64,000 nucleotides of DNA, from positions 684 through 64,683 of the forward strand of contig JBAYHD010000002.1 in the NCBI GenBank assembly GCA_041666305.1, read 5' to 3'. Positions 1-64,000 of this stretch are shown piece by piece; within the stretch, counting starts at the first letter, position 1; the number at the start of each line of letters is the position of its first letter. Both the position numbers and the translations under genes were made by a program. Below the pieces are notes generated by a model. That model was not told the DNA's origin, ran no database searches, and worked only from the letters and a program-made list of their open reading frames with translations. Origin of the DNA: Minisyncoccota bacterium. GTDB lineage: Bacteria; Patescibacteriota; Minisyncoccia; Phycocordibacterales; Phycocordibacteraceae.

Positions 1-1
1 C

Positions 2-535
2 ATGCATTTCATTGCCGACCTGAAAGGGTACTGGGACCTGTTCCCTGCGCGTAGGAACGCAGTACGCATCGGGGTGGCAATTCTCGCACTTGTAACCATC
101 ATCGCCGGCTTCTTCATCGTCGGCACCCCTGCGCAAGCACGTCTCGCGCGCTTCGATACGCAGAAAGTGAACGACCTCCAGAATATTCAGTCGCAAGTCG
201 TGTATTTCTGGCAGGCGAAACAAAAACTGCCGACAGCAATCACTGACCTCAACAACTCTCTCAACTATGGTCCGGTACCAACGGATCCCCAGACGGGACA
301 ACCATATACGTATCAAACAACAGGGGCACTTTCATTCAAACTGTGTGCCGAGTTCAATGCAGAGACTCGCGCGAATGCGGCCCAAACGTCTGAAACTCGC
401 GTAGCGATGCCGGCGCCGGTCGGTCTCGGCGGGAAGATAGGAAGCGTGGACAACTGGCAGCACGGAGCTGGTCAGGTGTGTTTTGATCGGACCATCGACC
501 CAAGCTTCTATCCGCCGCTCAACAAGCAACCCTAA
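2..535 (+). CDS. hypothetical membrane-anchored protein, 5' end truncated by window edge
   Basis: ORF open from window edge; one hydrophobic helix (VAILALVTIIAGFFIV) then a soluble region with two Cys near the C-terminus; no recognisable family. Confidence 0.35.
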   Translation: MHFIADLKGYWDLFPARRNAVRIGVAILALVTIIAGFFIVGTPAQARLARFDTQKVNDLQNIQSQVVYFWQAKQKLPTAITDLNNSLNYGPVPTDPQTGQPYTYQTTGALSFKLCAEFNAETRANAAQTSETRVAMPAPVGLGGKIGSVDNWQHGAGQVCFDRTIDPSFYPPLNKQP

Positions 536-554
536 ATTCTGAATTCCAAGGACC

Positions 555-3401
555 TTGGGAAAGCATATGGCGTACGACCACAAACACATTGAGAAGAAAT
601 GGCAGGAGAAATGGAAAAAGGACGAACCATATCGCTCAACCGAAGATACCGATAAGAAAAAAGCGTATGTGCTTGATATGTTCCCATACCCGTCAGGGGA
701 GGGGCTTCATGTGGGCCATCCGCGCGGATACATCGCGACCGATATTTATTCTCGCATGAAGCGCATGCAGGGGTACTCGGTGCTCCACCCGATGGGATGG
801 GACGCATTCGGTTTGCCGGCGGAAAATTATGCGCTCAAAAATAAAGTGCATCCGCGCGTTGCCGTGGAGAAGAACATTTCGAATTTCAAACAACAGCTCG
901 CGCACATCGGATTTGATTATGACTGGTCGCGCGAGATAAACACGACCGATCCCGCGTACTACAAATGGACTCAGTGGATATTCCTCAAAATGCTCGAGCA
1001 TAAGCTCGCGTTCCAATCGAACGAGCCCATCAACTGGTGCCCCTCATGCAAGACCGGACTCGCGAATGAAGACCTCGACGGTCCTGTGTGCGAACGCTGC
1101 GGCACTACGGTTGAGAAGAAAAGCTTGCCGCAGTGGGTGCTCAAAATTACCGACTACGCCGATCGCATGCTCGCAGACCTTGATTCGCTCAACTGGCCGG
1201 AGCACATCAAAGAAGCCCAACGGAATTGGATAGGGCGTTCCGAAGGTGCGGAAATTAGCTTTCCGATAGTCGGGAGCGAGGAAACCGTAACCGTATTCAC
1301 GACGCGACCGGACACGCTCTATGGTGCGACGTATCTGGTGCTCGCGCCGGAGCATCGCTTTCTCACCGATAAAAATTATGGGTTTACGAAATCCTTAATT
1401 AATGCAGATGACGTGCGGGCGTACGTCGCGCAGGCGGCAACGAAGACAGAGATAGAACGCGGCGCAGAAGGAAAAGAGAAGACCGGCGTGAAGCTCGAGG
1501 GCGTCAGGGCGCTCAATCCCGCGACGAAAGAAGAAATTCCTATCTACGTTGCCGACTACGTACTCGGTGGGTACGGTACAGGCGCCATCATGGCAGTCCC
1601 CGCGCACGACGAACGCGACTACGAATTTGCAAAGAAATTTAATATTCCGGTCCGGAACGTTGTTGAGCCGGTGCTTGTACAAACGACTGGTTCCGCTGCA
1701 TTCCGGGAGAACGAGCCTGTCCAAGACAGCAACGGCATCATTGCCATCGTGAAGCACTGGGGCGACGAGAAGTATATGGGCTTATATTGGTCGAAGGCAG
1801 AATGGGGCACACTTCTTACCGGCGGCATTGATGAAGGCATGGCGCCTGAAGAAACCGCCTTGAAAGAGATCCGCGAAGAAACCGGCTATACCGACGCGCG
1901 CATCGTTGAATCGTTCGGCACTATTCATAGCAAGTATTACCACGCACCGAAAGAACTCAATCGGTTCGGGCATGCACCGACATTTTATATCGAGCTCAAA
2001 AGCGATGCTCGCGAGGAAGTTTCTCCGGAAGAACTCGCCAAACACGAACTCCATTGGCTCACGAAAGAAGAATTGAAGTCATTTTTGACGGCAACATCAC
2101 ATTTGCAGGCGCTCGCGTTTTTGGATTCGCATGTCTATACCGGCTCCGGATTGCTTGCGAATTCGGGAGATTTTTCAGGCAAGGATAGCGAGCAGGCAAA
2201 ATGGGATATTACGCAAGCCGTGGGAGGGAAGCGCGTGACGCGCTACAAACTCCGCGATTGGGTTTTCTCACGCCAGCGCTATTGGGGCGAGCCGATACCG
2301 GTCATTCATTGTCCGAAAGACGGCGTGGTGCCAGTTCCGTATGAAGATTTGCCGGTCGTATTGCCGGAGGTGGAGTCGTATGAGCCGACCGGCACCGGCG
2401 AATCGCCCCTGGCCACCATCGAATCGTGGGTCAACACGAAGTGTCCGAAATGCGGCGAGCCGGCGAAGCGCGAGACGAACACGATGCCGCAATGGGCGGG
2501 CTCGTCGTGGTATTACCTGCGCTTCATGGACCCGCATGACGCAACCCAGCTTGTGTCCACGAAAAATGAAAAGTATTGGGCGCCGGTCGACGTGTACGTG
2601 GGCGGCGATCACGCCGTGCGCCATCTCATCTATGCGCGCTTCTGGCACAAGTTCCTCTATGATATCGGCGTAGTGAGCACGCAAGAACCGTTCGCGCGGC
2701 TGGAGTTCCTCGGTTTCATCCTTGCAGAAGACGGTCGCAAAATGAGCAAGCGCTACGGCAATGTCATCAATCCGGACGACGTCATCGCGGAATACGGCGC
2801 TGATGCGTTCCGTATCTATGAAATGTTCATGGGGCCATTCGAGAACACAACGAACTGGAGCACTGCTTCCATTGCCGGTACATCGCGTTTCGTGGAGCGA
2901 TTGTGGAATCTGCATGAGACGGTCACGGATGCGCCGGTTCCGGAGCTCGAGCCGCTCCTGCATCGCACCATTCAGAAAATAGGCGCGGACATCGAGTCGT
3001 TCAAATTCAATACCGCCGTGAGCCAAGCGATGATATTCCTGAACAAGATCGAAGAAGTCGGGAACATAGGAAAAGAGCAGTGGCGTTCTTTCATTTGCAT
3101 CCTTGCGCCACTGGCACCCCACTCCACAGAGGAATTGTGGGAGCTCTCCGGAGAAACTTCCTCCATCCACCTCGCTCCGTGGCCTTCATTTGACGAAAAG
3201 ATTATTGCCGCGAGCCATAGCGAGATCGTCGTGCAGGTGAACGGCAAGCGCCGCGGCTCTATTACGCTCCCTGCGGATGCCGTCGAAGAAGCCGCACTGG
3301 CGGCTGCAAAGGCTCTGCCGACCATCATGGCTATGCTCGACGGGAACGAGCCGAAACGGGTGATTTACGTGCCAGGCAGGATCATAAATCTTGTGGTATA
3401 G
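555..3401 (+). CDS. leuS: leucyl-tRNA synthetase carrying an internal Nudix-hydrolase-like insertion
   Basis: HIGH motif (HVGH), KMSKR motif, CP1 editing signatures (TTRPDT, YGTGAIMAVPAHDERD), YKLRDWVFSRQRYWGEPIP; about 130 extra residues (aa ~385-520) with Nudix fold and box GGIDEGMAPEETALKEIREETGY. Confidence 0.9.
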   Translation: MGKHMAYDHKHIEKKWQEKWKKDEPYRSTEDTDKKKAYVLDMFPYPSGEGLHVGHPRGYIATDIYSRMKRMQGYSVLHPMGWDAFGLPAENYALKNKVHPRVAVEKNISNFKQQLAHIGFDYDWSREINTTDPAYYKWTQWIFLKMLEHKLAFQSNEPINWCPSCKTGLANEDLDGPVCERCGTTVEKKSLPQWVLKITDYADRMLADLDSLNWPEHIKEAQRNWIGRSEGAEISFPIVGSEETVTVFTTRPDTLYGATYLVLAPEHRFLTDKNYGFTKSLINADDVRAYVAQAATKTEIERGAEGKEKTGVKLEGVRALNPATKEEIPIYVADYVLGGYGTGAIMAVPAHDERDYEFAKKFNIPVRNVVEPVLVQTTGSAAFRENEPVQDSNGIIAIVKHWGDEKYMGLYWSKAEWGTLLTGGIDEGMAPEETALKEIREETGYTDARIVESFGTIHSKYYHAPKELNRFGHAPTFYIELKSDAREEVSPEELAKHELHWLTKEELKSFLTATSHLQALAFLDSHVYTGSGLLANSGDFSGKDSEQAKWDITQAVGGKRVTRYKLRDWVFSRQRYWGEPIPVIHCPKDGVVPVPYEDLPVVLPEVESYEPTGTGESPLATIESWVNTKCPKCGEPAKRETNTMPQWAGSSWYYLRFMDPHDATQLVSTKNEKYWAPVDVYVGGDHAVRHLIYARFWHKFLYDIGVVSTQEPFARLEFLGFILAEDGRKMSKRYGNVINPDDVIAEYGADAFRIYEMFMGPFENTTNWSTASIAGTSRFVERLWNLHETVTDAPVPELEPLLHRTIQKIGADIESFKFNTAVSQAMIFLNKIEEVGNIGKEQWRSFICILAPLAPHSTEELWELSGETSSIHLAPWPSFDEKIIAASHSEIVVQVNGKRRGSITLPADAVEEAALAAAKALPTIMAMLDGNEPKRVIYVPGRIINLVV

Positions 3402-3421
3402 TCCCACATATCAGGTAGGGG

Positions 3422-3450
3422 TTGACTTATTATAAGGCGTTTGCTATAAA
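3422..3450 (+). promoter_or_regulatory. sigma70-type promoter (TTGACT -17 bp- TATAAA) for the downstream gene
   Basis: -35 TTGACT at 3422-3427, 17-bp spacer, -10 TATAAA at 3445-3450, ATG at 3460. Confidence 0.5.
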
Positions 3451-3459
3451 TTAGAACAC

Positions 3460-4539
3460 ATGAAAAAGGCAAGTCCGACCAGCAAGCACGGAAAGGCGAA
3501 AAACTCGCCGTCCGCTTCGTTTTCCTTTGACAGCGCATCGCTTGCGAAACGTCTTCTTGTCGCGGCTCCGGAGCGCGCACGAGAGGTCCTTATCCGCCGG
3601 TTCGGGCTCGGCACTGCTACAGAGCGCGAGACGCTCGAAGCCATCGGCGACCGTTCCAGCATCACCCGCGAGCGCGTACGCCAGATCGAGGCCGCCGGCC
3701 TTGATGCCGTACGTGCAAGCAAAGCTTTTAAGGAGGCGACTTCCGCGTTTGAAGAGATCGCAAAATACATACACTCGCTCGGCGCAATCGTGCCCGAAGA
3801 AGCGCTTCTTTCCGCGCTCGGCAAGGACGAAAAGAGCCGCAACCGCTTTCGTTTCTTCCTCATGGTCAATTCGGCATTTTTCCGCGAGCGCGAGACGAAC
3901 GATTTTCTCGCGCGCTGGCATGTGGATAGCGTAACGGCAAAGCATATTCATACTGCGCTCACACGCCTCTACTCCTCGCTTTCCGATAATGAAGTGGTCA
4001 AGGAAGGGGCTCTTCTGGACCGTTTCCTCGATGAATTGAAGGAAGTCAACGATGCCTATAAGAACGAAGAGGTGCTGAAGCGTTGGCTTTCTTTGTCGAA
4101 GCATATCGGCAGCAATCCGCTTGCCGAATGGGGCCGCACGACCGCACCGGCCATCCGCATCAAGGGCGTGCGCGATTACGCATACCTCGCAGTGAAGCGC
4201 CATGGTGAACCGATGCATTTCTCTGATGTCGCGAAGACCATCGGCACGCTTTTTTCAAAAAAGGCGCACATTGCGACCACGCACAACGAGCTCATCAAAG
4301 ACCCTCGTTTCGTCCTGGTCGGCCGCGGGCTCTACGCGCTTACCGAATGGGGGTACAAGCCGGGCGTCGTGCGCGATGTCATTCGCGAAACGCTTGAGGA
4401 ACAAGGTCCAATGAAAAAGGAGGAGATCATCAAGCATGTGAAGAAGGCTCGTTTCGTGAAAGACAACACCATTCTTGTGAACCTCAACGACTCGCGTTAT
4501 TTCAAGCGCATGAAAGACGGTCGTTACGCGGCAGTGTAG
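3460..4539 (+). CDS. DNA-binding protein with sigma-70 region-4-like HTH and C-terminal winged-helix (HARE-HTH-like) domain
   Basis: ITRERVRQIEAAGL resembles sigma70 region 4; C-terminal RGLYALTEWGY motif typical of HARE-type winged helix; family assignment tentative. Confidence 0.45.
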   Translation: MKKASPTSKHGKAKNSPSASFSFDSASLAKRLLVAAPERAREVLIRRFGLGTATERETLEAIGDRSSITRERVRQIEAAGLDAVRASKAFKEATSAFEEIAKYIHSLGAIVPEEALLSALGKDEKSRNRFRFFLMVNSAFFRERETNDFLARWHVDSVTAKHIHTALTRLYSSLSDNEVVKEGALLDRFLDELKEVNDAYKNEEVLKRWLSLSKHIGSNPLAEWGRTTAPAIRIKGVRDYAYLAVKRHGEPMHFSDVAKTIGTLFSKKAHIATTHNELIKDPRFVLVGRGLYALTEWGYKPGVVRDVIRETLEEQGPMKKEEIIKHVKKARFVKDNTILVNLNDSRYFKRMKDGRYAAV

Positions 4540-4557
4540 ATAAAGACAATACACAGA

Positions 4558-4592
4558 CCGGCGTTCCTCTAAAAACGGGGCGCCGGTTTTTG
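4558..4592 (+). terminator. rho-independent terminator
   Basis: ccggcg...cgccgg stem followed by TTTTTG. Confidence 0.6.
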
Positions 4593-4651
4593 TTGGTATA
4601 CTGTGAACAATGTTACCGTTCCTCGATACCGTCGTTGAGTGGAAGGAGAGT

Positions 4652-5998
4652 ATGACCGACAGGGTCGGCCTCAAGTTGGAGCCGTGGCCGCTTTTCATCA
4701 TTGGCGTGGTACTGCTTGCTATGGCATTTGTTTTTATGCCGGGCGTGGTCGGGCTCGCTTTCTCCATCGCGCTTTTTCTCGCACCCGTATGGCTGCCGTT
4801 CTTGCTCATGGGCGGAGCGCTCGCCATGTGGTACGTGCTCAAGCGTTCTGAATTCATCGCCGATCAGCCGTATATGCTTCTTGAGGTCAAGCCGCCGCGC
4901 AATCTCGTGAAGACCCCGCTTGCAATGGAAGCATTCCTTTCGTCCATACATTTTACCGGCGGCGAATCAACCTGGTGGGACCGCTTTACGGGCGGCATCC
5001 GGCCATTCTATTCTCTTGAAATAGCATCACTTGAAGGCCAGGTGCATTTTTTCATATGGACACGCTCCGCTTTCCGTCGGACCATTGAAGGGCAGATGTA
5101 TGCACAATATCCGGGCACGCAAGTGGTGGAGGCACCCGATTATTCTCGACTTATTTCCGCGACGACGGAGGAGTGGAGCATTTGGGGATGCGATTTCAAA
5201 CATACGGCGGCGGCGCCTCTTCCGATAAAAACCTACATTGAATACGGACTTGATAAAGTGCAGAAGGAACCGGAACAAGTGGATCCGCTCGCAAACCTCA
5301 TTGAATTCATGGGTTCGATAGGGAAGGGAGAATACATTTGGCTTCAATTCATCATTCGTGCGCATAAGGGCGAAAAATACGGAGCGTCACCGGGCACCAA
5401 TGTGAGCAACAAGCTCAATGCAGAAGGAAAGCCGTACACATGGAAAGATGAGGCGAAGGAGATGGTGGAAAGGATCCGCAAAGAAGCGCGAAGCGTGTAT
5501 ATTGATCCGTTCACGGGAAAAGAGATGCCAGGATTCCCCAATCCCACGAAGGGCGAATCGGAGAAAATGGCTGCCATTGAGCGCAATGTATCGAAGCTTG
5601 CTTTCGATGTCGGTTCGCGCGGTTTGTATTTGGCGAGACCGGAGAAATTCAACGGACCCATGATCGCGCACCTAATCGCTCTTTTCAAGCCGTTCACGTC
5701 CGAAGGATGGAACGGCATCAATTCATCAGCTTGGATGAAACGATTCGATTATCCCTGGGAGATCGGCGTAGAAAGGAGGAAAAACCTCTATCGACGCAAG
5801 CTGGTTGAGCAATACCGCCGCCGTCAATTTTTCTACGACCCTTTCTTCGAAGGGGGGTTGCGCATGAGTGACGCGATGGTGATGAGCACCGAAGAGCTCG
5901 CGACCGTGTTCCATATCCCGTCAAGTTCGGTTGGGACCCCGGGTCTCGCGCGCATCCAGTCGGCAACGGGAGAAGCGCCGCCGAACCTGCCTACCTAA
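4652..5998 (+). CDS. hypothetical membrane protein
   Basis: long ORF; GGAAGGAGAG RBS 5 nt before ATG 4652 (track start 4610 is an upstream in-frame Met); two N-terminal TM helices then soluble domain; no family recognised. Confidence 0.5.
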   Translation: MTDRVGLKLEPWPLFIIGVVLLAMAFVFMPGVVGLAFSIALFLAPVWLPFLLMGGALAMWYVLKRSEFIADQPYMLLEVKPPRNLVKTPLAMEAFLSSIHFTGGESTWWDRFTGGIRPFYSLEIASLEGQVHFFIWTRSAFRRTIEGQMYAQYPGTQVVEAPDYSRLISATTEEWSIWGCDFKHTAAAPLPIKTYIEYGLDKVQKEPEQVDPLANLIEFMGSIGKGEYIWLQFIIRAHKGEKYGASPGTNVSNKLNAEGKPYTWKDEAKEMVERIRKEARSVYIDPFTGKEMPGFPNPTKGESEKMAAIERNVSKLAFDVGSRGLYLARPEKFNGPMIAHLIALFKPFTSEGWNGINSSAWMKRFDYPWEIGVERRKNLYRRKLVEQYRRRQFFYDPFFEGGLRMSDAMVMSTEELATVFHIPSSSVGTPGLARIQSATGEAPPNLPT

Positions 5999-6004
5999 GC
6001 GCGC

Positions 6005-7006
6005 ATGGATTTCGAAAAATTTACACCGGCAGTTCCGCCTGCTCTACAAACCCATCTCGTGCGTTCGTGGCGATCGTGGGCCGTGGCATTCGTACTCGCG
6101 GTATTTCTGGTTGTCGGTTATCGCATTGCGTTCGCTCCGCCGAGCGATTTTCCTTCCGGCAGTATCGTAAGCATCGCGCGCGGAGCCTCTGTACCGGATA
6201 TCGCCGCACAGCTTGCTTCGGCGCACCTCATCAAGCATCCGGATCTGTTCCGGGCCATGCTGCGCGTGAGCGGAGGGAGTTTGCATGTGCAGGCGGGCGC
6301 GTATCTGTTCAATACCCCGGAAGATCTTTTCATGGTCGCGTATCGCCTTGTTGCCGGTGCATACGGTATTCCGCCCGTGCGCATCACGTTTCCGGAAGGC
6401 GAGACCGCGCGCGACTATGCCGTGCGCATAACGGAAGAATTGCCCGATATTTCCGCATCCGATTTTCTTTCAAAAGCGCAGCCGTATGAAGGGTATCTTT
6501 TCCCCGACACCTATCTCTTCTTGCAGTCCGCGGATGCCGACACCATCGTAAAGACGATGCGCGCGAATTTCGATGCGAAAACCGAGCCGCTCATGAATGA
6601 CGTGCGGACCTCGGGTCATTCGCTGTCGGATATTGTCATACTGGCATCGCTGGTTGAACGTGAGGCGCGTACTATTGCAAACAAGCGTATCGTGGCGGGC
6701 ATTCTCTGGAACCGCATCAAACTCGGCATGCCGCTTCAAGTGGACGCGGTATTCGGCTACATCTACGGCCGCGATACGTATTCGCCCTCCTATGCCGACC
6801 TGAAAGTTGATTCGCCCTACAACACCTATATTCACAAAGGGCTACCGCCGGGACCAATATGTAATCCCGGCATTGAAAGCCTTGATGCAGCCCTTCATCC
6901 GACAAAAACGGATTATCTCTATTATTTGACCGGAAATGACGGTCTGATGCACTACGCCACCACCTATGCCGGCCACCAAGCCAACCAGAGGAAGTATTTG
7001 CAGTAG
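6005..7006 (+). CDS. mltG: endolytic murein transglycosylase MltG (YceG family)
   Basis: N-terminal TM anchor; conserved YceG motifs (EGYLFPDTYLF, PLQVDA, YNTYIHKGLPPGPICNPG). Confidence 0.85.
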   Translation: MDFEKFTPAVPPALQTHLVRSWRSWAVAFVLAVFLVVGYRIAFAPPSDFPSGSIVSIARGASVPDIAAQLASAHLIKHPDLFRAMLRVSGGSLHVQAGAYLFNTPEDLFMVAYRLVAGAYGIPPVRITFPEGETARDYAVRITEELPDISASDFLSKAQPYEGYLFPDTYLFLQSADADTIVKTMRANFDAKTEPLMNDVRTSGHSLSDIVILASLVEREARTIANKRIVAGILWNRIKLGMPLQVDAVFGYIYGRDTYSPSYADLKVDSPYNTYIHKGLPPGPICNPGIESLDAALHPTKTDYLYYLTGNDGLMHYATTYAGHQANQRKYLQ

Positions 7007-7099
7007 ACAATCAAGCTAAATAAGCGTACTCTCCGGCTCGGAGCGATCGAGAGATCGCTTGTTCCATTCAACCAATCAACTCTCGAAAGGGGAGGAATC

Positions 7100-8695
7100 A
7101 TGCTCGACACGTTCAAGAAAGCTACACCCGAAGCACTGGCGGCTATTCGCGATGAAATGAAAGTCCGCTGCACCACAGAGGTCTTTCTGCTTTTTGCGCT
7201 CGGCAGTCAGTTCGACCACCTCATCTTCCAAGCGCTCGCGAAACTCGGCGTCTACGGTCTCGTCGCTGATCCGGCGAAAGTAACCGCCGCGGATGTCGAA
7301 TTGTTGAAACCCATCGGAATCATCCTGTCGGGTGGTCCGGCTTCCGTTCATTCGGAACCGCCGCCGTTCGACTCGAAGATTTTCGATCTCAGCATTCCGG
7401 TGTTAGGCATATGCCTCGGCTTCCAAATGTGGGCCAGGCACATCGGACTGACGGTACAGAGCGGTAGCCGGCAATTCGGCGTTCACACAGCAACGGTCAA
7501 TAATGTCAGTCCGCTCTTTGCGAACTGTTTGCACATTGAGCAGGTACTTCAAAGTCACGGTGATGAAATTTCCACCGACATAGACCGGTTCAAAACGCTT
7601 GCGGTGTGCGGCAACTCAGTCGCGGCAGGCCACGAGCGGAATCTGTGGGGTGTCCAGTTTCACCCCGAAGTGACCGAAACGAAATGTGGCCAAACAATCT
7701 TCGAGAATTTCTGCTTCCGGATTTGCAATGCCGAGGACCGCTTCCCCGCGCCGGATATCGCGAAACAGAAAATCGAGAAGTTGCGCAGCGAGATCGGCGA
7801 TAAGAAAGTCCTTCTCGCCCTCTCGGGTGGTTCGGATTCATCGACAGTTGCATATCTACTTAAGGCCGCAACGCGGGGCAAAGAACAGCTTCGTGGCGTC
7901 TACATCCGTGGCATCGATCGCCCGGATGACGAGGAGTTCGTTCATAAGTACTTCGGCGATCAGAACTGGATCGATCTCGTTATCGTCGATGCCACTGATC
8001 GCTTCCTTGCGGTGCTTGCAGGCAAGACGGGCATGCGAGAGAAGCGGCTCGCCATGCGCGAAGTCTACAAACCGGTGCTCGAAGAACAAGTTCGGGCATT
8101 TGGTGCGGAGTTCATCGCACAGGGTACGCTCTACACCGACATCTCGGAAAGTGGCGGAGGGCACGACAGCGGCGCACGGAAGGCAAACATCAAGATCCAT
8201 CACAATACGAATCTCGGATTCGCTTTTCCGGAACTGATGCCGCTTTCCGACTGTGTGAAGGATGGTGGCCGGGACATCGGCCGAGAGATCGGTGTACCGG
8301 AAGAACTGCTCGTCCGACATCCGTTCCCTGGACCAGGACTGGTCGTGAGGATCGAAGGCGAGATTACGCCGGAGAAACTCGCGATGGCGCGGCAACTCGA
8401 TGGCATCTACATCGAGGAACTGCGTCGAGCCGGGCTCTATGAAAAAGTTTGGCAAGCAGGGGTCGTGGTGACGAGATCCGAGCACACCTACACCGCCGGC
8501 GACGATGCAGGTACGGGTTCGGTGATCTGCTTTTGGGCGGTTTGGAGCGTCAATGGCTTTACTGCTCAAGCAGCTGATCTCCCGTTCGACTTTCGAAAGA
8601 ACTTGGCTCGACGTTTCGGAAACGAGGTACACGGCATTGGAGCCGTCGTGTATCGCGATTCGGATAAGCCACGTTCGACCATCGAGTGGGGTTGA
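7100..8695 (+). CDS. guaA: GMP synthase (glutamine-hydrolysing)
   Basis: class I glutamine amidotransferase motifs (GICLGFQ, VQFHPEV), PP-loop SGGSDSS, C-terminal FPGPGL; AGGAGG-like RBS aaaggggagg. Confidence 0.9.
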   Translation: MLDTFKKATPEALAAIRDEMKVRCTTEVFLLFALGSQFDHLIFQALAKLGVYGLVADPAKVTAADVELLKPIGIILSGGPASVHSEPPPFDSKIFDLSIPVLGICLGFQMWARHIGLTVQSGSRQFGVHTATVNNVSPLFANCLHIEQVLQSHGDEISTDIDRFKTLAVCGNSVAAGHERNLWGVQFHPEVTETKCGQTIFENFCFRICNAEDRFPAPDIAKQKIEKLRSEIGDKKVLLALSGGSDSSTVAYLLKAATRGKEQLRGVYIRGIDRPDDEEFVHKYFGDQNWIDLVIVDATDRFLAVLAGKTGMREKRLAMREVYKPVLEEQVRAFGAEFIAQGTLYTDISESGGGHDSGARKANIKIHHNTNLGFAFPELMPLSDCVKDGGRDIGREIGVPEELLVRHPFPGPGLVVRIEGEITPEKLAMARQLDGIYIEELRRAGLYEKVWQAGVVVTRSEHTYTAGDDAGTGSVICFWAVWSVNGFTAQAADLPFDFRKNLARRFGNEVHGIGAVVYRDSDKPRSTIEWG

Positions 8696-8716
8696 TTCAG
8701 TAGTGTGCGTCTCCTT

Positions 8717-8759
8717 AGGCCGTCGAAGTCGCGCAAGCGATCAGACGGCCTCTTCTTTT
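8717..8759 (+). terminator. rho-independent terminator after guaA
   Basis: aggccgtc...gacggcct stem then CTTCTTTT. Confidence 0.6.
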
Positions 8760-8796
8760 ATAGTCACGAATCATTAATCATGATTAGATACAGAAC

Positions 8797-9732
8797 ATGA
8801 ACGTACTGGGAAAGAGGATATTCGTGGGGCTGTCGGGGGGTGTGGATAGCGCCGTATCGGCCACATTACTGAAGCAGGCAGGAGCAGAAGTGACCGGCGT
8901 ATTCATCAAGGGCTGGTATCCGCCCGGAATGCCGTGCACGTGGGCGGCAGAGCGCCGTGACGCGATGCGCGTGGCCGCCCGTCTTCATATTCCGTTCCTT
9001 ACGCTCGACGCGAGCGCGGAATATAAAAAGCACGTCATCGATTATTTGCTTGCGGAGTATCGTGCAGGACGGACGCCGAATCCGGACGTGATGTGCAACA
9101 GGGAAGTGAAGTTCGGTGCCTTCTATCGCTTTGCAATGGAACACGGAGCAGATGCTATCGCCACGGGGCACTATCGCGCGGGAGGAAAAGACCAAAGCTA
9201 TTTTTTGTGGGCAGTGCCAAAAGAAATTCTGGAAGCGACAATTTTTCCGGTGGGGCATATGGAAAAAAACAAAGTGCGCGCACTAGCTTCGAAATTTAGT
9301 CTTCCGGTCTCAGAGAAGCGGGACAGTCAGGGTATCTGCTTTCTCGGTGCGGTTTCCGTCAAGGAGTTTTTGGAGCAGGAATTTGGGAATGATAATCCGG
9401 CACTTCTCTACACCATCGGCCAAAAAGTTTCCGGCGGGTATGTGATTGGGAAAGATGTCGAGAAGAAAGAAATCATTGTTTCAAAGACGCGCGCCCTTGG
9501 CGCACGGGAAGTCCGATTCACGGACGCAAACTGGTTCGGCGAACCTGCGCAGGCAGGCAAACCGATCGAAGAAGTGGAAGCGCAGTATCGATATCGCGGA
9601 GAGCGCTGCGCGGGTCGCGTAGAAGGTGATCGATTCGTTAGTTCCGAACTGCTTCCGGAACAGCCGGCGCCCGGTCAATCAATCGTCTTCTACCGCGGTA
9701 CTAATTTGGTTGGCGGCGGGATTATTTTGTAG
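8797..9732 (+). CDS. mnmA: tRNA-specific 2-thiouridylase MnmA
   Basis: PP-loop SGGVDSAV, NPDVMCN, C-terminal domain conserved. Confidence 0.85.
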   Translation: MNVLGKRIFVGLSGGVDSAVSATLLKQAGAEVTGVFIKGWYPPGMPCTWAAERRDAMRVAARLHIPFLTLDASAEYKKHVIDYLLAEYRAGRTPNPDVMCNREVKFGAFYRFAMEHGADAIATGHYRAGGKDQSYFLWAVPKEILEATIFPVGHMEKNKVRALASKFSLPVSEKRDSQGICFLGAVSVKEFLEQEFGNDNPALLYTIGQKVSGGYVIGKDVEKKEIIVSKTRALGAREVRFTDANWFGEPAQAGKPIEEVEAQYRYRGERCAGRVEGDRFVSSELLPEQPAPGQSIVFYRGTNLVGGGIIL

Positions 9733-9743
9733 GGGGCTGTGGC

Positions 9744-9873
9744 CCGGTAGAACAACATAGCATTGCTCATTGTGTCTAGCGTTAAATATACCTTTGACTT
9801 TCTATGTTTTTATCGGTCTCGAACCTTATTATTCGATTTGAGCGTAGACACGATGCTATGTTGTTCTAACCGG
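9744..9873. mobile_element. structured palindromic repeat element (MITE/Correia-like), copy 1 of 4
   Basis: TIRs CCGGTAGAACAACATAGCAT... / ...ATGCTATGTTGTTCTAACCGG; begins 12 nt after the mnmA stop; same family at 22006, 54208, 56994. Confidence 0.6.
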
Positions 9874-9891
9874 GTGGTATATTATTACCGC

Positions 9892-10302
9892 ATGAATCAC
9901 AAGCGTCTTTGGATCGCCGCAGCCATAATCGCGGTCGCCATTTTTATCGGCTTTGTCTTGTCGGTACCGCACACACGGGATGTCGGGGACAGTAAGTTTT
10001 CGCAAAATGCCGCACCGAGCGTGCCAAGTGTATCGCTTCGCGACTCATTCAAGAAAGGAGTGCACACTATCACCGGATCGGTTGAAGCCCCGAACGCCTG
10101 CGCAAGTGCGAGTGCCAAAGCATCACTCGCGGGTGAGGGGTCAGAGAGCGCCATCTTGGTCGCACTCACGCTCAAGGATGATGGTGGAGTATGCCTGCAG
10201 GTACCAACACGCGTGACATTCTCTGTGACGATTTCCGCGCCGGTCGATCTGGCGATAATCGCGACGGTTAATGGTGAATCGGCGACGACAACCGCCCCAT
10301 GA
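9892..10302 (+). CDS. hypothetical secreted/membrane-anchored protein
   Basis: track ORF 9763 starts inside the repeat element; first plausible start ATG 9892 (MNHKRLWIAAAIIAVAIF signal/TM); preceded by TGGTATATT extended -10. Confidence 0.4.
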   Translation: MNHKRLWIAAAIIAVAIFIGFVLSVPHTRDVGDSKFSQNAAPSVPSVSLRDSFKKGVHTITGSVEAPNACASASAKASLAGEGSESAILVALTLKDDGGVCLQVPTRVTFSVTISAPVDLAIIATVNGESATTTAP

Positions 10303-11168
10303 CGACTCTCCCGGTCATCATTAAAGCGGACGGGTCGAAGGAAGTATTCGATCCGACGCGTCTCGTCATATCGCTGCGTCGAGCGGGTGCCGGAGAACAC
10401 GCGGCCGAACGCATAACGAATGCGATCACTGAAACGGTTGTGCCAGGCGTTACCTCAAAAGAAATATATTCGCGCGCGTTCGCGCTCCTTCGCAAAGAGG
10501 CGCGTCCAGTGGCCGCACGCTACGCGCTTCGGCGCGCGCTTCTGGACCTCGGCCCTACGGGGCATCCGTTCGAAGATTTCATTTCGCATTTGTATCGTGC
10601 GGAGGGTTGGCAGGTTGAAACGCGCAAGATCATTAAAGGGAAGTGCGTATCGCACGAGGTCGATTTTTATGCATCTCATCCCGATCAGAAGGAATACATC
10701 GCCGCCGAGCTCAAATATCATAATGACCCCGGATATAAGACCGATCTCAAGAACGCGCTGTATGTGAAGAGCCGTTTTGATGATATTTTTGCATGCGACC
10801 CGAGCGTGCGCGGCTGTCCGATAAACCGCGGCATCTTGGTTACCAATACCAAATTCACTTCCGAAGCCATTGCGTATGCTGAATGCGCCGGTGTCGAGCT
10901 CCTTGGATGGAGCTATCCGTTGAACGATAGTTTGTACACGCGCATGAGCCGTTCAAAGATATATCCGATAACGACGGTCACGGGATTATCCCGCGCAGAA
11001 AAGACCATTCTTCTTGACCGGGGGATCATTGCTGTCGATGAGATATTGCAGGATAGGCGGGTGCTTGACCCGCTCCACCTTGACAGCGAACGGGTCGGCG
11101 AGCTTCTGGCGGAGATAGAAGGGTTGCTTGCGCTGCCTTCGGCCGCTCATGATATTGTTTCCGTATGA
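10299..11168 (+). CDS. ATP-cone domain fused to Mrr-like (PD-(D/E)xK) restriction endonuclease domain
   Basis: N-terminal VIIKADGSKEVFDPTRL...EIYSRAFALL fits ATP-cone; C-terminal EVDFYA...AAELKYH fits Mrr_cat D/ExK core. Confidence 0.6.
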   Translation: MTTLPVIIKADGSKEVFDPTRLVISLRRAGAGEHAAERITNAITETVVPGVTSKEIYSRAFALLRKEARPVAARYALRRALLDLGPTGHPFEDFISHLYRAEGWQVETRKIIKGKCVSHEVDFYASHPDQKEYIAAELKYHNDPGYKTDLKNALYVKSRFDDIFACDPSVRGCPINRGILVTNTKFTSEAIAYAECAGVELLGWSYPLNDSLYTRMSRSKIYPITTVTGLSRAEKTILLDRGIIAVDEILQDRRVLDPLHLDSERVGELLAEIEGLLALPSAAHDIVSV

Positions 11169-11259
11169 CCCGACACACTCAAATAGCCTTGCGAGACGAT
11201 GATGGAGCTCGTAACGCGCTCAAGCGAGGATTACCGGAAGGCCTTCGAGGCCGTTTAGT

Positions 11260-11742
11260 GTGACGGGTATGATGCGATTTTCAACAGAGTCTTTTGTCGC
11301 CGGAGTCATGCTGGGGGCGGTGTTGGTGGGGGCATGGTTTTTCGGCGGAGACATACGTTCACTGCCGTTCGCGTCTTCAGGATTTCTCGCGACGTCCACG
11401 GCATCCTCGTTCCAGGAGAGCGGAGCGGTATCCGTTGTTGATCAGCCGGCTGGTTCCAGCGTTGCGGTTGAATCCGTTACCGTGCCGCCGCCGGGCGTGT
11501 GGGTTGCGGTGCGCGAAGTGAACGGCGTCGATCTCGGCAACGTACTCGGTGCGGCGCGCGTGGTTGGTCCGCACAGCGACGTCATTGTTTCGCTTTTGCG
11601 CCCCACCGAGCCGAAGCGCTCCTACGCGATAGAACTCTACCGTGATGATAATAATGGGGCGTTTGATCCTTCGGCGAACAGCGTGTACGTTGATTTTGAA
11701 ACCGGTGCGCGCGTGGTCTCCTACTTCACGACTACTCAATGA
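11260..11742 (+). CDS. hypothetical secreted protein
   Basis: N-terminal hydrophobic helix; no family recognised. Confidence 0.4.
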   Translation: MTGMMRFSTESFVAGVMLGAVLVGAWFFGGDIRSLPFASSGFLATSTASSFQESGAVSVVDQPAGSSVAVESVTVPPPGVWVAVREVNGVDLGNVLGAARVVGPHSDVIVSLLRPTEPKRSYAIELYRDDNNGAFDPSANSVYVDFETGARVVSYFTTTQ

Positions 11743-12518
11743 GCAAGTATTACAAACCCGACCGTAATCCTGGTTGGAATTATGGCGGGAAGAATTGGCG
11801 TCTTTCACGATCGAAAATCGGTCTTTTTTTAGATTGCGCCCGGTGTTTTTATTTAGATAATAAATTAGGCACAGCTCGGCCGCCGGGGTACCCTTTCAAC
11901 CTGAATTCTGCGGTTGACGCTCTGTTAAAGAAAGAGTTTGATATCCATCGAGTCGGAAAGACAGCACATCCTCTCATGGAGACCTATGGTATTGATGCAA
12001 TACCATTTGAGCACGCAGATTTAGACGTCTGGCGTGAGAACTTTAAAGGAATCGAGATAACTCATGAACCGACCGGATTCAGAATTTCAGGAGCGATAGA
12101 TGATGTGTGGGTCAAGCCTGATGGCGAGCTTGTAATTGTTGATTATAAATCGACAAGCAAAGAGCAGAGGATAGAAGCCTTGGACGAGGAGTGGCATGAC
12201 GGCTATAAACGCCAAATGGAAACATACCAGTGGCTGTTCCGACAAAGCGGATTTAAAGTATCCAATACGGGCTATTTCGTATATGCCAATGCCGATAAAG
12301 ATAAGAAAGCATTTGATGGGGTTCTTACCTTTGAATTGACACTCATACCCTATGAAGGCAATGACTCTTGGGTGGAGTACACTCTCAGAGATATTAAAAC
12401 CTGTCTGGACAGCGACGCGATACCTGATGCGTATCCTGACTGCGACTATTGCCGGTATCGTACTGTCGCCGGAACGAAGCTGCTCGCTCTTCATAAAGAT
12501 ACCAAGGGGAAGGAATAG
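11739..12518 (+). CDS. Cas4/RecB-like PD-(D/E)xK nuclease with Fe-S cysteine cluster
   Basis: N-terminal CARCFYL Cys, IVDYKST (D-x-K) core, C-terminal CDYCRY cysteines; AT-rich relative to neighbours. Confidence 0.6.
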   Translation: MSKYYKPDRNPGWNYGGKNWRLSRSKIGLFLDCARCFYLDNKLGTARPPGYPFNLNSAVDALLKKEFDIHRVGKTAHPLMETYGIDAIPFEHADLDVWRENFKGIEITHEPTGFRISGAIDDVWVKPDGELVIVDYKSTSKEQRIEALDEEWHDGYKRQMETYQWLFRQSGFKVSNTGYFVYANADKDKKAFDGVLTFELTLIPYEGNDSWVEYTLRDIKTCLDSDAIPDAYPDCDYCRYRTVAGTKLLALHKDTKGKE

Positions 12519-12528
12519 AATACTGCGT

Positions 12529-12786
12529 ATGAAAAGCCTGTTTGCCGAACGTGTCCGAGATATAGTTCGCCAAATCCCGAAAGGGCAAACACTTTCATAT
12601 ATGAGAGTAGCCGCTATTGCTGGCAATCCTGGCGCCGCGCGAGCTGTGGGCACGGTGATGAAAAATAATTTTGACCCGCTGGTGCCGTGCCATCGCGTCG
12701 TCCGCGCTGACGGGAAGGTGGGCGATTATAATCGCGGCGGTGAACGAGCGAAGAAGCGCTTGTTAGAGAAAGAAGGCGCATTATGA
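12529..12786 (+). CDS. MGMT-family protein (methylated-DNA--protein-cysteine methyltransferase DNA-binding domain, PCHRV)
   Basis: PCHRVV active-site motif and YGxIA/NP signature; track ORF 12352 overlaps upstream gene, internal Met 12529 used. Confidence 0.6.
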   Translation: MKSLFAERVRDIVRQIPKGQTLSYMRVAAIAGNPGAARAVGTVMKNNFDPLVPCHRVVRADGKVGDYNRGGERAKKRLLEKEGAL

Positions 12787-13451
12787 ATGTAAAAATAGAT
12801 CCGTCATGGGCGAGGCACTTGAAGGGCGAATTTGAAAAGGCTTATTTTGAAGAGCTGACGAGATTCGTGAAGAATGAATACAAAAACGGCGCCGTGTACC
12901 CAGCGCCGAAGAATATTTTTCGTGCATTCGACCTGTGCCCGTTCGAAAAAGTGAAAGTGGTTATCCTCGGACAGGACCCGTACCACGGCGTTCGTCAGGC
13001 GAACGGCCTCGCGTTCGCCGTGGAGAGCACCGAGAAAATTCCACCGTCGCTTCAAAATATTTTTAAAGAAATTGAGAGCGATCTTCACGGGCCGCTTGTG
13101 CATGCAGACGGCGACCTCTCGCGCTGGGCGAAACAGGGCGTGTTGCTCCTCAATGCAACACTCACCGTGCGAGCCGGCATAGCCGGCTCGCACCAGGAGA
13201 AGGGGTGGGAGCAATTTACCGACGCTGTCATCAAAGCGCTTTCGGAGGAACACGAACATCTCGTTTTTATGCTCTGGGGCAATTATGCGAAGGCGAAGGG
13301 CGCACACATCGACCGCAGTAAGCACCTCGTGCTTGAAGCTCCGCATCCCTCGCCATTCTCCGCCGCCTCCGGCTTTTTCGGCTGTAAGCACTTCTCTAAA
13401 GCAAATGACTACCTCGTCGCTCACAACGAAACCCCGATAGACTGGTTGTGA
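12783..13451 (+). CDS. ung: uracil-DNA glycosylase (family 1)
   Basis: [19 protein letters not shown] motifs; full length 222 aa. Confidence 0.85.
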   Translation: MNVKIDPSWARHLKGEFEKAYFEELTRFVKNEYKNGAVYPAPKNIFRAFDLCPFEKVKVVILGQDPYHGVRQANGLAFAVESTEKIPPSLQNIFKEIESDLHGPLVHADGDLSRWAKQGVLLLNATLTVRAGIAGSHQEKGWEQFTDAVIKALSEEHEHLVFMLWGNYAKAKGAHIDRSKHLVLEAPHPSPFSAASGFFGCKHFSKANDYLVAHNETPIDWL

Positions 13452-13492
13452 ATATGCGATTGTAAAACGGCACGCTCCTGTATACTCACACT

Positions 13493-13996
13493 ATGAAGAA
13501 AATAGTTTGGTGGATTTTAGGAATTACCCTCCTATCATATGTCGCTATCCGTATAGCCCCTGAGCTTTTCGTTTTCTTTGGTCAATTACTTGTTTTGCTA
13601 CCACTTCTGCTACCCATTTATGGTGTGTACTGGTATATGAAAAGGCCAAGGAAACAAAATATGACTCAGATTTCAACAAATTCATTACCGAATCAGGAAA
13701 GAAGTCCTATAAACAAGACTCTAGAAGTCGTTGGTGTGGGCTTCATGTACTTCTTTTTTATCGGTATGGGTCTAATGAATATGGCCAATTGTCGAGGAAA
13801 TGAATGTGACACATTCACAACATCTTTTGCCTTGGGCTGTATATGGTTGATAATCAGTCTTCTTGGTTTCGTCTATACTGTGTACATGAACGGATCATCT
13901 ACCAACAAGTGGTTACTGGTATTTAAACCTTACATCGCACTTCCAATTTTCTTTGCCATAATCTTTATGGGTCAACCACTGATAAGTGGTTACTAA
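13493..13996 (+). CDS. hypothetical integral membrane protein (AT-rich insert)
   Basis: 4-5 predicted TM helices; strongly AT-rich vs flanks; lies between ung and a duplicated ung 3' fragment. Confidence 0.45.
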   Translation: MKKIVWWILGITLLSYVAIRIAPELFVFFGQLLVLLPLLLPIYGVYWYMKRPRKQNMTQISTNSLPNQERSPINKTLEVVGVGFMYFFFIGMGLMNMANCRGNECDTFTTSFALGCIWLIISLLGFVYTVYMNGSSTNKWLLVFKPYIALPIFFAIIFMGQPLISGY

Positions 13997-14029
13997 ATTG
14001 GATCGGAAAGTCAGACTTTCCGGAAATTC

Positions 14030-14374
14030 GACGGAGATTTAACACGATGGGCCGAGCAGGGCGTATTGCTCCTCAATGCCACGCTCACCGTGCGAGCCGG
14101 CATAGCCGGCTCGCACCAGGAGAAGGGGTGGGAACAATTCACCGATGCCGTTATCAAGGCACTCTCAGAAGAGCGCGAGCATCTCGTTTTCATGCTCTGG
14201 GGCAATTATGCGAAGGCGAAGGGCGCACACATCGACCGCAGTAAGCACCTCGTGCTTGAAGCTCCGCACCCCTCGCCATTCTCCGCCGCATCCGGCTTTT
14301 TCGGGTGCAAACATTTCAGCCGTGCGAACGAGTATCTTATTTCCCACAACGAAACCCCCATCGACTGGCTCTAG
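14030..14374 (+). pseudogene. orphan duplicate of the ung 3' half (about 115 codons, no proper start)
   Basis: aligns to ung 13107-13451 at roughly 90% nt identity with mostly synonymous differences (e.g. gacctctcgcgc vs gatttaacacga both DL(S/T)R); opens directly after the stop of the 13493 gene in the same frame. Confidence 0.7.
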
Positions 14375-14417
14375 CTACTTGGAGGCGAGGCCTCCAAGTA
14401 GGCCCCCAAGTAGCTAG
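14375..14417 (+). other. strong hairpin with alternative pairing
   Basis: ctacttggaggc-gag-gcctccaagtag perfect 12-bp stem; downstream ccaagtagctag can pair alternatively with ctagctacttgg (14371-14382). Confidence 0.5.
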
Positions 14418-14495
14418 ATTGATAAGTTCAAGAAGTAGGCGTAAAATCGCGGAGGTTCAAATCGTTGTTTCCATTAACGTTCTTGGGAGTCAGAC

Positions 14496-15248
14496 ATGCA
14501 AAAATTGAAGCAGGAAGCGGCGGCAAATCTTGCGGCGCTTGCACGGAATCCTTATCCGGGTCGCGTCATCATCATTGGTTTGGACCAAAAGGGCGAGAAC
14601 TTGGTTCAGGTCTATGCCATCATGGGTCGGAGCGAAAACAGCCGAAATCGCGTCTTCGGATACGAGGGCGGAAGAGTTTTCACCGAAGCCGCAAATCCGG
14701 CAAAAATGAAAGACCCGCGGCTGGTGATCTACAACGCCATGCGCGAGGTTTTGGTCCCAGGCATGGACAGCACCATGAACGTCGTCAGCAACGGCGATCA
14801 GACTGACAAAGTCGCCGATGGCTACAAGGAGGACAAGAGTTTCCAAGCGACGTTGAGCCAGTGCAAATATGAACCGGATGCTCCGAACTTCACTCCGCGC
14901 ATCACGGCGTCCAGCTACTGGCTCCGCAGCGGGAAGCCCGTCGGCCTCATGTCTTTGTTGCGTAAGTCGCCGTGGAGCGACGAATGCGATCGGCATTTGC
15001 ACGAAATCAACGGCTTCGGCCAGGGTTTCGGGCATTGTCTCACCACGTACCTGGGGGACGGCGATCCGTTGCCGGCATATCGCGGCGAGCCGCGTCTGAT
15101 GCCGCTTCTGGGCGACCTCGATTGGATCGCCGATATGTACTGGGAAATGCTGGACCCGGGCAACCGCGTGTCGCTCGCGGTGAAGTTCATTCCGCGGCTC
15201 GGTCTTTCAAGCACGGTCATCAGGAATCAGTATTCGAAAGTAGCCTGA
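14496..15248 (+). CDS. IMP cyclohydrolase-like protein (archaeal PurO family, tentative)
   Basis: N-terminal YPGRVIIIGLD...VYAIMGRSENSRNRVF resembles PurO; assignment from memory of family motifs only. Confidence 0.4.
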   Translation: MQKLKQEAAANLAALARNPYPGRVIIIGLDQKGENLVQVYAIMGRSENSRNRVFGYEGGRVFTEAANPAKMKDPRLVIYNAMREVLVPGMDSTMNVVSNGDQTDKVADGYKEDKSFQATLSQCKYEPDAPNFTPRITASSYWLRSGKPVGLMSLLRKSPWSDECDRHLHEINGFGQGFGHCLTTYLGDGDPLPAYRGEPRLMPLLGDLDWIADMYWEMLDPGNRVSLAVKFIPRLGLSSTVIRNQYSKVA

Positions 15249-15272
15249 TACGGCTGTGCGGCCGAAAAAATT

Positions 15273-15311
15273 GCGCCCGTCGGGACCAGTCCCGCGGGCG
15301 CGTTTATTTTT
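15273..15311. terminator. bidirectional rho-independent terminator between convergent genes
   Basis: AAAAAA-gcgcccg...cgggcgc-GTTTATTTTT; serves + gene 14496 and - gene 15304. Confidence 0.6.
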
Positions 15312-15675
15312 CCCAGTACGGTTTGAAATTCTCTATTTCTGAAATAAGCGCTTCGGCGGTTTCGCCCTTGTAACAAATGGCGCGGTCGTCGATGTATACA
15401 TGCGCGATGGGTTTCCCCGGATTATCTCCCTCTATGTCCGGTCGGTGATTTATATAATCGAACGGTACATTGAACTGTTCGCAGTACTTTTTCACGAATT
15501 CATCTCCGCGTGTCGTGTGGATGAGTATCTTGCATCCTTTTTCTTGGAGAAGTTTCATTGCCTGCACGACTTCGGGATTCGGCTCCTCGGTATTTTCTTT
15601 GGAAACAAATCCGTTATATGAGGCGATGACGCCGTCAAAATCAAACGCAATAACCGGAGCTTCGGACATAGTCAT
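15304..15675 (-). CDS. small HAD-superfamily hydrolase
   Basis: FDFDGVI DxD motif near N-terminus; start chosen at MTMSEAP (track ORF extends to 15693). Confidence 0.55.
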   Translation of the reverse strand: MTMSEAPVIAFDFDGVIASYNGFVSKENTEEPNPEVVQAMKLLQEKGCKILIHTTRGDEFVKKYCEQFNVPFDYINHRPDIEGDNPGKPIAHVYIDDRAICYKGETAEALISEIENFKPYWEK

Positions 15676-15803
15676 ACTAGTGTAACAAATCAATCACTAC
15701 CAAGCGAAGTTTATTTCAGGGCTTACTACCAAACGAGCCGAGCAGTGAATACATTCGATGTATTCATTCGAGGCAAGTGCAGGTAGAAAATCGTTCTTAC
15801 GTC

Positions 15804-17768
15804 TTACCAAATCTTTGCACGGTCCTTGGGAGCGCGATACAGCCTGTCGCCTTTTTTCACCCCGAATGCTTCGTAAAATTCGGGAAGATTTGAGGCCGGA
15901 CCGTTGATGCGATATTTCCCTGGAGAGTGGGGATCGGTGAGCACCGCCGTCTTTTCCGACTCCGGCCGGCGGTTCTCTCTTTCAAAAAGTCCGAAGCTCA
16001 GGAAGAAACGCTGTTCAGGTGTGAAGCCATCGATGTCTTTCCGGCCGGTTTTTTCGAGGCGATGCTTGTAGGCATCGTAGGCGATGGAGGCTCCGCCAAG
16101 GTCCGCAATATTTTCACCGAGTGTCAGTTGCCCGTTTACTTTGAGCCCATCGGCAACCGTATACCCGTTATATTCCTTAACGAGAACTTTCGCTTTCGCA
16201 TCGAAAAGCGTTTGGTCCTTTTTTGTCCACCAGGTTTTTCGATTTCCTTTGCCGTCAAACTTGGATCCTTGGTCGTCGAAACCGTGTGTTATCTCATGAC
16301 CGATGACCGAGCCGATCGAGCCGTAATTGACCGCATCATCGGCATTCGTATCAAAAAAAGGCGGTTGAAGGATAGCGGCAGGGAATACGACTTCATTCAG
16401 ACCGAAGTTGCAGTAGGCATTCACCGTTTGCGGGGTCATGAACCATTCGGTGCGGTCGACACGTTTTTTCAAACGACGCATTGCGCGAGCGTGCTCAAAG
16501 AGCGATGCGCGGACCGCATTGCCGAAATACTCGTCGGGTTTGATGACAAGTCCTTTGTAGCTCTTCCATGTATCGGGGTAGCCCAGTTTGCGTGTCATTT
16601 GATGGAGCTTCCGTACGGCCTTCTTCTTCGTCGTGTCGCTCATCCAGTCCAAGTTTTTGATGCGCGCCTCATATGCTTCGAAAAGATCGGCGACGACTAC
16701 TTTTATTTTATGCTTCGCCTCGGGGCCGAAATATTCTTTTACATAGAGTTTGCCAAGCACTTCGCCGAGGTTGCCATTGACCGCGCTGAGTGCTCGGCGC
16801 CACGCGGGCTTCATCACCTTCACGCCGGAAAGCGCCGTGCCGTAAAAAGCAAAGTTCTGCTTTTCAAATTTTGAAGAGAGATAGCTTGCTGATCCGCCGA
16901 CGAGATGCCACGAAAGATACGTCTTCCAATCTCCGATGGATACACTCGAAAGCATCGAATTCATTGACTTCAAAAACTTCGGTTGCATAACGATTACTTC
17001 ATGGATTTTCTTTGCACCGACAATGTTGAAATACGCATCCCAATCAACATTCGGTGCAAGCTTGTGAAGCGCCGAAACACGCATTTTGTGGTACGTCTTA
17101 TCGACGTCGCGCAAATCCTCTTTGGTCATGGAAATCTTCGCAATAGCCGTTTCAATGCGCATGATCGTCTCTCTATCCTTTTTCGCTTCCGTCCCGGACT
17201 TATTCATGAGCGCGGAAATCGCCTCGAGATGCTTTTGATACGCCGTGCGCACGCGCACCGACTCCGCATCATCTTTCAGATAGTAATCGCGGTCGGGCAT
17301 TCCGAGTCCGCTTTGGCCGATGTAGATGATGTATTTCTCGCTATTTTTCATATCCTGGTCGATCATGAGTCCCCACGGTCCTCCTCCGCCGATTTTTTCG
17401 AGGTGAGCAATAGTGGAGACGAGCGAACGAACGTCTTTGATGTTCGCGATACGGTCCAGCCACGGTCGGAGCGGCTTCATCCCGAGCGCAGTACGCTTTT
17501 TCATATCCAAACCGGAGCGGTAGAAATCCCGAACCATTTGCTCGGGACTGCCCGCGGCACAGCGCTTCAGATTTTGCACTTTTGTGACGAGCGCGCGGAG
17601 TTTTTTCTCCGTGTCATAGCGAAGCATCAGAAATGAGCCCCAACGCGACTCGTGCGGCGGTATCGGATTTTTCTTCAACCACCCGCCGTTCACGTAGTGG
17701 TAAAAATCGTCTTGCGGGCGCACCTTCGTGTCCATATCTCGCGTATCAAATCCCCATCCGTTTTTCAT
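15804..17768 (-). CDS. pepO: M13 family zinc metallopeptidase (PepO/neprilysin-like)
   Basis: HEITHGFD zinc motif, GENIADLGG, NAYY; track ORF runs to 18080 overlapping alaS, so internal Met MKNGWGFDTRD (17768) taken. Confidence 0.8.
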   Translation of the reverse strand: MKNGWGFDTRDMDTKVRPQDDFYHYVNGGWLKKNPIPPHESRWGSFLMLRYDTEKKLRALVTKVQNLKRCAAGSPEQMVRDFYRSGLDMKKRTALGMKPLRPWLDRIANIKDVRSLVSTIAHLEKIGGGGPWGLMIDQDMKNSEKYIIYIGQSGLGMPDRDYYLKDDAESVRVRTAYQKHLEAISALMNKSGTEAKKDRETIMRIETAIAKISMTKEDLRDVDKTYHKMRVSALHKLAPNVDWDAYFNIVGAKKIHEVIVMQPKFLKSMNSMLSSVSIGDWKTYLSWHLVGGSASYLSSKFEKQNFAFYGTALSGVKVMKPAWRRALSAVNGNLGEVLGKLYVKEYFGPEAKHKIKVVVADLFEAYEARIKNLDWMSDTTKKKAVRKLHQMTRKLGYPDTWKSYKGLVIKPDEYFGNAVRASLFEHARAMRRLKKRVDRTEWFMTPQTVNAYCNFGLNEVVFPAAILQPPFFDTNADDAVNYGSIGSVIGHEITHGFDDQGSKFDGKGNRKTWWTKKDQTLFDAKAKVLVKEYNGYTVADGLKVNGQLTLGENIADLGGASIAYDAYKHRLEKTGRKDIDGFTPEQRFFLSFGLFERENRRPESEKTAVLTDPHSPGKYRINGPASNLPEFYEAFGVKKGDRLYRAPKDRAKIW

Positions 17769-17814
17769 GCCCGCATAGTATATGAATCCGTTGCCTCGTG
17801 CTATCTTTTCCCAT

Positions 17815-19677
17815 ATGACCGTCGGAGATGTACGCAAGCGATATCTCGATTTTTTCGCGAAGCGGAACCACGCAATAATACCGGGCGCCGCTATCGTGCC
17901 GGAGAACGATCCGACCACGCTTTTTACCAGTAGCGGGATGCAGCCACTCGTGCCGTATCTTCTAGGGCAAGCACATCCTGAGGGCACGCGGCTGGCCGAC
18001 TCCCAGCCGTCATTCCGCGCAGAAGACATAGAAGAAGTGGGCGACAACCGCCACACGACCTTTTTTGAAATGCTGGGCAATTGGTCTTTGGGTGACTATT
18101 TCAAACAAGAACAGCTCCCATGGTTCTTTGAATTCCTTACTTCTGCGGAAGAAGGTCTCGGGCTCGACGCTGACAAATTGTACGTGACGGTTTTCGGGGG
18201 CGACCGAGAAAGCAAAATGGAAGCAGATACGGAATCGGTAGACCTGTGGAAAAAACTATTCAGTGAAAAAGGAATTGAAGCGAAATTTGTAGAGCTCGAT
18301 ACGGAAGAAAATGGCGGTGAATTCGGCATGCAGGGCGGGCGCATTTTCTCCTATGGCGCGCGGAAAAATTGGTGGAGCAGGGCAGGGGTTCCGACGAAAA
18401 TGCCGCCCGGTGAGATAGGCGGACCGGATTCGGAAGTTTTTTATGATTTCGGTACGCCGCACGACACAAAATTCGGAGTGTACTGTCATCCGAATTGCGA
18501 TTGCGGACGGTTCGTAGAAATAGGCAATTCGGTTTTTATGCAGTTCATAAAAAATGCCGACGGTACGTTCAGCGAATTGCCGAAACAAAATGTAGATTTT
18601 GGCGGCGGATTGGAACGCCTGAACGCCGCGACGCACGAGAATCCGGATATCTTCTCCATTGATGTATTCGATGCCGCCCGCGACATAATCGAAAAACGCT
18701 CCGGAAAGAAATATAGCGATGACGGCGCCACACGCTCGTTCCGCATCATTCTCGACCACATGCGCGCGGCGTCATTTTTCATTGCATCCGGCATTAAGCC
18801 TGCTAATACCGAGCAGGGGTACATTTTGCGGCGCCTCATCCGTCGTTCCATCCGAGAAGCGGATAAGCTTGGCATCAAAGAAGCGGTGCTCGCGGAAGTT
18901 GCGGAAGATTACGGCGCCGCGTATGCGGACGCATATCCGTTCGTGCAAGACGCAGGGCGCACTATCCGCGAAGAATTGGAGAAAGAGGAGGTGCAATTTC
19001 GCAAGACGCTCGCGCATGGTTTGCGTGAACTTGAGAAAATGGGGAACAATATTGATGCGTTCATGCTGTACACGACCTACGGATTCCCGGTGGAACTCAC
19101 CGCGGAGATAGCGAAAGAACGCGGTATAAAAATAGATCTTGCGAGCGTGCGCGAACAAATGGAGAAACACCAGGCGCTTTCGCGCGAAGGCGCTGCGCAG
19201 AAATTTGCGGGTGGCCTCGCGGACCAAGCCGAACAGACTGTGCGGTATCACACGGCGCACCATCTGCTCCTCAAAGCACTCCAAACAGTGCTCGGGCCCG
19301 AGGTGCATCAGCGCGGGAGCAACATCACCAGCGAGCGCCTGCGCATAGACTTTTCATACGGACAGAAAATGACGCCGGAACAGAAAACGGAAGTGGAAAA
19401 GATAGTGAATGAAAAGATCGCCGAGGCGCTGCCGGTCATCCGTACCGATATGAAAAAGGAGGAGGCGGAAAAACTCGGTGCCGAACACGAATTCGGCGCA
19501 ACCTATCCCGATATCGTGTCGGTGTATTCGGTCGGCCCCCTCGATCATGCATTTTCCATAGAGTTCTGCGGCGGCCCGCACGTGAGCAATACCAGCGAAC
19601 TGAAAGGCACATTTAAAATTTTGAAAGAAGAAGCGTCGTCCGCCGGCGTTCGCCGCATCAAAGCGGTGCTAGAATAA
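17815..19677 (+). CDS. alaS: alanyl-tRNA synthetase, short form (catalytic + editing domains, no C-Ala domain)
   Basis: RHTTFFEMLGNWSLGDYFK catalytic motif; editing-domain HxxxH (TAHHLLLKAL) and CGGPHV; 621-631 aa; start 17815 (MTVGDVRKRYLDFF) preferred over 17782. Confidence 0.85.
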   Translation: MTVGDVRKRYLDFFAKRNHAIIPGAAIVPENDPTTLFTSSGMQPLVPYLLGQAHPEGTRLADSQPSFRAEDIEEVGDNRHTTFFEMLGNWSLGDYFKQEQLPWFFEFLTSAEEGLGLDADKLYVTVFGGDRESKMEADTESVDLWKKLFSEKGIEAKFVELDTEENGGEFGMQGGRIFSYGARKNWWSRAGVPTKMPPGEIGGPDSEVFYDFGTPHDTKFGVYCHPNCDCGRFVEIGNSVFMQFIKNADGTFSELPKQNVDFGGGLERLNAATHENPDIFSIDVFDAARDIIEKRSGKKYSDDGATRSFRIILDHMRAASFFIASGIKPANTEQGYILRRLIRRSIREADKLGIKEAVLAEVAEDYGAAYADAYPFVQDAGRTIREELEKEEVQFRKTLAHGLRELEKMGNNIDAFMLYTTYGFPVELTAEIAKERGIKIDLASVREQMEKHQALSREGAAQKFAGGLADQAEQTVRYHTAHHLLLKALQTVLGPEVHQRGSNITSERLRIDFSYGQKMTPEQKTEVEKIVNEKIAEALPVIRTDMKKEEAEKLGAEHEFGATYPDIVSVYSVGPLDHAFSIEFCGGPHVSNTSELKGTFKILKEEASSAGVRRIKAVLE

Positions 19678-19681
19678 TTGA

Positions 19682-20722
19682 ATGAGTTTTTTCAACGGTC
19701 TCTTCGGTAGGAAAAAATCGGAATCGGTCGTGTTTATCGACATCGGCACCGGCTCGGTTGCCGGCGCGTATGCGCAATTTACGCAGGGTGATCAACCCGT
19801 GATGCATTACACGCGCCGTCTTCCCATCGAAATACGAACGAGCGAACCGCATGAAGATGCGATGTTGCGCGCACTCGGCATACTCGGAGAGGTGCTTATC
19901 CGCGAAGGGGCACCGGTCCTCATGCGCAACACGGGCAGCGGGAGCGTCGATACGGTGCTCGTGTCGGTTGATGCGCCGTGGCAAAAGACATCCGTGCGCA
20001 CGGAATACTTCGAACAGAAAGAACCGTTCATCTTCAACAAAAGCATGGTGAATACGGCACTTGAAAAAACTAGCACAGCTCCGCCAGGGCAGCTTCTCGC
20101 GGATGAAAGCATCATCGGCACCATCCTGAACGGCTACGAAACGAAAGACCCGTACGGGAAAGAGACGCGCCGCGCCTCGATAATCGTATTGACATCGCTT
20201 ATCGACGAGAAAGTCGCGCAAGGCATCCAAAAAATTCTCCGCGGTCTCTATCACACAAAAAATATCCTCACTATCGCCGGCAGCAGTCTTCGCTACCAGG
20301 CGATGCGCATCGCATTCCCGCATGAGCGCGACGCGCTCATCCTGGACGCCACCGGTCCGCTTACGTCCATCGCGCTTGTGCGCAGAGACTTGCTCGTCGA
20401 CGTCGTTGAAATTCCCGTGCATAGAGCCGGGACCGCCGTGTGGCTGAAAACGCTTACGGATGAATTGGCCGAACTCGCACAGCGGTTTCCGCTTCCGCGT
20501 ACCATTTTCCTACTCGCGCGTGAGCCAAACGTCATTTCATTGCGTGAGACGCTAGATGAAGCGGAACTCGGCAAACTATGGCTCTCCGACAACCCGCCGA
20601 AGATAGTCTCGGTGCTCTCAAGCCATCTTGTCGGCCTGGTACGATCGGCCACGACCGCATCTCCGGACATATCGCTTCTTCTGATGGCGCTGTATTTTGA
20701 GCGGCGTTCCGCCGAAGATTAA
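19682..20722 (+). CDS. actin-fold ATPase-like protein (PilM/FtsA-like, tentative)
   Basis: N-terminal VVFIDIGTGSV phosphate-1-like motif; size ~346 aa; weak. Confidence 0.3.
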   Translation: MSFFNGLFGRKKSESVVFIDIGTGSVAGAYAQFTQGDQPVMHYTRRLPIEIRTSEPHEDAMLRALGILGEVLIREGAPVLMRNTGSGSVDTVLVSVDAPWQKTSVRTEYFEQKEPFIFNKSMVNTALEKTSTAPPGQLLADESIIGTILNGYETKDPYGKETRRASIIVLTSLIDEKVAQGIQKILRGLYHTKNILTIAGSSLRYQAMRIAFPHERDALILDATGPLTSIALVRRDLLVDVVEIPVHRAGTAVWLKTLTDELAELAQRFPLPRTIFLLAREPNVISLRETLDEAELGKLWLSDNPPKIVSVLSSHLVGLVRSATTASPDISLLLMALYFERRSAED

Positions 20723-20780
20723 ACGAGGTAGTGGACAAAGAGTAGGTAGACGTTTTTTGCGAAGTGGTATACTGGGGCAC

Positions 20781-21995
20781 ATGCGCAAACTTGATGATAT
20801 TATTCCGCCGTCCCGTCGGAGAGAAACGGACTCCCTTAACAGTTCAGCCGGCCGCCCAACCCTCGATCTTGCCAATAGACCATTTAAATTTCCCACTAAA
20901 ACGCTCGTTGCGGTCGTCGTCGTTGTCGTGGCTTCCATCGGCGCACTCTTTTATTTCTCCAGCGCCAAAGTTGAGGTGACGCCAAATATGGTTTCCGCTG
21001 CCGTGCAGAGTTCGTTCACCGCAAACCAGAGCACCGGAGCATTGCCGTACGAGATCATCACGGCGCAAAAGATCGCTTCACAAAGCGTCAAAAGCAGCGG
21101 CACGAAAGTCGTGAGCTCTACCGCTTCCGGAACTATCACCGTGTACAACACGCAGACGAAGGCGCAGAAGCTCATTACAAATACGCGTTTCGCTACGCTC
21201 GCGGGACTCATCTTCCGCATCCGAACCGCCATCACCGTTCCTGCTGGCACTGCTGCAAAGCCCGGTAGTGTCACGGTAGCCGTCACTGCGGATAAAGCGG
21301 GAGATTCCTACAATGTGGGTCCCACTTCCTTCACGATTCCTGGCTTCGCGGGTACGCCGCAAGCAAGCCAGGTATACGGGAAATCGAATGAAGCGATGTC
21401 CGGCGGAGCCTCCGGCAACATGCCGGTCGTAGATGCGACGGCGGAAGCACAAGCGCGCACCGCGCTCATGAGCGCACTCGCACCGGACCTCGCCTCAAGC
21501 ATTGAAGCGCAGATACCGTCCGGGTATGTGCTCGTGCCGGGAGCCGCCACAACTACCTATCAGGAACTCACGCCCGCGCCGTCGGGGACGACCGGCATGG
21601 TCGACGTGAAGGTGCAGGGGACCATCACCGCGATCGTATTCCCGAATGTCGCACTCGCCAAAGCGATTGCGACATCGGTCAGCGGCCTCGGCTATCAGGG
21701 CGAGCCGGTCACGCTCGCCTCCACGAAAACCATACAGCTCACGGCGCCGTCGGGGCTTCCGGCTCCGGACGCCGCCTCGTTCACTTTTACGCTCTCCGGC
21801 ACAGCGTCGCTTATCTACAACGTGGATCCGACGCGCATCGCCGCGGCGGTCTCCGGGAAGACCCGTTCGGCGGCCGAAGTGGCGCTCACCAACTATCCGG
21901 AGGTCAAGCGCGCCATCATCATTCTGCGGCCGTTTTGGCGCCAAACCTTCCCCCAGGACCCCTCGAGCATTTCGGTCGTGGTGGCGAAACCGTAG
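20781..21995 (+). CDS. hypothetical membrane-anchored Ser/Thr/Ala-rich extracytoplasmic protein
   Basis: start at ATG 20781 (MRKLDD) 8 nt after TGGTATACT extended -10; single TM (LVAVVVVVVASIGALFYF); track ORF 20697 start is upstream in-frame Met. Confidence 0.4.
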   Translation: MRKLDDIIPPSRRRETDSLNSSAGRPTLDLANRPFKFPTKTLVAVVVVVVASIGALFYFSSAKVEVTPNMVSAAVQSSFTANQSTGALPYEIITAQKIASQSVKSSGTKVVSSTASGTITVYNTQTKAQKLITNTRFATLAGLIFRIRTAITVPAGTAAKPGSVTVAVTADKAGDSYNVGPTSFTIPGFAGTPQASQVYGKSNEAMSGGASGNMPVVDATAEAQARTALMSALAPDLASSIEAQIPSGYVLVPGAATTTYQELTPAPSGTTGMVDVKVQGTITAIVFPNVALAKAIATSVSGLGYQGEPVTLASTKTIQLTAPSGLPAPDAASFTFTLSGTASLIYNVDPTRIAAAVSGKTRSAAEVALTNYPEVKRAIIILRPFWRQTFPQDPSSISVVVAKP

Positions 21996-22005
21996 CCCAG
22001 TTGAC

Positions 22006-22135
22006 CCGGTAGAACAACATGGCATCGTGTCTTTTGCTCCCAACAATGCAATGTCAACAAAGGCTTGTTGCTCCGGAAATTTTGATGGATAAATGGACCA
22101 TGACACAAGGAGCAATGCCATGTTGTTCTCACCGG
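22006..22135. mobile_element. structured palindromic repeat element, copy 2 of 4
   Basis: TIRs CCGGTAGAACAACATGGCAT / ATGCCATGTTGTTCTCACCGG; flanked by perfect direct repeat GTTGAC (22000-22005 and 22136-22141). Confidence 0.65.
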
Positions 22136-22197
22136 GTTGACGGCTTTTCGGATACCTGCTAGATTGATGTGGTAACTGCACTGGTAATGAATAGCAA

Positions 22198-22437
22198 ATG
22201 AGCGACGCCGACGATACAAAAGCAACGGTGACTGGAACCGTTGAAGAGGTATTGCCGAATTCGCTTTTCCGCGTTCGTCTTCCGGCAGTTCTAGAAGGAG
22301 AAGAAGGCGAGCTCAAGCTCGCCTACCTTGCAGGGAAAATGCGTTTGCACCGTATCCGCGTTCTGATGGGCGATCAGGTGGAAATGGTGATGGATCCCTA
22401 CGGGGGCCGTGCGAGGATAGTTCGCCGATTAACCTAA
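22198..22437 (+). CDS. infA: translation initiation factor IF-1
   Basis: S1-like OB fold motifs (GTVEEVLPNSLFRV, GKMRLHRIRVLMGDQVEM); small internal insertion. Confidence 0.85.
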   Translation: MSDADDTKATVTGTVEEVLPNSLFRVRLPAVLEGEEGELKLAYLAGKMRLHRIRVLMGDQVEMVMDPYGGRARIVRRLT

Positions 22438-22455
22438 CGTAAAGAGATTTTAAAA

Positions 22456-22572
22456 ATGAAGGTCCGTGCTTCTATCAAAGTCCAACAGCCAGGTGATCAG
22501 CTCGTCCGTCGCGGCGGGCGCTTGTATCGTATCAACAAGAAGAATCCGCGCCGCAAGGCTCGCCAAGGTTAA
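22456..22572 (+). CDS. rpmJ: 50S ribosomal protein L36 (cysteine-free variant)
   Basis: MKVRASIKV...[21 protein letters not shown], 38 aa, canonical position between infA and rpsM; below ORF-track size cutoff. Confidence 0.7.
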
Positions 22573-22591
22573 TTAATTTTTTCGTACAATT

Positions 22592-22972
22592 ATGCGTATC
22601 GCCGGTGTCACACTTCCCGATAAAAAACAGCTTGCATATTCATTGCCGCTTATTTTTGGCATCGGCCCCACGCGCGCACGCGACATTTTGAAGCAAGTCG
22701 GCATTCCGGCAAACAAGAAGGGCAGCGAGCTCACTGCGGATGAAGAGCAGAAGATCCGTTTGCTCGCGGAAGGATTCACCATCGAAGGCGAACTGCGCCG
22801 CGAGATCGGGCAGAACATCAAGCGCTTGAAGGACATCAAGTCCAAGCGCGGCGATCGCCATGCGCGCGGTATGCCGGTGCGGAATCAGCGCACGAAGACC
22901 AATTCGCGCACGCGCCGCGGTAACGTCCGTAAGACGATGACCTCCGGTCGCCGTAAGCTTGAAAGGACATAA
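22592..22972 (+). CDS. rpsM: 30S ribosomal protein S13
   Basis: MRIAGVTLP...GIGPTRA signature. Confidence 0.9.
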   Translation: MRIAGVTLPDKKQLAYSLPLIFGIGPTRARDILKQVGIPANKKGSELTADEEQKIRLLAEGFTIEGELRREIGQNIKRLKDIKSKRGDRHARGMPVRNQRTKTNSRTRRGNVRKTMTSGRRKLERT

Positions 22973-22974
22973 TT

Positions 22975-23409
22975 ATGGGTAAAAAACGCATCATCAAGAA
23001 GAGCGGCAAAGGCATGGACGCTGGGCGCAAAGAACGCGCCATGTCCAAGGTCACGAAGCGCCACCTCGAGAAGGCCATCCTTCACATTGACGCCACGTTC
23101 AACAACACCAAGGCGATTCTCACGGACGAGAAGGGTAATGCCGTGGTGTCTTCGAGCGCCGGCGCACTCGGTTTCTCCGGCGCCAGGAAGTCGACCCCGT
23201 ACGCGGCGGCGAAAGTCGGCGAGTTCCTCGGCGAGAAGGGCCTCATGATCGGCATCAAGGAGGCGACCGTCATCATTCGTGGTGTCGGCGCCGGCCGCGA
23301 GTCGGTGCTCCGCTCGTTCTCGGGCAAGGGCATCCAGATCAAGTCCATCAAGGACGTGACGCCGGTCCCGCACAACGGTCCGCGCCCGCCTAAGCCTCGT
23401 CGCATATAA
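22975..23409 (+). CDS. rpsK: 30S ribosomal protein S11
   Basis: HIDATFNNT...IRGVGAGRESVLRS signature. Confidence 0.9.
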   Translation: MGKKRIIKKSGKGMDAGRKERAMSKVTKRHLEKAILHIDATFNNTKAILTDEKGNAVVSSSAGALGFSGARKSTPYAAAKVGEFLGEKGLMIGIKEATVIIRGVGAGRESVLRSFSGKGIQIKSIKDVTPVPHNGPRPPKPRRI

Positions 23410-23412
23410 ATT

Positions 23413-24024
23413 ATGAAAACCGGACCACGATACAAAATAGCGAAGCGCCTCGGCGCGACCGTCTTTGAGAAAGCGCAGACCCAAAAGTTTGCGATTTCCG
23501 CCGAGCGCTCTGCGAAGAACAAGCGCCGCGGGCGCGGTCGCCAGAGCGAGTACTCCAAGCAAATGCTTGAGAAGCAAAAGGTGCGCGTGACCTACGGCCT
23601 TCCTGAGCGCCAGTTCCGCAGCTATGTGAACAAGGCGCTTGAGGCACACAACATGGCTCCGGTGGAGCGCCTGCACGAGCTCCTTGAGCTCCGTTTGGAC
23701 AACGTCATCTGGCGCCTCGGCCTCGCATCCACGCGCCGCGGCGCACGCCAGATGGTGGCGCACGGCCATGTGATGGTGGACGGCAAGAAGAGCCGCGTGC
23801 CGTCGCAAATGCTTTCCGTCGGAAGCAAAATCGCCGTGCGCGAGGGGTCCAAGGAGCACGGCGTGCTCGTGGGCTTCGCGGAGAAATTCGCGGAGCGTCC
23901 GCTTCCGTCCTGGCTCGTCTGGGACGCGAAGAAGATGGAGGGCTCCGTGAAGGAACGGCCGACGGCCGCTTCAGCGGATCCGGCGGGCGATCTGGTCGCC
24001 GTGCTTTCGTTCTACACGCGATAA
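23413..24024 (+). CDS. rpsD: 30S ribosomal protein S4
   Basis: N-terminal RYKIAKRLG and S4 domain. Confidence 0.9.
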   Translation: MKTGPRYKIAKRLGATVFEKAQTQKFAISAERSAKNKRRGRGRQSEYSKQMLEKQKVRVTYGLPERQFRSYVNKALEAHNMAPVERLHELLELRLDNVIWRLGLASTRRGARQMVAHGHVMVDGKKSRVPSQMLSVGSKIAVREGSKEHGVLVGFAEKFAERPLPSWLVWDAKKMEGSVKERPTAASADPAGDLVAVLSFYTR

Positions 24025-24194
24025 TTGTGCGCTTTATAAACAACTAATATATGGAAAACGAAGCGAAAAAGTTTCAGATGCAAGGCGCGGGATTGCGCGC
24101 GACGGAGGCGTACCTAAGTGGTACGACGACGGCGCACGCTGGGACCCGCAACGCAGCAGCTGGAGTTTTTAGCTCGTTTAACAACGATTGAGTT

Positions 24195-25142
24195 ATGGAA
24201 TACCATATTACACTTCCCAGCAAACCTCGCATCGTTTCTGAAGAAGGACTGCAGGGTGTTTATGAAATAGATTCGCTGTACCCGGGCTACGGCCACACGC
24301 TCGGCAATTCTCTGCGCCGTATCATTCTTTCCTCGCTCCCCGGCGCGGCCGTCACGCAGGTGAAGATAGAAGGCGTTCCGCACGAGTTCGCCACCATTGA
24401 TGGAATGCGCGAGACCGTTATGGAACTTCTCTTGAACCTCAAGCGCGTGCACTTCGTCCTTCACGGCGATGAACCGCAAACCATTTCGCTCACCGCGAAA
24501 GGCACGAAGGAAATTACCGCCGCTGATTTCAAGCTCCCGAGCCAGGTTGAGATCATGAATCCGGAACAGCACATCTGCGATCTTTCCGGAAAGGGAACAC
24601 TCGAACTCGAAGCCACTATTGAACGCGGACTCGGCTACGTCTCCCGCGAAGTGCTCACGAAAGACAAAGTAGACATCGGCACCATCGCGCTTGATGCCAC
24701 CTTCACGCCTATCCGCCGTGTGAACTATGAAGTGGAGAACATGCGCGTCGGCGATCGCACCGATTTCAACCGCCTGCGCATCCTCATCGAGACCAACGGC
24801 ACCATCGCTCCGCGCGCCGCACTTGAGTCGAGCATTGAAACGATGATCCATCAGCTGAAGGCCATCATCGGCTTCCAGGAGAGCGCACCGGCCGCGTCCT
24901 CTGGCGCATCCGCCGAGAAGGAGGAAAGCGGCACGACCAGCGCGTCAAAGATAAAGATCGCTGACCTCGCTCTCACTCCGCGCGTCACGGCTTCCATTGA
25001 AGGCGCCGGCATCAAGAGCGCTGCGGGTCTCGCACGCAAGACGGCATCAGCCCTCAAAGAATTGGACGGCATCGGCGAAAAGGCGATTGAGGAAATTTCC
25101 GAAGCGCTTGCCGGTCACGGCCTCACGCTGAAGGCGGAATAA
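24195..25142 (+). CDS. rpoA: DNA-directed RNA polymerase alpha subunit
   Basis: N-terminal domain motifs (GHTLGNSLRRIILSS), C-terminal domain present. Confidence 0.9.
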   Translation: MEYHITLPSKPRIVSEEGLQGVYEIDSLYPGYGHTLGNSLRRIILSSLPGAAVTQVKIEGVPHEFATIDGMRETVMELLLNLKRVHFVLHGDEPQTISLTAKGTKEITAADFKLPSQVEIMNPEQHICDLSGKGTLELEATIERGLGYVSREVLTKDKVDIGTIALDATFTPIRRVNYEVENMRVGDRTDFNRLRILIETNGTIAPRAALESSIETMIHQLKAIIGFQESAPAASSGASAEKEESGTTSASKIKIADLALTPRVTASIEGAGIKSAAGLARKTASALKELDGIGEKAIEEISEALAGHGLTLKAE

Positions 25143-25147
25143 CTACC

Positions 25148-25501
25148 ATGGCATTTACTAAAAAAGCACAGACCTTCCATCGCGAGACCGGCCAGCGCTC
25201 GGCGCTCATCCGTTCGCTCGCGCGTTCCCTCGTGCTTGAAGAGCGTATTTCCACCACGGAAGCAAAAGCGAAAGCACTTCGTCCGTACATTGAGCGACTC
25301 GTCACTTACGCAAAGACGGGCACGCTCGCCAGCCGCCGGCTTGCCATTTCCCGTATCCACGACAAGGAGGCGGTGAAGAAGCTTTTCGGCACCATCGGTC
25401 CGCGCTATGCAGACCGAAAGGGCGGCTACACGCGCATCGTGAAGCGCACGAAGCGTGGCTTCAACGATGCGCGCAAGCTTGCGTACATCATGTTCGTCTA
25501 G
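25148..25501 (+). CDS. rplQ: 50S ribosomal protein L17
   Basis: conserved L17 sequence; follows rpoA. Confidence 0.9.
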   Translation: MAFTKKAQTFHRETGQRSALIRSLARSLVLEERISTTEAKAKALRPYIERLVTYAKTGTLASRRLAISRIHDKEAVKKLFGTIGPRYADRKGGYTRIVKRTKRGFNDARKLAYIMFV

Positions 25502-25505
25502 CTTG

Positions 25506-25586
25506 CCCCGTTAGAGACTATCCTGTACAACAATATGACCACTGCAATGACCACAAACATTTCCGAAAACACCGTCTCTAATGGGG
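25506..25586 (+). promoter_or_regulatory. long-range hairpin in rplM-rpsI leader (candidate r-protein autoregulatory structure)
   Basis: CCCCGTTAGAGAC (25506-25518) pairs with GTCTCTAATGGGG (25574-25586), one G-U. Confidence 0.3.
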
Positions 25587-25602
25587 TATTCACCAATTAA
25601 AT

Positions 25603-25977
25603 ATGGCAACTTCCAACATTAAACCGGCACCGAGCACCTACACCATCGACGCGACCGACCGCACCCTTGGCCGTGTGTGCTCCGAGGCGGCTTCGGCACT
25701 GCTCGGCAAGAAGTCCGTGCACTTCGCCAAGAATCAGACGATTCCGGTTAAGGTCACCGTGAAGAATGCGGGCAAGATGCACCTTCCCAAGCGCCGTGTG
25801 GAAGGGAAGGTCTACACCCGCTACACCGGTCACCCGGGAGGCCTCTACTTCACCACGATGCAAGAGATGATAACGAAGAAGGGCATTGGCGAGGTCGTCA
25901 AAAAGACCGTGGACGGTATGATACCGCGCAACAAACTCCGTGCACCGCGTATGAAGAATCTCATCGTCACCGAATAA
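25603..25977 (+). CDS. rplM: 50S ribosomal protein L13
   Basis: conserved L13 sequence. Confidence 0.9.
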   Translation: MATSNIKPAPSTYTIDATDRTLGRVCSEAASALLGKKSVHFAKNQTIPVKVTVKNAGKMHLPKRRVEGKVYTRYTGHPGGLYFTTMQEMITKKGIGEVVKKTVDGMIPRNKLRAPRMKNLIVTE

Positions 25978-25981
25978 TTTT

Positions 25982-26380
25982 ATGGCATCAAAAACTTTCA
26001 TCACTGCAGTCGGGCGCCGCAAGACCGCTATCGCAAGCGTGCGTATGGTAAAGGCTCCGAAATCGAGTCTCATGGTCAACGGTATGACCCCGAAGGAATA
26101 TTTCAAGACTGATCTCCGCGCACTTGTCGCCGTTGAGGCACTCGCCAAGGCAGAGAGCGCTGAGAATTACGAAGTCCACGCGCACGTGGAGGGCGGCGGC
26201 ATCGCCGGTCAGGCAGACGCCGTGCGTCATGCCATCTCCCGCGCCATCACCAAGGCAGAGCCGAAGACTCGCGCGGTCCTCAAGACGGCAGGCTTCATGA
26301 AGCGCGACCCTCGCGCCAAAGAGCGCAAGAAGCCAGGCCTCAAAAAAGCGAGAAAGGCTCCTCAGTGGTCCAAACGATAA
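25982..26380 (+). CDS. rpsI: 30S ribosomal protein S9
   Basis: GRRKTAIA...KAPQWSKR. Confidence 0.9.
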   Translation: MASKTFITAVGRRKTAIASVRMVKAPKSSLMVNGMTPKEYFKTDLRALVAVEALAKAESAENYEVHAHVEGGGIAGQADAVRHAISRAITKAEPKTRAVLKTAGFMKRDPRAKERKKPGLKKARKAPQWSKR

Positions 26381-26388
26381 GTTCTCAA

Positions 26389-26429
26389 AACCGGCTCTCG
26401 TAATCGAGAGCCGGTTCGCTTTCATTTTT
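26389..26429 (+). terminator. rho-independent terminator after rpsI
   Basis: aaccggctctcg-taat-cgagagccggtt then CGCTTTCATTTTT. Confidence 0.7.
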
Positions 26430-26610
26430 CTCAGTTGTCCACATACATTCTTACAAAAACAATTGACAAAGAAAAAATCTGGTATACTAAAAATACCTCG
26501 CAAGAGGAGGCAAGGGAATGGTGAGTAGTTGATTATTCAATAACGAAAAGCGAAGAGCTCTAGTCGTGGGTAATCGTCTAAACACGATTTCCTGCGAGTA
26601 GGGCTCTTTT

Positions 26611-26696
26611 TGGTGACGTGGCAGAGCGGTCTATTGCACTCTTCTTAGGAGAGAGCGGTCTGTGTAGGGCCCGCGGGTTCGAATCCCGCCGTCACC
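26611..26696 (+). tRNA. tRNA-Leu (anticodon TAG), long variable arm
   Basis: acceptor GGTGACG/CGTCACC, anticodon loop cuUAGga, T-arm GGTTCGAATCC; CCA not encoded; TGGTATACT extended -10 about 125 nt upstream. Confidence 0.8.
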
Positions 26697-26739
26697 GCTA
26701 GTTATACACAGGGCTTGATTTACGCATCTTGCCGGTGGT

Positions 26740-26790
26740 ACTATATATAGGCCCTACACAGGCCTGACCTCGCGTCAGAGTTCGTATCCC
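26740..26790 (+). other. tRNA 3'-end-like fragment (T-arm plus CCCGCC) without foldable 5' half
   Basis: GAGTTCGTATCCCGCC resembles GGGTTCGAATCCCGCC of the adjacent tRNA-Leu; contains reverse complement of the tRNA variable-arm segment; shares 11-mer ACCTCGCGTCA with the island repeats. Confidence 0.25.
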
Positions 26791-26885
26791 GCCCTGAGGT
26801 TCTTTTCGAGATTTAGAAGCCTCGAAAGTCGAATCAAGTCTTCTAATTCCGGATTTCTTTATTCGGAATGGGATATGAAACGAGA

Positions 26886-26915
26886 AGCCCGCGCAAGCGG
26901 GTTTTCTCGTTTTTA
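26886..26915 (+). terminator. rho-independent terminator
   Basis: gcccgcgcaagcgggttttctcgttttt. Confidence 0.5.
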
Positions 26916-26944
26916 AGAGCAAGAAACGGGGACACCCACCATTA

Positions 26945-26990
26945 ATTTCCAAACAAAAACCTCGCGTCATGCCCCGGGCGACAGGGATCC
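26945..26990 (+). repeat. island direct repeat (a): AATTTCCAAACAAAAACCTCGCGTCATGCCCCGGGCGACAGGGATCC
   Basis: five same-orientation copies at 26945, 27538, 27681, 29505, 30172. Confidence 0.65.
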
Positions 26991-27000
26991 TGATGGGGAG

Positions 27001-27519
27001 TTATTCCAGATTGTTCAAATAGCACCTAATGTCGGCACTCGACTTCAAGACAATTACTTTATCTTTGTGCTCATTAATAAATAGCATCAGTTTCGGTTTG
27101 GTTCTAAATTGGCGACGAATAATCTCGAGGAAGAAGGCAATCTCGTGTCGGATATTAAGCTCCGGATGTCTCTCCGACGGATTGAATATGCGCTGAGCGT
27201 GATTAAACAATCTGCGCCAAAGCGGAATGTCGAGAAAAATAATGACGTCGGCCCTTTTTGCGATTTCTGGTTGCACAGAACGCGTGTATAAACCGTCGGA
27301 GACCCACGAGTCTGCAGCAATCGCAGTTGCCGTCTTTTGCCTAACGAAGGTTCGCACTCGGTCGCGCTCTTCAATGGGGGCACCATCCTTCATCTGATTT
27401 CCGCCCGCCTCGAACCAGAATCGGTCGAGGTGGATGTGTGGTATAGATAATTTTTCACTAATCGCTCGCGCGAGAGTAGATTTCCCGCTCGCGGGTAACC
27501 CAACAATGCTTATACGCAT
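27001..27519 (-). CDS. P-loop NTPase / nucleotide kinase-like protein (FlaR/adenylate-kinase-like)
   Basis: Walker A GLPASGKST close to N-terminus (start taken at MRISIVG); bracketed by direct repeats (a) and (b); only minus-strand gene in island. Confidence 0.55.
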   Translation of the reverse strand: MRISIVGLPASGKSTLARAISEKLSIPHIHLDRFWFEAGGNQMKDGAPIEERDRVRTFVRQKTATAIAADSWVSDGLYTRSVQPEIAKRADVIIFLDIPLWRRLFNHAQRIFNPSERHPELNIRHEIAFFLEIIRRQFRTKPKLMLFINEHKDKVIVLKSSADIRCYLNNLE

Positions 27520-27537
27520 TGCGTAAGAATACATTAA

Positions 27538-27580
27538 ATAATTCCCAAACAAAAACCTCGCGTCATGCCCCGGCGACCTT
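27538..27580 (+). repeat. island direct repeat (b)
   Basis: ATTCCCAAACAAAAACCTCGCGTCATGCCCCGGCGACC. Confidence 0.65.
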
Positions 27581-27601
27581 CCGTCTCAGTGAAGGTAGTA
27601 T

Positions 27602-27637
27602 GTTCGTTAACTCTAACGGTCGTATCAATTAACGAAC
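27602..27637. repeat. conserved hairpin GTTCGTTAA-N18-TTAACGAAC with AACGGTCGT loop core (copy A)
   Basis: perfect 9-bp stem; near-identical second copy at 35800-35835. Confidence 0.55.
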
Positions 27638-27680
27638 AGCAGATTGCCTACGCTGCGCAAGGTTCGACCTTTCTCAAAAT

Positions 27681-27726
27681 AATTTCCAAACAAAAACCTC
27701 GCGTCATGTCCCCGGCGACAGGGGTC
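27681..27726 (+). repeat. island direct repeat (c)
   Basis: AATTTCCAAACAAAAACCTCGCGTCATGTCCCCGGCGACAGGGG. Confidence 0.65.
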
Positions 27727-27824
27727 TAGAGCAGGAGTATTTGACTGAATGACTTAAGAGCATATGATTCCAGTCAGACACACAAGTAGTTCCCACCAAT
27801 GCTTGCAGACAGAAGGAGTTCGTC

Positions 27825-28313
27825 ATGAACAGTTCTATTAGTCCAAAAAAGCTTCGTCATGCCATAAATCAGTATTTCGATCAGACCCCGGCCACTGAGG
27901 TCGTGCGACGTGCAGAAGAACTGAAGCCGCAGGAGATGAAGTCTAGGGAAATGGTACTGTTTGGACCTCCCGGCCTCGTCGCCAAGGTATACAAAACGTT
28001 CAAGATCGACTGCGACGGAAACGTGATTTTCGACGGCATCCGCATTGCCGGATTGAGCATCAAGCTTCCGAAGGGAAGGATCAATGATATACACTGCCGT
28101 TTGCGCCTGCACCACCCGGAGACGGGAGACTTGTTCGAGACGACTGGCTACGTTTCAGACGCGTTCGTGTACGAGGTGTTGCAGTGTTGGGATGGCAAAG
28201 ATACCGTGACCATCGCCGGCAAGAAGATGGTGCATCAACCAGTTCGTGGCAATTCTGTGCCCCAGCAGTATTACTTGCTGGTTGAGGTCATAGAGGATAC
28301 ATCGCCGTTCTAA
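27825..28313 (+). CDS. hypothetical protein
   Basis: ORF with protein-like composition; no family recognised. Confidence 0.4.
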   Translation: MNSSISPKKLRHAINQYFDQTPATEVVRRAEELKPQEMKSREMVLFGPPGLVAKVYKTFKIDCDGNVIFDGIRIAGLSIKLPKGRINDIHCRLRLHHPETGDLFETTGYVSDAFVYEVLQCWDGKDTVTIAGKKMVHQPVRGNSVPQQYYLLVEVIEDTSPF

Positions 28314-28450
28314 AGCCGTTCGCAGAAGTCCGTTCTGCGAACGGCTTTTGCTTTTTGAGGTTCAACCTTGCTAAAAAACAGTCGATTCTCGAACTGTGAT
28401 ATATTCGGCTCTAGAAAGTCCCGCAACCAATAGAAAAGGAGGTAGTTAGT

Positions 28451-28849
28451 ATGGCAACGAGAGAAGCGGCATCTGGCCGCATCCAGATACTCAAGACACC
28501 AGCTTGGGACGCTCCACTTGAGGCCCGCGGAGCGTTTGTGATGAAAGCAGCGCTTCCGTGTTATCCGTATGTCGGGTATCCGTCCGGCGTAGTGAGGGAC
28601 GTCGTGACTCGCAGGGAAATGGAGATCAAGAAAATAGGCGTCATCGTGCCGCAGGACAAAGCATTACAGGTCCTCTGGCAGAATAATCCGGTGGCGGCCA
28701 CATGGTGGATAGACCGCGGCTTCCCGAAACGCAGAGGATGCTTTTTCTTCACTGAAGGCGAGTTCACCATCGTCAGCGGCGTCCCCGATGATCCGGTATG
28801 GGTTTTTGAGAACATACGGGTTGGGCACTGGCGCCAAATGCTCCCCTGA
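28451..28849 (+). CDS. hypothetical protein
   Basis: ORF preceded by aaaggaggtag RBS; no family recognised. Confidence 0.45.
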   Translation: MATREAASGRIQILKTPAWDAPLEARGAFVMKAALPCYPYVGYPSGVVRDVVTRREMEIKKIGVIVPQDKALQVLWQNNPVAATWWIDRGFPKRRGCFFFTEGEFTIVSGVPDDPVWVFENIRVGHWRQMLP

Positions 28850-29023
28850 AAGCGACGTGCGACGAGACGGAAAGGGTCTTCCTTTCCGTCTTTTTTGTTT
28901 TTAGCCCTCTCCACGTCTGATGCAGAAACAGTTGACAATAATATATTCTTGTGCTATATATGGAGGCAAGACTGGCGACTCAGGCTTGTCGCGTTCATTC
29001 AATCAATCAAGGGAGAAAAAATT

Positions 29024-29455
29024 ATGGTAAATCCTGACGCATTCTTCAGGAATTCTTTCGCTCAATTCAGAATTACGCTCCGCAATCTGCTCGGGAGGCA
29101 TGGGGTCTTAACCAATCCCGGCTCGAACGATGATGAAATAGTAGCTGGCTTCGAGGAGCTTCTTGCGCGGCGGCAAACCGAATTGGACGAAGGCAATCTG
29201 ATCTTCATCACCGAGGCACTGATGATGTTCCATATGCGGATTGCCTACAACACACCTTCGTTTGCAGTAAATTTTGTTTGCGCAAAAGCAACAGACGAAA
29301 TGACACAAGAAGCTCTTCGCAAACTCTTGCGTGTGAGTCTTCAAGACCCAAGATTCCGAGAGCGATTCAACGAGCATTTCTCGAAACACCCAATGCAAGA
29401 ATTCCGTGAGGAAGGATGGAAATGGTTATGTGAGATCTTAGCTTGGGAAACGTGA
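29024..29455 (+). CDS. hypothetical protein
   Basis: start at MVNPDAFF after gggagaaaaaatt RBS-like stretch (track ORF begins 28895); followed by terminator. Confidence 0.35.
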   Translation: MVNPDAFFRNSFAQFRITLRNLLGRHGVLTNPGSNDDEIVAGFEELLARRQTELDEGNLIFITEALMMFHMRIAYNTPSFAVNFVCAKATDEMTQEALRKLLRVSLQDPRFRERFNEHFSKHPMQEFREEGWKWLCEILAWET

Positions 29456-29500
29456 GTTCCGCCCTCAACGAAAACCGTTGGAGGGCGGTTTTCATTTTTA
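29455..29500 (+). terminator. rho-independent terminator
   Basis: ccgccctcaacgaaaaccgttggagggcgg then TTTTCATTTTT. Confidence 0.65.
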
Positions 29501-29504
29501 GGCT

Positions 29505-29546
29505 CAACACAAAAAACTCGCGTCATTCCCCCGGCGACAGGGATCC
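29505..29546 (+). repeat. island direct repeat (d)
   Basis: CAACACAAAAAACTCGCGTCATTCCCCCGGCGACAGGGATCC immediately after terminator. Confidence 0.6.
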
Positions 29547-29654
29547 TCAGTCGAGTAGAGGGGCTTGACTTACATACTGTTTCGTAGTATCGTACGCACA
29601 GAGGTTTCTTCTCTACCTTAAAGAGACGCCCTTTTCCAGAATGAAGGAGAGATC

Positions 29655-30116
29655 ATGCATCAGTATGTCACCTGCACTAAATGCAACGGGTCCGGCAGAG
29701 TAAGGAGAACCAGATGGTTCGGGACGAAAGACTGTCCCTCCTGCGACGGCATAGGGAAAGTTCCCAAAGCCGTTACCAAGGCAACGTCGGTAAGAAGGAC
29801 CGAAGAACGGGCCGTAACCCACTCCGCTCCGGCAAATGACGACGGCGATATCATCGCGGGCGTGGCGCTCATGGTTGCGGCTTTAGACCGCGGGAATACC
29901 ATCGCGGTTGCGCAGCCCGAAGAAGCTTTCAAAGGTGGCGGCGGCGAAATGGGCGGTGGCGGAGCTAGCGACTCATGGGATAAACCCGAGGAGCGCGCGG
30001 CAGAACCGGAGCCTGTTGCGGAAGTCGTTACGACGTTCGAATCAAGCGAACCCGCGTCAGAATCGGCCGCTTCAGATTCTTCAAGTTCATCGGACTCGGG
30101 ATCAAGCGACACGTGA
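29655..30116 (+). CDS. zinc-ribbon protein (CxxC x2, DnaJ-finger-like CxxCxGxG) with acidic Ser-rich disordered tail
   Basis: CTKCNGSGRV...CPSCDGIGKV; aaggagagatc RBS; C-terminal SDSSSSSDSGSSDT. Confidence 0.45.
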   Translation: MHQYVTCTKCNGSGRVRRTRWFGTKDCPSCDGIGKVPKAVTKATSVRRTEERAVTHSAPANDDGDIIAGVALMVAALDRGNTIAVAQPEEAFKGGGGEMGGGGASDSWDKPEERAAEPEPVAEVVTTFESSEPASESAASDSSSSSDSGSSDT

Positions 30117-30120
30117 ACGG

Positions 30121-30172
30121 CCGCCTCAGCAGTAACGGGAAAACCGTGCTTGCTGAGGCGGTTTTCTTTTTG
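30121..30172 (+). terminator. rho-independent terminator
   Basis: ccgcctcagc...gctgaggcgg then TTTTCTTTTT. Confidence 0.65.
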
Positions 30173-30215
30173 TCCCAATTTCCAAACAAAAACCTCACTT
30201 CATGCTCTGGCGATA
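30172..30215 (+). repeat. island direct repeat (e), most diverged
   Basis: AATTTCCAAACAAAAACCTCACTTCATGCTCTGGCGATATTCC. Confidence 0.5.
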
Positions 30216-30365
30216 TTCCTCAACCCATCTCTGTTGAAATTAGACTTCAACAAGGGGTGGGAATGATTATCCACAGGCCTCCCAGGACACTTGACAAATC
30301 ATGTTCGCTATGCTAGCCTGTACACAGGTCAAACCAGCTTTCCAACCATCTCTGCGGAGGTAGCG

Positions 30366-30494
30366 ATGAAATTGCTTAAGCAAGTGTGGGAAAAGCTCAT
30401 GAAATGGATCGACGGTGACGAAGTCCCAAACAGCACCATGACGCCGCAACAGGTCGCAGATCTGTGCGAGTCGGGTTTCGAAACATGGGATTAA
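30366..30494 (+). CDS. small hypothetical protein (43 aa)
   Basis: MKLLKQVWEKLMKWIDGDEV...; ggaggtagcg RBS before ATG 30366. Confidence 0.25.
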   Translation: MKLLKQVWEKLMKWIDGDEVPNSTMTPQQVADLCESGFETWD

Positions 30495-30562
30495 CGGACC
30501 GGAGTCCACGAAGACGGCACAGGATGCTCACAAGATCCCGTGCCGTTTTTATATAATGATGT

Positions 30563-30591
30563 TTGACCTGACGTAGGGACAGGCATATAGT
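30563..30591 (+). promoter_or_regulatory. sigma70-type promoter TTGACC -17- TATAGT
   Basis: -35 30563-30568, -10 30586-30591, gene start 30629. Confidence 0.45.
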
Positions 30592-30628
30592 CCGTGCGGG
30601 TAGGTCTTCAATTTTTGGGAGCACGGAA

Positions 30629-30886
30629 ATGAAAGACAATGCGTGGCACCAGCATCCGAAAAATCCGGAAGAAATGATGTACGGAGGTCTCCTCGAAGAC
30701 AAGGATGAGCTCGAAGAGGGAGACGCATCACCCAATCCAATTACGAAGAAATGGGAGAAGATACCTCCGGTCCACATTGGAGCTCGTCTTCCTCAAGGCC
30801 ACAAGACGATGTTTGTTCGTCCTGCCGAGGTGATTCCTACGTTCGTAACACCGGACGTGCTGGATTCCTCCGAAGGCTGGATATAG
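30629..30886 (+). CDS. hypothetical protein
   Basis: ORF after promoter and gggagcacggaaATG. Confidence 0.35.
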   Translation: MKDNAWHQHPKNPEEMMYGGLLEDKDELEEGDASPNPITKKWEKIPPVHIGARLPQGHKTMFVRPAEVIPTFVTPDVLDSSEGWI

Positions 30887-30897
30887 TGAGGTGACCC

Positions 30898-31251
30898 ATG
30901 GCGTATGTATCAGGAAAAATATTCAGAGACGACATCGTGGCGCTCGAGGCGGAATATCTCGAAGCCATGATAGAAAAAACAGTACGGTCGGGAATACGGC
31001 TCACCAGGAAGAAATGGATTTGGATAGAACTGGTGCCTCAAGCGCTTGAAAATAGAGCTGTACCCATCATCCGGCAGATGTTGGCGAGTATCAATCCGGA
31101 AATGTTTTGGAATGTCCGGAAAATGGACGAGCGAGTCATTTGGATGATCTACTGGCGCCTCCGAACTGAGCCGCTGAATATTCACATGTACCTTCTCGAA
31201 CTTCTTGTTGAACTCGACAAGAACCCGCCCTTTGCCGATATTTTTGCCTAA
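30898..31251 (+). CDS. hypothetical protein
   Basis: ORF; no family recognised. Confidence 0.4.
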   Translation: MAYVSGKIFRDDIVALEAEYLEAMIEKTVRSGIRLTRKKWIWIELVPQALENRAVPIIRQMLASINPEMFWNVRKMDERVIWMIYWRLRTEPLNIHMYLLELLVELDKNPPFADIFA

Positions 31252-31316
31252 ACGCCGCCCGAAGGGCGGCGGTTGTTTTGCTCCATTCTCCATGCTGTAT
31301 AATCAACCGCATACCT

Positions 31317-31793
31317 ATGGAAGGAATAAAAAACAACGCACCGGAAAGTCCTGAAGATAAGGGAGAGCAATTGAGCGGGAAGGAAAAGTTTGAGCAAATT
31401 TTGGCGCTCTTCGGCACCGACACCGCTCGCGAAAACTTTGTAGAGACATGCCGGCTGTACATAGAGGCTCGCCAGAGAGCTGTTCGTGAGTCATACGCTC
31501 CCGAACCCACCGTTCGTCATAGAGCTGTCATGTCGAGCCCGAAGCAGGCCGTCATCCATAATAAGATCATGGACACCATGACGCGCCTCGCGAATCAGGC
31601 AGAAAATGTTTCCCCGCTCCAACGCAAGATTTTAATAGAAATGCATGACCGCGACATCACTGCCGAGATCATTCGAGAATACGTCAATGCAGTCCATAGG
31701 GTAAAGAAAGTTGATGAGGATGAAGAAAACGGGGAACGGAAGAAAGGAATGTCCGACACCGCCTACTACCACTCGCTCGGGAAAGAGCACTAA
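31317..31793 (+). CDS. hypothetical protein
   Basis: start at MEGIKNN (track 31278); no family recognised. Confidence 0.4.
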   Translation: MEGIKNNAPESPEDKGEQLSGKEKFEQILALFGTDTARENFVETCRLYIEARQRAVRESYAPEPTVRHRAVMSSPKQAVIHNKIMDTMTRLANQAENVSPLQRKILIEMHDRDITAEIIREYVNAVHRVKKVDEDEENGERKKGMSDTAYYHSLGKEH

Positions 31794-31851
31794 TCAACTA
31801 TAAAAATAGGCGCCTCAGGACAGGCGCCTATTAAATGATGAGGGTTCCTTT

Positions 31852-32556
31852 TTAGTTATTCTTTGGAACCTTGAGAGAACCTTCGGTTTGAAAATACATC
31901 AAGTCGAATTGCTTGAGTGCCGGGCCCAGCTTCTTGACTTCAGTAATACTTGGGAAGCGCATGGCCTCGTTTCGGAATCTCTCTATGGCGAGTTTCCGGC
32001 GAAGTGCAAACCTCGGTACCGCCGAACGAAGCACCATAACCGCACGTATGAACGACGTTGCCATCAGTGCGTATGCTTGGCTGAACCAGTCATTCTTGCC
32101 TTCTGCTGATTTGGCAAGTTCCCGATACAAGCTTATGCCGATGTCCGCAATCTGGTGCGCCCCGCGCATCTGATGACGATAGTGACTTGCTTCCGGAAAG
32201 AACGCCACGTATTGCAGACTTATGTCGGCGACATCCGGAACAAGACCCGGTTCGACATTAGCCGCTCCGACAAGACGGCCGTAAAAGTCAAAAGCTGCCA
32301 ATTGTTCAAACAGCATCGATCGACCCATGAAGCGATACAACATCGCCGCGAGATAGTCCCGCACCATATCGTCGATAGGTATCTTCGTTTGAGCGCACGC
32401 CTCGGATACCAGCAGGTACCATTGGTACGCCGCCGATTCCGCACGTACGAACCCTAATTTGTTCAAGGCGGAATATTTCGCATCCGCTTTTACATCCTCC
32501 GGTTTTGCCGTGATAACCATTTTCACGTCCATGGCAACTCTCCTCAGGTTAAACAT
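31852..32556 (-). CDS. hypothetical protein
   Basis: minus-strand ORF divergent from grpE; no family recognised. Confidence 0.4.
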   Translation of the reverse strand: MFNLRRVAMDVKMVITAKPEDVKADAKYSALNKLGFVRAESAAYQWYLLVSEACAQTKIPIDDMVRDYLAAMLYRFMGRSMLFEQLAAFDFYGRLVGAANVEPGLVPDVADISLQYVAFFPEASHYRHQMRGAHQIADIGISLYRELAKSAEGKNDWFSQAYALMATSFIRAVMVLRSAVPRFALRRKLAIERFRNEAMRFPSITEVKKLGPALKQFDLMYFQTEGSLKVPKNN

Positions 32557-32645
32557 CCGGGAGCATCATACGCTAGACGCGGTAGTATGGGAAACCAACA
32601 AACAAGGTAGGGACTTTTTTGACTATGCATCGAATTTCGGGCATA

Positions 32646-32724
32646 CCCCATATGACAACTTTTATATTGATAACGAAATAATTTTTGCTAGCACGGTTGA
32701 TAAAAGTTGTCATACGGGGCATAG
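32646..32724 (+). promoter_or_regulatory. 18-bp inverted repeat (candidate operator) overlapping a TTGATA...CATAGT promoter upstream of grpE
   Basis: CCCCATATGACAACTTTT (32646-32663) vs AAAAGTTGTCATACGGGG (32702-32719), 17/18 complementary, 38-bp spacer; -35 TTGATA 32696-32701, -10 CATAGT 32719-32724. Confidence 0.4.
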
Positions 32725-32731
32725 TGGAGAG

Positions 32732-33283
32732 ATGAAGGAATGGCATGGAGATGATATCGAACCTGAAAATATAATCATCGAGCCCGAAACGGGTGACGAG
32801 ACGGGAGAAGTACGGCCCGAAGAGAAAATCGCAAAGATGCGCGAAGAACTTTCCGCGTGCCGGAAGGACAAACAGGAATACATGGACGGCTGGCAGAGAG
32901 CCAAAGCGGACTACGTGAACGCCCTGAAGCGCTTTGAAACCGACGTCAAGGCATCGGAGTTTAGAGGTAAGGTGAAGGCCGTAGAGACGCTTCTGCCGGC
33001 CTTCGACGCTCTCGAGCGCTCCAAGGAGCACGGGGAATTGCCCGAGGGATTCATGGCCATTGCGAAGCAGCTAGAGGGAGCATTCGCCGCACTTGGACTG
33101 GAGGAGACGGGGAAGGTCGGCGAGAAATTTGACCCCGCGTATCATGAGGCATTGGGCCAGGACAAGGTTGAAACGGCGGACGAAGATGGTATAATTACCG
33201 CCATACTAGAGAAAGGTTGGAGAGTGGGCGACATCATTATTCGACCGGCGAAAGTGCGTGTTGGGCATTTCGCTAGCAATTAG
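32732..33283 (+). CDS. grpE: nucleotide exchange factor GrpE
   Basis: C-terminal GrpE motifs (LLPAFDALERS, KFDPAYHEA, RPAKVRV); GGAGAG RBS before ATG 32732; track ORF 32459 N-terminus overlaps opposite gene. Confidence 0.8.
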   Translation: MKEWHGDDIEPENIIIEPETGDETGEVRPEEKIAKMREELSACRKDKQEYMDGWQRAKADYVNALKRFETDVKASEFRGKVKAVETLLPAFDALERSKEHGELPEGFMAIAKQLEGAFAALGLEETGKVGEKFDPAYHEALGQDKVETADEDGIITAILEKGWRVGDIIIRPAKVRVGHFASN

Positions 33284-33290
33284 GCATTAG

Positions 33291-33356
33291 GCTCTAGGCG
33301 CTAGCATTGCATACAGAGTTTATTTTTATTAGTATCAACTAAAGCCTAGCGCCTAA
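33291..33356. repeat. TAGGCGCTAG / CTAAAGCCTAGCGCCTA composite repeat (also at 58236-58290, inverted)
   Basis: TAGGCGCTAG 33295-33304 and CTAAAGCCTAGCGCCTAA 33339-33356; AGGCTCTAGG shared with murG-upstream copy. Confidence 0.4.
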
Positions 33357-33371
33357 CTTCCTATCATCCTT

Positions 33372-35282
33372 ATGTCTAAAATACTTGGCATTGATTTGGG
33401 CACTACCTATTCCGCGATGGCAATCGTGGAAGGCGGCGAGCCGCGTGTGCTGGAAAACGCCGAGGGTTCGCGCACAACGCCGTCCATCGTGGCGGTCGGC
33501 AAGAGCGGCGAACGAATTGTGGGTACGCTTGCGAAGCGCCAGTCGGTGACCAATCCCTTGAACACCATTTTCCAGATCAAACGATTCATAGGCCACTCAT
33601 ATGACGAGCCGGCGGTGCAGAAAGACAAGGCGTCCGTGCCATTTGAAATGCGCAAGGCGGAGAACGGCGGCATCGAAGTGAAAATGACGGAGAAGTGGTA
33701 CCGTCCGGAGGAAATTTCCGCGATGATACTCGGCAAACTCAAAGCCGATGCGGAAGCAAAACTCGGCGAGAAGATAACCGAAGCGGTCATCACCGTGCCG
33801 GCATACTTCAACGACGACCAGCGCAGCGCGACAAAAGCTGCAGGTGAAATTGCCGGTCTCACGGTCAAGCGCATCATCAACGAACCGACGGCGGCCGCGC
33901 TCGCGTATGGATTTAATAAAAAGAAAGATGAGAAAATAGCGGTCTTCGACTTCGGCGGCGGCACGTTTGATATCTCCGTGCTTGAAGTGGGCGGGGACGT
34001 CATCGAAGTGAAGAGCACCGACGGCGACGCACACTTGGGCGGCAAGGATATTGACCAGACAATCATCAATTGGCTCGCGGAAGAATTCCGAAAGGAGAGC
34101 GGGATCGATGTGCTCAAAGACGCACTTGCGCGACAGCGGCTGGACGAAGCCGCCGAGAAAGCGAAGATAGAACTCTCCAGCGCGATGGAGACGGAAATAA
34201 ACATCCCATTCCTCACGTCGGACGCTTCCGGCCCGCGCCACCTGCTCATCAAGATGACCCGCGCCAAGCTTGAAGACATCGCGGGAGAATTCATCCAACG
34301 CGCGATGGATATCACCAAGCGCGCGATGGAAGCATCGCCCTTCAAGATTCCCGACATCAACGAAGTCATCCTTGTGGGCGGTCAGACACGCATGCCGGCG
34401 ATACAAGCGGCCGTGGAGAAATTCTTCGGCAAGAAGCCGAATATGACCGTGAATCCGGATGAAGTCGTTGCCATTGGCGCGGCTATCCAGGCGGGCATTC
34501 TGCAGGGCGACGTGAAGGACATTCTGCTTGTGGACGTGATTCCGCTCTCGCTCTCCATCGAGACGATGGGCGGCGTCGCGACTAAACTCGTGGAGCGCAA
34601 TACGGCAATTCCTACGAGCCGTTCGCAAACTTTCTCCACTGCTGCCGATAATCAGCCATCGGTAGAAATTCACGTGACCCAGGGCGAGCGCGCGATGAGC
34701 GCCGACAACAAATCGCTCGGCAAATTTATGCTCGACGGCATTCCACCGGCTCCCCGCGGTATGCCGCAAGTGGAAGTGAAGTTCGACATTGATGCATCCG
34801 GCATCCTCACGGTCACCGCCAAAGAAAAGACCACCGGCAAGGAGCAGTCCATAAAGATCTCCGGCTCCACCGGACTTTCGCAAGCGGACATCGACAAAAT
34901 GAAAGCCGACGCCGAAGCACACACGGCGGACGATGAGAAGCGCAAAGAACTCGTGGAAGCGCGCAATATCGCTGACCAAGCAGTGTATGCGGCGGAGAAA
35001 GCGGTCAAAGATAACGGCGAAAAAGCCGGCGCGGAAGTGGTGAAGGACGTGCAAGACAAGATAGAAGCGTTGAAAGTCGCGCGCAATAGCGAAGACGCTG
35101 GCACTATCAAGAGTGCAACCGAAGCGCTTTCATCCGCACTTATGAAGATCGGCGAGGCGATGATGAAAAATAGTGAGCAGCAAGCAGGAGCAGGAGGCGG
35201 TAATCCGCCGCCGTCAGACGGCGGCGGCCAGGGTCCCGAGACTCCTCCCGCCACCGACGCCGAGTTCAAAGAGAAGCCGTAA
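33372..35282 (+). CDS. dnaK: molecular chaperone DnaK (Hsp70)
   Basis: [16 protein letters not shown], full-length Hsp70. Confidence 0.95.
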
Positions 35283-35397
35283 TAATTATTCAGATAGTAA
35301 GCAAACAAGCCCCCGCAATGCGGGGGCTTGACTTTATACATAGTTATGTGTAAGATTCATCCAGGAAGTTGAACCCCCTTACACGAAAGGAGATACC

Positions 35398-35733
35398 ATG
35401 TCATATCTGCACGCTCTACCAATTTTGTTGGCCTTGGGAGGATTCACTCTCTTGGCCATTGCGCTAAAAAGAGGAAGAGGCATTCTTTGGCCAATCTTCC
35501 TAGTCGGTCTCGTCGTAGGCGGCGAATTCTTGGTGCTTCATGGGAGTGTTGATCGCCTTCAAGGGATAATCGGAGCTGGCAGTCTTTTGGTTTTCCTGCT
35601 CGCCGGCTTGTTCCTATGTTTCGCCTTCCTGTTTTCAGAGGTGATTCAGTCGAAAGAAGCTGGAGGGGTGGCATCACCTTCATCAAGGATTACCGTTTCG
35701 ACGGCGATAATGGGATATATCGCCAGTCTGTGA
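35398..35733 (+). CDS. small hypothetical membrane protein
   Basis: three hydrophobic helices; aaggagatacc RBS. Confidence 0.4.
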   Translation: MSYLHALPILLALGGFTLLAIALKRGRGILWPIFLVGLVVGGEFLVLHGSVDRLQGIIGAGSLLVFLLAGLFLCFAFLFSEVIQSKEAGGVASPSSRITVSTAIMGYIASL

Positions 35734-35750
35734 AGAAAGACATCAATCGC

Positions 35751-35789
35751 GGCGCAGGGATGTAGCATCTCCTGCGCCGTTTTGTTTTG
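35751..35789 (+). terminator. rho-independent terminator
   Basis: ggcgcagg...cctgcgcc then GTTTTGTTTTG. Confidence 0.65.
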
Positions 35790-35799
35790 TCTCGTGCAT

Positions 35800-35835
35800 G
35801 TTCGTTAAGTCCAACGGTCGTGTGACTTAACGAAC
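35800..35835. repeat. conserved hairpin GTTCGTTAAGTC-N12-GACTTAACGAAC with AACGGTCGT loop core (copy B)
   Basis: perfect 12-bp stem; same family as 27602-27637. Confidence 0.55.
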
Positions 35836-35856
35836 ATTATTCATCGTATAACCCAC

Positions 35857-35894
35857 TGTCTCAATTTTTGTCCTATAGGACAAAAATTGAGACA
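35857..35894. promoter_or_regulatory. perfect 17-bp-stem palindrome TGTCTCAATTTTTGTCC-TATA-GGACAAAAATTGAGACA upstream of dnaJ
   Basis: perfect dyad read directly; about 100 nt upstream of the dnaJ promoter. Confidence 0.55.
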
Positions 35895-35994
35895 TCGGCC
35901 TCAGGTGCTATTTCTTTTTGCATACAAAATACAAGAGGTGTATAACCCCGTAGTAGATTTTCGCAATGCGCCGGAGGCGCGGGACGCAGGCCTT

Positions 35995-36021
35995 TTGCGA
36001 AAATTCACTACAGGGTATAAT
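35995..36021 (+). promoter_or_regulatory. dnaJ promoter TTGCGA -15- TATAAT, near-leaderless
   Basis: -10 TATAAT 36016-36021 only 8 nt before ATG 36030; no SD. Confidence 0.4.
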
Positions 36022-36029
36022 CAACACAA

Positions 36030-37139
36030 ATGGCAACAACAAAGGATTATTACAGCGTGCTGGGCGTCGATAAGAAGGCGAGCAAGGACGACATCAAGAA
36101 GGCGTTCCGTAAGCTCGCGCACAAATATCACCCCGACAAGGGCGGCACTGATGAGGCGAAATTCAAGGAGATAACCGAGGCGTACTCGGTGCTCTCCGAT
36201 GACCGTAAGCGCCGTGAATATGATACCTACGGGCAAGCATTTGCGGGCGGGCAACCTGGTTCGGCGCCCCAAGGGGGCCCCTTCGGGGGATTCGACTTCT
36301 CTCAATTCCAACAAGGCTTCCCCCAAGGGGGCCCCTTCGGGGGGCAGGGTGGCGTTGATTTTGATTTTGGTGATATTTTCGGCGACATCTTCGGCGGTCG
36401 CGGGCAACAGCGCACACCGCGCGGCCGCGATATTTCCATCGATTTGGAAGTCTCCTTTAAAGAGGCGGCTCTCGGCACAAGCCGAAGCGTACTCATCGGA
36501 AAGGTCTCCACCTGCTCGCTTTGCCACGGCACGGGAGCGAAGCCGGGCACTGAATTGGAATCCTGCACAACCTGTAACGGAAGCGGCAAAATTCACGAGA
36601 CGCGCAATTCCATACTCGGCCAGTTCAGCTCGGTGCGCGCCTGCACCATTTGTGAAGGCACCGGCAAGGTGCCGAAGGAAAAATGCACGGAGTGCAAAGG
36701 TCACGGCGTTCGCCGCAAGGAGGAAGAACTGAAAATAAATATCCCCGCCGGCGTGGATAACGGTGAAATGATTCGCATGCCGCAAAAGGGCGAGGCAATC
36801 AAAGCTGGCATCGCGGGCGATCTGTACGTGAAGATACACGTGAAGCCGCATGCGATCTTTCGTCGCGACGGAGCGAATTTGATCATGACCCTGCCGGTAA
36901 AATTGACCGATGCACTGCTCGGCACCACTGTTTCAATAGAAAGTTTGGAAGGCAAAACGCTTGAAGTAAAAATCCCGCCGATGAAGCGCGCCGAGGAACT
37001 TCTGCGCGTGGCAGGGAAGGGCATTCCGGCCGAAGGCGGCCGCGGCGACCTCATCATCCGCCTCGAGGCCGCACTTCCGCACAAGCTCTCGAGCAAAGCG
37101 AAGAAGGCTGTTGAAGACTTGAAGAACGAAGGGCTCTAA
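36030..37139 (+). CDS. dnaJ: molecular chaperone DnaJ
   Basis: J domain HPD (KYHPDKG), G/F region, four CxxCxGxG zinc-finger repeats, C-terminal domain. Confidence 0.9.
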
Positions 37140-37192
37140 AATTTTAATGGTACAATAGAACTTTAGAGGCTCTTCTCAAATGGAGGTATATC

Positions 37193-37696
37193 GTGCTTAT
37201 ACGTCGATTGCTGTTTGTGTATGGAGGTTTACTGGTAGTCCTCGCCATACGTGTCGCGAAACGAAGGTGTGTTCGTATAGGTGAATTCCTTAAGTCGCTG
37301 GGAAGAAAATTTGTCTCGCTCGGCGAAGAGGAAACGATGCGGTGGAGTACCGAACTACTTCTTCAGTGTTATATGGTGGATGCGGAATTCCACATCGATG
37401 GCGTTATCTATCGAGGACCGGTGTATGCCGTGTACCGTGGCTTCGTCGGTGGCAACACTCTTGTCTTTCGGTGCAACTGGATTGCCACCTGTCGAGATCG
37501 TTCCGCCCAACTCTGGGACTACGCTGGTGGCGGTGCATTTCGCATCGAAGAATACAGCGCGCCTGCCAAGCTCCCGAACGGTGACTACCATTTCGGTTTT
37601 CAAGGAGGATACGGAGTGCTATTCCTTGGACGGCCGCGGTCCAGACTGTCATTCATTGGGCACGTGGACACTCCTCGAGAGTTCGCCTACTTCTAG
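37193..37696 (+). CDS. hypothetical protein
   Basis: protein-like composition, own terminator downstream; preferred over overlapping frame 37281. Confidence 0.4.
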   Translation: MLIRRLLFVYGGLLVVLAIRVAKRRCVRIGEFLKSLGRKFVSLGEEETMRWSTELLLQCYMVDAEFHIDGVIYRGPVYAVYRGFVGGNTLVFRCNWIATCRDRSAQLWDYAGGGAFRIEEYSAPAKLPNGDYHFGFQGGYGVLFLGRPRSRLSFIGHVDTPREFAYF

Positions 37697-37714
37697 GGTA
37701 GTGCAACGGTCCGG

Positions 37715-37747
37715 CTGGGTAGCTTCGGTTACCCAGTTTTTATTTTT
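37715..37747 (+). terminator. rho-independent terminator
   Basis: ctgggtagcttcggttacccag then TTTTTATTTTT. Confidence 0.65.
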
Positions 37748-37778
37748 ATGGGTGGATGGGTGGTATATACTATTCGGC

Positions 37779-38300
37779 ATGGACGCTACTCAAGGACTTG
37801 CGCAGGTGAACACTCTCGCGACGCAGTATGCGTTCACGGTGTGGAACGGTGCGAGCGACTTTCTTATTATCCTCATCCTTTTCGGCGCACTCTTTCTCTT
37901 CTCGTGGTATTACAACTACGGTCAGCTGGTCGCGCTCCAACTCGCGTTCTACGCCGCTTATGCGCTCTACGTCGTTTTTCCGTACACCTCATCCCTACCT
38001 TCGGCGCCGGCTACGACCTCGCTATGGGCACATGTCGGTCTTTACGCCGCATTCTCGCTCGTCCTCTATATCATTTTGCGGCGCGTGATCGTCTCTGACT
38101 TTTTGTATATTAGCCTTATAGGTGTCGTCGCACTCTCTTTCTTCGCGGCGGCTTTCCTCCTTGCGCTCGCGTATCACACCTTCGGCGTTACTGAGGTGTA
38201 TCGCTTCACCCCCGCGGTGGACCTCCTCTTCGCTGCGAAGAGCTATTTCTGGTGGTGGTTCGTCGCGCCTGCCATCGGACTCTTCTTCCTCGCAAGGTGA
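37779..38300 (+). CDS. hypothetical integral membrane protein
   Basis: multiple TM helices from MDATQGL; TGGTATATA extended -10 10 nt upstream (leaderless); upstream part of track ORF 37281 looks non-coding. Confidence 0.4.
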   Translation: MDATQGLAQVNTLATQYAFTVWNGASDFLIILILFGALFLFSWYYNYGQLVALQLAFYAAYALYVVFPYTSSLPSAPATTSLWAHVGLYAAFSLVLYIILRRVIVSDFLYISLIGVVALSFFAAAFLLALAYHTFGVTEVYRFTPAVDLLFAAKSYFWWWFVAPAIGLFFLAR

Positions 38301-38347
38301 CTCCTCGTCGCGAGGTGTCTCCTTGCTGCATGTGATATAGTTTTCGC

Positions 38348-39601
38348 ATGACTTTTTCTGACGAACTAAAGGCGCGCGGGCTAATCGAGCATTTTTCCGC
38401 TCCGGTAGACAAGATCCTTTCCTCGCAAAGGACCGTATACCTCGGCATTGACCCAACCTCCGACTCCATTCAAGTGGGGAATCTTGCGGTCGTGCTCCTC
38501 ATGAAGCGATTTGGGGATGCGGGTAGTTCGCTCGTGTTCCTCGTGGGCGGCGGGACCGGCATGATAGGCGACCCGAAAGAGAAGGGCGAACGCGTGATGC
38601 TCGATGAGAAGACCGTGGCATCAAACACGCGCGCGATAAAAACGCAGTTGAAGAAAATCCTCGGCAACACATCCTTCAGAATGGTAGATAACGCGGACTG
38701 GCTCATGAGCGTGAAGCTGGTGCCGTTTTTGCGCGACATCGGCAAGCACTTCACGGTGAACGACCTCATCAAGCGCGACATCATAAAAAAGCGCCTCGAC
38801 ACGCCGGACGAAAGCATTTCGTACACCGAATTCACGTACGCACTTTTGCAAGGGTATGATTTTATGACGCTCAATGAGAAATACGGTGTGGACCTGCAAG
38901 TCGGCGGCTCCGACCAATGGACGAACATCCTTTCGGGTGTGGATCTCATCAAAAAAAGGATGGGTAAGCAAGTGTATGCGCTCGGCATGCCGCTCGTCAC
39001 CGATGCTACCGGAAAGAAATTCGGCAAGAGCGAGGGCAATGCGGTCTGGCTCGACCCGAAGAAGACGTCGCCGTTCCAGTTCTATCAATTTTGGATAAAT
39101 CTTCCCGACGCAGGCATCGAGAAATATTTAAAGGTCTACACCTTCCTTCCGGTCAACGAAATAGACGCGCTTATGGAACTGCATCGCCGGAATCCCGCGG
39201 AACGCCAGGCGCAGGAAACGCTTGCACGGCTCGTGACCGAGATAGTGCACGGACCGGCCGCGACCGCGCAAGCGGCGGCCGCGAGCGATGCTCTTTTCGG
39301 CGACACGCCGTTCCATGAACTTTCACGCGATGCGCTCGCGGTGGCGCTTGCCGAAGCGCCGTCGGTTATCCTCTCGCGGAAAGACGTTGCGGACGGTTCG
39401 CCGCTTGCCGAGGCGCTCGTGGCCGGTGGCATGGCAACTTCTAAGAGCGACGCACGGCGCCTCATCGAAGGGAAGGGCATCGCGCTTTCGGGCCAGACCA
39501 TCACGGATCCGGATTTGAAAGTCTACCCGGGTGATCTTTCGCATAACTATGCGCTCGTGCGCAAGGGCAGACAGGGTGTTCTCATTCTTGCACTAAAGTA
39601 A
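38348..39601 (+). CDS. tyrS: tyrosyl-tRNA synthetase with atypical HIGH motif (QVGN)
   Basis: class I fold, KFGKS (KMSKS), C-terminal S4 domain; HIGH position reads PTSDSIQVGNL. Confidence 0.85.
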   Translation: MTFSDELKARGLIEHFSAPVDKILSSQRTVYLGIDPTSDSIQVGNLAVVLLMKRFGDAGSSLVFLVGGGTGMIGDPKEKGERVMLDEKTVASNTRAIKTQLKKILGNTSFRMVDNADWLMSVKLVPFLRDIGKHFTVNDLIKRDIIKKRLDTPDESISYTEFTYALLQGYDFMTLNEKYGVDLQVGGSDQWTNILSGVDLIKKRMGKQVYALGMPLVTDATGKKFGKSEGNAVWLDPKKTSPFQFYQFWINLPDAGIEKYLKVYTFLPVNEIDALMELHRRNPAERQAQETLARLVTEIVHGPAATAQAAAASDALFGDTPFHELSRDALAVALAEAPSVILSRKDVADGSPLAEALVAGGMATSKSDARRLIEGKGIALSGQTITDPDLKVYPGDLSHNYALVRKGRQGVLILALK

Positions 39602-39637
39602 ACATTTTTGTGTATAAGTCCTATTGACTTATAGCGC

Positions 39638-40285
39638 TTGAGCGCGAAGATATTAGTGATGGCGCGATCTGCGGCTTTGTCCGTATCTCAACAACATGAA
39701 GCGGGGAAATTATATGCATCTGGTTTGAGCGCACGCCAGGTCGCTGAACATTTTAAGATTTCGTTAGACGCTACATATTACGCCCTGCGCCATCAAGATA
39801 TCCCTCGCAGAACTATCCAAGAATCAAACCGAATCCTTTTTGCGAGTAAGCCGCTTTCGTATAATGTAAAGACTAAACTCAACCAAGATGAGGAACTACT
39901 CAAAACAGCTGCAATCATGTTGTACTGGGCAGAGGGCTACAAAATCGGGAAAGGAACCGTAGATTTTGCAAATTCGGATCCACAGATGGCCTTAATCTTT
40001 AAACGTTTTTTATCCAAAATCTGCCGAGTGGATGCAAGCAGAATACGCGGACATTTGTATTGCTATGAAGGCCAGAATGTTAGCGAGCTTACTCGCTATT
40101 GGAGCCGCTTACTTTCCATACCTGAGAAGCAGTTCATAAAACCTTATATAAAGAAAGCCGTGAGTCCAGGACCTCGTGGCCCGCGCATGGTTCACGGACT
40201 TGTTCATATAGTGTATTGTGATACAAAGTTGTTGAGGCAGATACTCGTATGGATTGATGAGTATCAGCAAGACTTGACAAAGTAA
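39638..40285 (+). CDS. HTH-domain protein, possibly LAGLIDADG-like homing-endonuclease-related (tentative)
   Basis: N-terminal HTH (GLSARQVAEHFKIS); central IMLYWAEGYKIGKG resembles a degenerate LAGLIDADG helix; AT-rich; ends 1 nt before tRNA-Tyr. Confidence 0.3.
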   Translation: MSAKILVMARSAALSVSQQHEAGKLYASGLSARQVAEHFKISLDATYYALRHQDIPRRTIQESNRILFASKPLSYNVKTKLNQDEELLKTAAIMLYWAEGYKIGKGTVDFANSDPQMALIFKRFLSKICRVDASRIRGHLYCYEGQNVSELTRYWSRLLSIPEKQFIKPYIKKAVSPGPRGPRMVHGLVHIVYCDTKLLRQILVWIDEYQQDLTK

Positions 40286-40372
40286 GCATCGGTGGCGGAG
40301 TGGTCAATCGCAACAGACTGTAAATCTGTCGGGCATAGCCCTACGAAGGTTCGAATCCTTCCCGGTGCACCA
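40286..40372 (+). tRNA. tRNA-Tyr (anticodon GTA), long variable arm, CCA encoded
   Basis: acceptor GCATCGG/CCGGTGC, anticodon loop cuGUAaa, T-arm GGTTCGAATCC, 3' ACCA. Confidence 0.8.
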
Positions 40373-40457
40373 TAGTTTCGATAAACGTACTCGCGGTCCT
40401 TCCCGGCGCACCAAACAAGGGACTGGACATATGTGCTCGTTGTATAATTAGGGTCAT

Positions 40458-41210
40458 ATGAAAAAAACCACACTGGCTCTTTTGCTCATCATCATTCTTT
40501 TGGGTGCATCATCGCCCGCCTACGCTTCATCAGGTTTCTTCCAGCCGGATTCAAGGCTTTACTTTCTCCAGTCAACACTTGAATCGGTCAAATTGTTCTT
40601 CACGTTCTCTAAAGAAGCAAAGACCGACTACCTTCTGCAATTAACCGACAGGCGAGTAAACGAGATGGCATCGTCTACTGAATCGACCGGTCTATCGTCT
40701 TCTATGGCTAGCCGTTATGAAGCGCATTTCCAAGAATTGGGGAGGTTAGCAAACGAGGCCGAAGATAAAGAACAAGTTGTTGAAAAAATAAAAGAAGCGA
40801 GCCTTCGTCAACAGGACACCTTATCAGCCGTGTATGTCGCAGCACCCGACTCGGCGAAAGATGCGATCTTGAGCGCTCAAGAAAATTCTTCCAAAAATGT
40901 CGCGGCAGTTATTGAGGCCGTAGAGGGAGCTGATAAGGCGCAAGAATATACACAGAAAGTGGAGCAGATACAGCAGGTTGAAAAAGCACAAAGATTAGAG
41001 CAGGCCCCGATGGAGGGAGCTCCTAATGCCGATCCAGGCGAATTTACACCCAATGAATTAAGGTCGGGAAATGAATTAAGATCAGGACAGGAGCTTAACC
41101 AATTGAATCCGACGAATTCCGGCTCAGTCAATGAAAATGGCGGTGGCGGTGGGCAGACACAGCAAGCACAACAAGTACAGCAAACACAAACTACACCCGT
41201 GAATCAATGA
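40458..41210 (+). CDS. hypothetical secreted protein (signal peptide, Q-rich C-terminus)
   Basis: MKKTTLALLLIIILLGASSPAYA signal peptide. Confidence 0.45.
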   Translation: MKKTTLALLLIIILLGASSPAYASSGFFQPDSRLYFLQSTLESVKLFFTFSKEAKTDYLLQLTDRRVNEMASSTESTGLSSSMASRYEAHFQELGRLANEAEDKEQVVEKIKEASLRQQDTLSAVYVAAPDSAKDAILSAQENSSKNVAAVIEAVEGADKAQEYTQKVEQIQQVEKAQRLEQAPMEGAPNADPGEFTPNELRSGNELRSGQELNQLNPTNSGSVNENGGGGGQTQQAQQVQQTQTTPVNQ

Positions 41211-42121
41211 GCAGGAAAATCCTTATCGTAACAATAGCAACGGCAACAATTTTAATTGGAGGCATTATTATTGTCGTTAATAAACCTCCTGTGGAAATTA
41301 CCCAGTCCTCGTGGCAAAGCGGGGGAGCGGCGATACGCGGCACATTTGCGGACGCTGACGCCGTGAATCTCGGCGATGGCAGATATAGAATGTATTATGG
41401 CGCGGAGCCCGAAATCGCCGGATTTGAAGGGCAGGTATATTCTGCTGTTTCCAGCGATGGAATGAATTGGACGCAAGAAAATGGGACGAGAATGACATGG
41501 GCAATATTTCCTTCGGTTATAAAATTAACCGATGGACGATATAGGATGTATTTCCAAAATGATAATGCGATAAAAAGTGCAATTTCTAGCGATGGACTTT
41601 TGTGGACACGTGAGCCGGGGATACGAGTTGATCGAGCAAATAACGCAGGACTCTCTCTCACTAATGTGGGGGCTCCAACCGTGATGAAGATCGGCAACGA
41701 ATATGTCATGGTGTATTGGGGCGCAATAAACGAAAAATATCCTGCGAAGGTGCCGAACAACGATACACATCTTCTCCTCTGGGCGGTTTCGAAAGACGGA
41801 TTGAATTTTGAGAAAAAAGGAATCGCTCTAGACAGTCGCAACTCCGTTTTTAATGGGTTACTAGACGGTGCAGAATTCGTCGCATGGGACGATGGTTCAA
41901 TACGCCTCTATTTTTGGTCATACCGAGGCATATATCATACGGTCTTTACCAATGGGGTATTCTCAGAGGACGCCGTATTTGACTACACCAACGCTTCGGA
42001 TCCCAATAACCTGTTCCCGCTCAGTCCACCAAGCGACCCGACGTTGATGAAAATAAACAATGAATGGTTTATGTATTACGGACAACATGGGAAGGGTGTG
42101 TATTACGCAATTTTGAAATAA
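41207..42121 (+). CDS. secreted Asp-box (BNR-like) repeat beta-propeller protein, possible glycosidase/sialidase-like
   Basis: repeated S-x-DG-x-x-W motifs (SSDGMNWT, SSDGLLWT, SKDGLNFE); N-terminal TM/signal. Confidence 0.4.
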   Translation: MSRKILIVTIATATILIGGIIIVVNKPPVEITQSSWQSGGAAIRGTFADADAVNLGDGRYRMYYGAEPEIAGFEGQVYSAVSSDGMNWTQENGTRMTWAIFPSVIKLTDGRYRMYFQNDNAIKSAISSDGLLWTREPGIRVDRANNAGLSLTNVGAPTVMKIGNEYVMVYWGAINEKYPAKVPNNDTHLLLWAVSKDGLNFEKKGIALDSRNSVFNGLLDGAEFVAWDDGSIRLYFWSYRGIYHTVFTNGVFSEDAVFDYTNASDPNNLFPLSPPSDPTLMKINNEWFMYYGQHGKGVYYAILK

Positions 42122-42145
42122 TTCTAAAATCATTGTCCTAAGAAC

Positions 42146-43198
42146 ATGAACAGAAAAATCATTATCTCGATACTCGCGATACTTTTGATCTTTTTGGGAA
42201 TAGAATTTTTGCCCGGTTTTAATTTTACGGGTAGCGACACATCAGAACAAACAAAGAAGAAGCCTGCTCAAACAGGGACGACATCACCGTCAACAACATC
42301 CGTACCTATTCAGCAGTCAAAAAATAGTGCCAAAGAAACCGCGCCTTCGATGGCTGCGCCTGTTTCGCAAGACAGCGCAAGCTATCTAGTAACATCCGCT
42401 TCTTTGCTCGGCCTTGATACTGCAGTTGAATCGCCTCACTTTACTATCTATTGTCACAAAGCTGATGAGGAAAAAGCGAAAGAATTAGTAACGGTCAGCG
42501 AGAAAGATTATCCCGCACTCGCCCGATTGTTCCCCACAACGCCTCGGACAGACGTTCTCATCACGTACGACGTAAATGAATATGTGAACGTCTTTACCGC
42601 CGCACCTCCGTGGGGCGCCGAGGCATACAAGGACCCCAATTCCGGCGCCGGTGCATTTTGCCCGGGCTGTACGAAGAGTTTGGGAGACAATACCGAATAT
42701 GTGTATATGTTGCGACCGGGGAACGTGTCCTTTGCTCACGAGCTTGCCCATCGTTACTATTGGGCAAGTTATCCGAATCTACGAATGTATACCGATATAT
42801 CATGGCTCAATGAAGGCCAAGCAGTGTATGCCCAGACCGAAGTTGCGCCCGGACCGGGAGGTTTGTCATCCAATCTGGCACGGATCAATGACAATCCTCT
42901 GCCGAATACTTTTGTGGCGCTGAAGCAATTGCTGGAGAAAGGGGACAACGCATCCACCGAAAGATTTTACGATCTTGTTGGGCTCTTGGCGTATTATTTA
43001 GACGGAAAAGTCAGCGGCGGTCTTTATAGCTTCATAGCGAACCTGAACAGCACCGGGGATGTGGACAAAACGTGCCAAAATAAATTAGGGTTAAATTGCG
43101 ACCAAGTATTTGCCGCATGGAAAGGCGTTGTCATAAAAACATCGGCTTCTGACTCCTCAGAATTTCTAACGAAGTATAAAAAGCTCGTTGCATCCTAA
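42146..43198 (+). CDS. secreted putative zinc metallopeptidase (HExxH)
   Basis: signal/TM then FAHELAHRYYW HExxH with downstream NEGQ; Thr/Ser-rich linker. Confidence 0.4.
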   Translation: MNRKIIISILAILLIFLGIEFLPGFNFTGSDTSEQTKKKPAQTGTTSPSTTSVPIQQSKNSAKETAPSMAAPVSQDSASYLVTSASLLGLDTAVESPHFTIYCHKADEEKAKELVTVSEKDYPALARLFPTTPRTDVLITYDVNEYVNVFTAAPPWGAEAYKDPNSGAGAFCPGCTKSLGDNTEYVYMLRPGNVSFAHELAHRYYWASYPNLRMYTDISWLNEGQAVYAQTEVAPGPGGLSSNLARINDNPLPNTFVALKQLLEKGDNASTERFYDLVGLLAYYLDGKVSGGLYSFIANLNSTGDVDKTCQNKLGLNCDQVFAAWKGVVIKTSASDSSEFLTKYKKLVAS

Positions 43199-43215
43199 AG
43201 TAGTATACTAATCTT

Positions 43216-43485
43216 ATGGACGAATTCCTGAAGATGGATATTTTCTTTTTTGTGGCGACCGTTGCGGTCGTTGTGCTCGCATTCTTTACGGCATACGTCC
43301 TGTGGCGGTTACAGCGAGTGCTGAAAAATATCGAGCATATTTCAGAGCAAGTCGCGCTCGAGAGCGACATTGTCCGGCAAGATATTGCGGAGATGCGGAG
43401 CGACATCCGGCACGGCAAAAGCCGTCTGAAATCGCTGTTCGGCTTCCTAGGAAAGCTTGGGAAACGAGCGACGAAAAAATCTTAA
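43216..43485 (+). CDS. small hypothetical membrane protein
   Basis: one TM helix then charged coiled region. Confidence 0.3.
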   Translation: MDEFLKMDIFFFVATVAVVVLAFFTAYVLWRLQRVLKNIEHISEQVALESDIVRQDIAEMRSDIRHGKSRLKSLFGFLGKLGKRATKKS

Positions 43486-43505
43486 TCACTTATTGATACC
43501 TATTT

Positions 43506-43955
43506 ATGGCAAAAGCAAAAAAGACGAACAAAGGGAAAATCGCGGCAGAAATTGGAGTAGGATTGGCTGCCGCCGGCGCCGCCGCGGCTGCGGGCTATTA
43601 TTTTTATGCCAGTAAGTCGGCAAAGAAACATCGCAAGATCGCTGCGAAGTGGGCGAATGACCTGAAGAAGAAAGTGGTGCAGGAAGCGAAACGGCTCGAC
43701 AAAGTCGATCCGAAGAAAGTCGAGAAAGTCATCGATAGCGTTGTCGGCACCTATCGCGGGCTTCGCTCGGTCAATAAGGTGGATATCAAACGTGCGGCGA
43801 CGGAGCTGAAATCAAACTGGAAGCTGGTTGCGCAGGAAGCGCAGAAAACCGCACGCAAGGGTGCATCGCATGCAAAAGTGGTAGGGAAGCGCGTACTCGC
43901 CCGAAGTAAAAAGACAGTGAAGAAGATCGTGAAGAAAGCTCGGAAAAGCCGTTAG
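43506..43955 (+). CDS. hypothetical Lys-rich membrane-anchored protein
   Basis: N-terminal hydrophobic GVGLAAAGAAAAAGYYFY then K-rich coiled region. Confidence 0.4.
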   Translation: MAKAKKTNKGKIAAEIGVGLAAAGAAAAAGYYFYASKSAKKHRKIAAKWANDLKKKVVQEAKRLDKVDPKKVEKVIDSVVGTYRGLRSVNKVDIKRAATELKSNWKLVAQEAQKTARKGASHAKVVGKRVLARSKKTVKKIVKKARKSR

Positions 43956-43984
43956 ACTCATTTTCCGCGTGCTATCGTGCTTCT

Positions 43985-45049
43985 ATGGATTTCCTGTATC
44001 GTCATGCCCTAAAGCCGATCCTTTTCAAATTTCATCCGGACTTGATGCATGACGTGTTCGTTACCACCGGCGAATTCTTTGGGCGCTTTGCATTGACCCG
44101 GAAACTTTTCGCGCTCATGTACGGCTATCACGGTCCGGACATCAGCAAAACAGTAGATGGTATGATATATCATACCCCCGTGCTACTTTCTGCCGGCTTC
44201 GACTCGGACGGACGGCTCACGCAGATATTGCCGTCGCTCTCCTTCGGCGGCGAAGAAATAGGCTCAACGACCGCCCATCCCTGCGAGGGCAATCCGCGCC
44301 CGCGGATGACGCGGCTCATTCGCAACAAGAGCATCATAGTTTTCAAAGGTCTCCGCAATCGTGGTGTGGATGCGCTCATTACACGGTTGAAGCATACGCC
44401 GCGCGTTCCCGGCTTCGTTATCGGTATTTCGATCGCGCGCACCAACGAACAAGCTGCCGCTACTGATGTGGAAGCGGGAATACATGACTACGTCGAGACG
44501 TTTAGAAAATTGAATGCGACTGGCACCGGCGACTACTACACCATCAATATTTCCTGCCCGAATTCTTTTACCGGCGAGACCTTCATCGAGCCGGCGCTTC
44601 TTGCGCGCCTTCTGCCGCGCTTGCGGGAGATACCGTGCGAGAAGCCTGTGTACCTTAAGATGCCCATCAATATTCCATGGGAGCAATTTGAGCAACTGCT
44701 CGATATCGCCGACAAAAACGGCATACAAGGCGTTATCATCGGGAACTTAAATAAAGACTACAGCCACCTGAAACATCCGGAAGATGCGCCAAAGGAATTT
44801 CGCGGCGGTCTGTCTGGACATCCGACTTTCAAGCTTTCCAATGAACTCATCAAGAAAACACGCGAAAAATACAGTACGCGATTCACTATCATCGGCACCG
44901 GTGGCATTTTCACCCCCGACGACGCGATGGCAAAATTCGCCGCGGGTGCCGACCTCGTCCAGCTTGTTTCCGGCATGATCTTCGAAGGTCCGGGGCTCAT
45001 AAAAAAAATATGCGAAAAATATGCGGCCGGTTTGACTCATCTCGGCTAA
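43985..45049 (+). CDS. pyrD: dihydroorotate dehydrogenase family protein (class 2-like)
   Basis: GFDSDG, GSTTAHPCEGNPRPR, C-terminal GTGGIFT flavin/substrate motifs. Confidence 0.7.
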   Translation: MDFLYRHALKPILFKFHPDLMHDVFVTTGEFFGRFALTRKLFALMYGYHGPDISKTVDGMIYHTPVLLSAGFDSDGRLTQILPSLSFGGEEIGSTTAHPCEGNPRPRMTRLIRNKSIIVFKGLRNRGVDALITRLKHTPRVPGFVIGISIARTNEQAAATDVEAGIHDYVETFRKLNATGTGDYYTINISCPNSFTGETFIEPALLARLLPRLREIPCEKPVYLKMPINIPWEQFEQLLDIADKNGIQGVIIGNLNKDYSHLKHPEDAPKEFRGGLSGHPTFKLSNELIKKTREKYSTRFTIIGTGGIFTPDDAMAKFAAGADLVQLVSGMIFEGPGLIKKICEKYAAGLTHLG

Positions 45050-45059
45050 TCAACTAGAT

Positions 45060-45815
45060 TTGACCTCGGACCGACTCATCATGAGTCGGAAATTCTTTAA
45101 CGTTTTAGACGAGGGAGGAAGAATGATCGAAATCCAACGTGCGATCGAAAAGATCGAGGAAGATGGCGTGGCCGGGTTCTGGTACGCCAAGGAAGTACTG
45201 GGCGACAAGGCAGCCTTTTTCGTCCTTGTAGAATGTCTCCGTCGCAAGAAGATCGCTGAGAACGGAGGACGAACCTCAGAAACTAGACCTTTGGTGAACG
45301 GCCTGCTTCACGACCAACTGAAAGCTGTGTATTCCGTTTTCTCACAGAATCCAGCGCTGTTCTACTCAAAGCGGTGGTACTGTTTCGATAACTTCTCCGC
45401 GTTCACGGTCTATTGGCGCGGACTCTTTTGTCCGACCGCCGAGCATGCGTACCAGGCAGGGAAGTATATCGACAGCAGCGGCTTCATTCTGGAAACGGGC
45501 AGTCCGCAGCCGATCGCGGACATCATTCGCTGTGCGCCTTCGCCTCATGAGGCGAAGAAGTTGGCGAGATCTGATCGATTCAAACCGTACGTCCGCAAGG
45601 ATTGGGACGAATCGGTAAAGCTCGCGGTGATGGAAGAAGTGTTGCGCGCGAAGCTCGCGCAACACGAGTATGTTCGCAGCGAACTCGTTGCGAGCCGGAG
45701 TATGTTGCTCGTGGAAGATTCAAATAAGGATTCGTTCTGGGGACGCGGCGAATTCTGGACTGGAGAAAATCACCGGGGACGTATCTGGATGAAGCTCCGC
45801 GACGAATTACCCTGA
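45060..45815 (+). CDS. NADAR (YbiA-like, DUF1768) domain protein with ~100-aa N-terminal extension
   Basis: FCPTAEHAYQAGKY and DSFWGRGEFWTGENHRGRIWMKLR NADAR motifs. Confidence 0.55.
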   Translation: MTSDRLIMSRKFFNVLDEGGRMIEIQRAIEKIEEDGVAGFWYAKEVLGDKAAFFVLVECLRRKKIAENGGRTSETRPLVNGLLHDQLKAVYSVFSQNPALFYSKRWYCFDNFSAFTVYWRGLFCPTAEHAYQAGKYIDSSGFILETGSPQPIADIIRCAPSPHEAKKLARSDRFKPYVRKDWDESVKLAVMEEVLRAKLAQHEYVRSELVASRSMLLVEDSNKDSFWGRGEFWTGENHRGRIWMKLRDELP

Positions 45816-45831
45816 TATCGCGCCTTCGTGA

Positions 45832-45878
45832 TGCCTCGCATTCGGCCATTTTGGCGGATGCGAGGCGTTTATTTTTTA
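45832..45878 (+). terminator. rho-independent terminator
   Basis: gcctcgcattcggcc...ggcggatgcgaggcg then TTTATTTTTT. Confidence 0.6.
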
Positions 45879-45893
45879 TGGTATCGTAGGCAC

Positions 45894-46853
45894 ATGAGCG
45901 ACTCACGACCCGTTCTCGTTTCCGGCATCAAACCGACCGGCGACCTGCACATCGGCAATTATTTCGGCGCGATGCGCCAATTCGTTGACCTCACGAAGGC
46001 GGGGAAGTATCGTCCCTTTATTTTCGTCGCCGACTACCACGCACTCAATTCCATCCAAGACGCCGAAGAGATGCACCGACGTACGCGCGAGATAGTGATG
46101 GCGTACATCGCTATCGGGCTCGATCCGAAAGACGTCACTTTTTTCAAACAGTCGGATGTTCCGGCCCACACGGAGCTCTGTTGGATTTTTGACACCATCA
46201 CTACGATGCCGTACCTCATGCGCGCGCACGCATACAAGGACGCCGTCGCGAAAGATGCTGAGATAAACGTCGGGACATTCAATTACCCGATGCTGATGGC
46301 GGCCGACATACTTCTTTACGATGCCGCCATCGTACCGGTCGGTGCCGACCAAAAACAACACATTGAGTACGCGCGCGACACAGCCGAGAAATTCAATCGC
46401 GTTTTTAAAGAGGACGTATTCAAACTTCCGGAGCCGTACATCATGCCGAACGTTGCGGTTGTGCCCGGTACCGATGGTCAAAAGATGAGCAAGAGCTACC
46501 GGAACGTGATTCCTCTTTTTGCATCGCACGACGAACTCTCAAAAGCCGTTATGAGTATCGTCACCGACTCTTCCGGCGAACGTCCAGAAAATGTGTTTGC
46601 CATTCACACACTCGTAAAAGATGCCGGCGAGCTCGGACTTCTATATGAAGAGCATCGCGGCAACTACAAAATGCTGAAGGAGACTCTTATCGATGATCTT
46701 GAACGCTATTTTGCGCCGATGCGAGCGAAGTATGAAGAACTCAAACAAGACTCCGGCATCGTGGACGATGTACTCGCGAAAGGGAAGCTCGAAGCCCGCG
46801 CGATCAGCGAGTCGAAGATGGAAGAGGTGCGCCGCGCTATCGGCGTCGCCTAA
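45894..46853 (+). CDS. trpS: tryptophanyl-tRNA synthetase
   Basis: GDLHIGNYFGA (TIGN-type), KMSKS, 319 aa from MSDSRPV; TGGTATCGT 6 nt upstream (leaderless). Confidence 0.85.
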   Translation: MSDSRPVLVSGIKPTGDLHIGNYFGAMRQFVDLTKAGKYRPFIFVADYHALNSIQDAEEMHRRTREIVMAYIAIGLDPKDVTFFKQSDVPAHTELCWIFDTITTMPYLMRAHAYKDAVAKDAEINVGTFNYPMLMAADILLYDAAIVPVGADQKQHIEYARDTAEKFNRVFKEDVFKLPEPYIMPNVAVVPGTDGQKMSKSYRNVIPLFASHDELSKAVMSIVTDSSGERPENVFAIHTLVKDAGELGLLYEEHRGNYKMLKETLIDDLERYFAPMRAKYEELKQDSGIVDDVLAKGKLEARAISESKMEEVRRAIGVA

Positions 46854-47024
46854 AAAGGACGATTTTACGGCCTAAAATGAGAACATCATTTGGTCGTTTG
46901 ATACATATTGACAATATATAGGGTGTATGTTTAGATGGGCGCCAGAGCCATATTTATGGCAAACCTCGCCGCGAGGCCTGAGCGGAGAAGTAAATTGAAA
47001 TACCTATAACCAAGATAAGGAGAA

Positions 47025-47582
47025 GTGTATATGTTAGCTACTAGCACGTTAGGGTGGATCCTCTTCGGGTCCATGGTATTTCTCATCGCGAGCGCCCTGT
47101 TAGGGGGTCATCACGATATGGATACCAGCGGTCACGACATGGGTGGTGGAGACGTAGATGGGAGTACCCATCACGGCGTCACAACCTCTGAGCTATTCAA
47201 CCTCCGCAATCTTGCGCTACTCGCTGTCGGCTTCAGTGCCTTCAGCATCATCGCGAGAAATGTTGGCGTTGGAGAACTCGAAACGAACCTCGCTGGCGTC
47301 GCTGGCGCGGTCGTCATGTTCTTCGTCGGTGTTTACTTCTTCCGGATGATCCGGAAACAGGAAGGAAACTCCATCACGAGCAGTACCGATCTCGTCGGCA
47401 AAACTGCAGTTGTTACCGTCGGCATCCCGTCAAACGGATACGGCGAAATAGCGCTACAGAATACCTTGGGCGCAGCAACTAGCCTGACCGCGAAAACGGT
47501 AGGCGTTGCGATCGCACAAGGGTCGGAAGTACGTATTACCGCAGTATCGGGCAACACCGCAACAGTCAACCTGGCCGCTTAG
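47025..47582 (+). CDS. NfeD-like membrane protein with C-terminal OB-fold
   Basis: N-terminal TM helices, C-terminal VGKTAVVTVGI...GSEVRITAVSGNTATV OB-fold; AAGGAG RBS; upstream of flotillin. Confidence 0.6.
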   Translation: MYMLATSTLGWILFGSMVFLIASALLGGHHDMDTSGHDMGGGDVDGSTHHGVTTSELFNLRNLALLAVGFSAFSIIARNVGVGELETNLAGVAGAVVMFFVGVYFFRMIRKQEGNSITSSTDLVGKTAVVTVGIPSNGYGEIALQNTLGAATSLTAKTVGVAIAQGSEVRITAVSGNTATVNLAA

Positions 47583-47605
47583 GCCTCAACCACGGGAGAA
47601 AAGAA

Positions 47606-49360
47606 ATGGAATTGTCAATGCTACTTGGTACGGGCGGGGTCATACTCGCCCTCATCGCTGCCTTCTTCGTGTTGGTAGCGATTGTTTCGAGGTACTACAA
47701 GAAGGTACCGCCAAACTCCGTTGCCGTCATCACCGGCCGTACCCACAAGGTGAAGGTGCGCGATGCCAGTGGTGCCGAACAGACGATCGAGCGCGGCTTC
47801 CGCTACGTCTCGGGCGGGGGATTCCTCCTCGTCCCGATCGTCGAGGAAATGGAGGAAATGTCGCTCACGGTCATCCCTACCGAAGTTTCGGTGAATGATG
47901 TACCGGATAAGAACGGCGCATTGGTTAGCGTGGATGGCATTGCCAATATCAAGGTGATGTCGACCGATAATCTGTTGCCGCTCGCGATCGAACGTTTCCT
48001 CGGCAAGACCCCCGAGCAAATCAAGGCGACGTGCTATATGACGCTCGAGGGCAACCTCCGCGGTGTTATCGGCACGCTGGCCATTGAAGAGCTTCTGCGG
48101 GATCGCGAAAAGTTCCAATCGTCCGTGATGGGCGAAGCCGGCATCGACCTCAACAAGATGGGTATCGGCGTCGACACATTCAAGATCAAGTCCATCACCG
48201 ATACCAGGAACTACATCAACTCGCTCGGCAAGAAACAAACGGCCGACATCGTTCGCGATGCAACCATCGGCGAGGCCAATGCGAAACGTGATTCCGACAA
48301 GCAGTCGGCAGAAGCGCGACAAATTGGCGAAACAGCTCAGGCGCAAGCCACGAAAAATATCTCGGACGCCAACCGCGACCGCGATATGGCAATCGCCGAC
48401 AACGAAGCGCAGATCAAAGCCAGACAGGCCCAGATCCCCATCGCGGCAGAAATCGCAGCAGCAAATCGTACCAAAGAGCTCAATACAGCCACCGTCGATG
48501 CCGAAAAGGCAAAGGTCACGGCTGGAATTGCGCTCCAGGAAGAAGAACGTAAGCGAAACGAAGCGCAACTGAACGCGACAACGATCGTCACTGCCGAGAA
48601 GAACAGAGAAGCGCTCGTCATCGCAGCCGATGCGAAAGCAAAAGCGGCAGAACGTGACGGTGAAGCGGAACGTATCCTGAAAGAAAAACAAGGTCTGGCT
48701 CAACAGGCCAAGGATACGGGCGATGCGGCCGGTCGCAAGGCCATCGCATCGGCGGTTCAAGCCGAAATGGAAGCCAATGCTGCCGGTGAGAAAGCAACCC
48801 TGCTGGCGAAAGCCGCCGGTAAGGAAGCTGACTTGCTTGCGGCTGCAGCTGGTACCAAGGCCGAGAAGCTCGCTATCGCCGAAGGTCTGCGTCAGTACTT
48901 GCTGGCCGAAGCCGAAGGCGCGCTCAAGAAAGCTGAAGCGTTCAAGGCGCTCGACGAAGGCGGACGATTCCTGATGATTCTGAATGCCTTGCCGCCGATT
49001 ATCGAAGCGCTTGGTGTTGCCGCTGAAAAAGCGTTGACGCCGGCAGCGGAAGCGATCGGTGACGGTCTCGCGAACGTCAAGGAACTGCGGATCATCGACA
49101 TGGGTGGCTCAAGTGCTGGCACAGCGGGCGGCAAAAACGTCCTCGGCCAGTTCGTGAATCTTCCCGTTGAGACGATCTACGGTCTCGTCAACAAGCTCAA
49201 GGCCTCCGGCATGATGCCGTTGGTCGAAGGGCTTGCGAAGAAGTACGGTTTTGACCTCAATCAGTTGATGGCAAGTTTGCCGGCCAATGTACCGGCCGTG
49301 GCAAGCGCGCCTGATGCCGCAGCACCTGCGGCCAGCGCGTCTGCCGAGACCAAAGACTGA
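47606..49360 (+). CDS. flotillin-like SPFH/band-7 protein with long Ala/Glu/Lys-rich coiled coil
   Basis: N-terminal TM, SPFH domain, extended EA-repeat coiled coil; GGAGAAAAG RBS. Confidence 0.8.
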   Translation: MELSMLLGTGGVILALIAAFFVLVAIVSRYYKKVPPNSVAVITGRTHKVKVRDASGAEQTIERGFRYVSGGGFLLVPIVEEMEEMSLTVIPTEVSVNDVPDKNGALVSVDGIANIKVMSTDNLLPLAIERFLGKTPEQIKATCYMTLEGNLRGVIGTLAIEELLRDREKFQSSVMGEAGIDLNKMGIGVDTFKIKSITDTRNYINSLGKKQTADIVRDATIGEANAKRDSDKQSAEARQIGETAQAQATKNISDANRDRDMAIADNEAQIKARQAQIPIAAEIAAANRTKELNTATVDAEKAKVTAGIALQEEERKRNEAQLNATTIVTAEKNREALVIAADAKAKAAERDGEAERILKEKQGLAQQAKDTGDAAGRKAIASAVQAEMEANAAGEKATLLAKAAGKEADLLAAAAGTKAEKLAIAEGLRQYLLAEAEGALKKAEAFKALDEGGRFLMILNALPPIIEALGVAAEKALTPAAEAIGDGLANVKELRIIDMGGSSAGTAGGKNVLGQFVNLPVETIYGLVNKLKASGMMPLVEGLAKKYGFDLNQLMASLPANVPAVASAPDAAAPAASASAETKD

Positions 49361-49395
49361 CGTAACAAGACGTCCTTTCACTGCTCATTCATGAG

Positions 49396-49429
49396 CCTCG
49401 CCGCGCTAACCCCGCGGCGAGTTTTTTTA
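49396..49429 (+). terminator. rho-independent terminator
   Basis: cctcgccgcg-ctaacc-ccgcggcgag then TTTTTTTA. Confidence 0.7.
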
Positions 49430-49543
49430 TTGGCGCCCGTCTGGAGATTGTATTATTTATAAGGACCGTATTCTAATTAATAGCTTGGAAACAGGCTGTT
49501 AAATGGGCTGGGTGTTCCCAAGTTATTGAACCATTACGAGAGC

Positions 49544-49572
49544 TTGACTTTCTTATATATATGGTGTATGCT
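49544..49572 (+). promoter_or_regulatory. sigma70-type promoter TTGACT -17- TATGCT
   Basis: -35 49544-49549, -10 49567-49572; gene start 49633. Confidence 0.5.
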
Positions 49573-49632
49573 GGAGAGAGGTGAAAGTTCGCCTATTTAT
49601 AGGCTTTTCCAACTGAAATCAAGGAGAGATTC

Positions 49633-50070
49633 ATGTTTTCGAAACAAGGAATATTCGCAGCCGTATTCGCCAATTTCAACTCCAGACTCGACCAAAGAGA
49701 AATGAGGATGGTCGAAACGTCGAACGGATTTGACGTGCAAACCGCAGTTGAGTACCGTGCCGACAATGTGTGGAGGCGTGGCGTCATCGCAGCAATCGGC
49801 GAAAACGCAAAACGGAGAATGGATGATTCCATCATCACAGCGTTTTTGGTGGCAGACAAGGACAACGATATCGTCCTGAAAACCATCGACGAGCTCCGCC
49901 ATGTTCCGGAAAGTGGCCTCCCTCCACTCTGGGTGGAAGCCTTGCGCAAGGGCTGGAAAATTCTGCCTTGCTCATGCGAGTGCGGTGGCAAATACGTCTG
50001 GCAAAAACCACGACCGAGTGGCGTTCATGAAAACTTCGGTTGTGTGTGCCATAACGATCCGCAGCCGTAA
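49633..50070 (+). CDS. hypothetical Cys-rich small protein
   Basis: aaggagagattc RBS; C-terminal CSCECGG...CVCHND. Confidence 0.4.
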   Translation: MFSKQGIFAAVFANFNSRLDQREMRMVETSNGFDVQTAVEYRADNVWRRGVIAAIGENAKRRMDDSIITAFLVADKDNDIVLKTIDELRHVPESGLPPLWVEALRKGWKILPCSCECGGKYVWQKPRPSGVHENFGCVCHNDPQP

Positions 50071-50163
50071 GCTGATCAAGCCGCCCGCCGGAAGAAATTC
50101 TTTCCGCCGGGCGGTTTTTGTTTGCTCACTTTATTGGATAAATGTGCTATTTTATACATTAAT

Positions 50164-51552
50164 ATGGAGCGCACACTTATCGGGGAGCTGGGGAAACACG
50201 TGGGCGAAACGGTCTCGATTTCGGGCTGGGTGGACGTGCGCCGTGACCAGGGGAAAATGGTCTTTTTTGATTTCCGCGACCGTTCCGGAATCGTGCAGGG
50301 CGTCGTTCTTCCCGGAAGCCCCGCGATGGAAGCCGCAAAAGATATCCGCAACGAATACGTGGTTCGTGTGGAAGGCATCATCAATAAGCGTCCGGAAAAA
50401 AATGCTCAAGCTGATCGTCTAAACGGCGACATTGAACTTGAAGTGAAGGGCATTGAAATTTTGAATCCTTCGGACGCAATGCCTTTTGATATTTCAAATG
50501 ACACCAGTGGCATTGATGAGAGCGTCCGTGCCGAATACCGCTATTTGGATCTGCGTTCTAAACGGATGCAGAAGAATATGAAGATTAGGAGCGAATTCAT
50601 TCGTCGCTGTCGCGAATATCTTTTCGCCCACGATTTTACCGAGATAGAGACGCCGCTTCTCACTGAATCTACTCCTGAGGGCTCGCGTGATTTCGTGGTA
50701 CCTTCGCGGCTTAATCCGGGAAAGTTCTATGCGCTTCCGCAGTCACCCCAACAGTACAAACAGCTTCTCATGACCGCCGGATTTGAGCGCTATTTTCAAA
50801 TAGCACGTGCGGTGCGCGACGAAGACTTGCGTGCCGATCGCGGTTTCGAACACACCCAAGTCGATATCGAGATGTCATTCGTGACGATGGAAGACGTGAT
50901 GGCGGCAGTGGAAGATATGGTGACCACCGTTGTAGAAGCGATGGGCCATACCATCAAACAAAAGCCGTTCCCGCGCATTTCGTACAAAGACGCGATGGAA
51001 AAGTATGGCGCCGACAAATTTGATATGCGCACCGACGACGATAAGCTCAAGGGCGTACTCGCGTACGCATGGGTCGTGAATTTCCCGTTCTTTGAAAAAA
51101 CGGATGAGGGCGGATGGACCTTCACCCACAATCCGTTCTCGATGCCCATCCCCGAACATCTCGACTGGCTTCTAAAAGGCGAACATATTCCCGACATTCT
51201 TACGACGCAATACGACCTCGTCTGCAACGGCTTTGAATCCGGCGGCGGCTCAATCCGCGCGCATAAGCCGGAGATACTTGAGGCGGTCTACAAAGTGATG
51301 GGCTTTAGTAACGAAGATTTGCAGGAGCGCATCGGACACATGCTCCGCGCATTCAAATTGGGCACACCGCCGCACGGTGGCATTGCGCTCGGCGTGGAAC
51401 GCAACATTATGAATCTCACCGGCGAAACGATGCTGCGCGAAGTGCAGGCATTCCCGATGACCCGCGGCGGCCAGACGGCAGTAATGAACGCACCGAAACC
51501 ATTGACCGATAAACAGCTCAAAGAACTCGGACTCAAGATCGACAAAAAATAA
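50164..51552 (+). CDS. aspS: aspartyl-tRNA synthetase, compact type without GAD insertion
   Basis: class II motifs (FYALPQSPQQYKQLLM, GGSIRAH, GTPPHGGIALGVERN); start ATG 50164 (MERTLIGELGKH). Confidence 0.85.
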   Translation: MERTLIGELGKHVGETVSISGWVDVRRDQGKMVFFDFRDRSGIVQGVVLPGSPAMEAAKDIRNEYVVRVEGIINKRPEKNAQADRLNGDIELEVKGIEILNPSDAMPFDISNDTSGIDESVRAEYRYLDLRSKRMQKNMKIRSEFIRRCREYLFAHDFTEIETPLLTESTPEGSRDFVVPSRLNPGKFYALPQSPQQYKQLLMTAGFERYFQIARAVRDEDLRADRGFEHTQVDIEMSFVTMEDVMAAVEDMVTTVVEAMGHTIKQKPFPRISYKDAMEKYGADKFDMRTDDDKLKGVLAYAWVVNFPFFEKTDEGGWTFTHNPFSMPIPEHLDWLLKGEHIPDILTTQYDLVCNGFESGGGSIRAHKPEILEAVYKVMGFSNEDLQERIGHMLRAFKLGTPPHGGIALGVERNIMNLTGETMLREVQAFPMTRGGQTAVMNAPKPLTDKQLKELGLKIDKK

Positions 51553-51555
51553 CCA

Positions 51556-52992
51556 ATGAACATACTCCTTAAAAAAGGAACCGGAGCGAGCGTCCCGAAA
51601 GGGTACGTGCGCATACGGATAACGGAAGAGTCAAAAGGCACGAAGCGTCTCGTGAAAGAGCAGGGGATAGAAACGCTTGAGCTTGGCGCGGGGAAATATG
51701 CAGAAATGAACATGCGCAGGTTCATAGTGCTTTGTCGTTCCCTGGTGCAGTCGGCAAAAAAGAACAAGCTCAAAAAAATCGCAATTCAATTCGATGATAC
51801 GGTGCAACTGTTCAAGAAACTCAAGGGCGTACCGCCAGAAGAACTCATACAACTTGCGGCCGAAAATTTCGAGATGGCGAATTTCGAATTCAATATATTC
51901 AAAACGAAACCAAAAGAAGGCTGGCACGCAGTGGAAGAAATACTTTTATACGGACGTTCATCTGCAGCGCTTGAAAAAGCATTGCGAAAGGGGCAGGAGA
52001 TCGGAAAAGCGGTGAACGCCTGCCGCACGCTCGCAAACACTCCCGGCGGCGACATGACCCCGGCTTTACTCGCAAAATCCGCGAAGAGCGCGATGAAAGG
52101 CCTGCCGGTCAAAGTAACCACCCTCGGCACGAGAGAAATGAAAAAACTCGGTATGGGAGCCCTGCTCGGCGTTGCGAAAGGCTCCACCGAAGCGCCGACG
52201 TTCACCATTTTAGAGTACAAAGGAGGGAAAGGTGCTCCCATTGTGCTTGCGGGAAAGGGCATCACGTTCGATAGTGGAGGGCTCAATTTGAAGCCTTCAA
52301 GCGGAATGTATGAGATGCATATGGATATGTCGGGCGCTGCCGCAGTCATTCATGCGGTAGCACTCGCTGCACGACTGAAACTGAAACGACACGTTATCGG
52401 CCTTATTCCGGCGGCGGAGAATATGCCGGGTAACAATGCCGTCCGCCCGGGCGATGTGTTGAAGTCGCTTTCGGGGAAAACAATTGAAATACTCGACACT
52501 GATGCGGAAGGCAGGCTCATCCTCGCGGACGCGCTCACGTATGCAAAACGATTCAAACCTGCGGTGGTGATCGATGCGGCGACCTTGACCGGAGCAGCGA
52601 TGTCGGCACTCGGACTTCATGCGAGTGCGCTCCTCACGCGCGATGACGCCCTTGCAGAACAGATCTCGCGCGCCGGCGAAGCATCGGGTGATTATGTGTG
52701 GCGATTGCCGCTCTGGGACGAATACGAAGACCGTGTTAAAGGAGAATTCGCCGATATCAAGAATGTCCCCGGCGGTTCCACGAGCCGATACGGCGGTGCG
52801 ATCGACGGCGGGATGTTCCTCTGGCAATTCGCAAAGGAACTTGATTGCCCGTGGGCGCATCTGGATATTGCTCCTCGCATGACTTCCGCGCCGAATGACG
52901 AACTTGCAAAAGGCGCCGCGGGAACGCCGGTGCGACTCCTGATACACTTTATAGAACATGCCCCGTATGATTACTCAACAACAAAGCGATAA
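51556..52992 (+). CDS. pepA: leucyl aminopeptidase (M17)
   Basis: NTPGGDMTP, DTDAEGRL, GAAM motifs. Confidence 0.85.
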   Translation: MNILLKKGTGASVPKGYVRIRITEESKGTKRLVKEQGIETLELGAGKYAEMNMRRFIVLCRSLVQSAKKNKLKKIAIQFDDTVQLFKKLKGVPPEELIQLAAENFEMANFEFNIFKTKPKEGWHAVEEILLYGRSSAALEKALRKGQEIGKAVNACRTLANTPGGDMTPALLAKSAKSAMKGLPVKVTTLGTREMKKLGMGALLGVAKGSTEAPTFTILEYKGGKGAPIVLAGKGITFDSGGLNLKPSSGMYEMHMDMSGAAAVIHAVALAARLKLKRHVIGLIPAAENMPGNNAVRPGDVLKSLSGKTIEILDTDAEGRLILADALTYAKRFKPAVVIDAATLTGAAMSALGLHASALLTRDDALAEQISRAGEASGDYVWRLPLWDEYEDRVKGEFADIKNVPGGSTSRYGGAIDGGMFLWQFAKELDCPWAHLDIAPRMTSAPNDELAKGAAGTPVRLLIHFIEHAPYDYSTTKR

Positions 52993-53048
52993 TATGAGAT
53001 TGTACAGATTACTAGCAACCGCAGTTGAGGCGAATAATCATACGGGGT

Positions 53049-53771
53049 ATGCCGTTCTCCATTAAGACCGACGCATACGAAGGACCGTTCGAGGTTCTGC
53101 TCGACCTCATTGAAGCGCGCAAACTCCTGGTCAACGACCTCACGCTCGCGAATATCACCGAGGATTACATCCAGCACGTGCGTGCGCAGGAAGCATTTCC
53201 GGTCGAAGAAACCGCGAATTTCATACAGATAGCCGCAACGCTTCTTCTCATCAAATCCAAATCGCTCATCCCCGATCTCGCGCTGACCGAGGACGAGAAT
53301 GCGGACGTGGAAGATTTGAAGCGCCGGCTCGCGGCGTACGAAAAAGTGCGCGAAGCGGCGCGCGAACTCTCGCGCATATACGGACGGACGGTAATGGCGG
53401 AAGAAGGTCAGAGGATGCCTGAAGTCGTCTTTGCGCCGTCTAAAGATCTCTCGGTAAAAGCACTCGCCGATGCGCTCGCGCGCGTGCTTGCCGCGCGCGA
53501 GGAGGTGGAAGAACTTCCAGAAGCGCGCGTGAAGCCGCTCGTGACCATTGAAGAAATGATGGATCGACTCGCGAAGCGCGTACAAAGCGCGATGACGCTT
53601 TCCTTCAAAGATTTTGCCGGCGGCCAAAAAGAAAAGATCGAGGTTATTGTCTCTTTCCTGGCTCTTCTAGAACTGGTGAAGCAAGGCGCAGTTGCTGCCG
53701 AACAACGCGATACCTACGGCGACATTCGCATCAGCCACACCGCCTCCACTGTCGTTCCGCGCTATGGATAA
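53049..53771 (+). CDS. scpA: segregation and condensation protein A
   Basis: YEGPFEVLLDLIEARKL N-terminal kleisin motif; start ATG 53049. Confidence 0.8.
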   Translation: MPFSIKTDAYEGPFEVLLDLIEARKLLVNDLTLANITEDYIQHVRAQEAFPVEETANFIQIAATLLLIKSKSLIPDLALTEDENADVEDLKRRLAAYEKVREAARELSRIYGRTVMAEEGQRMPEVVFAPSKDLSVKALADALARVLAAREEVEELPEARVKPLVTIEEMMDRLAKRVQSAMTLSFKDFAGGQKEKIEVIVSFLALLELVKQGAVAAEQRDTYGDIRISHTASTVVPRYG

Positions 53772-53772
53772 T

Positions 53773-54174
53773 ATGGATTATGCGACTGAAAAAAGGCCGA
53801 AGCGCGATTGGTGGCAGAAGGGAAGGGCGTTCGATCTTTGGTCCATCCCTCATTTTCTTTTCGGGATTCTAACGGCGCTCCTGCCGTCGCTCGTCGGCAT
53901 ATCACTCTTGACCGCACTCACGATTACGCTCGTGTGTGCGATGGCGTGGGAGATATATGAGAAATTCGTGTATATCAGGGAAACGGTCCAAAACAGCCTT
54001 CTTGATATTCTGTTACCCGTCGTCGCATTTACGATAACCTCAGAACTGATTCTTTTCTATCCTCCTCATCCCGATGACCTTCTGGTCTTGGCGACCGCCG
54101 TTTTCGTCCTGTATTTATTTACCAACATTTCCGGCTGGCGTGCATATCGTCGCCGCAACCGTGCTTTCAGGTAA
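53773..54174 (+). CDS. hypothetical integral membrane protein
   Basis: four TM helices; start ATG 53764 or 53773 at the scpA stop. Confidence 0.4.
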   Translation: MDYATEKRPKRDWWQKGRAFDLWSIPHFLFGILTALLPSLVGISLLTALTITLVCAMAWEIYEKFVYIRETVQNSLLDILLPVVAFTITSELILFYPPHPDDLLVLATAVFVLYLFTNISGWRAYRRRNRAFR

Positions 54175-54207
54175 CACTCTAATTACATCCCCAGAAGAAG
54201 CCGTTGC

Positions 54208-54340
54208 CCGGTAGGACAACTTGGCATCAGGTTTTTGCTTCGTACAACATTCAATCACGTTTCCATTGGTAAGAAGCCATAAACAAGATCCCTTGCCAAA
54301 ACAAACTATCCCCAGAAGCAATGCCAAGTAGTCCTCACCG
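54208..54340. mobile_element. structured palindromic repeat element, copy 3 of 4 (with compensatory arm changes)
   Basis: TIRs CCGGTAGGACAACTTGGCAT / ATGCCAAGTAGTCCTCACCGG; flanking CGTTGC at 54202-54207 and 54342-54347. Confidence 0.65.
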
Positions 54341-54380
54341 GGCGTTGCCGTAGAGGTGCGGCACGACTATACTGAGACCA

Positions 54381-54953
54381 ATGCTCACGCCTCCCGCCGC
54401 AGCCCACGCCCTCCTCTTTGCTTCCGGAGAACCGCTTGAAAAAAAGCAGTTGGCGAAGCTATTAGAAATTAAAGAATCGGAAATCGCTTTGGTCCTAAAA
54501 GCGCTCACGGACTCGCTCCAAAATAGCGGCGTCGTAGTCGTGGAGACTGATACTGAAGTAGAGCTTCGCACGGCTCCCGAGGCGTCTATCATCGTGAAGA
54601 AACTCCGCGAGAGCGAGCTCGCACGCGACCTCGGGAAAGCAAGTTTGGAAACGCTTGCGGTCATCGCGTACGGTACCGGCCCCAACGGGGCCCCCTTCGG
54701 GGGCACGACGCGCGGAGAGATAGATTGGGTGCGCGGCGTCAATTCTTCAACGTCGTTGCGGACTCTTCTCATGCGCGGACTTATTGAGGGGAAGGAGGAT
54801 GAACGCGACAAACGCCGTATCCGCTACAGCCTCACTACCGAAGCGTTCGCGCATCTGGGCATAAAAAATGCATCGGAGCTCCCGCGAGCAAGGGAGCTCA
54901 GTGCCGCGGCGGGAAATATCATCAAAGAAGAATCCGCGGCAGAAGCTGCATAA
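54381..54953 (+). CDS. scpB: segregation and condensation protein B
   Basis: LLFASGEPL, winged-helix repeats; contains ~8-aa GPNGAPFGG insertion relative to typical ScpB (memory of family). Confidence 0.8.
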   Translation: MLTPPAAAHALLFASGEPLEKKQLAKLLEIKESEIALVLKALTDSLQNSGVVVVETDTEVELRTAPEASIIVKKLRESELARDLGKASLETLAVIAYGTGPNGAPFGGTTRGEIDWVRGVNSSTSLRTLLMRGLIEGKEDERDKRRIRYSLTTEAFAHLGIKNASELPRARELSAAAGNIIKEESAAEAA

Positions 54954-54956
54954 TTC

Positions 54957-55901
54957 ATGGACTCATCCGACCTTCAAAAACTTGCCGAACACACGCGCTC
55001 TATGCGCGAGGCCGGCGTTGCTCTCCTTTTGGCCTCAGGATTCCTTGCCCTTTTTCTCTTCACGCCGCTCGGTCCGAAAGAGGCCGGACCTGCGCCAGTC
55101 GCAGCGGCACCAGTCATTCCGGATGCGTTCGCGAAGGTATCGGTAGATGCGAAAGCGGCGGTTGTGTACGACGTAACGACCAAGCAAATCCTGTATGCGA
55201 AAAATGCCGACGCGCAGCTTCCGCTCGCGTCTCTCACAAAGCTTCTGACCGTGTACGCGGCGCTTTCCGAACTTTCGCCAACGACGCCGATCACCATTCC
55301 CGCTGATGCTACCCGTCTCGACGGCCCGCACGTCTTCAATGCCGGACAAACATTTGCACTGAACGACCTCGCACGGCTCACACTGACCGCATCGCTGAAT
55401 GATGGTGCCACCGCAATCGCCGAAGCCGTGGCGAGCCGCCAAAATCTCTCGCAAGGCGACATGCTCGCCGGAGCCGCCGCTTCGCTTGGCCTTTCCCAAA
55501 CGTATGCGGTGAACGGCAGCGGCTTGGACGTGAACACCGTGATCTCCGGCGGATATGGTTCGGCGCGCGATCTCGCCGTACTCGCCGGTGCGCTTGTTGC
55601 ACAAGCTCCCGACATTGCGCTTTCAACAACGGAAAGTTCCGCACAAGCGGTTTCGGAAGGCGGGACGGTATTCAAGGTTTTGAATACGGATCCGATGGTC
55701 GGCGTCATCTCGCGATTGTTGCTTTCAAAAACCGGCTATACCGATCTCGCCGGCGGTAATCTCGCACTTGTCTTTGATGCGGGCATGGGGCATCCCGTTG
55801 CGGTCGTCGTGCTCGGTTCGTCCCAAAAGGCCCGCTTTACCGACGGCATGGCGCTCGTAGCGGCGACACTCGCGCACTTCGCCGGCGTGGCGTCCCTTTG
55901 A
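54957..55901 (+). CDS. D-alanyl-D-alanine carboxypeptidase (serine-type, PBP5/6-like)
   Basis: SxxK motif ASLTKLLT, SxN (SLNDGA), signal/TM N-terminus. Confidence 0.75.
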   Translation: MDSSDLQKLAEHTRSMREAGVALLLASGFLALFLFTPLGPKEAGPAPVAAAPVIPDAFAKVSVDAKAAVVYDVTTKQILYAKNADAQLPLASLTKLLTVYAALSELSPTTPITIPADATRLDGPHVFNAGQTFALNDLARLTLTASLNDGATAIAEAVASRQNLSQGDMLAGAAASLGLSQTYAVNGSGLDVNTVISGGYGSARDLAVLAGALVAQAPDIALSTTESSAQAVSEGGTVFKVLNTDPMVGVISRLLLSKTGYTDLAGGNLALVFDAGMGHPVAVVVLGSSQKARFTDGMALVAATLAHFAGVASL

Positions 55902-55907
55902 GCAATC

Positions 55908-56987
55908 ATGATCACTTCGAACATCATCAAGGTATTCATTCCCGCGACGGCATCGTTCGCCGTGGGAATTCTGTTAGCGCCGCTCCTCACGCATTATTTG
56001 TACAAATATCGAGTGTGGAAAAAAGTGGCGAGCAAGACGGCGCTCGACGGTACGCCGGCGGTCGAATTTGAGAAGCTTCGCACAAGCGTGCACACCGGTA
56101 CCGAGACCTCCACACCGAGGATGGGCGGTATTCTCATATGGACGAGCGTCACAATCGTCACGCTCGGTGTCTGGCTTCTTGCCCGTCTCATTCCCATCCC
56201 GCTCACTGAAAAACTCGATTTCCTCAGCCGCAGCCAAACGTGGATACCGCTTTTTTCTCTGCTTGCGGGAGCACTCATGGGCCTCGTGAACGATATTCTG
56301 GACATTCACCCCTCGGGTGAACGCGGCGTGCGACTACGCACCCGATTACTTTTTGTCACCGTTGTTTCAGCGTTCATCGGTTGGTGGTTCTATGCAAAAC
56401 TCGGCGTTGATGCCATCGGCATCCCCGGCGACGGCACATTCACGCTCGGTGCGCTTATCATCCCTCTTTTTGTCATCATCACGCTCGGATTGTATGCCGG
56501 CGGCGTCATCGACGGTATTGATGGACTCGCCGGCGGGGTTTTCAGTACTGCCTTCATGGCATACGCCGGCATTGCGTATTTTCAGAATCAAATTAACTTG
56601 GCGGCCTTTTCCGCCACGCTCACGGGCGCAATTCTCGCCTTCCTTTGGTTCAACATCCCTCCCGCGCGATTCTGGATGACCGAGACCGGAACTATGGGTC
56701 TCACTATGACGCTCGCGGTCATCGCGTTTTTGACCGACACGCCGGGGAACGGCTATGGCCTCAGCGCACTGCCCATCATTGCGTTCCCGCTCGTCATCAC
56801 CGTCCTTTCAAATATCATTCAAGTGACTTCCAAAAAACTGCGCGGCGGAAAAAAAGTATTTCGCATAGCGCCCCTGCACCACCACTTTGAGGCTATCGGC
56901 TGGCCGTCCTATAAAGTGACGATGCGCTATTGGATCATTTCCATCGTGTGCGCTATCGTCGGCATGACCGTCGCGCTTCTCAAGTAA
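55908..56987 (+). CDS. mraY: phospho-N-acetylmuramoyl-pentapeptide transferase
   Basis: VIDGIDGLAGG, APLHHHFE motifs, 10 TM helices. Confidence 0.9.
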   Translation: MITSNIIKVFIPATASFAVGILLAPLLTHYLYKYRVWKKVASKTALDGTPAVEFEKLRTSVHTGTETSTPRMGGILIWTSVTIVTLGVWLLARLIPIPLTEKLDFLSRSQTWIPLFSLLAGALMGLVNDILDIHPSGERGVRLRTRLLFVTVVSAFIGWWFYAKLGVDAIGIPGDGTFTLGALIIPLFVIITLGLYAGGVIDGIDGLAGGVFSTAFMAYAGIAYFQNQINLAAFSATLTGAILAFLWFNIPPARFWMTETGTMGLTMTLAVIAFLTDTPGNGYGLSALPIIAFPLVITVLSNIIQVTSKKLRGGKKVFRIAPLHHHFEAIGWPSYKVTMRYWIISIVCAIVGMTVALLK

Positions 56988-56993
56988 CCATGC

Positions 56994-57127
56994 CCGGTAG
57001 GACAACATGGCATCGTGTCGTCTTTGCTCCAGTCGTGAGCAGGGCAACAAGCGTTCGTTGCCATTCGTACGTTTTAAACATTATGGAGATGCTGACACAT
57101 GGAGTAATGCCATGTTGTCCTCACCGG
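56994..57127. mobile_element. structured palindromic repeat element, copy 4 of 4
   Basis: TIRs CCGGTAGGACAACATGGCAT / ATGCCATGTTGTCCTCACCGG; begins 6 nt after the mraY stop and ends 2 nt before the ftsW ATG. Confidence 0.65.
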
Positions 57128-57129
57128 GT

Positions 57130-58230
57130 ATGAGAAAGTTCGTCTCCGGCGATCGCATGTTCTTTATGCTCGTCCTGGCCATTGTGCTTTTGGGGCTTGC
57201 GATTTTTTCCTCCGCGGCGCTTGGACTTCTCGCACGCGAGAGCAGTTCGGTATCAAAAGACATCATGCTCCAGGCCGGACTCGGTTTTGGTCTCGGATTC
57301 CTAGCCCTTCTCATTGCACGCGCCATTCCGCTTGTGCACATTAAGCGCTTCGCACCGTATATTTACGGAGCCTCCATCCTATTTACCGCGCTTGTGTTCG
57401 TGCCCGGCATCGGACTGCATGCAAATGGCGCTACCCGCTGGATAAGCCTCGGATTCACCACGGTCCAGCCGTCTGAATTTCTGAAGATCGGTTTTGTCAT
57501 TGCGCTTGCCTGGTGGCTCACTCCGCGTGCGCGGCAACTTTCCAGTTACAAAAGCGGGCTGTTCCCCTTTATCATTATGCTCGCTATTCCCACGGCGCTC
57601 TTGCTCGCTCAGCCGAATACGTCCACGACGCTCCTCATCATCGTTACCGGCGCAGTCATGTATTTTGCCGCGGGAGCGCCGTGGCGCGACTTCGGCATTC
57701 TCGCACTGACCGCGATCATCGGGCTTGTCATTATCGCCATGATCCGGCCGTACGTGCTTGAACGCGTAAAAACATTCATCGATCCATCCGCCAATTCGCT
57801 TTCGAGCGGCTATCAAATACAGCAATCGCTCATCGCCATCGGTTCGGGCGGTTTGCTCGGCAGGGGATTCGGTCAAAGCGTAGAGAAATTCAATTATCTG
57901 CCGGAACCTGACGGTGATTCCGTGTTCGCCGTGTTTGCGGAAGAAACCGGATTTCTCGGCGCCATTTTTCTACTGGCGCTTTTTGTCGCGCTCGCGGCAC
58001 GCGGTATCGTGATAGCGGGGGATTCGCGCGATCTTTTCGGCGGTCTCATTGCGCTCGGATTTTCATTCATCATCATTTTCCAAGCGTTCGTCAATATGTG
58101 CGCGATGCTCGGCATCATCCCGCTCACCGGCTTGCCGCTGCCATTCGTTTCTCACGGCGGCACGGCGCTCATGGCTGCCCTTATTATGTGCGGCCTCATT
58201 CTCAATGTCGCGGCTCATCGTAAAAACTAG
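57130..58230 (+). CDS. ftsW: SEDS family peptidoglycan glycosyltransferase FtsW/RodA
   Basis: 10 TM, conserved SEDS motifs; start ATG 57130 (MRKFVSG); track ORF 57007 starts inside the repeat element. Confidence 0.85.
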   Translation: MRKFVSGDRMFFMLVLAIVLLGLAIFSSAALGLLARESSSVSKDIMLQAGLGFGLGFLALLIARAIPLVHIKRFAPYIYGASILFTALVFVPGIGLHANGATRWISLGFTTVQPSEFLKIGFVIALAWWLTPRARQLSSYKSGLFPFIIMLAIPTALLLAQPNTSTTLLIIVTGAVMYFAAGAPWRDFGILALTAIIGLVIIAMIRPYVLERVKTFIDPSANSLSSGYQIQQSLIAIGSGGLLGRGFGQSVEKFNYLPEPDGDSVFAVFAEETGFLGAIFLLALFVALAARGIVIAGDSRDLFGGLIALGFSFIIIFQAFVNMCAMLGIIPLTGLPLPFVSHGGTALMAALIMCGLILNVAAHRKN

Positions 58231-58235
58231 CAGGA

Positions 58236-58290
58236 TAGGCGCTAGGCTTTAGGTTTTAGAGAATGCGCTAGCGCCCAGTGCCTAGAGCCT
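58236..58290. repeat. TAGGCGCTAGGCTTTAG...CCTAGAGCCT composite repeat (inverted copy of 33291-33356 locus)
   Basis: TAGGCGCTAGGCTTTAG 58236-58252 is the exact reverse complement of 33340-33356; CCTAGAGCCT 58281-58290 is the rc of AGGCTCTAGG. Confidence 0.45.
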
Positions 58291-58305
58291 GCTACACTAG
58301 TTCAT

Positions 58306-59445
58306 ATGACCATCGCGTTCACAGGAGGAGGCACCGGCGGGCACTTCTATCCCATCATTGCCATCAGCGAGGCGCTCGGCGATCTCGTACGCGAGAAGCA
58401 TCTTATTGAGCCGAAGCTGTATTATCTTGCGCCGAATTCCTTTGATGAAAAGGCGCTCTTTGAGAACGGCATTGCCTACATCCGCATACCGGCAGGGAAG
58501 ATGCGTCGCTATTTTTCGCTGATGAATATCACTGATTCATTTGTCACTTTTTTCGGAACGATATCGGCACTCGTCACGCTCTACCGCCTTTATCCGGACG
58601 TCGTGGTCTCTAAAGGCGGGTACGGCAGCGTGCCGACCGTGCTTGCGGCTCGCATCCTGCGCATCCCCATCATCATTCACGAATCGGATGCAAAACCGGG
58701 CCGCGCAAATCTGCTTGCCGCCAAATTCGCAACGAAGATAGCCATCTCTTTTGAAAGCGCGGCGGCATTTTTCCCGGAGAACGTTCGTGCCAAAATAGCC
58801 CGCACCGGCATTCCAATACGCAAGGCGCTCATGCGCATTGAGCCCGAAGGTGCGCGGCAGTATCTCGGACTCGAAAAAGATACCCCGACGATCCTTATTC
58901 TCGGCGGTTCTCAAGGCGCGGTGAAAATAAACGAGGTTATTTTGTCGTCCCTTCCGGACCTCGTTTCAAGCGCCAATATCATACATCAAACCGGTCAGGC
59001 GAATATCAAGGACGTCGAGTCGATTTCGCAAGTCATTCTTGCGAAATCCAAGAACGCGGACCGATACCATCCGGTCAATTACCTCACCGAAATTTCGCTC
59101 CAGCGGGCCGCCGGCGTCGCAGACCTCATCATCTCGCGCGCTGGCGCGAACAGTATCGCTGAAATAGGCCTCTGGAAAAAACCGGCCATTCTCGTTCCTA
59201 TTCCGGAATCCATCAGTCATGATCAGCGCACGAACGCCTACAGTTACGCGCGCACCGGAGCCGCCATCGTACTCGAAGAAGGAAATCTGACGCCCCATGT
59301 ACTCGTGTCGGAGGTTCGACGCATTCTCGATGATAAGGCGCTTGCAAAACGCATGGGCACATCTGCCGCAGGATTCACCGATCCGGATGCCGCGCGCATT
59401 CTTGCGAACGAAATATTGCAGATATCGCTCGCGCACGAATCATGA
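58306..59445 (+). CDS. murG: UDP-GlcNAc--MurNAc-pentapeptide-undecaprenol GlcNAc transferase
   Basis: GGGTGGHFYP N-terminal G-loop, GT28 C-terminal domain. Confidence 0.85.
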   Translation: MTIAFTGGGTGGHFYPIIAISEALGDLVREKHLIEPKLYYLAPNSFDEKALFENGIAYIRIPAGKMRRYFSLMNITDSFVTFFGTISALVTLYRLYPDVVVSKGGYGSVPTVLAARILRIPIIIHESDAKPGRANLLAAKFATKIAISFESAAAFFPENVRAKIARTGIPIRKALMRIEPEGARQYLGLEKDTPTILILGGSQGAVKINEVILSSLPDLVSSANIIHQTGQANIKDVESISQVILAKSKNADRYHPVNYLTEISLQRAAGVADLIISRAGANSIAEIGLWKKPAILVPIPESISHDQRTNAYSYARTGAAIVLEEGNLTPHVLVSEVRRILDDKALAKRMGTSAAGFTDPDAARILANEILQISLAHES

Positions 59446-60806
59446 GCACCGTCGTTACTCGTTTCGCTCCTTCGCCAACCGGATACTTACACGCCGGCAA
59501 TTACCGCACTGCCGTATTCGCATATCTTTTCGCGAAGCACGAAGGAGGGAAATTCATTGTGCGGATAGAGGACACTGATGTTGCGCGCTCCAAGCCTGAA
59601 TACGTAGCGAACATTCCCGAAATCCTCAAGTGGCTCCGATTACCGGCTGATGAATCATATCGACAAAGTGAGCATCGGCCACGACATCGAGAATTGCTTG
59701 AAAAACTTATCGCTGAAGATACGGCATATGTCTCAAAAGAAACGCCGCAAGCCCCGGGTGATAGGGAAGAGGTCATTCGTTTTAGGAACCCTGGTGGGAC
59801 CGTTACGTTCACTGATATCATTCGCGGCGATATAACGACCGATGTTACCGACCTCGGCGACTTCATCATTGCTCGTTCTCTCGATGAGCCAGTATTTCAC
59901 TTCGCAGTGGTTGTGGATGATGCTGATGAAGGTGTTACGCATGTCATTCGTGGCGGCGACCATATCTCGAACACTGCGCGCCAAATGCTTATTCAGCGTG
60001 CGCTGGGTCTCCCTCTGCCGCTCTATGCACATCTGCCGCTCATCATGGATAGCACTCACAAGAAGCTTTCAAAGCGTGCGGGTGCAAAATCGTTAGCTGA
60101 CTATCGCGATATGGGAATCTTGCCAGAGGCGCTTCTTAACTATCTCGCGTTCCTTGGCTGGAATCCCGGCGATAATCGCGAGTACATGACGCGAGAAGAA
60201 TTGGTTGGAGCGTTTGATCTCTCGCGTGTTCAGAAAGGAAGCGCCATCTTTGATGAAGTGAAATTGTTGTCGGTGAATCAGCACTGGATGCGCGCCCTTC
60301 CTGACGAAAAATTCCTCGCCCATGTGTGGGACTTACGAAGTCCCACATCTGATGTGGGACTTCGTAAGTCCCACAATTCCGAAATAATCACGAAAATCGT
60401 GCCGCTTCTGAAAGAACGCGCGCAGACGTTCGAAGAGGTGCGCGAGATGCTTGCCCGCGAGCTTTCCTTCTTTTTTTCAGACCCAAAAATTGACCTACAG
60501 CAGCTTGTCTTGAAGGAGCCTGCAGACCGTCCGGGAATGACCAAAATGGCTCTAGAAAGCCTGTTTGAGGCCATAAACAGCCTTCCGAAGGGCGTTTCTA
60601 GCGAGGCGGTAAAAGAGGCCCTTATGCCGCTTGCCGATGCCGAGGAGGCAAAAGGGAAGGGAGGCCGTGGAGCCGTGTTATGGCCATTGCGCTACGCCCT
60701 TTCTGGAGAAGAGCGGTCGCCAGACCCATTCACTATCATAAGCATACTTGGAACGAAAGATTCCATTTCTCGACTTCAGGCCGCTCTTGGTATACTTAAA
60801 GGATGA
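59442..60806 (+). CDS. gltX: glutamyl-tRNA synthetase carrying an in-frame 51-bp double palindrome
   Basis: PSPTGYLHAGN, KLSKR motifs; palindromic segment 60325-60375 encodes WDLRSPTSDVGLRKSH. Confidence 0.9.
   Translation: MSTVVTRFAPSPTGYLHAGNYRTAVFAYLFAKHEGGKFIVRIEDTDVARSKPEYVANIPEILKWLRLPADESYRQSEHRPRHRELLEKLIAEDTAYVSKETPQAPGDREEVIRFRNPGGTVTFTDIIRGDITTDVTDLGDFIIARSLDEPVFHFAVVVDDADEGVTHVIRGGDHISNTARQMLIQRALGLPLPLYAHLPLIMDSTHKKLSKRAGAKSLADYRDMGILPEALLNYLAFLGWNPGDNREYMTREELVGAFDLSRVQKGSAIFDEVKLLSVNQHWMRALPDEKFLAHVWDLRSPTSDVGLRKSHNSEIITKIVPLLKERAQTFEEVREMLARELSFFFSDPKIDLQQLVLKEPADRPGMTKMALESLFEAINSLPKGVSSEAVKEALMPLADAEEAKGKGGRGAVLWPLRYALSGEERSPDPFTIISILGTKDSISRLQAALGILKG
60325..60375. repeat. 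in-frame double palindrome: two 23-bp perfect palindromes TGTGGGACTT(ACG/CGT)AAGTCCCACA separated by 5 nt
   Basis: each unit 9-bp stem + 3-nt centre; whole 51-bp segment nearly self-complementary so both strands encode similar peptides (track ORF 60278 minus). Confidence 0.6.
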
Positions 60807-62059
60807 ACCGAGCGTGGATACTCGTTTTTTTGTTTATAGGCATCGGGTTTTTTTCATCTGCGCCTGCCGTCCATGCGCAATCGGCCGCGGACCTGCAAGC
60901 GCAAATTGATGCTAATAATAAACAACTTGAGACGCTTAAGGCGGATATTGCAAAGTTCCAGCAACAACTTGATACAATTAGTACACAGAAAAATACGCTT
61001 CAATCGACCGTCAGTTCGCTCACAATCTCGCAACAACAACTCGCGGCACAGATCAAGGCAACGCAGAATAAGATCGCTTCAGCGAACCTTAAGATCAAAG
61101 AACTCACTAATTCTATCGGTGACAAGGAGGCGCTGATCGCTACAAACCAAGATGCGATAGCTAAAGCGCTCCGCGTCATCGCTGAAGACGAAAGAACGCC
61201 GCTTATTGCCACCCTCATTTCCGCGAATACATTCGGCGAGGCGTGGCTGAAAGTCGATCAGGCGCTACTTTTTAATCGGGCGCTTGCAGAGGATATTAAT
61301 GACCTGCGCACCGTGCGCACTGAACTTGCAAGTAGCCGCGATGAGGTGATGGTCGCAAAAACAAAAATTGTTTCGCTCCAGGATGAACTCTCGTTACAGA
61401 AAAAATCTATTGATCTCCAGAAAACGGCACAACAAAAACTTCTAGCTGACACAAAGAATCAGGAAAGCATCTACCAGAAAATGATGGCCAATAAAAAAGC
61501 CGATGAGGCCGCTTTCGAAGCGGCGTTGTTTGAGCTTGAGTCGCAACTTCAGTATGTTCTCGACCCGAGTCATATTCCTCCTGCTGGTAAAGGGGTGCTC
61601 CGATGGCCGCTGAGCAACGTGTTCATCACACAACAATTCGGTAAGACCTCGTCTTCCCAACGACTGTACGTTTCTGGAACACACAATGGTGTAGATTTTC
61701 GCGCGTCCATTGGTACCCCGGTTCGAGCGGCACTTTCGGGAACGGTGATCGCAATTAACTATGGATCGGTACCGAATTGTCAGTATGGAAAGTGGGTACT
61801 CATTAGACATCAGAACGGTCTCGCGACACTCTACGCGCACCTTTCCGATATCAGTGTGCCGAAAGGAGCATCGGTCTCTACGGGACAAGTCATTGGATTC
61901 TCCGGCAGTACCGGCTACGCAACAGGCCCCCATCTTCATCTTGGTGTCTATATCGCTGAAGCAATTTCGTTCAAACAATTCACTTGTTGGAATAAATCAG
62001 TCGTAAACATACCGGTTGCACCACCGAATGCATATCTCAATCCTCTTTCGTATCTCTAG
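60803..62059 (+). CDS. M23 (LytM) family peptidase with N-terminal coiled coil (EnvC-like)
   Basis: signal peptide, long Q/L coiled coil, C-terminal GVDFRASIGTPV...HLHLGVY M23 motifs. Confidence 0.8.
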   Translation: MNRAWILVFLFIGIGFFSSAPAVHAQSAADLQAQIDANNKQLETLKADIAKFQQQLDTISTQKNTLQSTVSSLTISQQQLAAQIKATQNKIASANLKIKELTNSIGDKEALIATNQDAIAKALRVIAEDERTPLIATLISANTFGEAWLKVDQALLFNRALAEDINDLRTVRTELASSRDEVMVAKTKIVSLQDELSLQKKSIDLQKTAQQKLLADTKNQESIYQKMMANKKADEAAFEAALFELESQLQYVLDPSHIPPAGKGVLRWPLSNVFITQQFGKTSSSQRLYVSGTHNGVDFRASIGTPVRAALSGTVIAINYGSVPNCQYGKWVLIRHQNGLATLYAHLSDISVPKGASVSTGQVIGFSGSTGYATGPHLHLGVYIAEAISFKQFTCWNKSVVNIPVAPPNAYLNPLSYL

Positions 62060-62663
62060 AGCGCCAAAGGAGTAAGCTGGCGTACGTGCGGTGCGGGGAC
62101 CATTTTTGCGCAATGGACAAAAGGGAAGACCGTGAAGCGTTTTTTGGCAGATCGTAGATGGCTTCCATTGCGCGGACAAGACCGAGGTCGCCCGGGGAGA
62201 ACACATCGCCGCGACCGAGCGCGAACATCATAAACATTTCTACCGTCCACGGGCCAATGCCCCATATCCGCATGAGCTGTTCTGCGGCTTCCGCTTCGGG
62301 AATTTTCTTGAGCGAAAGCAGATCAAGCGAATTATGTGCAACTGCTTTAGCGATTTCTTTAAGGGTTTTTATTTTCGCACCCGATAATCCCGCGACCCCT
62401 AGAGCCGCGGGCCGCACTTTCAGGACCGCTTTTACCGTAAGCGTACCGCCGCAAGCCACCTTTACGCGTGCAAAAATAGCATCGGCCGCCGCGAGTCCGA
62501 GCTGCTGCGAAATAATAGTTGACACCAGTGATTCAAATAATTGTGCGCGCGTTCGTTTTGCGCAGAGTTGCAATGGCAGGGAAGTGTGGTGTCGTACTGT
62601 ACGGGCATAGAGATGCGGGTCCACGCGCTTCAAATGCTTCAATGCGGCAGCCTTTCTCGTCAT
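62037..62663 (-). CDS. HhH-GPD superfamily DNA glycosylase (AlkA-like 3-methyladenine glycosylase)
   Basis: helix-hairpin-helix GIGPWTVEM and GD loop SPGDLGLVRA; convergent 23-nt overlap with M23 gene. Confidence 0.7.
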   Translation of the reverse strand: MTRKAAALKHLKRVDPHLYARTVRHHTSLPLQLCAKRTRAQLFESLVSTIISQQLGLAAADAIFARVKVACGGTLTVKAVLKVRPAALGVAGLSGAKIKTLKEIAKAVAHNSLDLLSLKKIPEAEAAEQLMRIWGIGPWTVEMFMMFALGRGDVFSPGDLGLVRAMEAIYDLPKNASRSSLLSIAQKWSPHRTYASLLLWRSRDTKED

Positions 62664-62715
62664 GACGAGATACTAGCACCGGTCTATTGCCGTTGTATAA
62701 TGCCTGTATCCATAT

Positions 62716-62904
62716 ATGTCCATCGTATCTCTCGTCAAGCTCGTCATCTGGGTACTGATACTGCTTCTTGCATTGTCATTTTTTGGCATCTCCATCCAAG
62801 CCATCGTGAGTTCCCCGACCGGTCAGGCGAACTTTAATTACATCTTCTCCATTCTTCAGCAATTGTGGCAATGGGCTACTTTTTGGATCCGTCCGTCAGC
62901 ATAA
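62716..62904 (+). CDS. small hypothetical membrane protein
   Basis: 62 aa, one TM helix; weak. Confidence 0.2.
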   Translation: MSIVSLVKLVIWVLILLLALSFFGISIQAIVSSPTGQANFNYIFSILQQLWQWATFWIRPSA

Positions 62905-63371
62905 GTTATATAAGTGCTCAAAAGGAGATTGTGCGGGATGTTCAATGCGCAAAATACGATTGTGCAAACGCCCGTATACTCGGGCATTCGCACAATCGCT
63001 GGGATCTTTTGCGCACTTGCTGAGCGGCTTTGCCGCCTACGCAAGTGCGCAAAAGATATATTGTGCGCACTCTATACAGAGCATCCCCCATCGCTTCCCT
63101 GCAGCTAAAGAAACAAAAAACACATCAATGTATTATTACGATGCGTTCCCTGCTTCCATCGCCGACAATTATTATTTTTTTAGCGCGATGATGATGACCT
63201 GGCACAGACTAATAAGCGTACTCATAAAACCGGTCCAAAATGCGTAGATCTGGAGCTTGCCCATAAAATTCTGTTTTCGACTCATAGAGGAAAGCGTACC
63301 ACGCTTCCCTTTCGTCTTAAACAAGGAGGTGTTCAAAAGTTGTCTCTGGCTATAATCAAGTCCCATAAGAA

Positions 63372-63974
63372 TCAGCAGGAAACATTTGCGACAATGTAGT
63401 CGTACGCTTCATCAACCGAATCAACGAGCGTGTAAAGCTGCATATCCGACTCGTCAATGGCCGCATGCTTCATATAAACCGTTTTTTCGATGAAACCAAG
63501 GAGCGGTTCCCAGTAGTCCTTTCCATAAAGCACAATAGGAACCTTGCGGATTTTTTTTGTTTGCACCAACGTCACGATCTCGAAAAATTCGTCAAGCGTA
63601 CCGAAACCGCCCGGGAAATACACGTATACTTCGGATGCGTATGTCAGCATCACTTTTCGCACGAAAAAATGATCGAAGCCGAACTTCTCGGTCAAATAGG
63701 GATTGTAGGTTTGCAAGTCCGGCAAATTGATATTGAGTCCGACTGAAGAACCGCCGGCTTCAAACGCCCCTTTATTTGCGGCCTGCATGATGCCGGTGCT
63801 ACCGCCCGTCACGACGGCAAAACCCTTCTTAGACAACCGGGAAGCCAATTCTTCTGCGTGTTTGTACGAATCGTCCCCAAGCGTGGCTCGCGCGCTACCA
63901 AAAAAGGATGCCGCAAGGCCATAGCGACGAATGATGTCGAAGCCTTCAATAAATTCCGACATGATCTTGAACAC
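63372..63974 (-). CDS. LOG family protein (cytokinin riboside 5'-monophosphate phosphoribohydrolase-like, YvdD)
   Basis: PGGFGTLDEFFE and GGSTGIMQA LOG motifs. Confidence 0.75.
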   Translation of the reverse strand: MFKIMSEFIEGFDIIRRYGLAASFFGSARATLGDDSYKHAEELASRLSKKGFAVVTGGSTGIMQAANKGAFEAGGSSVGLNINLPDLQTYNPYLTEKFGFDHFFVRKVMLTYASEVYVYFPGGFGTLDEFFEIVTLVQTKKIRKVPIVLYGKDYWEPLLGFIEKTVYMKHAAIDESDMQLYTLVDSVDEAYDYIVANVSC

Positions 63975-64000
63975 GCGCCATGACTCGATCTTTTTCGGCT

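What the first reader, a model, noticed from the sequence alone, without database searches (positions are those of the whole stretch)
10299..11168. ATP-cone regulatory domain fused to an Mrr-type restriction endonuclease fold
The N-terminal ~90 aa match the ATP-cone, the (d)ATP-sensing allosteric domain of ribonucleotide reductases and NrdR (VIIKADGSKEVFDPTRLVISL…EIYSRAFALL). The C-terminal half has the PD-(D/E)xK core of Mrr/restriction endonucleases (EVDFYA … AAELKYH). A nuclease whose activity could be gated by nucleotide pool status suggests a defence or nucleotide-stress effector. The gene is followed by a Cas4-like nuclease gene after one intervening ORF.
Basis: partly seen in the sequence, partly recalled or inferred. 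Interest (0 to 1): 0.65.

Follow-up and report, generated by a model that had tools for sequence, protein, structure and literature searches.

The report
ATP-cone nuclease, conserved uncharacterised family
The gene really does fuse an ATP/dATP-sensing ATP-cone to an intact restriction-endonuclease-type nuclease, but it is an ordinary member of a large, vertically inherited, already catalogued and never tested family whose gene neighbours point to nucleic-acid breakdown and nucleotide salvage or repair, not phage defence.

Summary
Observation confirmed. ORF 10299-11168 (+, 289 aa) passes Pfam cut-offs for ATP-cone (aa 6-79) and Mrr_cat (aa 87-202). Its model (pLDDT 92.5) superposes on NrdR/NrdD ATP-cones and on PDB 1Y88 (AF1548).

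The fusion is not new. An identical protein is in NCBI as "ATP cone domain-containing protein". The fixed three-domain family has at least 393 clusters at 50% identity across Patescibacteria, Bacteroidota, Chlamydiota and Archaea. The nuclease residues E92, E120, D122, E137 and K139 and the ATP-cone K9 are 100% conserved in 258 distant homologs.

Defence is not supported. There is no meaningful PADLOC hit, no phage copy and only 2 plasmid copies. The tree shows three pure taxon clades. In Patescibacteria the gene sits in a conserved housekeeping block (MnmA ... Cas4-like, MGMT-like, UDG). In the Bacteroidota-type clade and Criblamydia it heads a cassette: Usp, this gene, beta-CASP nuclease, NMP/nucleoside phosphorylase, PRPP synthetase.

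Best reading (about 0.5): an adenine-nucleotide-gated nuclease that starts nucleic-acid turnover or salvage. No biochemistry exists. Interest is moderate.

The parts
10299..11168 (+). Gene for the 289-aa three-domain protein: ATP-cone, PD-(D/E)xK nuclease, AF1548-like C-terminal domain
   Evidence: ORF. 100% identical to NCBI 'ATP cone domain-containing protein [Candidatus Paceibacterota bacterium]' (P0001). Model pLDDT 92.5.
10314..10535 (+). ATP-cone domain (aa 6-79)
   Evidence: PF03477 at 28.5 bits, above the 25.8 cut-off. Foldseek to NrdR and NrdD cones, rmsd 1.9 A. In 258 distant homologs: K9 100%, G12 99%, F17 94%, K21 97%, Y75 97%.
10548..10574 (+). Invariant linker LGPTGHPFE (aa 84-92) joining the last ATP-cone helix to nuclease helix 1; ends in the invariant E92
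   Evidence: G85, G88, F91 and E92 are 100% conserved. It is the most conserved stretch of the family and was picked as the scan pattern.
10557..10904 (+). Mrr_cat / PD-(D/E)xK nuclease domain (aa 87-202). Catalytic codons: D122 (10662-10664), E137 (10707-10709), K139 (10713-10715)
   Evidence: PF04471 at 25.9 bits, above the 21 cut-off. Matches 1Y88. E92, E120, D122, E137, K139, R159, D162 and N183 are 100% conserved.
10914..11132 (+). C-terminal helical domain (aa 206-278), AF1548-like_C type, possibly a helix-hairpin-helix-like DNA-binding module
   Evidence: Aligned to 1Y88 through aa 274. PF22357 passes its cut-off in homologs P0271 and P0279 but is not detected in the query itself. The isolated-domain model (pLDDT 86.5) gives only non-significant hits to RAD51/RadA N-terminal domain, BAF and Y-family polymerases.
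9892..10302 (+). Upstream 136-aa protein with an N-terminal hydrophobic helix; its stop overlaps the target's ATG (ATGA)
   Evidence: Sequence. No Pfam hit. Found upstream in 18 of the 83 loci searched, mostly the closer relatives.
8797..9732 (+). mnmA (tRNA 2-thiouridylase), the conserved upstream neighbour in Patescibacteria
   Evidence: Pfam tRNA_Me_trans. Upstream in 64 of 83 loci.
11260..11742 (+). DUF7282 protein with an N-terminal hydrophobic segment (the intervening ORF)
   Evidence: PF23951, E=1.4e-9. Present in 26 of 83 loci.
11739..12518 (+). Stand-alone Cas4-like PD-(D/E)xK nuclease (PDDEXK_1)
   Evidence: PF12705, E=5.7e-18. cas4 TIGR00372 scores 34.3 bits, below its cut-off of 65. 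Present in 47 of 83 loci.
12529..12786 (+). 85-aa MGMT-type DNA_binding_1 protein with a PCHRV motif (start inferred from relatives)
   Evidence: PF01035, E=6.9e-28. 86 aa in L001. Present in 29 of 83 loci.
12783..13451 (+). Uracil-DNA glycosylase
   Evidence: PF03167, E=8.2e-18. Present in 28 of 83 loci.

Best explanation
The gene encodes a catalytically intact, Mg-dependent PD-(D/E)xK nuclease of the AF1548 family. Its N-terminal ATP-cone senses adenine nucleotides (ATP and/or dATP). I infer that it switches the enzyme on or off by changing conformation or oligomeric state, as ATP-cones do in ribonucleotide reductases and NrdR. A rigid, invariant linker would carry that change directly to the helix bearing the catalytic Glu92. 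It is a vertically inherited chromosomal housekeeping or stress gene. Its most likely job is to start controlled breakdown of nucleic acid that feeds nucleotide salvage or catabolism, with the adenylate/dATP pool acting as the feedback signal. In this Patescibacteria genome it probably works with the neighbouring Cas4-like nuclease; in the Bacteroidota-type clade and Chlamydiota it works with an adjacent beta-CASP nuclease, an NMP/nucleoside phosphorylase and a PRPP synthetase. Shown: the domains, the fold, the residue conservation, the phyletic pattern and the gene neighbourhoods. Inferred: nucleotide binding, the direction of regulation, the substrate (DNA or RNA) and the physiological role.
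For: Domains and fold. In 258 homologs under 50% identical to the query, E92, E120, D122, E137, K139, R159, D162 and N183 are 100% conserved, so this is an active enzyme and not a degenerate fold. ATP-cone positions I7, K9, E15 and R21 align with E. coli NrdR V51, K53, E59 and K65. Mutating these residues lowers nucleotide binding (PMC12176259). In the family they are I/V 98%, K 100%, E 76% and K 97%. Y75 aligns with NrdR F127, the residue that excludes ATP's 2'-OH from the outer dATP site. The architecture is fixed at about 260-290 aa in at least 393 clusters at 50% identity, including Archaea. Neighbourhood evidence: the cassette of ATP-cone nuclease, beta-CASP MBL, archaeal-type thymidine/AMP-phosphorylase-like protein (TIGR02645 above its cut-off) and PRK07199 ribose-phosphate diphosphokinase occurs in Pontibacter, Criblamydia and Owenweeksia. 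In 80 independent metagenome loci, the MBL gene lies within 3 kb downstream on the same strand in 31 of 57 loci with enough sequence, the full cassette in 10 of 38, and a Usp gene directly upstream in 21 of 60. The Criblamydia cassette is flanked by phosphoketolase, GlgP and acetate kinase. The family is common in Patescibacteria and also appears in records named Nanoarchaeota and Aenigmarchaeota; from general knowledge, not tested here, these reduced-genome lineages largely depend on nucleotide salvage.
Against: No biochemical data exist for any family member, and I found no paper on it. The window's own neighbourhood lacks the beta-CASP, phosphorylase and PRPP-synthetase genes; it carries DNA-repair-type genes instead (Cas4-like, MGMT-like, UDG). 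That fits a repair role as well as a salvage role. Patescibacterial gene order is conserved in general, so adjacency there is weak evidence of shared function. Archaeal contexts are heterogeneous: CorA, MscS, a permease-Usp fusion, RNA polymerase genes. The ATP-cone scores are modest. The canonical Arg of the 'KR' motif is Ala here, as it is Ser in E. coli NrdR. The ligand could be something other than ATP/dATP.
Confidence: 0.5

Rival explanations
1. A structure-specific DNA repair or recombination endonuclease, used with the neighbouring Cas4-like nuclease, MGMT-like protein and UDG. The ATP-cone would license cleavage only when dNTP/ATP pools allow resynthesis.
For: In Patescibacteria the gene lies in a block with PDDEXK_1 (47 of 83 loci), MGMT DNA_binding_1 (29) and UDG (28). 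A nuclease followed by a possibly HhH-like C-terminal domain recalls the XPF/Hef layout (my own knowledge). The weak top hits for the C-terminal domain are RAD51/RadA N-terminal domain, BAF and Y-family polymerases. There are weak Hjc hits, and JGI labels some members 'Holliday junction resolvase'.
Against: The block also holds unrelated genes (mnmA, mltG, two membrane-anchored proteins) and looks like general conserved gene order. None of these repair genes accompany the gene in Bacteroidota, Chlamydiota or Archaea. The C-terminal domain hits are not significant (E>1). One archaeal locus has a separate Hjc nearby.
Confidence: 0.25
2. One reading: a type IV (Mrr-like) restriction or anti-phage effector that cuts foreign or modified DNA when phage infection disturbs nucleotide pools.
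For: Mrr_cat membership. The nuclease core resembles the catalytic domains of MspJI and AspBHI and the ligand-gated CRISPR ancillary nucleases Can2, Card1 and Cdn1. There is a weak ZorD hit. One archaeal locus lies next to an R-M pair and one near HicA and IS240.
Against: PADLOC gives no significant hit (11.7 bits, E=0.009). There are no copies in 50,697 phage records and 2 in 72,556 plasmids. Archaea, Bacteroidota and Patescibacteria form pure clades. Close relatives are 75-85% identical, and gene order is fixed down to about 40% identity. No modification-reading domain or methyltransferase is present. No defence genes recur in the neighbourhoods.
Confidence: 0.1
3. An NrdR-like nucleotide-sensing DNA-binding regulator that uses the nuclease fold and C-terminal domain only to bind DNA, without cutting it.
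For: The closest ATP-cone relatives by profile and by fold are NrdR cones. One JGI record is labelled 'transcriptional regulator NrdR family protein'.
Against: Every catalytic and metal-binding residue is 100% conserved across 258 distant homologs, which is not expected for a non-catalytic scaffold. There is no Zn-ribbon.
Confidence: 0.05

Closest known systems
AF1548 of Archaeoglobus fulgidus (PDB 1Y88; Pfam Mrr_cat + AF1548-like_C), a structural-genomics protein of unknown function
   Same: Same family. The family profile hits it at E=1.2e-51 over the nuclease and C-terminal domains. Foldseek gives E=1e-13 and a target-normalised TM-score of 0.74. The predicted D/E/K catalytic triad is the same.
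   Different: The crystallised chain (199 residues including the tag) has no ATP-cone or linker. A 99%-identical ORF, P0389, is 265 aa and begins with a canonical ATP-cone, 'VRKRDGRLEEF'. The PDB construct therefore most likely reflects a 5'-truncated gene model, and it lacks the invariant GPxGFxFE motif. This is an inference; I could not read the reference genome.
NrdR (Zn-ribbon + ATP-cone repressor of ribonucleotide reductase genes)
   Same: Closest ATP-cone by profile (E about 0.005) and by fold (rmsd 1.9 A). Equivalents of NrdR V51, K53, E59, K65 and F127 are conserved. It is the precedent for an ATP-cone controlling a nucleic-acid-binding module through ATP/dATP-dependent oligomerisation.
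   Different: No Zn-ribbon. The output domain is an intact nuclease, not a DNA-binding ribbon. The loop that carries NrdR K76 is absent.
Ribonucleotide reductase ATP-cones (NrdA, NrdD, NrdB)
   Same: Same domain and an N-terminal position on an enzyme of nucleotide or nucleic-acid metabolism. P. copri NrdD superposes at rmsd 1.9 A with 24% identity.
   Different: The regulated enzyme is a nuclease. The canonical 'KR' is 'KA' in most family members.
Mrr / MspJI / AspBHI type IV restriction endonucleases
   Same: Same PD-(D/E)xK catalytic core (Pfam Mrr_cat; Foldseek E about 1e-3).
   Different: No modification-reading domain. Vertical inheritance and fixed gene order instead of patchy, mobile distribution.
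Can2 / Card1 / Cdn1 (CARF-sensor + PD-(D/E)xK nucleases activated by cyclic oligoadenylates)
   Same: Same design logic, a small-molecule nucleotide sensor fused to a restriction-endonuclease-fold effector. The nuclease cores are structurally similar.
   Different: The sensor is an ATP-cone, not CARF. The gene is not linked to CRISPR or CBASS loci. The presumed ligands are ordinary pool nucleotides, not dedicated second messengers.

Membership tests
ATP-cone (PF03477) | Profile HMM match above the curated cut-off | tested here: met
   28.5 bits against 25.8, aa 6-79. Homologs P0271 and P0279 score 29.6 and 29.8 bits.
ATP-cone (PF03477) | Fold: beta-hairpin cap on a helical bundle, superposable on RNR/NrdR cones | tested here: met
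   Model strands 6-8 and 14-16, then helices. Foldseek to 9gex, 8p28 and 7agj: rmsd 1.9-2.4 A over 83-91 columns.
ATP-cone (PF03477) | Conserved nucleotide-contacting residues (Lys of the N-terminal VxK motif, Glu, second Lys) | tested here: met
   I7, K9, E15 and R21 align with NrdR V51, K53, E59 and K65. Family conservation: 98%, 100%, 76% and 97%. The Arg of the canonical 'KR' is Ala (67% of the family), as it is Ser in E. coli NrdR.
ATP-cone (PF03477) | Actual binding of ATP/dATP and allosteric effect | not testable with these tools
   Needs ITC or activity assays.
Mrr_cat / PD-(D/E)xK nuclease (PF04471) | Profile HMM match above the curated cut-off | tested here: met
   25.9 bits against 21, aa 87-202.
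Mrr_cat / PD-(D/E)xK nuclease (PF04471) | Catalytic D...(E/Q)xK with an upstream helix Glu, conserved in orthologs | tested here: met
   E92, D122, E137 and K139 are 100% conserved in 258 homologs under 50% identity.
Mrr_cat / PD-(D/E)xK nuclease (PF04471) | Nuclease activity | not testable with these tools
   No member has been assayed, as far as I could find.
AF1548-like three-domain family | End-to-end homology to AF1548 (nuclease + C-terminal domain) and the shared ATP-cone + linker architecture | tested here: met
   E=5.5e-21 for the query and 1.2e-51 for the profile. Nearly all of the 150 listed representatives are about 270-290 aa and match end to end. Archaeal members carry ATP-cone + Mrr_cat + AF1548-like_C.
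AF1548-like three-domain family | Pfam AF1548-like_C (PF22357) match in the C-terminal domain | tested here: inconclusive
   Not reported for the query even at E<=10, but 25.0 and 25.6 bits (cut-off 23.9) in homologs P0271 and P0279. The query aligns to 1Y88 through aa 274.
Type IV restriction / anti-phage defence system | Match to a known defence-system model | tested here: not met
   PADLOC gives only the ZorD Mrr-like tail, 11.7 bits, E=0.009.
Type IV restriction / anti-phage defence system | Modification-reading or target-recognition domain (as in Mrr, MspJI, AspBHI) | tested here: not met
   Pfam finds only ATP-cone and Mrr_cat, and the remaining C-terminal part aligns to AF1548's C-terminal domain; no modification-reading or other DNA-recognition domain is present.
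Type IV restriction / anti-phage defence system | Patchy, horizontally mobile distribution; location in variable islands | tested here: not met
   Pure taxon clades. Gene order conserved, with mnmA upstream in 64 of 83 loci. No phage records and 2 plasmid records.
NrdR | N-terminal Zn-ribbon DNA-binding domain | tested here: not met
   The ATP-cone starts at residue 6, with no Cys4 ribbon.
Cas4 (the neighbouring gene 11739-12518) | Score above the cas4 equivalog cut-off and association with CRISPR-cas | tested here: not met
   TIGR00372 scores 34.3 bits against a cut-off of 65. No tandem-repeat or CRISPR array anywhere in the window. None of the 26 window ORFs scanned against Pfam matched a Cas family other than this gene's generic PD-(D/E)xK hit; the rest of the window was not scanned for cas genes.

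The most novel reading that the evidence does not exclude
This family is the first ATP-cone-regulated nuclease. It would be a widely conserved switch, in Patescibacteria, Bacteroidota, Chlamydiota and Archaea (including records labelled Nanoarchaeota and Aenigmarchaeota), that reads the ATP/dATP pool and opens or closes the first step of a nucleic-acid-to-nucleotide salvage or catabolic pathway: nuclease, then beta-CASP or Cas4-like nuclease, then NMP/nucleoside phosphorylase, then PRPP synthetase. That would extend ATP-cone allostery from dNTP synthesis (RNR, NrdR) to nucleic-acid degradation.
Probability: 0.4. Interest if true: 0.7.

Novelty: new member of a known kind. Interest (0 to 1): 0.5.

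Why it matters
ATP-cones have been studied almost only in ribonucleotide reductases and NrdR, where they tie dNTP synthesis to the ATP/dATP pool. A conserved nuclease under the same sensor would be the degradative counterpart. It matters most for Patescibacteria and similar reduced-genome archaea, which (general knowledge, not tested here) largely depend on scavenged nucleotides. It also matters for stress and starvation survival clusters in Bacteroidota. The family is large, has a high-confidence model and a partial crystal structure, and has orthologs in cultivable bacteria (Tenacibaculum, Marinilabilia, Mariniphaga, Pontibacter), so the hypothesis can be tested directly. For genome annotation, the work argues against calling these genes 'restriction endonuclease' or defence genes. 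It also suggests that PDB 1Y88 represents a truncated protein.

Tried and rejected
- NCBIfam gave no hit for the target, and PADLOC gave nothing meaningful.
- A fold search with the isolated C-terminal domain gave no significant match (best E=1.1). The helix-hairpin-helix assignment therefore stays a suggestion, supported only by the kind of weak hits and by my memory of how 1Y88 was classified.
- The promoter and terminator scan of 8.6-14.6 kb found fewer sites than shuffled sequence and says nothing about operon boundaries.
- There are no tandem repeats or CRISPR arrays in the window.
- Eight literature searches found no paper on the fusion, the family's function or the cassette; the AF1548 search found only the 2007 catalytic-residue prediction. 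One further search term was rejected by the tool.
- The original ATP-cone paper (PMID 10939243) is not held, so I could not check whether it already listed nuclease fusions.
- I considered and rejected a degenerate, non-catalytic nuclease fold, because the catalytic residues are invariant.
- I considered and rejected a CRISPR link for the Cas4-like neighbour.
- Archaeal neighbourhoods gave no consistent partner beyond a recurring amino-acid-permease-Usp fusion and ion channels. I did not build on these.
Full report
**1.
Pfam places an ATP-cone at aa 6-79 (28.5 bits, cut-off 25.8) and Mrr_cat at aa 87-202 (25.9 bits, cut-off 21). The margins are modest, but three independent lines agree.
- The protein matches PDB 1Y88 (AF1548) at E=5.5e-21 over aa 94-274.
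- A profile of 57 family members hits 1Y88 at 1.2e-51 and NrdR/NrdD ATP-cones at E=0.005-0.02.
- An AlphaFold2 model (pLDDT 92.5, pTM 0.87) matches 1Y88 (E=1e-13, target-normalised TM-score 0.74). Its N-terminal domain superposes on the ATP-cones of E. coli NrdR and Prevotella copri NrdD at rmsd 1.9 A over 83-84 columns.

AAELK' motif is D122/E137/K139. These align with the D38/E51/K53 predicted as catalytic for AF1548 in PMC1821046.

**2. It is a member of a big, fixed-architecture family that is already catalogued.**
The exact protein is in NCBI as 'ATP cone domain-containing protein [Candidatus Paceibacterota bacterium]' (P0001). Other sources name relatives 'restriction endonuclease', 'ATPase', 'Holliday junction resolvase' or 'Restriction endonuclease/ATP cone domain'.
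- An exhaustive HMMER search of 1.84 billion cluster representatives finds 393 clusters at E<1e-30. Nearly all are about 270-290 aa and match end to end.
The hits span Patescibacteria and cultured Bacteroidota such as Tenacibaculum, Marinilabilia and Mariniphaga.
- A plasmid search adds Chlamydiota (Criblamydia).
- A search seeded with AF1548 shows the same three-domain proteins in Archaeoglobi and in records labelled Nanoarchaeota, Aenigmarchaeota and Hadesarchaea.

One side result: the best AF1548 relative (P0389, 99% identical) is 265 aa and starts with a canonical ATP-cone, 'VRKRDGRLEEF'. The crystallised chain (199 residues including the tag) therefore most likely came from a 5'-truncated gene model and lacks both the cone and the invariant linker. 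This is an inference.

**3. Both domains are under strong purifying selection.**
In 258 homologs under 50% identical to the query, E92, E120, D122, E137, K139, R159, D162 and N183 are 100% conserved. In the ATP-cone, K9 is 100%, G12 99%, F17 94%, K21 97% (the query has Arg), T53 96% (the query has Ser) and Y75 97%.

From the profile alignment to E. coli NrdR, I7/K9/E15/R21 correspond to NrdR V51/K53/E59/K65. Mutating these residues reduces nucleotide binding, changes oligomeric state and impairs DNA binding (PMC12176259). Y75 corresponds to F127, which excludes the 2'-OH of ATP from the outer dATP site. The canonical Arg of the 'KR' motif is Ala in most members, but E. coli NrdR has Ser there and still binds ATP and dATP. 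So the sequence points to a working nuclease and a working nucleotide sensor. Neither function has been tested.

**4. It is not a defence gene by any test I could run.**
- PADLOC returns only an 11.7-bit hit to the Mrr-like tail of ZorD.
- None of 50,697 phage records and only 2 of 72,556 plasmids encode it.
- A neighbour-joining tree of 96 taxon-labelled members puts Archaea (17/17), Bacteroidota (13/13) and Patescibacteria (65/65 plus the query) in three pure clades. The tree has no support values, and the sample consists of top-scoring hits.
- Close relatives are 75-85% identical.
- In Patescibacteria the order MltG, MnmA, [small membrane protein], this gene, [DUF7282], Cas4-like PDDEXK_1, MGMT-like, UDG persists while the protein diverges to about 40% identity. 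Across the 83 loci searched, MnmA is upstream in 64, the Cas4-like gene is present in 47, MGMT-like in 29 and UDG in 28.
- The target's ATG overlaps the stop of the upstream gene (ATGA).
- No methyltransferase or modification-reading domain is present.
- The Cas4-like neighbour is below the cas4 cut-off (34.3 bits against 65), and the window has no tandem-repeat or CRISPR array.

**5. What the neighbours say about function.**
Outside Patescibacteria, none of the neighbours above occur. Instead, the two plasmid copies (Pontibacter actiniarum in Bacteroidota, Criblamydia sequanensis in Chlamydiota) and the Owenweeksia chromosome share a co-directional cassette:
1. this gene;
2. an MBL/beta-CASP nuclease with an aCPSF1-like RNase core;
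3. an archaeal-type thymidine/AMP-phosphorylase-like protein (TIGR02645 at 589-602 bits against a cut-off of 435; the AMP_phos model at 480-507 bits, just under its cut-off of 535);
4. a PRK07199-type ribose-phosphate diphosphokinase.

In Criblamydia the cassette is flanked by a P-type ATPase, phosphoketolase, glycogen phosphorylase and acetate kinase.

I tested this on an independent sample of 80 metagenome loci from the Bacteroidota-type clade. Counts use only loci with enough flanking sequence:

| Neighbour | Loci |
|---|---|
| beta-CASP gene within 3 kb downstream, same strand | 31 of 57 |
| any of the three partner genes | 22 of 38 |
| full cassette | 10 of 38 |
| Usp gene directly upstream | 21 of 60 |

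Nucleases, then an NMP/nucleoside phosphorylase, then a PRPP synthetase form a plausible route from nucleic acid to reusable or catabolisable nucleotide parts, in a stress (Usp) setting. Archaeal contexts are heterogeneous: CorA, MscS, an amino-acid-permease-Usp fusion twice, RNA polymerase genes, and once an adjacent R-M pair. They add little.

**6. Best mechanism.**
I commit, at a confidence of about 0.5, to an adenine-nucleotide-gated nuclease that starts controlled nucleic-acid turnover for salvage or catabolism, with the ATP/dATP pool as the feedback signal.
- *Shown:* the domains, the fold, the invariant catalytic and ligand-site residues, the vertical inheritance and the neighbourhoods.
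- *Inferred:* that ATP and/or dATP bind, and that binding changes conformation or oligomeric state as it does in RNR and NrdR.
- *Inferred:* that the signal passes through the invariant linker to the helix carrying E92.
- *Unknown:* the direction of regulation and the substrate. The beta-CASP partner hints at RNA. The possibly HhH-like C-terminal domain and the UDG/MGMT/Cas4-like neighbours hint at DNA.

In both lineages a second, different nuclease is encoded next to it: Cas4-like in Patescibacteria and beta-CASP in the Bacteroidota-type clade. That fits an endonuclease working with a processing nuclease.

**7. Rivals.**
- A DNA repair or recombination nuclease (0.25). This rests on the Patescibacteria block, but the block is absent elsewhere and includes unrelated genes.
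- A type IV restriction or defence enzyme (0.1). This is disfavoured by section 4.
- An NrdR-like non-catalytic regulator (0.05). This is contradicted by the invariant catalytic residues.

**8. Comparison with what is known, and novelty.**
It is a member of ATP-cone, Mrr_cat and the AF1548 family, and all sequence and fold criteria are met. It is not NrdR (no Zn-ribbon). It does not fit a type IV restriction system: no reader domain, no mobile distribution and no defence-model hit. In design it works like Can2/Card1-type ligand-gated PD-(D/E)xK nucleases, but the sensor is an ATP-cone and the presumed ligands are ordinary pool nucleotides.

I found no paper that characterises or discusses the family's function. 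The only mention is the 2007 catalytic-residue prediction for AF1548. I could not read the original ATP-cone paper.

Verdict: the gene is an ordinary member of a catalogued but unstudied family, and the fusion itself is not a discovery. The open and testable question is whether an ATP-cone regulates a nuclease and what that nuclease degrades. Interest 0.5.

Noticed in passing
window 13107-13406 and 14030-14329 (with ORFs 12783-13451, 13493-13996, 14066-14374): The 3' half of the UDG gene is repeated 923 nt downstream at 86% identity, as an N-terminally truncated UDG ORF. The two copies flank a low-GC 167-aa multi-pass membrane ORF with no Pfam match. This looks like an insertion or partial duplication at the 3' end of UDG. 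Relatives L001 and L003 lack it.
   Followed up: partly
window 555-3401 (+): The leucyl-tRNA synthetase (948 aa) carries a NUDIX domain (PF00293, aa 415-511, E=2.5e-10) inserted after the editing domain, which is an unusual fusion.
   Followed up: no
PDB 1Y88 / protein P0389; locus L086 5001-5798: The crystallised AF1548 chain (199 residues including the tag) lacks the ATP-cone and the invariant linker. A 99%-identical ORF is 265 aa with a canonical ATP-cone, so the structure probably derives from a truncated gene model.
   Followed up: partly
window 7100-8695 (+): A GMP synthase gene lies between mltG and mnmA only in this window. None of the 83 related loci has it there.
   Followed up: no
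window 12529-12786 (+): An 85-aa stand-alone MGMT-type DNA_binding_1 protein keeps the PCHRV active-site cysteine motif but has no N-terminal domain. It is conserved next to the Cas4-like gene and UDG in many Patescibacteria.
   Followed up: no
L003 2757-5531: In one relative, mnmA is called as a 924-aa fusion with a large serine recombinase (Resolvase/Recombinase/Zn_ribbon_recom), preceded by small unannotated ORFs. This may be an integrated element at the 5' end of mnmA.
   Followed up: no
window 14496-15248 (+) and 15304-15693 (-): An archaeal-type IMP cyclohydrolase-like (PurO, PF07826) gene and a small HAD hydrolase lie just downstream of the block. Together with GuaA, they show nucleotide-interconversion genes in this region.
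   Followed up: no
L092 (Criblamydia sequanensis plasmid NZ_LK031773, 5885-18634) and L091 (Pontibacter plasmid): The nuclease, beta-CASP, phosphorylase and PRPP-synthetase cassette sits in a cluster with a P-type ATPase, phosphoketolase, GlgP and acetate kinase. It is shared at about 50-60% protein identity between a chlamydial plasmid and a Bacteroidota plasmid, which suggests transfer of the cassette as a unit.
   Followed up: partly

What the first reader, a model, noticed from the sequence alone, without database searches (positions are those of the whole stretch)
10299..13451. Cluster of nucleases and DNA-repair genes: ATP-cone-Mrr, Cas4/RecB-like Fe-S nuclease, MGMT-like, ung
Within 3.2 kb on one strand lie four genes: an ATP-cone/Mrr nuclease; a Cas4-like PD-(D/E)xK nuclease with the four-Cys Fe-S signature (CARCFY…CDYCRY), which is AT-rich and translationally coupled to the upstream ORF; an 85-aa MGMT-family protein retaining the PCHRV cysteine; and uracil-DNA glycosylase. 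No cas1/cas2 or CRISPR array is nearby, so the Cas4-like protein is a stand-alone. Taken together the genes may form a DNA-damage or anti-phage module rather than a random collection.
Basis: inference. Interest (0 to 1): 0.55.

Follow-up and report, generated by a model that had tools for sequence, protein, structure and literature searches.

The report
Conserved DNA-maintenance gene cluster, Paceibacteria
A tightly packed run of two nuclease genes, a mini alkyl-transferase gene and a uracil-glycosylase gene is real and kept in the same order in dozens of related ultra-small (CPR) bacteria. It looks like part of their inherited housekeeping chromosome backbone, not a mobile anti-phage system.

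Summary
Two ORFs were left out: a DUF7282 membrane protein between the two nucleases and a 136-aa ORF upstream. The window comes from a Paceibacteria (Patescibacteria/CPR) genome.

Synteny is real. Among 80 species-level genomes, the ATP-cone–Mrr gene lies upstream of the Cas4-like gene in 60/72, MGMT downstream in 48/72 and ung nearby in 29/64. The flanking housekeeping genes are just as fixed: mltG 52/63, mnmA 53/63, alaS 45/52. Unrelated membrane genes (MgtC in 29 loci, DUF7282) sit between the nucleases. The pairings disappear in distant Cas4-like relatives and in archaeal AF1548-type homologues.

The Cas4-like protein is a vertically inherited solo RecB-family nuclease with intact catalytic motifs. 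Its four invariant Cys are arranged CX2C…CX2C, not in the usual 1+3 pattern. It scores below the Cas4 cutoff. The 64 kb holds no cas1, cas2 or CRISPR array.

The AT-richness is specific to this genome (GC3 0.46 against about 0.60) and suggests allele replacement in place.

Best reading: co-transcribed housekeeping DNA-maintenance genes. A defence role is not supported. Interest is modest.

The parts
9743..9875 (+). Long conserved hairpin element (two ~21-nt arms about 90 nt apart). It lies between the mnmA stop (9732) and the first ORF of the cluster and probably marks the 5' boundary of the transcription unit.
   Evidence: Four copies in the window. Folding gives -54 kcal/mol, z = -6.0. There are 22 distinct copies, 18 of them from metagenomes, and 8 of 27 pairs show compensatory changes.
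9892..10302 (+). 136-aa hypothetical protein with no domain hit. Its stop overlaps the ATG of the Mrr gene (ATGA).
   Evidence: It was called as a gene in the independent contig L081. It is conserved and overlapping in close relatives L088, L090 and L092.
10299..11168 (+). ATP-cone + Mrr-type PD-(D/E)XK endonuclease + AF1548-like C-terminal helical (HhH-like) domain.
   Evidence: Pfam hits. PDB 1Y88 matches at E = 5.5e-21 over residues 94-274. AF2 model has pLDDT 91.4. Foldseek gives 1Y88 at TMt 0.75, and the NrdR/RNR ATP-cones match at about 1.8-2 A rmsd. K9, E120, D122, E137 and K139 are invariant across CPR and archaeal homologues.
11269..11742 (+). DUF7282 protein with an N-terminal hydrophobic segment (alternative GTG start at 11260). 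Its stop overlaps the ATG of the Cas4-like gene.
   Evidence: PF23951 scores 38.5 bits. Sequence read. It holds the same position in relatives of the window's clade.
11739..12518 (+). Solo Cas4-like RecB-family nuclease. Motifs: D121, D135-x-K137, Q159...Y163, and four invariant Cys in the layout CX2C...CX2C. Low GC3.
   Evidence: AF2 model has pLDDT 90.7. Foldseek matches AdnAB, Cas4, MGME1, EXO5 and AddB. GC3 is 0.458.
12529..12786 (+). Minimal 85-aa O6-alkylguanine-DNA alkyltransferase. It has only the C-terminal DNA-binding/active-site domain, with PCHRV (Cys54).
   Evidence: PF01035 scores 96.7 bits and TIGR00589 scores 78.9 bits. All 53 homologues in relatives are 78-101 aa and keep PCHRV.
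12783..13451 (+). Family-1 uracil-DNA glycosylase with GQDPYH and HPSPFS motifs. Its ATG overlaps the MGMT stop.
   Evidence: NF003589 scores 323.7 bits against a cutoff of 223. Motifs checked.
13452..14046 (+). AT-rich insertion (about 38-40% GC) carrying a 167-aa multi-TM ORF (13493-13996). No homologue was found and the insertion is absent from relatives.
   Evidence: GC3 0.39. It occurs in 0 of 80 loci. No relative was found in metagenome contigs. Relative L088 goes straight from ung to the next gene.
14047..14374 (+). Diverged duplicate of the ung 3' end: 108 codons, 86-90% nt identity to 13125-13451, differences mostly synonymous.
   Evidence: It is also present in the separate JGI contig L081.
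14370..14417 (+). Strong 13-bp hairpin overlapping the stop codon of the ung fragment, a likely end of the transcription unit. A promoter-like site for purO follows at 14419-14447.
   Evidence: Folding gives -28.2 kcal/mol, z = -3.9. Promoter-like match is 10/12.

Best explanation
The region is a vertically inherited piece of the conserved chromosome backbone of Paceibacteria (CPR bacteria). It forms two tightly packed transcription units: [136-aa ORF - ATP-cone-Mrr nuclease] and [DUF7282 - Cas4-like nuclease - mini-MGMT - Ung].

The four DNA enzymes are constitutive housekeeping DNA-maintenance functions that act largely independently of one another.
- Ung excises uracil.
- The 85-aa MGMT removes O6-alkyl groups by suicide transfer to Cys54.
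- The Cas4-like protein is an active RecB-type nuclease braced by a four-Cys metal centre. It trims DNA ends or flaps, in the way solo Cas4, AddB or Exo5 nuclease domains do.
- The ATP-cone-Mrr protein is an endonuclease whose activity is probably gated by ATP/dATP binding to its N-terminal ATP-cone. This follows the same sensor-plus-PD-(D/E)XK logic as NrdR or RNR regulation and Can2-type nucleases.

Shown here: the domains, the catalytic residues, the gene coupling, the synteny and the breadth of distribution. Inferred: every biochemical activity, co-transcription, and ATP-cone gating.

The cluster is a themed neighbourhood kept by gene-order inertia and co-expression. It is not a mobile defence island or a single integrated machine.
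For: - Domains and catalytic motifs are intact and conserved. Confident AF2 models match the expected folds.
- Start/stop overlaps and a 10-nt gap link the genes.
- The synteny covers a whole backbone block. ATP-cone-Mrr is upstream in 60/72 loci, MGMT downstream in 48/72, ung nearby in 29/64, mnmA in 53/63, mltG in 52/63 and alaS in 45/52. The same block, leuS-sigma-DUF8128-mltG-mnmA-...-ung, appears when loci are sampled through the Mrr gene.
- The Cas4-like family is very widespread and strongly conserved. At least 582 GTDB species genomes encode it, at 61-85% identity in the top 80. Flanking mnmA and mltG are about 42% identical in the same loci. The library holds 8000+ 90%-identity clusters.
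- In relatives the gene's GC3 matches its flanks, as expected for a resident gene.
- PADLOC finds no defence-system context.
- Published work reported that solo-Cas4 is common, vertically inherited and under ordinary purifying selection in CPR and DPANN genomes (PMC5704561).
- Other base or nucleotide 'sanitation' genes recur downstream in relatives: 12 further UDG-superfamily ORFs, NUDIX, MazG and HD.
Against: - No experiment exists for any of these proteins.
- The 80 loci were chosen by Cas4-like similarity, so their conservation figures are biased upward.
- Synteny that equals the background cannot prove or disprove functional linkage.
- In more distant relatives the same Cas4-like family sits tightly next to helicase or restriction-type genes and other defence-type genes (ResIII/TnsA-like, PIF1-like, HerA, type III Res, SLATT, DUF3644) or in phage-like contigs. 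The family can therefore take part in defence or mobile-element functions.
- The Cys layout is non-canonical, so an Fe-S cluster, as opposed to Zn, is unproven.
- The ATP-cone-Mrr family has no known function in any organism.
Confidence: 0.6

Rival explanations
1. Integrated repair module. The two nucleases work together with Ung and MGMT in one pathway. For example, the nucleases would process AP sites, nicks, flaps or breaks produced after base removal. The gene order would be maintained because the proteins cooperate.
For: The Cas4-like-MGMT adjacency is the most persistent pairing: 48/72 loci, with gaps mostly of 15-170 nt. It survives in L012, L037, L043 and L047, where the Mrr gene has moved away. 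ATGA overlaps link MGMT to ung and DUF7282 to the Cas4-like gene. Further UDG-superfamily genes occupy the same slot in relatives.
Against: Unrelated membrane genes are interleaved (MgtC in 29 loci, DUF7282). MGMT is absent in about a third of loci and ung in about half, and ung is on the opposite strand in 6 loci. Close relatives L090, L092 and L093 lack MGMT. Cas4-like genes at 38-42% identity, and those in Yonathbacteria and Nomurabacteria, have none of these neighbours. Archaeal ATP-cone-Mrr genes have no Cas4-like, MGMT or UDG neighbour.
Confidence: 0.15
2. Nucleotide-salvage nucleases. In bacteria that cannot make nucleotides de novo, the ATP-cone senses the (d)ATP pool and switches on the Mrr-type nuclease. 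Together with the Cas4-like exonuclease it degrades imported or host DNA to nucleotides. Ung and MGMT clean the incoming material.
For: The ATP-cone is a bona fide ATP/dATP-sensor fold, matching NrdR and RNR at about 1.8-2 A rmsd, and its K9 is invariant. In a Bathyarchaeia contig the orthologue overlaps the AMP-phosphorylase gene, next to a ribose-1,5-bisphosphate-isomerase-like gene. Rare fusions join the Cas4-like domain to NUDIX or HD_4. A pyrimidine 5'-nucleotidase lies next to the Cas4-like gene in L034. HD, NUDIX, MazG and guanylate-kinase genes recur downstream. guaA, a purO-like gene and a HAD gene lie nearby in this window.
Against: All of these associations are single or minority cases; peptidases dominate the variable neighbours. 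guaA and purO occur in 0 of 80 related loci. Neither nuclease has an export signal or a link to competence genes. A cytoplasmic non-specific DNase would threaten the cell's own genome. None of this has been tested.
Confidence: 0.12
3. Anti-phage or anti-MGE defence module. This would be a type IV-like restriction nuclease (Mrr catalytic domain) assisted by a stand-alone Cas4-like nuclease.
For: The Mrr_cat domain is typical of modification-dependent restriction enzymes, and Foldseek matches MspJI and AspBHI. PADLOC Cas4 models hit at E of about 1e-9. In L066 and in IMG/VR contigs L084-L087 the same Cas4-like family abuts type III Res, ResIII/TnsA-like, PIF1-like, HerA, SLATT_4, DUF3644 and T5orf172 genes. 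Solo-Cas4 lies next to R-M genes in some DPANN genomes (PMC5704561).
Against: The locus is fixed in position among housekeeping genes across at least 60 species. The Cas4-like protein is more conserved than the core genes beside it, and GC3 matches the genome in relatives. There is no Mrr_N or other modification-reader domain, no methyltransferase and no helicase. Only a marginal ZorD nuclease-domain hit appears (E = 0.009). No other defence genes lie in the 64 kb. The ATP-cone-Mrr gene has no relatives in viral contigs.
Confidence: 0.1

Closest known systems
Solo-Cas4 / PF12705 Cas4-like RecB-family nucleases of CPR bacteria and DPANN archaea (Hudaiberdiev et al. 2017, PMC5704561)
   Same: Stand-alone gene with no cas1, cas2 or CRISPR array. 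RecB-type motifs (D...DxK, QxxxY). Four conserved Cys bridge the N- and C-terminal segments. Inheritance is vertical in small-genome lineages. Structural neighbours are Cas4 (7mi4, 8d3l, 4ic1, 4r5q), the AdnAB and AddB nuclease domains, EXO5 and MGME1.
   Different: The Cys layout is CX2C...CX2C, whereas those enzymes have C...CX2CX5C (own knowledge). It scores below the Cas4 equivalog cutoff (34 bits against 65). No PDB entry matches at sequence level, and Foldseek TM-scores are only 0.33-0.5. It has a conserved N-terminal region of about 100 aa that the PDDEXK_1 profile does not cover.
AF1548 family (PDB 1Y88): ATP-cone + Mrr_cat + AF1548-like_C proteins of Archaea
   Same: Same three-domain architecture and length (about 260-290 aa). 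The sequence match is E = 5.5e-21 and Foldseek TMt is 0.75. K9, E120, D122, E137 and K139 are invariant across both groups.
   Different: Only 28-37% identical to the archaeal members. In Paceibacteria the gene is embedded in a fixed mnmA-...-Cas4-like block, while the archaeal contexts vary. The function is unknown in both.
E. coli Mrr and MspJI-type type IV restriction endonucleases
   Same: Same catalytic domain family (PF04471). The nuclease folds align.
   Different: There is no N-terminal modification-reader (Mrr_N/SRA-like) domain; an ATP-cone takes its place. The gene is not island-borne and is core and syntenic.
Ogt/Ada-C/MGMT alkyltransferases and the short COG3695-type 'MGMT family' / ATL proteins
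   Same: Same DNA-binding/active-site domain with PCHRV.
   Different: It lacks the N-terminal domain of Ogt/MGMT and falls below the equivalog cutoffs. Unlike the ATL proteins (own knowledge: Trp or Ala replaces the Cys), it keeps the acceptor Cys. It is therefore probably an active minimal transferase, which is untested.
Family-1 uracil-DNA glycosylase (Ung)
   Same: Full-length equivalog hit with the GQDPYH motif.
   Different: The DNA-intercalation loop reads HPSPFS in place of HPSPLS, here and in 25 of 34 relatives. In this genome the 3' end of the gene is duplicated around an insertion.

Membership tests
Cas4 (CRISPR-associated; TIGR00372 / PF01930) | Score at or above the curated family cutoff | tested here: not met
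   TIGR00372 scores 34.3 bits against a cutoff of 65. PF01930 was not reported for the window protein. The PADLOC Cas4 models reach only E of about 1e-9.
Cas4 (CRISPR-associated; TIGR00372 / PF01930) | RecB-type nuclease motifs (D, D/ExK, QxxxY) | tested here: met
   D121, D135, K137, Q159 and Y163 are kept in at least 94% of 117 representatives that are no more than 50% identical to each other. They are invariant in 54 close homologues.
Cas4 (CRISPR-associated; TIGR00372 / PF01930) | Four-Cys Fe-S 'staple' in the 1 + 3 layout (C...CX2CX5C) | tested here: not met
   Four invariant Cys are present, but as C33-x2-C36 and C235-x2-C238. The identity of the metal cannot be tested with these tools.
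Cas4 (CRISPR-associated; TIGR00372 / PF01930) | Encoded next to cas1/cas2 or a CRISPR array | tested here: not met
   The 64 kb holds no repeat array. None of 66 ORFs hits Cas1, Cas2 or another Cas model. None was seen in the annotated related loci.
PD-(D/E)XK nuclease superfamily, PF12705 (PDDEXK_1) | Pfam gathering score | tested here: met
   66.2 bits against a cutoff of 22.
AF1548 family (ATP-cone + Mrr_cat + AF1548-like_C) | ATP-cone domain | tested here: met
   PF03477 scores 28.5 bits against 25.8. The modelled fold matches the NrdR and RNR ATP-cones at about 1.8-2.0 A over about 84 residues.
AF1548 family (ATP-cone + Mrr_cat + AF1548-like_C) | Mrr-type catalytic domain with conserved E/D...ExK | tested here: met
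   PF04471 scores 25.9 bits against 21. E120, D122, E137 and K139 are invariant in 57 CPR and archaeal sequences.
AF1548 family (ATP-cone + Mrr_cat + AF1548-like_C) | AF1548-like C-terminal domain (PF22357) | tested here: inconclusive
   The Pfam model was not reported for the window protein at E <= 0.01. However, the phmmer alignment to 1Y88 runs through residue 274 and Foldseek TMt is 0.75.
Type IV restriction endonuclease (Mrr sensu stricto) | N-terminal modified-DNA reader domain; variable, island-like genomic location | tested here: not met
   The N-terminus is an ATP-cone. The locus is fixed between mnmA and the Cas4-like gene in 60/72 genomes.
Ogt/MGMT alkyltransferase | Active-site domain with the PCHR motif | tested here: met
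   PF01035 scores 96.7 bits and TIGR00589 scores 78.9 bits against 46.4. PCHRV is kept in all 53 homologues.
Ogt/MGMT alkyltransferase | Two-domain protein (N-terminal domain plus C-terminal domain) reaching equivalog scores | tested here: not met
   Only 85 aa. NF007626 scores 53.5 bits against 192, and NF011964 scores 60.3 bits against 345.
Ogt/MGMT alkyltransferase | Alkyl transfer to the active-site Cys | not testable with these tools
   Needs biochemistry.
Family-1 uracil-DNA glycosylase | Equivalog score and catalytic motifs | tested here: met
   NF003589 scores 323.7 bits against 223. GQDPYH is present. The second motif reads HPSPFS, with Phe in place of Leu.
Known anti-phage defence systems (PADLOC-DB v2) | Hits to the component models of a defined system in adjacent genes | tested here: not met
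   Only the Cas4 domain models and a marginal ZorD nuclease-domain hit (E = 0.009) were found. No system components appear among 66 window ORFs.

The most novel reading that the evidence does not exclude
The ATP-cone-Mrr nuclease (AF1548 family, shared by Archaea and CPR bacteria) may be a nuclease gated by the (d)ATP pool. Together with the near-universal CX2C...CX2C Cas4-like exonuclease, it would form the core intracellular DNA-catabolic and salvage machinery of Paceibacteria, which cannot synthesise nucleotides. The co-encoded Ung and mini-MGMT would sanitise the salvaged DNA. On this reading the cluster is a metabolic module, not a repair or defence module.
Probability: 0.12. Interest if true: 0.7.

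Novelty: new member of a known kind. Interest (0 to 1): 0.3.

Why it matters
CPR bacteria and DPANN archaea are known to carry solo Cas4-like nucleases of unknown role. This locus shows that, across many Paceibacteria species sampled here, one such nuclease is a highly conserved, fixed-position gene, the pattern expected of a core gene. It is co-encoded with an equally enigmatic ATP-cone-nuclease fusion that is shared with Archaea.

That points to a housekeeping role in DNA maintenance or DNA turnover, not immunity. It also singles out two small proteins that could be tested biochemically:
- What metal does the CX2C...CX2C centre bind?
- Does ATP or dATP switch the Mrr-type nuclease?

Beyond that, the cluster is ordinary. 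Every gene belongs to a described family, and the synteny matches the general gene-order conservation of these small genomes.

Tried and rejected
- Sequence searches of the Cas4-like protein and its 54-sequence profile against PDB chains gave only chance hits. Only fold comparison was informative.
- tblastn of the Cas4-like protein against 50,697 GenBank phage records found no match.
- The ATP-cone-Mrr protein has no relative in IMG/VR contigs.
- The 167-aa membrane ORF of the insertion has no Pfam, NCBIfam, PHROG or PADLOC hit and no relative in metagenome contigs. Its donor could not be traced.
- I compared the two ung 3' copies with relatives to decide which is native. Both are about equally distant (78-80% nt), so this was not decisive.
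- Literature searches for an ATP-cone/Mrr fusion, for AF1548, and for CPR nuclease or salvage links found nothing on this cluster. One query was rejected for syntax.
- A cluster look-up of distant representatives gave no taxonomy.
- The promoter/terminator scan found no more sites than shuffled sequence, so operon boundaries rest on gene spacing and two hairpins.
- CRISPR association was considered and rejected.
- An integron attC identity for the repeated hairpin was considered and rejected. The copies are dispersed, and the arms fit the R''/R' consensus (recalled from memory) only partly.
- The apparent conservation of an 'M13 peptidase' next to alaS was an artefact of an antisense 5' ORF extension. 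It was corrected.

Full report
**What is in the sequence**

- A 289-aa protein at 10299-11168 has an ATP-cone (PF03477, 28.5 bits against a cutoff of 25.8) and an Mrr-type catalytic domain (PF04471, 25.9 against 21).
- A 259-aa PD-(D/E)XK nuclease at 11739-12518 hits PF12705 at 66 bits.
- An 85-aa protein at 12529-12786 consists only of the MGMT active-site domain, with PCHRV. PF01035 scores 96.7 bits and TIGR00589 scores 78.9 against 46.4.
- A family-1 uracil-DNA glycosylase at 12783-13451 hits NF003589 at 323.7 bits against 223.

Two further ORFs belong to the same run.
- A DUF7282 protein with an N-terminal hydrophobic segment lies at 11260/11269-11742.
- A 136-aa ORF lies at 9892-10302.

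ATGA start/stop overlaps join the 136-aa ORF to the Mrr gene, DUF7282 to the Cas4-like gene, and MGMT to ung. Only 10 nt separate the Cas4-like and MGMT genes. The only sizeable gap, about 90-100 nt, lies between the Mrr gene and DUF7282. An independently called JGI contig gives the same gene calls.

The window has no CRISPR-like array. Rfam reports only two tRNAs. A PADLOC scan of 66 window ORFs finds no Cas1, Cas2 or other Cas protein; only the Cas4 models hit this gene.

**Organism and setting**

Identical or near-identical proteins are annotated in MAGs of 'Candidatus Paceibacterota'. Nearly all genes in the window are on the + strand, so 'on one strand' carries no weight here.

Upstream lie leuS, a sigma-like gene, DUF8128, mltG, guaA and mnmA. 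Downstream lie an insertion, a purO-like gene, a HAD gene, an M13 peptidase and alaS.

**The Cas4-like nuclease**

The family is very large. More than 8000 90%-identity clusters pass E <= 1e-3, and the 120 best are 69-100% identical. At least 582 GTDB species genomes encode a relative. In the 50%-identity representative library, 1889 clusters pass E <= 1e-3 and 285 pass 1e-30.

D121, D135-x-K137 and Q159...Y163 are conserved in 81 Paceibacteria sequences and in at least 94% of 117 divergent representatives. The enzyme should therefore be active.

Four Cys are invariant, but their layout is C33-x2-C36 and C235-x2-C238. The pattern I know for Cas4, AddB, Dna2 and EXO5 is C...CX2CX5C (own knowledge). 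A metal centre bridging the N- and C-terminal segments is likely. Whether it is Fe-S or Zn cannot be decided here.

The AF2 model is confident (pLDDT 90.7). Its nearest solved folds are the AdnAB and AddB nuclease domains, Cas4 (7mi4, 8d3l, 4ic1, 4r5q), MGME1, EXO5 and ACE1. TM-scores are only 0.33-0.5, and there is no sequence-level PDB match.

The protein falls below the Cas4 equivalog cutoff (34.3 against 65 bits). It is best described as a solo, Cas4-like RecB-family nuclease. Hudaiberdiev et al. reported this category as common, vertically inherited and functionally unknown in CPR and DPANN genomes (PMC5704561).

**The ATP-cone-Mrr protein**

Residues 94-274 match PDB 1Y88 (AF1548) at E = 5.5e-21. 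A search seeded with the AF1548 sequence shows that the natural archaeal proteins are about 265 aa. They have the architecture ATP-cone + Mrr_cat + AF1548-like_C. They occur in Archaeoglobi, Bathyarchaeia, Korarchaeota, Aenigmarchaeota, Altiarchaeales and others.

CPR and archaeal members share invariant K9, E120, D122, E137 and K139. The AF2 model (pLDDT 91.4) superposes on 1Y88 at TMt 0.75. Its N-terminal domain superposes on the NrdR and RNR ATP-cones at about 1.8-2 A over about 84 residues. The nuclease domain also resembles Can2, MspJI and AspBHI.

The architecture suggests an endonuclease gated by an adenine-nucleotide sensor. That is an inference. No member of the family has a known function, and I found no paper on it.

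**Synteny**

I fetched 80 species-level loci through the Cas4-like protein (61-85% identity). I located the window's proteins in them by tblastn.

| Gene and position relative to the Cas4-like gene | Loci with gene / loci with enough flank |
|---|---|
| ATP-cone-Mrr, <= 2.6 kb upstream, same strand | 60/72 |
| MGMT, <= 0.8 kb downstream (gaps mostly 15-170 nt) | 48/72 |
| ung, <= 3.5 kb downstream (6 on the opposite strand) | 29/64 |
| mnmA, <= 5 kb upstream, same strand | 53/63 |
| mltG, <= 5 kb upstream, same strand | 52/63 |
| alaS, <= 8 kb downstream | 45/52 |

The housekeeping flanks are therefore as fixed as the 'repair' genes.

Sampling through the Mrr protein instead (76-79% identity) gives the same block: leuS, sigma, DUF8128, mltG, mnmA, a 137-aa ORF, Mrr, DUF7282, Cas4-like, MGMT in some loci, and ung. 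MGMT is missing in three of these loci.

The Mrr/Cas4-like junction falls into three classes: directly adjacent, one intervening gene, or more. In 29 of 32 intervening ORFs tested, the gene is an MgtC-family membrane protein. In the window's clade it is DUF7282.

The variable stretch between the Cas4-like gene and alaS is dominated by peptidases (M16 in 21 ORFs, M3 in 13). It also contains 12 further UDG-superfamily genes, plus HD, NUDIX, MazG and guanylate-kinase genes.

guaA, the purO-like gene, the HAD gene and the membrane ORF of this window occur in none of the 80 loci.

**Beyond the clade**

Yonathbacteria and Nomurabacteria loci, and some others, carry the Cas4-like gene in unrelated contexts. 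Neighbours there include a thioredoxin-like gene, a CAP-domain gene, a pyrimidine 5'-nucleotidase, and GGDEF with a P-type ATPase.
- A 42%-identical relative is a lone gene among ROK and rsmH.
- A 38%-identical relative lies near DNA-methylase and GIY-YIG genes.
- Relatives at 49% and 56% identity sit in phage-like contigs with HNH/NUMOD4, Gp80, Gp3-like, beta-helix and RtcB genes.
- A PHROG of unknown function matches the protein over its full length (E = 5e-19).

In L066 and four IMG/VR contigs the gene abuts other genes, often within a few nucleotides. These are type III Res, ResIII/TnsA-like, PIF1-like, HerA, SLATT_4, DUF3644 and T5orf172. Rare fusions join the domain to NUDIX, HD_4, TIR+GYF or DUF2779.

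The archaeal ATP-cone-Mrr genes have varied neighbours. These are CorA and DUF389 in Ferroglobus, and AMP phosphorylase plus an IF-2B-like isomerase in a Bathyarchaeia contig. None has a Cas4-like, MGMT or UDG neighbour.

The pairings in the finding are therefore specific to Paceibacteria. They are not an ancient functional linkage.

**The AT-richness**

The Cas4-like gene has GC3 0.458, against 0.58-0.66 for its neighbours. In 69 related loci, GC3 of the gene differs from that of its housekeeping neighbours by a mean of only +0.018. The dip is therefore specific to this genome.

The gene's phylogeny also disagrees with its flanks. L064 and L069 are as close to the window as L001 and L002 by Mrr (73-74%), mnmA, ung and alaS. 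Yet their Cas4-like proteins are only 61-62% identical to the window's.

Meanwhile the window, L001 and L002 group at 73-76% with Kaiserbacteria-type alleles, whose flanks are only about 40% identical.

The simplest reading is replacement of the allele in place, by recombination with a lower-GC relative. This is an inference and no donor was identified.

**Downstream duplication**

The last roughly 330 nt of ung are repeated at 14047-14374. Identity is 86-90% at the nucleotide level and the differences are mostly synonymous. The two copies flank a 0.6-kb insertion of 38-40% GC that encodes an orphan 167-aa membrane protein.

The separate JGI contig L081 shows the same structure. Relative L088 goes straight from ung to the next gene, and L092 and L093 have ung followed by purO.

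A strong hairpin at 14370-14417 (-28 kcal/mol, z = -3.9) and a promoter-like site for purO follow the fragment, not the intact gene. The pattern fits a single-crossover (Campbell-type) insertion of a small circular DNA that carried a homologous ung 3' segment. Ung is left intact. Which copy is native could not be settled.

**Most likely function**

I rate the following at about 0.6. The locus is a set of housekeeping genes that are probably co-transcribed, lying inside a conserved backbone.
- Ung and the mini-MGMT deal with uracil and O6-alkylguanine.
- The Cas4-like enzyme trims DNA ends or flaps.
- The ATP-cone-Mrr enzyme is a nucleotide-gated endonuclease with an unknown substrate.

The recurrence of other sanitation genes nearby (UDG-superfamily, NUDIX, MazG, HD) gives the neighbourhood a 'DNA and nucleotide hygiene' flavour. 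The interleaved membrane genes, the frequent loss of MGMT and ung, and the independence of the nucleases elsewhere all argue against a single integrated machine (rival, 0.15).

A nucleotide-salvage role (0.12) is attractive for organisms that cannot make nucleotides. It is hinted at by the ATP-cone, the AMP-phosphorylase neighbour in one archaeon and a few fusions, but it rests on anecdotes.

A defence role (0.10) has three points in its favour: the Mrr domain, the weak PADLOC Cas4 hits (E of about 1e-9), and the defence-like or phage-like contexts of distant family members. It conflicts with the fixed position and near-universal presence in this clade. It also conflicts with the strong conservation, the native composition in relatives, and the absence of reader, methylase or helicase partners.

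**Verdict**

Every gene belongs to a described family, and solo Cas4-like genes in CPR genomes are already in the literature. The modestly new points are:
- the CX2C...CX2C variant of the metal site;
- the fixed-position, highly conserved status of both nucleases across the Paceibacteria species sampled;
- the orthology of the ATP-cone-Mrr protein with the archaeal AF1548 family;
- the evidence for allele replacement in place.

Interest is 0.3.

Noticed in passing
window 13107-14374 (repeats 13107-13406 / 14030-14329; insertion 13452-14046): The 3' ~330 nt of ung are duplicated (86-90% nt identity, mostly synonymous differences). The copies flank a 0.6-kb AT-rich insertion that encodes an orphan 167-aa multi-TM protein, and ung itself stays intact. 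It looks like a Campbell-type insertion of a small circular DNA carrying an ung 3' segment. It is absent from relatives L088 and L092 and present in JGI contig L081.
   Followed up: partly
window 9743-9875, 22005-22137, 54207-54343, 56993-57129; also L104-L126: A dispersed hairpin element with arms CCCGGTAGRACAACWTRGCAT ... ATGCYAWGTWGTYCTMACCGGG, 90-94 nt apart, an inner helix (TTGCTCC/GGAGCAA) and a variable interior. Each window copy starts 6-33 nt after the stop codon of a + strand gene. There are 22 distinct copies including metagenome contigs, and 8 of 27 pairs show compensatory changes. Folding gives z = -6 and there is no Rfam match. It could be a 3'-UTR or terminator-like structured RNA, or a REP/MITE-like element specific to this lineage.
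   Followed up: partly
window 11739-12518 (and partly 12529-12786): The Cas4-like gene has GC3 0.46 against about 0.60 in its flanks, only in this genome. Its tree position also disagrees with the flanking genes: L064 and L069 against L001 and L002. This suggests xenologous allele replacement in place.
   Followed up: partly
window 555-3401: The leucyl-tRNA synthetase carries an inserted NUDIX domain (residues about 415-511). The same LeuRS+NUDIX architecture appears in relatives L092 and L093.
   Followed up: no
window 26943-30219: A repeat family of 4-5 copies of a ~45-59-nt unit (AATTTCCAAACAAAAACCTCGCGTCATGCCCCGGCGAC...) lies at irregular spacing (596, 141, 1819, 677 nt). It is not CRISPR-like.
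   Followed up: no
L003-L070 (29 loci), between the ATP-cone-Mrr and Cas4-like genes; L101 5001: In many Paceibacteria an MgtC-family (Mg2+ homeostasis) membrane gene sits between the two nuclease genes. In Ferroglobus the orthologous ATP-cone-Mrr gene overlaps the end of a CorA Mg2+ transporter gene. The recurrent Mg2+-related neighbour may be coincidence.
   Followed up: no
L103 3467-5873 (Bathyarchaeia contig): The archaeal ATP-cone-Mrr orthologue overlaps the 3' end of an AMP-phosphorylase-like gene. That gene follows an IF-2B-like (ribose-1,5-bisphosphate isomerase-type) gene, which is the nucleotide-salvage pentose-bisphosphate pathway context.
   Followed up: no
window 13340-13360 (ung residues ~187-192) and ung genes of L001-L080: The DNA-intercalation loop of Ung reads HPSPFS (or HPSPFA) in place of the canonical HPSPLS, here and in 25 of 34 related Paceibacteria Ung sequences.
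   Followed up: partly
window 7100-8695 and 14496-15248: guaA (GMP synthase) and a purO-like IMP cyclohydrolase flank the cluster here. Both are absent from the corresponding position in all 80 related loci, and only L092 and L093 have purO after ung. They appear to be accessory purine-metabolism insertions into the conserved block.
   Followed up: partly
L084 3313-8363; L087 2-2384: In IMG/VR contigs the same Cas4-like family forms very tight gene strings with helicases. One string is a ResIII/TnsA-like 895-aa protein, then Cas4-like, then a PIF1/RecD-like helicase. Another is HerA followed by Cas4-like. These may be uncharacterised helicase-nuclease systems.
   Followed up: no

Follow-up and report, generated by a model that had tools for sequence, protein, structure and literature searches.

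The window analysed here, a stretch of 64,000 nt with a GC content of 0.528, comes from a tiny groundwater bacterium that is Kaiserbacteria-like (Paceibacterota). Within it, a repair cluster composed of a Cas4-like nuclease gene (pdd), an ogt-like gene and an intact uracil-DNA glycosylase gene (ung, copy A) is followed by a small AT-rich membrane protein gene (mem), a truncated second copy of ung (copy B), a palindromic segment and an IMP cyclohydrolase-like gene (imp), as listed in Table 1. A preliminary description of this DNA had pointed out the complete ung, the AT-rich membrane gene and the ung 3' copy, and ORF calling, Pfam searches and alignment recover each of them.

Table 1. Features of the ung locus, with positions counted from the first nucleotide of the window.
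Feature	Position	Strand	Remarks
pdd, Cas4-like PD-(D/E)XK nuclease gene	11739-12518	+	PF12705; GC 0.453
ogt-like gene, 6-O-methylguanine-DNA methyltransferase DNA-binding domain	12529-12786	+	PF01035, 98.6 bits
ung copy A	12783-13451	+	PF03167, 65.3 bits; intact family-1 uracil-DNA glycosylase, 222 aa
Part of copy A aligning ungapped to copy B	13107-13451	+	291/345 identical
Copy A/B identity tract 1	13161-13210	+	50 nt, partner 14084-14133
Copy A/B identity tract 2	13269-13345	+	77 nt, partner 14192-14268
ung-mem spacer	13452-13492	+	41 nt, promoter-like motif (by eye)
mem, small AT-rich membrane protein gene	13493-13996	+	167 aa, GC 0.379
Illegitimate junction	13996/13997	.	last base of the mem TAA, then first base of the ung-derived fragment
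ung copy B, truncated xenolog	13997-14374	+	PF03167 partial, 39.7 bits; codon ~101 to stop
Palindromic segment	14375-14417	+	12-bp perfect hairpin and second CCAAGTAG, CTAG-flanked
Promoter-like site for imp	14419-14447	+	TTGATA-17-TAAAAT, 10/12
imp, IMP cyclohydrolase-like gene	14496-15248	+	PF07826, 125 bits

Anatomy of the locus

The pdd-ogt-ung block is conserved, with synteny of ogt in most relatives. The pdd gene is only 50-53% identical to that of the clade matching all other genes of the region at 77-83%, and 75-85% identical to that of a different clade (L113, L051 and L140). On these comparisons pdd itself is a xenolog, which marks the repair cluster as prone to recombination.

Copy A covers positions 2-140 of the PF03167 profile, with a score to be read against a cut-off of 24.3 bits, and its translation carries both ILGQDPYHG, which includes the catalytic water-activating GQDPYH, and the HPSPFS intercalation loop; it thus combines the whole-domain score with the two motifs that define family-1 UNGs. 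The UNGs of Kaiserbacteria are 85-89% identical to it. Both of its halves are closest to L085 and L128, with no visible chimerism or discontinuity, and its loop is of the short type LHGPLVHADGDL, as in L005 and L085.

The 545 nt separating the two copies hold a single ORF, mem (GC3 0.395), whose product displays about five hydrophobic segments, a conserved Cys pair and a PY[IL]ALPIF motif. A search of 5.8 billion proteins returned only mem itself, an ORFan, and no family was assigned by Pfam, PHROG(s) or PADLOC either to mem or to the cargo protein found at the equivalent place in Methylosinus sporium. The sole homologue of mem encountered, P0008 of the L155 species, shares 34% identity with it in a MAFFT alignment and also lies directly downstream of ung, which answers the suggestion made in the preliminary description to look for the same gene beside ung elsewhere. 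In the spacer preceding mem, TTGTAA-N15-TATACT ends 5 nt before the ATG; it was seen by eye only and is absent from the output of the consensus scan because its hexamers are 15 nt apart. A spacer of 43 nt occupies the same place between ung and mem in L155/L167. A hairpin at the 3' end of the insert (14004-14022) is ung loop coding sequence common with L105 and gives no significant fold (z = -1.3); neither this hairpin nor the promoter-like sequence is repeated elsewhere within the window.

Copy B aligns without gaps to copy A at an offset of 923 nt, over the interval 14030-14374 originally assigned to it; its start, however, lies further upstream, directly after the TAA of mem. The segment GAAAGTCAGACTTTC (14006-14020) is identical to ung loop codons of L105 at 15 of 15 nt and in register (shuffling test, P < 0.0005). 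Since ung homology runs upstream of 14030, the fragment spans 13997-14374. These additional 33 nt code for the hypervariable loop of ung, here of the L105-like ESQTF type. At 13996/13997 the sequence passes abruptly from mem coding sequence to 18 residues that read as ung loop of the L105/L114/L019 type, and this is the single junction without homology.

The match of copy B to PF03167 is confined to profile positions 44-140. It contains HPSPFS and an intact frame, continues in frame from the mem stop codon, and has neither a promoter nor an ATG start codon nor the GQDPYH region; the missing start codon and the shared frame had both been correctly read in the preliminary description. Lacking the GQDPYH half, copy B cannot be an active enzyme, and with neither a start codon nor the catalytic N-terminal half it is non-functional. 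The agreement in frame between cargo ORF and fragment, seen in both long cases known (see below), is compatible with chance, L155 being out of frame. A 102-aa ORF called here as "uracil-DNA glycosylase" lies in the fragment. Copy B shows no rare residues at conserved positions and keeps the family-consensus residues; from this lack of degenerative substitutions it is probably recent.

The palindromic segment that follows folds at -30.9 kcal/mol (z = -3.7) and, because CCAAGTAG is present twice, could adopt an alternative stem, in line with the two stems described initially. It has no second occurrence in the window or in any ung locus compared, and it is extra relative to L005, L085, L091 and L118, in which the imp promoter comes directly after the ung stop codon; the intergenic sequence with this promoter is homologous in L085, L005 and L118. 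Rfam searches gave no match in the 12-16 kb region and two tRNAs only in the whole window. The signature of an integron cassette, namely an attC palindrome together with IntI/attI, is not seen here, the sole 3' hairpin being ung coding sequence and no recombinase having been found.

Divergence and exchange between the two copies

Over their 345 ungapped nucleotides the copies are 84.3% identical, and not about 90% as first estimated, a value (90.1%) that holds only for a BLAST core of 273 nt. They differ at 42 of 114 codons, with 35 synonymous codon changes and seven amino-acid replacements, all conservative and none at rare or surface-defining positions; the early count of about 8 changes in some 115 residues was thus slightly high, and its verdict that the differences are few and mostly synonymous or conservative stands. 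The dN/dS ratio, proposed at that stage as a check, amounts to 0.056 (NG86; pS 0.51, pN 0.047) and is not near 1. In the 219 nt that are divergent, pS reaches 0.81 (saturated) and pN 0.073. With saturated synonymous sites and differing loops, the data support the view, already expressed in the preliminary description, that purifying selection in separate lineages probably shaped the divergence of the 3' halves, which did not arise by a recent in situ duplication.

The divergence is strongly uneven. The two identity tracts comprise 16 and 25 consecutive identical codons (P ~1e-4 by permutation), and no exact repeat shared by the copies is longer than the second tract; within the tracts, other species peak at 88-92% identity, with medians of 67-76%. 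In the divergent segments the copies are 76.1% identical to each other, versus 81.5% between copy A and L094 and 82.0% between copy B and L005, these being short segments. Because they are less alike outside the tracts than each is to the ung of other species, an outcome of the comparison with relatives recommended at the outset, the copies are best described as xenologs with later exchange. The tracts themselves are interpreted, from their sequence, as products of gene conversion or as a patchy recombination tract. A rare motif, AGIAG, is common to both copies. The 5' end of copy B uses AT-richer codons (GC3 0.59 vs 0.82), GC3 being non-discriminating as to which copy is native.

Layouts in other genomes and searches for an element

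The two arrangements that meet in the window exist separately in relatives: ung followed by mem in the L155/L167-L175 species, and ung followed by imp ("type I") in L085, L005, L031 and L091, and also, with the homologous intergenic promoter, in L118.

The complete architecture recurs in Methylosinus sporium with a repeat period of 896 bp, as compared with 923 bp in the window, and it is present in the isolate genome of strain DSM 17706. In M. sporium L082 copy B measures at least 338 nt; L178, a sister strain at 95.5% identity, retains only 88 nt, and copies A and B of the two strains show an N-G/A-Y polymorphism in swapped arrangement. The cargo proteins of the window and of M. sporium are different, unrelated ORFan membrane proteins; searches with the latter, encoded by a 121-aa gene, gave only near-identical or partial matches, none with ung context. 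Shorter ung-derived remnants, with the ung stop codon as their anchor, were found in L159 (27 nt), L155 (15 nt) and L096 (15 nt). The IDWL* remnants correspond to a permissive 15-nt pattern, with 3 found versus ~0.3 expected. The fragment lengths at the six loci are hence 378, at least 338, 88, 27, 15 and 15 nt, L082 and L178 differing by 355 nt.

Only two long fragments occur among ~170 ung loci, and both (window and L082) begin close to where the variable loop starts, at codon ~101-103. In the window, L155 and L178, ung-derived sequence lies within 0-3 nt of the cargo stop codon. No gene other than ung has adjacent fragment copies in these loci. A shared boundary at "codon 109" was considered as the mark of a site-specific insertion and rejected, copy B running on into a different loop type; this edge is only the point at which homology ceases to be recognisable because of the hypervariable loop. 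A 100-nt spacer in L082 was likewise examined as decayed ung and gave no significant result (P 0.23). The qualification of ung as an integration hotspot in the preliminary description is only partly borne out, in that fragments or remnants recur in Kaiserbacteria-like and Methylocystaceae loci, but it does not extend to E. coli, where none was found in 5,426 genomes.

No mobile-element machinery was detected. Searching with E. coli XerD by phmmer, we obtained no match in 666 ORFs of the window and 7,783 ORFs of the ung loci (170 loci with ±5 kb flanks, 1.27 Mb in all), with a positive control that worked; this query covers tyrosine recombinases that are not very divergent. No integrase appeared among the best 25 of 93 Pfam families matched by 119 representatives of the ORFs downstream of ung, and no larger element was seen at the ung site in ~170 loci. 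When phage and plasmid collections were searched with ung by tblastn, almost only full-length genes were retrieved and no attP-like fragment beside an integrase was listed; a scan of viral contigs yielded two ordinary ung genes. Nothing relevant was found in the literature on ung as an attB site. Neither a donor, nor an empty-site or hybrid ung allele of this strain, nor a circle was encountered in the collections searched, in which the protein clusters had a single member.

Origin of the locus and its implications

We favour, with a probability of about 0.6, the reading of this locus as the scar of a recombinational DNA import in a recombination-prone repair cluster, and not as a new type of mobile element. 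Import is preferred because a lone small ORF is all that the insert holds, the XerD searches of the window and the ung loci gave no tyrosine recombinase, the hairpin is ung coding sequence and the fragment lengths vary. Of the two origins offered in the preliminary description, recombinational import anchored in or near ung is therefore the better fit. Two layouts, one in which pdd and ung are followed by mem and one in which ung is followed by imp, HAD, M13 and alaS, would have been fused through a homologous exchange that left no seam, together with an illegitimate joint at 13996/13997, and the locus does show a homology-free junction on one side and a seamless homologous transition on the other. 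The product would be a complete ung A, mem and the back half, from codon ~101 to the stop, of an ung B of another lineage. The route may have been homology-facilitated illegitimate recombination of taken-up DNA, which assumes natural transformation of this organism, or an ends-in (Campbell-type) insertion-duplication. We infer the pathway, and the recipient may have had either layout, with ung-mem DNA entering an ung-imp genome or DNA with a truncated ung and imp entering an ung-mem genome. Afterwards the direct repeats would have exchanged sequence, yielding the two perfectly identical tracts, and copy B would still be young, such fragments being later whittled away by deletion. Two observations count against the scar: random illegitimate joints would not be expected to yield fragments that start at the loop edge and abut the cargo stop codon, and a more specific mechanism could lie behind them.

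The mechanisms behind this scenario are well known. Homology-facilitated illegitimate recombination accompanies natural transformation in Acinetobacter, Streptococcus pneumoniae and Pseudomonas stutzeri (PMC3240628), transformation with diverged DNA leaves discontinuous, mosaic donor patches (PMC13344027), and RecA exchange at ~23% divergence is established (PMC6382021). Like the window, the first process combines one homologous exchange with one illegitimate joint, needs no element-encoded recombinase and places a gene-sized insertion by a conserved anchor gene; unlike it, the event here is deduced from a natural scar and not observed, and the truncated anchor-gene copy that has been kept is long. 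Campbell-type insertion-duplication, the single crossover of a circle carrying a 3' gene fragment as in insertion-duplication mutagenesis, likewise leaves a whole gene followed by inserted DNA and then by a directly repeated 3' fragment that has no promoter, and recombination between the repeats reverses the product; in contrast, the window presents a case of natural origin, in which neither vector nor circle was detected and the arms share ~76-84% identity instead of being identical.

Genomic islands, ICEs and IMEs enter tRNA or protein genes at the 3' end, which they restore, and the CIMEs of Streptococcus thermophilus are integrase-less derivatives of such islands. The window resembles them in its intact target and in a displaced 3' fragment forming a direct repeat beyond compositionally deviant DNA, but it differs by the absence of an integrase, of a conserved core and of a fixed crossover, by an insert of 545 nt, and by a repeat of 345-378 nt that is diverged throughout and varies in length between sister strains. 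In Neisseria, silent partial-gene pilS cassettes serve for gene conversion of pilE. The likeness lies in a promoterless partial 3' copy that adjoins an expressed gene, with exchange tracts; the differences lie in the single copy present here, in differences that are nearly all synonymous or conservative, in the lack of any sign of programmed variation and in the loss of the fragment in relatives.

Among the alternatives, the least unlikely is an integrase-less cassette, made of an ung 3' arm, a spacer, a small gene and another ung 3' arm, for which ung would be the landing pad; it would leave as a ~0.9-kb circle by RecA acting on the direct repeats, or in linear form, and enter a resident ung by Campbell-type recombination. 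It would account for an anatomy that is exactly that of insertion-duplication, for the similar periods in two phyla, for cargoes that are different ORFan membrane proteins, for a mem family known from no position other than after ung, where ung-derived sequence adjoins its stop codon in both lineages, for the foreign loop and low GC3 of the 5' end of copy B, as if it travelled with the insert, and for the exchange between repeats. However, no circle, empty site or hybrid allele is on record and the protein clusters are single-member, long cases number two among ~170 loci, arms of such low identity are poor for RecA, the cargoes of the two phyla are unrelated, copy A is coherent, both halves having the same closest relatives, and the fragments decay instead of being maintained. 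The wider proposal that the ung 3' half is a landing pad for one-gene cassettes of this kind, spreading as ~0.9-kb circles among CPR and even Methylocystaceae, is slightly more doubtful; it would turn the loop-edge start, the abutment on the cargo stop and the ~900-bp period into hallmarks of an element, not coincidences.

Comparably doubtful is a site-specific cassette that targets ung and brings its own replacement 3' end, with a recombinase acting in trans or as a CIME-like remnant. What stands of this idea, also put forward in the preliminary description, is the intact target with its 3'-derived direct repeats (345 nt ungapped, 378 nt ung-derived) flanking foreign DNA, to which are added the recurrence in two phyla, where the fragments start a few codons apart, the excess of stop-anchored remnants in L096, L155 and L159, and the restriction of adjacent fragment copies to ung. 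Against it, no recombinase was found in the insert, the window or the ung flanks examined, no larger element was seen in ~170 loci, and a same crossover point with a short identical core is contradicted by lengths that differ between lineages and sister strains. Moreover, the common boundary at codon 109 reduces to an effect of the variable loop on homology, the hairpin proposed for the cassette belongs to the ung coding sequence, and the 5,426 E. coli genomes searched are devoid of such fragments.

Two further explanations are very improbable. A partial tandem duplication of ung in situ, followed by neutral decay or by upkeep through conversion, is suggested by repeats 923 bp apart, by the two perfect tracts and by AGIAG in both copies, but neutrality of one copy should give a dN/dS of ~0.5 or more, copy B retains consensus residues alongside saturated synonymous sites, the copies are not mutual closest relatives outside the tracts (76% vs 81-82%), the loop types differ, and the foreign membrane gene between the copies is unexplained. 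Hardly better is the notion that copy B is a silent conversion donor varying the C-terminal half of Ung, for example against phage Ung inhibitors. Copy B is indeed promoterless, in frame and undecayed beside an expressed gene, with conversion-like tracts in the window and the swapped polymorphism of M. sporium strains; yet there is one cassette only, the fragment is deleted in sister lineages, and variation is not concentrated in amino-acid-changing positions, with 7 conservative replacements in 114 residues versus 35 synonymous changes. The really different part, the loop, is moreover not transferable by conversion, as it sits at the edge of copy B without 5' homology. Least credible of all is an assembly artefact joining strain variants, a concern raised by the metagenomic source, with data sets ERZ27249449 and JGI 3300037810, by the ability of repeats to mislead assemblers and by the preliminary description itself, since the ENA megahit k141 contig, the JGI contig and the 129.7-kb NCBI MAG contig agree (100% and 99.99%), the longest exact repeat (77 nt) is shorter than k = 141, a unique 545 nt separates the copies and an isolate, M. 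sporium DSM 17706, has the same architecture.

For annotation, the 102-aa "uracil-DNA glycosylase" ORF is a warning, being a pseudogene fragment. If recombinase-free cassettes with ung arms did exist, they would offer genes a novel and very simple way to move, for which a cultured methanotroph could serve as a test system. Under the scar reading that we prefer, the pdd-ogt-ung cluster would be a recombination hotspot, with pdd replaced, ung partly doubled and the downstream genes variable. The locus would then offer a clean, datable case of gene-sized foreign DNA entering a streamlined CPR genome without mobile-element machinery, and would illustrate the fate of a leftover gene fragment, which conversion homogenises first and deletion removes later.

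The ung locus and its neighbourhood

The preliminary description, made from the sequence alone, reported a complete ung gene (copy A) followed by an AT-rich gene for a putative membrane protein (mem) and a copy of the ung 3' half (copy B), and all three are present. The GC content of mem is 0.379 (GC3 0.395) versus 0.528 for the window; copy B has no ATG and lies in frame with the TAA of mem, as described. The source is a Kaiserbacteria-like bacterium within Candidatus Paceibacterota. Matching structures were found at 100% and 99.99% in an ENA megahit contig, a JGI contig and a 129.7-kb NCBI MAG contig. Since these three assemblies are concordant and the longest exact A/B repeat is 77 nt, mis-assembly, the alternative then raised, is very unlikely. 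The ORF publicly annotated as a glycosylase within copy B is a fragment devoid of the catalytic half and is to be treated as a pseudogene.

Features of the ung locus and repeats elsewhere in the window
Feature	Coordinates	Strand	Remarks
pdd, Cas4-like PD-(D/E)XK nuclease gene	11739-12518		upstream of ogt-ung
ung copy A, family-1 uracil-DNA glycosylase, complete	12783-13451	+	222 aa; PF03167, 65.3 bits; GQDPYH and HPSPFS motifs
Hypervariable ung loop	13083-13115		ung codons ~101-111 in all loci
mem, AT-rich ORF	13493-13996	+	167 aa; ~5 hydrophobic segments
Copy B, repeat of the ung 3' half aligning without gaps	14030-14374	+	923 bp 3' of the matching part of A
ORF named 'uracil-DNA glycosylase' (JGI)	14066-14374		TTG start; 102 aa
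Palindrome	14375-14417		perfect 12-bp hairpin
Promoter and leader (…GTTCAAATCGTTGTTTCCATTAACGTT…)	14419-14495		5' of imp; leader about 50 nt; also in L085, L005, L118, L091
Intergenic repeat (AATTTCCAAACAAAAACCTCGCGTCATGCCCCGGGCGACAGGG...), 43-59 nt, five copies	26943, 27539, 27680, 29499, 30177 (26943-30219)		among small ORFs, just 3' of tRNA gene (26612-26697)
37-nt motif (TGACACAAGGAGCAATGCCATGTTGTTCTCACCGGGT), four copies	9839-9875, 22101-22137, 54307-54343, 57093-57129		at least one copy just 5' of a membrane-protein start

Scans of genomes and metagenomes provided about 160 ung loci (L numbers) for comparison. Gene by gene, the window belongs with the clade of L005, L007 and L014 (mnmA, the ATP-cone/Mrr gene, the methyltransferase-like gene ogt, the M13 peptidase gene and alaS 77-83% identical; ung segments 78-94%). 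The AT-richer pdd (GC 0.453) is 50-53% identical to this clade and 75-85% to another (L113, L051, L140), and is by these identities a xenolog, likewise replaced.

Gene content 3' of ung is highly variable among relatives. In L085 (closest ung, 89%), L005, L031, L091 and L118, a conserved promoter and leader directly follow the ung stop and precede imp, the IMP cyclohydrolase gene; in the window the same sequence lies 3' of copy B, behind the extra 43-nt palindrome. In all 14 contigs of the L155 species, which are alike, a mem homologue lies 43 nt 3' of ung; its product, the sole known homologue, is 34% identical and likewise has the PY[IL]ALPIF motif and the paired Cys residues. Given these two arrangements, the window is a fusion of 'ung→mem' and 'ung→imp' layouts. 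The imp leader, which had no match in Rfam, could be a regulatory leader.

The palindrome (-30.9 kcal/mol, z = -3.7) contains a duplicated CCAAGTAG permitting alternative pairing, in agreement with the two stems first noticed. It is unique, has CTAG on its flanks and is absent from relatives, where the imp promoter directly adjoins the ung stop; it is probably a terminator-like insertion of the ung→imp layout. In L105, a perfect 22-bp hairpin (-48.7 kcal/mol) lies immediately 3' of ung; in L096, a perfect 19-bp palindrome separates ung from a 15-nt remnant of the ung terminus. Elsewhere in the window, the slightly AT-richer stretch with the five-copy repeat could represent a small island that carries regulatory cassettes in several copies.

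Divergence and extent of the ung fragment

Copies A and B are 84.3% identical (291/345 nt), the earlier figure of ~90% applying only to the 273-nt BLAST core (90.1%); they differ at 42/114 codons and at 7/114 residues, where about 8 had been counted. The dN/dS is 0.056 (Nei-Gojobori), and the foreign origin under purifying selection proposed at the outset is borne out. Differences are unevenly distributed, leaving two perfectly identical tracts, one of 16 codons (50 nt) and the other of 25 (77 nt) (permutation P about 1e-4), for which identity in other species does not exceed 88-92% (median 67-76%). Outside the tracts (about 222 nt), A/B identity is 76.1%, below that of A to L094 (81.5%) and of B to L005 (82.0%), both from other species, and synonymous sites are saturated (pS 0.81; pN 0.073). 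H157 in copy A is the one rare residue at a conserved position; copy B has none and therefore appears free of decay. This divergence pattern and the undecayed B rule out an in situ duplication in which one copy was neutral, and the preliminary rejection of a recent duplication stands. The copies are xenologs with recent exchange between repeats or, equivalently, as a patchy recombination product, a known pattern (PMC13344027).

Just 5' of the conserved GDL(S/T)RWA motif, ung genes encode a hypervariable loop that falls into several discrete types, which differ in length and sequence and have insertions of up to >20 residues (e.g. L122, L155). Copy A has the common type, LHGPLVHADGDL, and the peptide upstream of 14030 in the frame of B resembles the type of L105, L114 and L019 (…CESQTFTNKNGDL). 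There, GAAAGTCAGACTTTC (14006-14020) equals L105 DNA at 15/15 nt in the same register, 12 nt 5' of GGAGAT (P<0.0005, shuffling), and ATTGGATCG matches ATCGGATCG (D-I-G-S) of L019 and L114. This loop match places the start of B not at 14030, as first described, but at 13997, so that B runs to 14374, from about codon 101 to the stop, abutting the mem stop codon. A/B homology ends at 13107/14030 only through the differing loop types, and 13996/13997 is therefore the sole non-homologous junction of the locus. A hairpin 3' of mem, considered as a cassette terminator, was rejected, since it is ung coding sequence; its fold is not significant.

Recurrence and decay in other genomes

The architecture recurs in the isolate genome of Methylosinus sporium DSM 17706 (L082), where ung is followed by an unrelated ORFan (121 aa, Cys-rich, two TM) and, at offset 896, by a fragment of the ung 3' part, with 1 mismatch/260 nt in the centre of the repeat and both ends diverged. 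In a 95.5% identical sister strain (L178), the fragment is reduced to its final 88 nt, directly 3' of the cargo stop, and an N-G/A-Y polymorphism is swapped between intact gene and fragment. Three Kaiserbacteria-like contigs carry copies of the ung terminus (…IDWL*) of 27, 15 and 15 nt, preceded by inserts of 385 nt, 451 nt (the mem homologue) and 60 nt, with about 0.3 matches expected by chance. The mirror image of the window's 3' fragment occurs in a Methylocystis MAG (L061, 1-700): 1.15 kb 5' of the complete gene, next to where an IS5-like transposase ORF ends, lies a 5' fragment of ung that covers aa 1-41 (62% identical) and is closed by a stop. When all loci (1.27 Mb) were compared with themselves, no gene but ung had fragment copies beside it, and all 5,426 complete Escherichia coli genomes have exactly one ung place. 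Such fragments thus recur in these lineages but are no universal feature. They resemble short-lived remains that are shortened from their 5' end, with the stretch nearest the downstream promoter apparently the last to be lost.

Methylocystis/Methylosinus UNGs (L054, L061, L065, L067-L069, L072-L074, L076, L078, L080-L083; Alphaproteobacteria) are 68-70% identical to the window's CPR UNG and among the best 80 genome matches, a pattern suggesting that this type of ung has been transferred between phyla. At the intercalating position, CPR UNGs have Phe (HPSPFS) and those of Methylocystaceae have Leu. In L032 (5001-5108), ung is apparently frameshifted near its 5' end.

Origin of the locus

A recombination scar is the best-supported reading, with a probability of about 0.6. 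The foreign DNA, derived from a related species, would have been taken in via one homologous exchange and one illegitimate joint, as known for homology-facilitated illegitimate recombination (PMC3240628), or via an ends-in (Campbell-type) single crossover, with a complete ung, mem and a truncated ung of xenologous origin as the outcome. The two tracts would have been exchanged between the repeats at the event or later. Either polarity would serve, [ung-mem] entering an ung-imp genome or [ung'-imp] an ung-mem genome.

Of the two origins initially proposed, recombinational import is favoured over a mobile cassette. A recombinase-free cassette with ung arms, spread by host recombination, is doubtful, and a site-specific cassette mobilised in trans slightly more so. 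Both are kept alive by the fragment start near the beginning of the loop and the period of about 900 bp in both long cases (window and L082), and by ung-derived sequence 0-3 nt after the cargo stop codon in three lineages. No dedicated machinery is apparent: phmmer with E. coli XerD found no XerD-like recombinase in 666 window ORFs or 7,783 ung-locus ORFs (an ung query gave 172 matches). The insert could accommodate no more than one small ORF, the cargo proteins matched no Pfam, PHROG or PADLOC family, the insert ends are not repeated elsewhere in the window, and no locus examined has a large element interrupting ung or lying between ung and a remnant. Each of three further readings is highly improbable: in situ duplication, a silent cassette of the pilS type, and an assembly artefact.

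The locus would thus be a new instance of an already known kind of event, the more novel cassette reading being improbable but testable.
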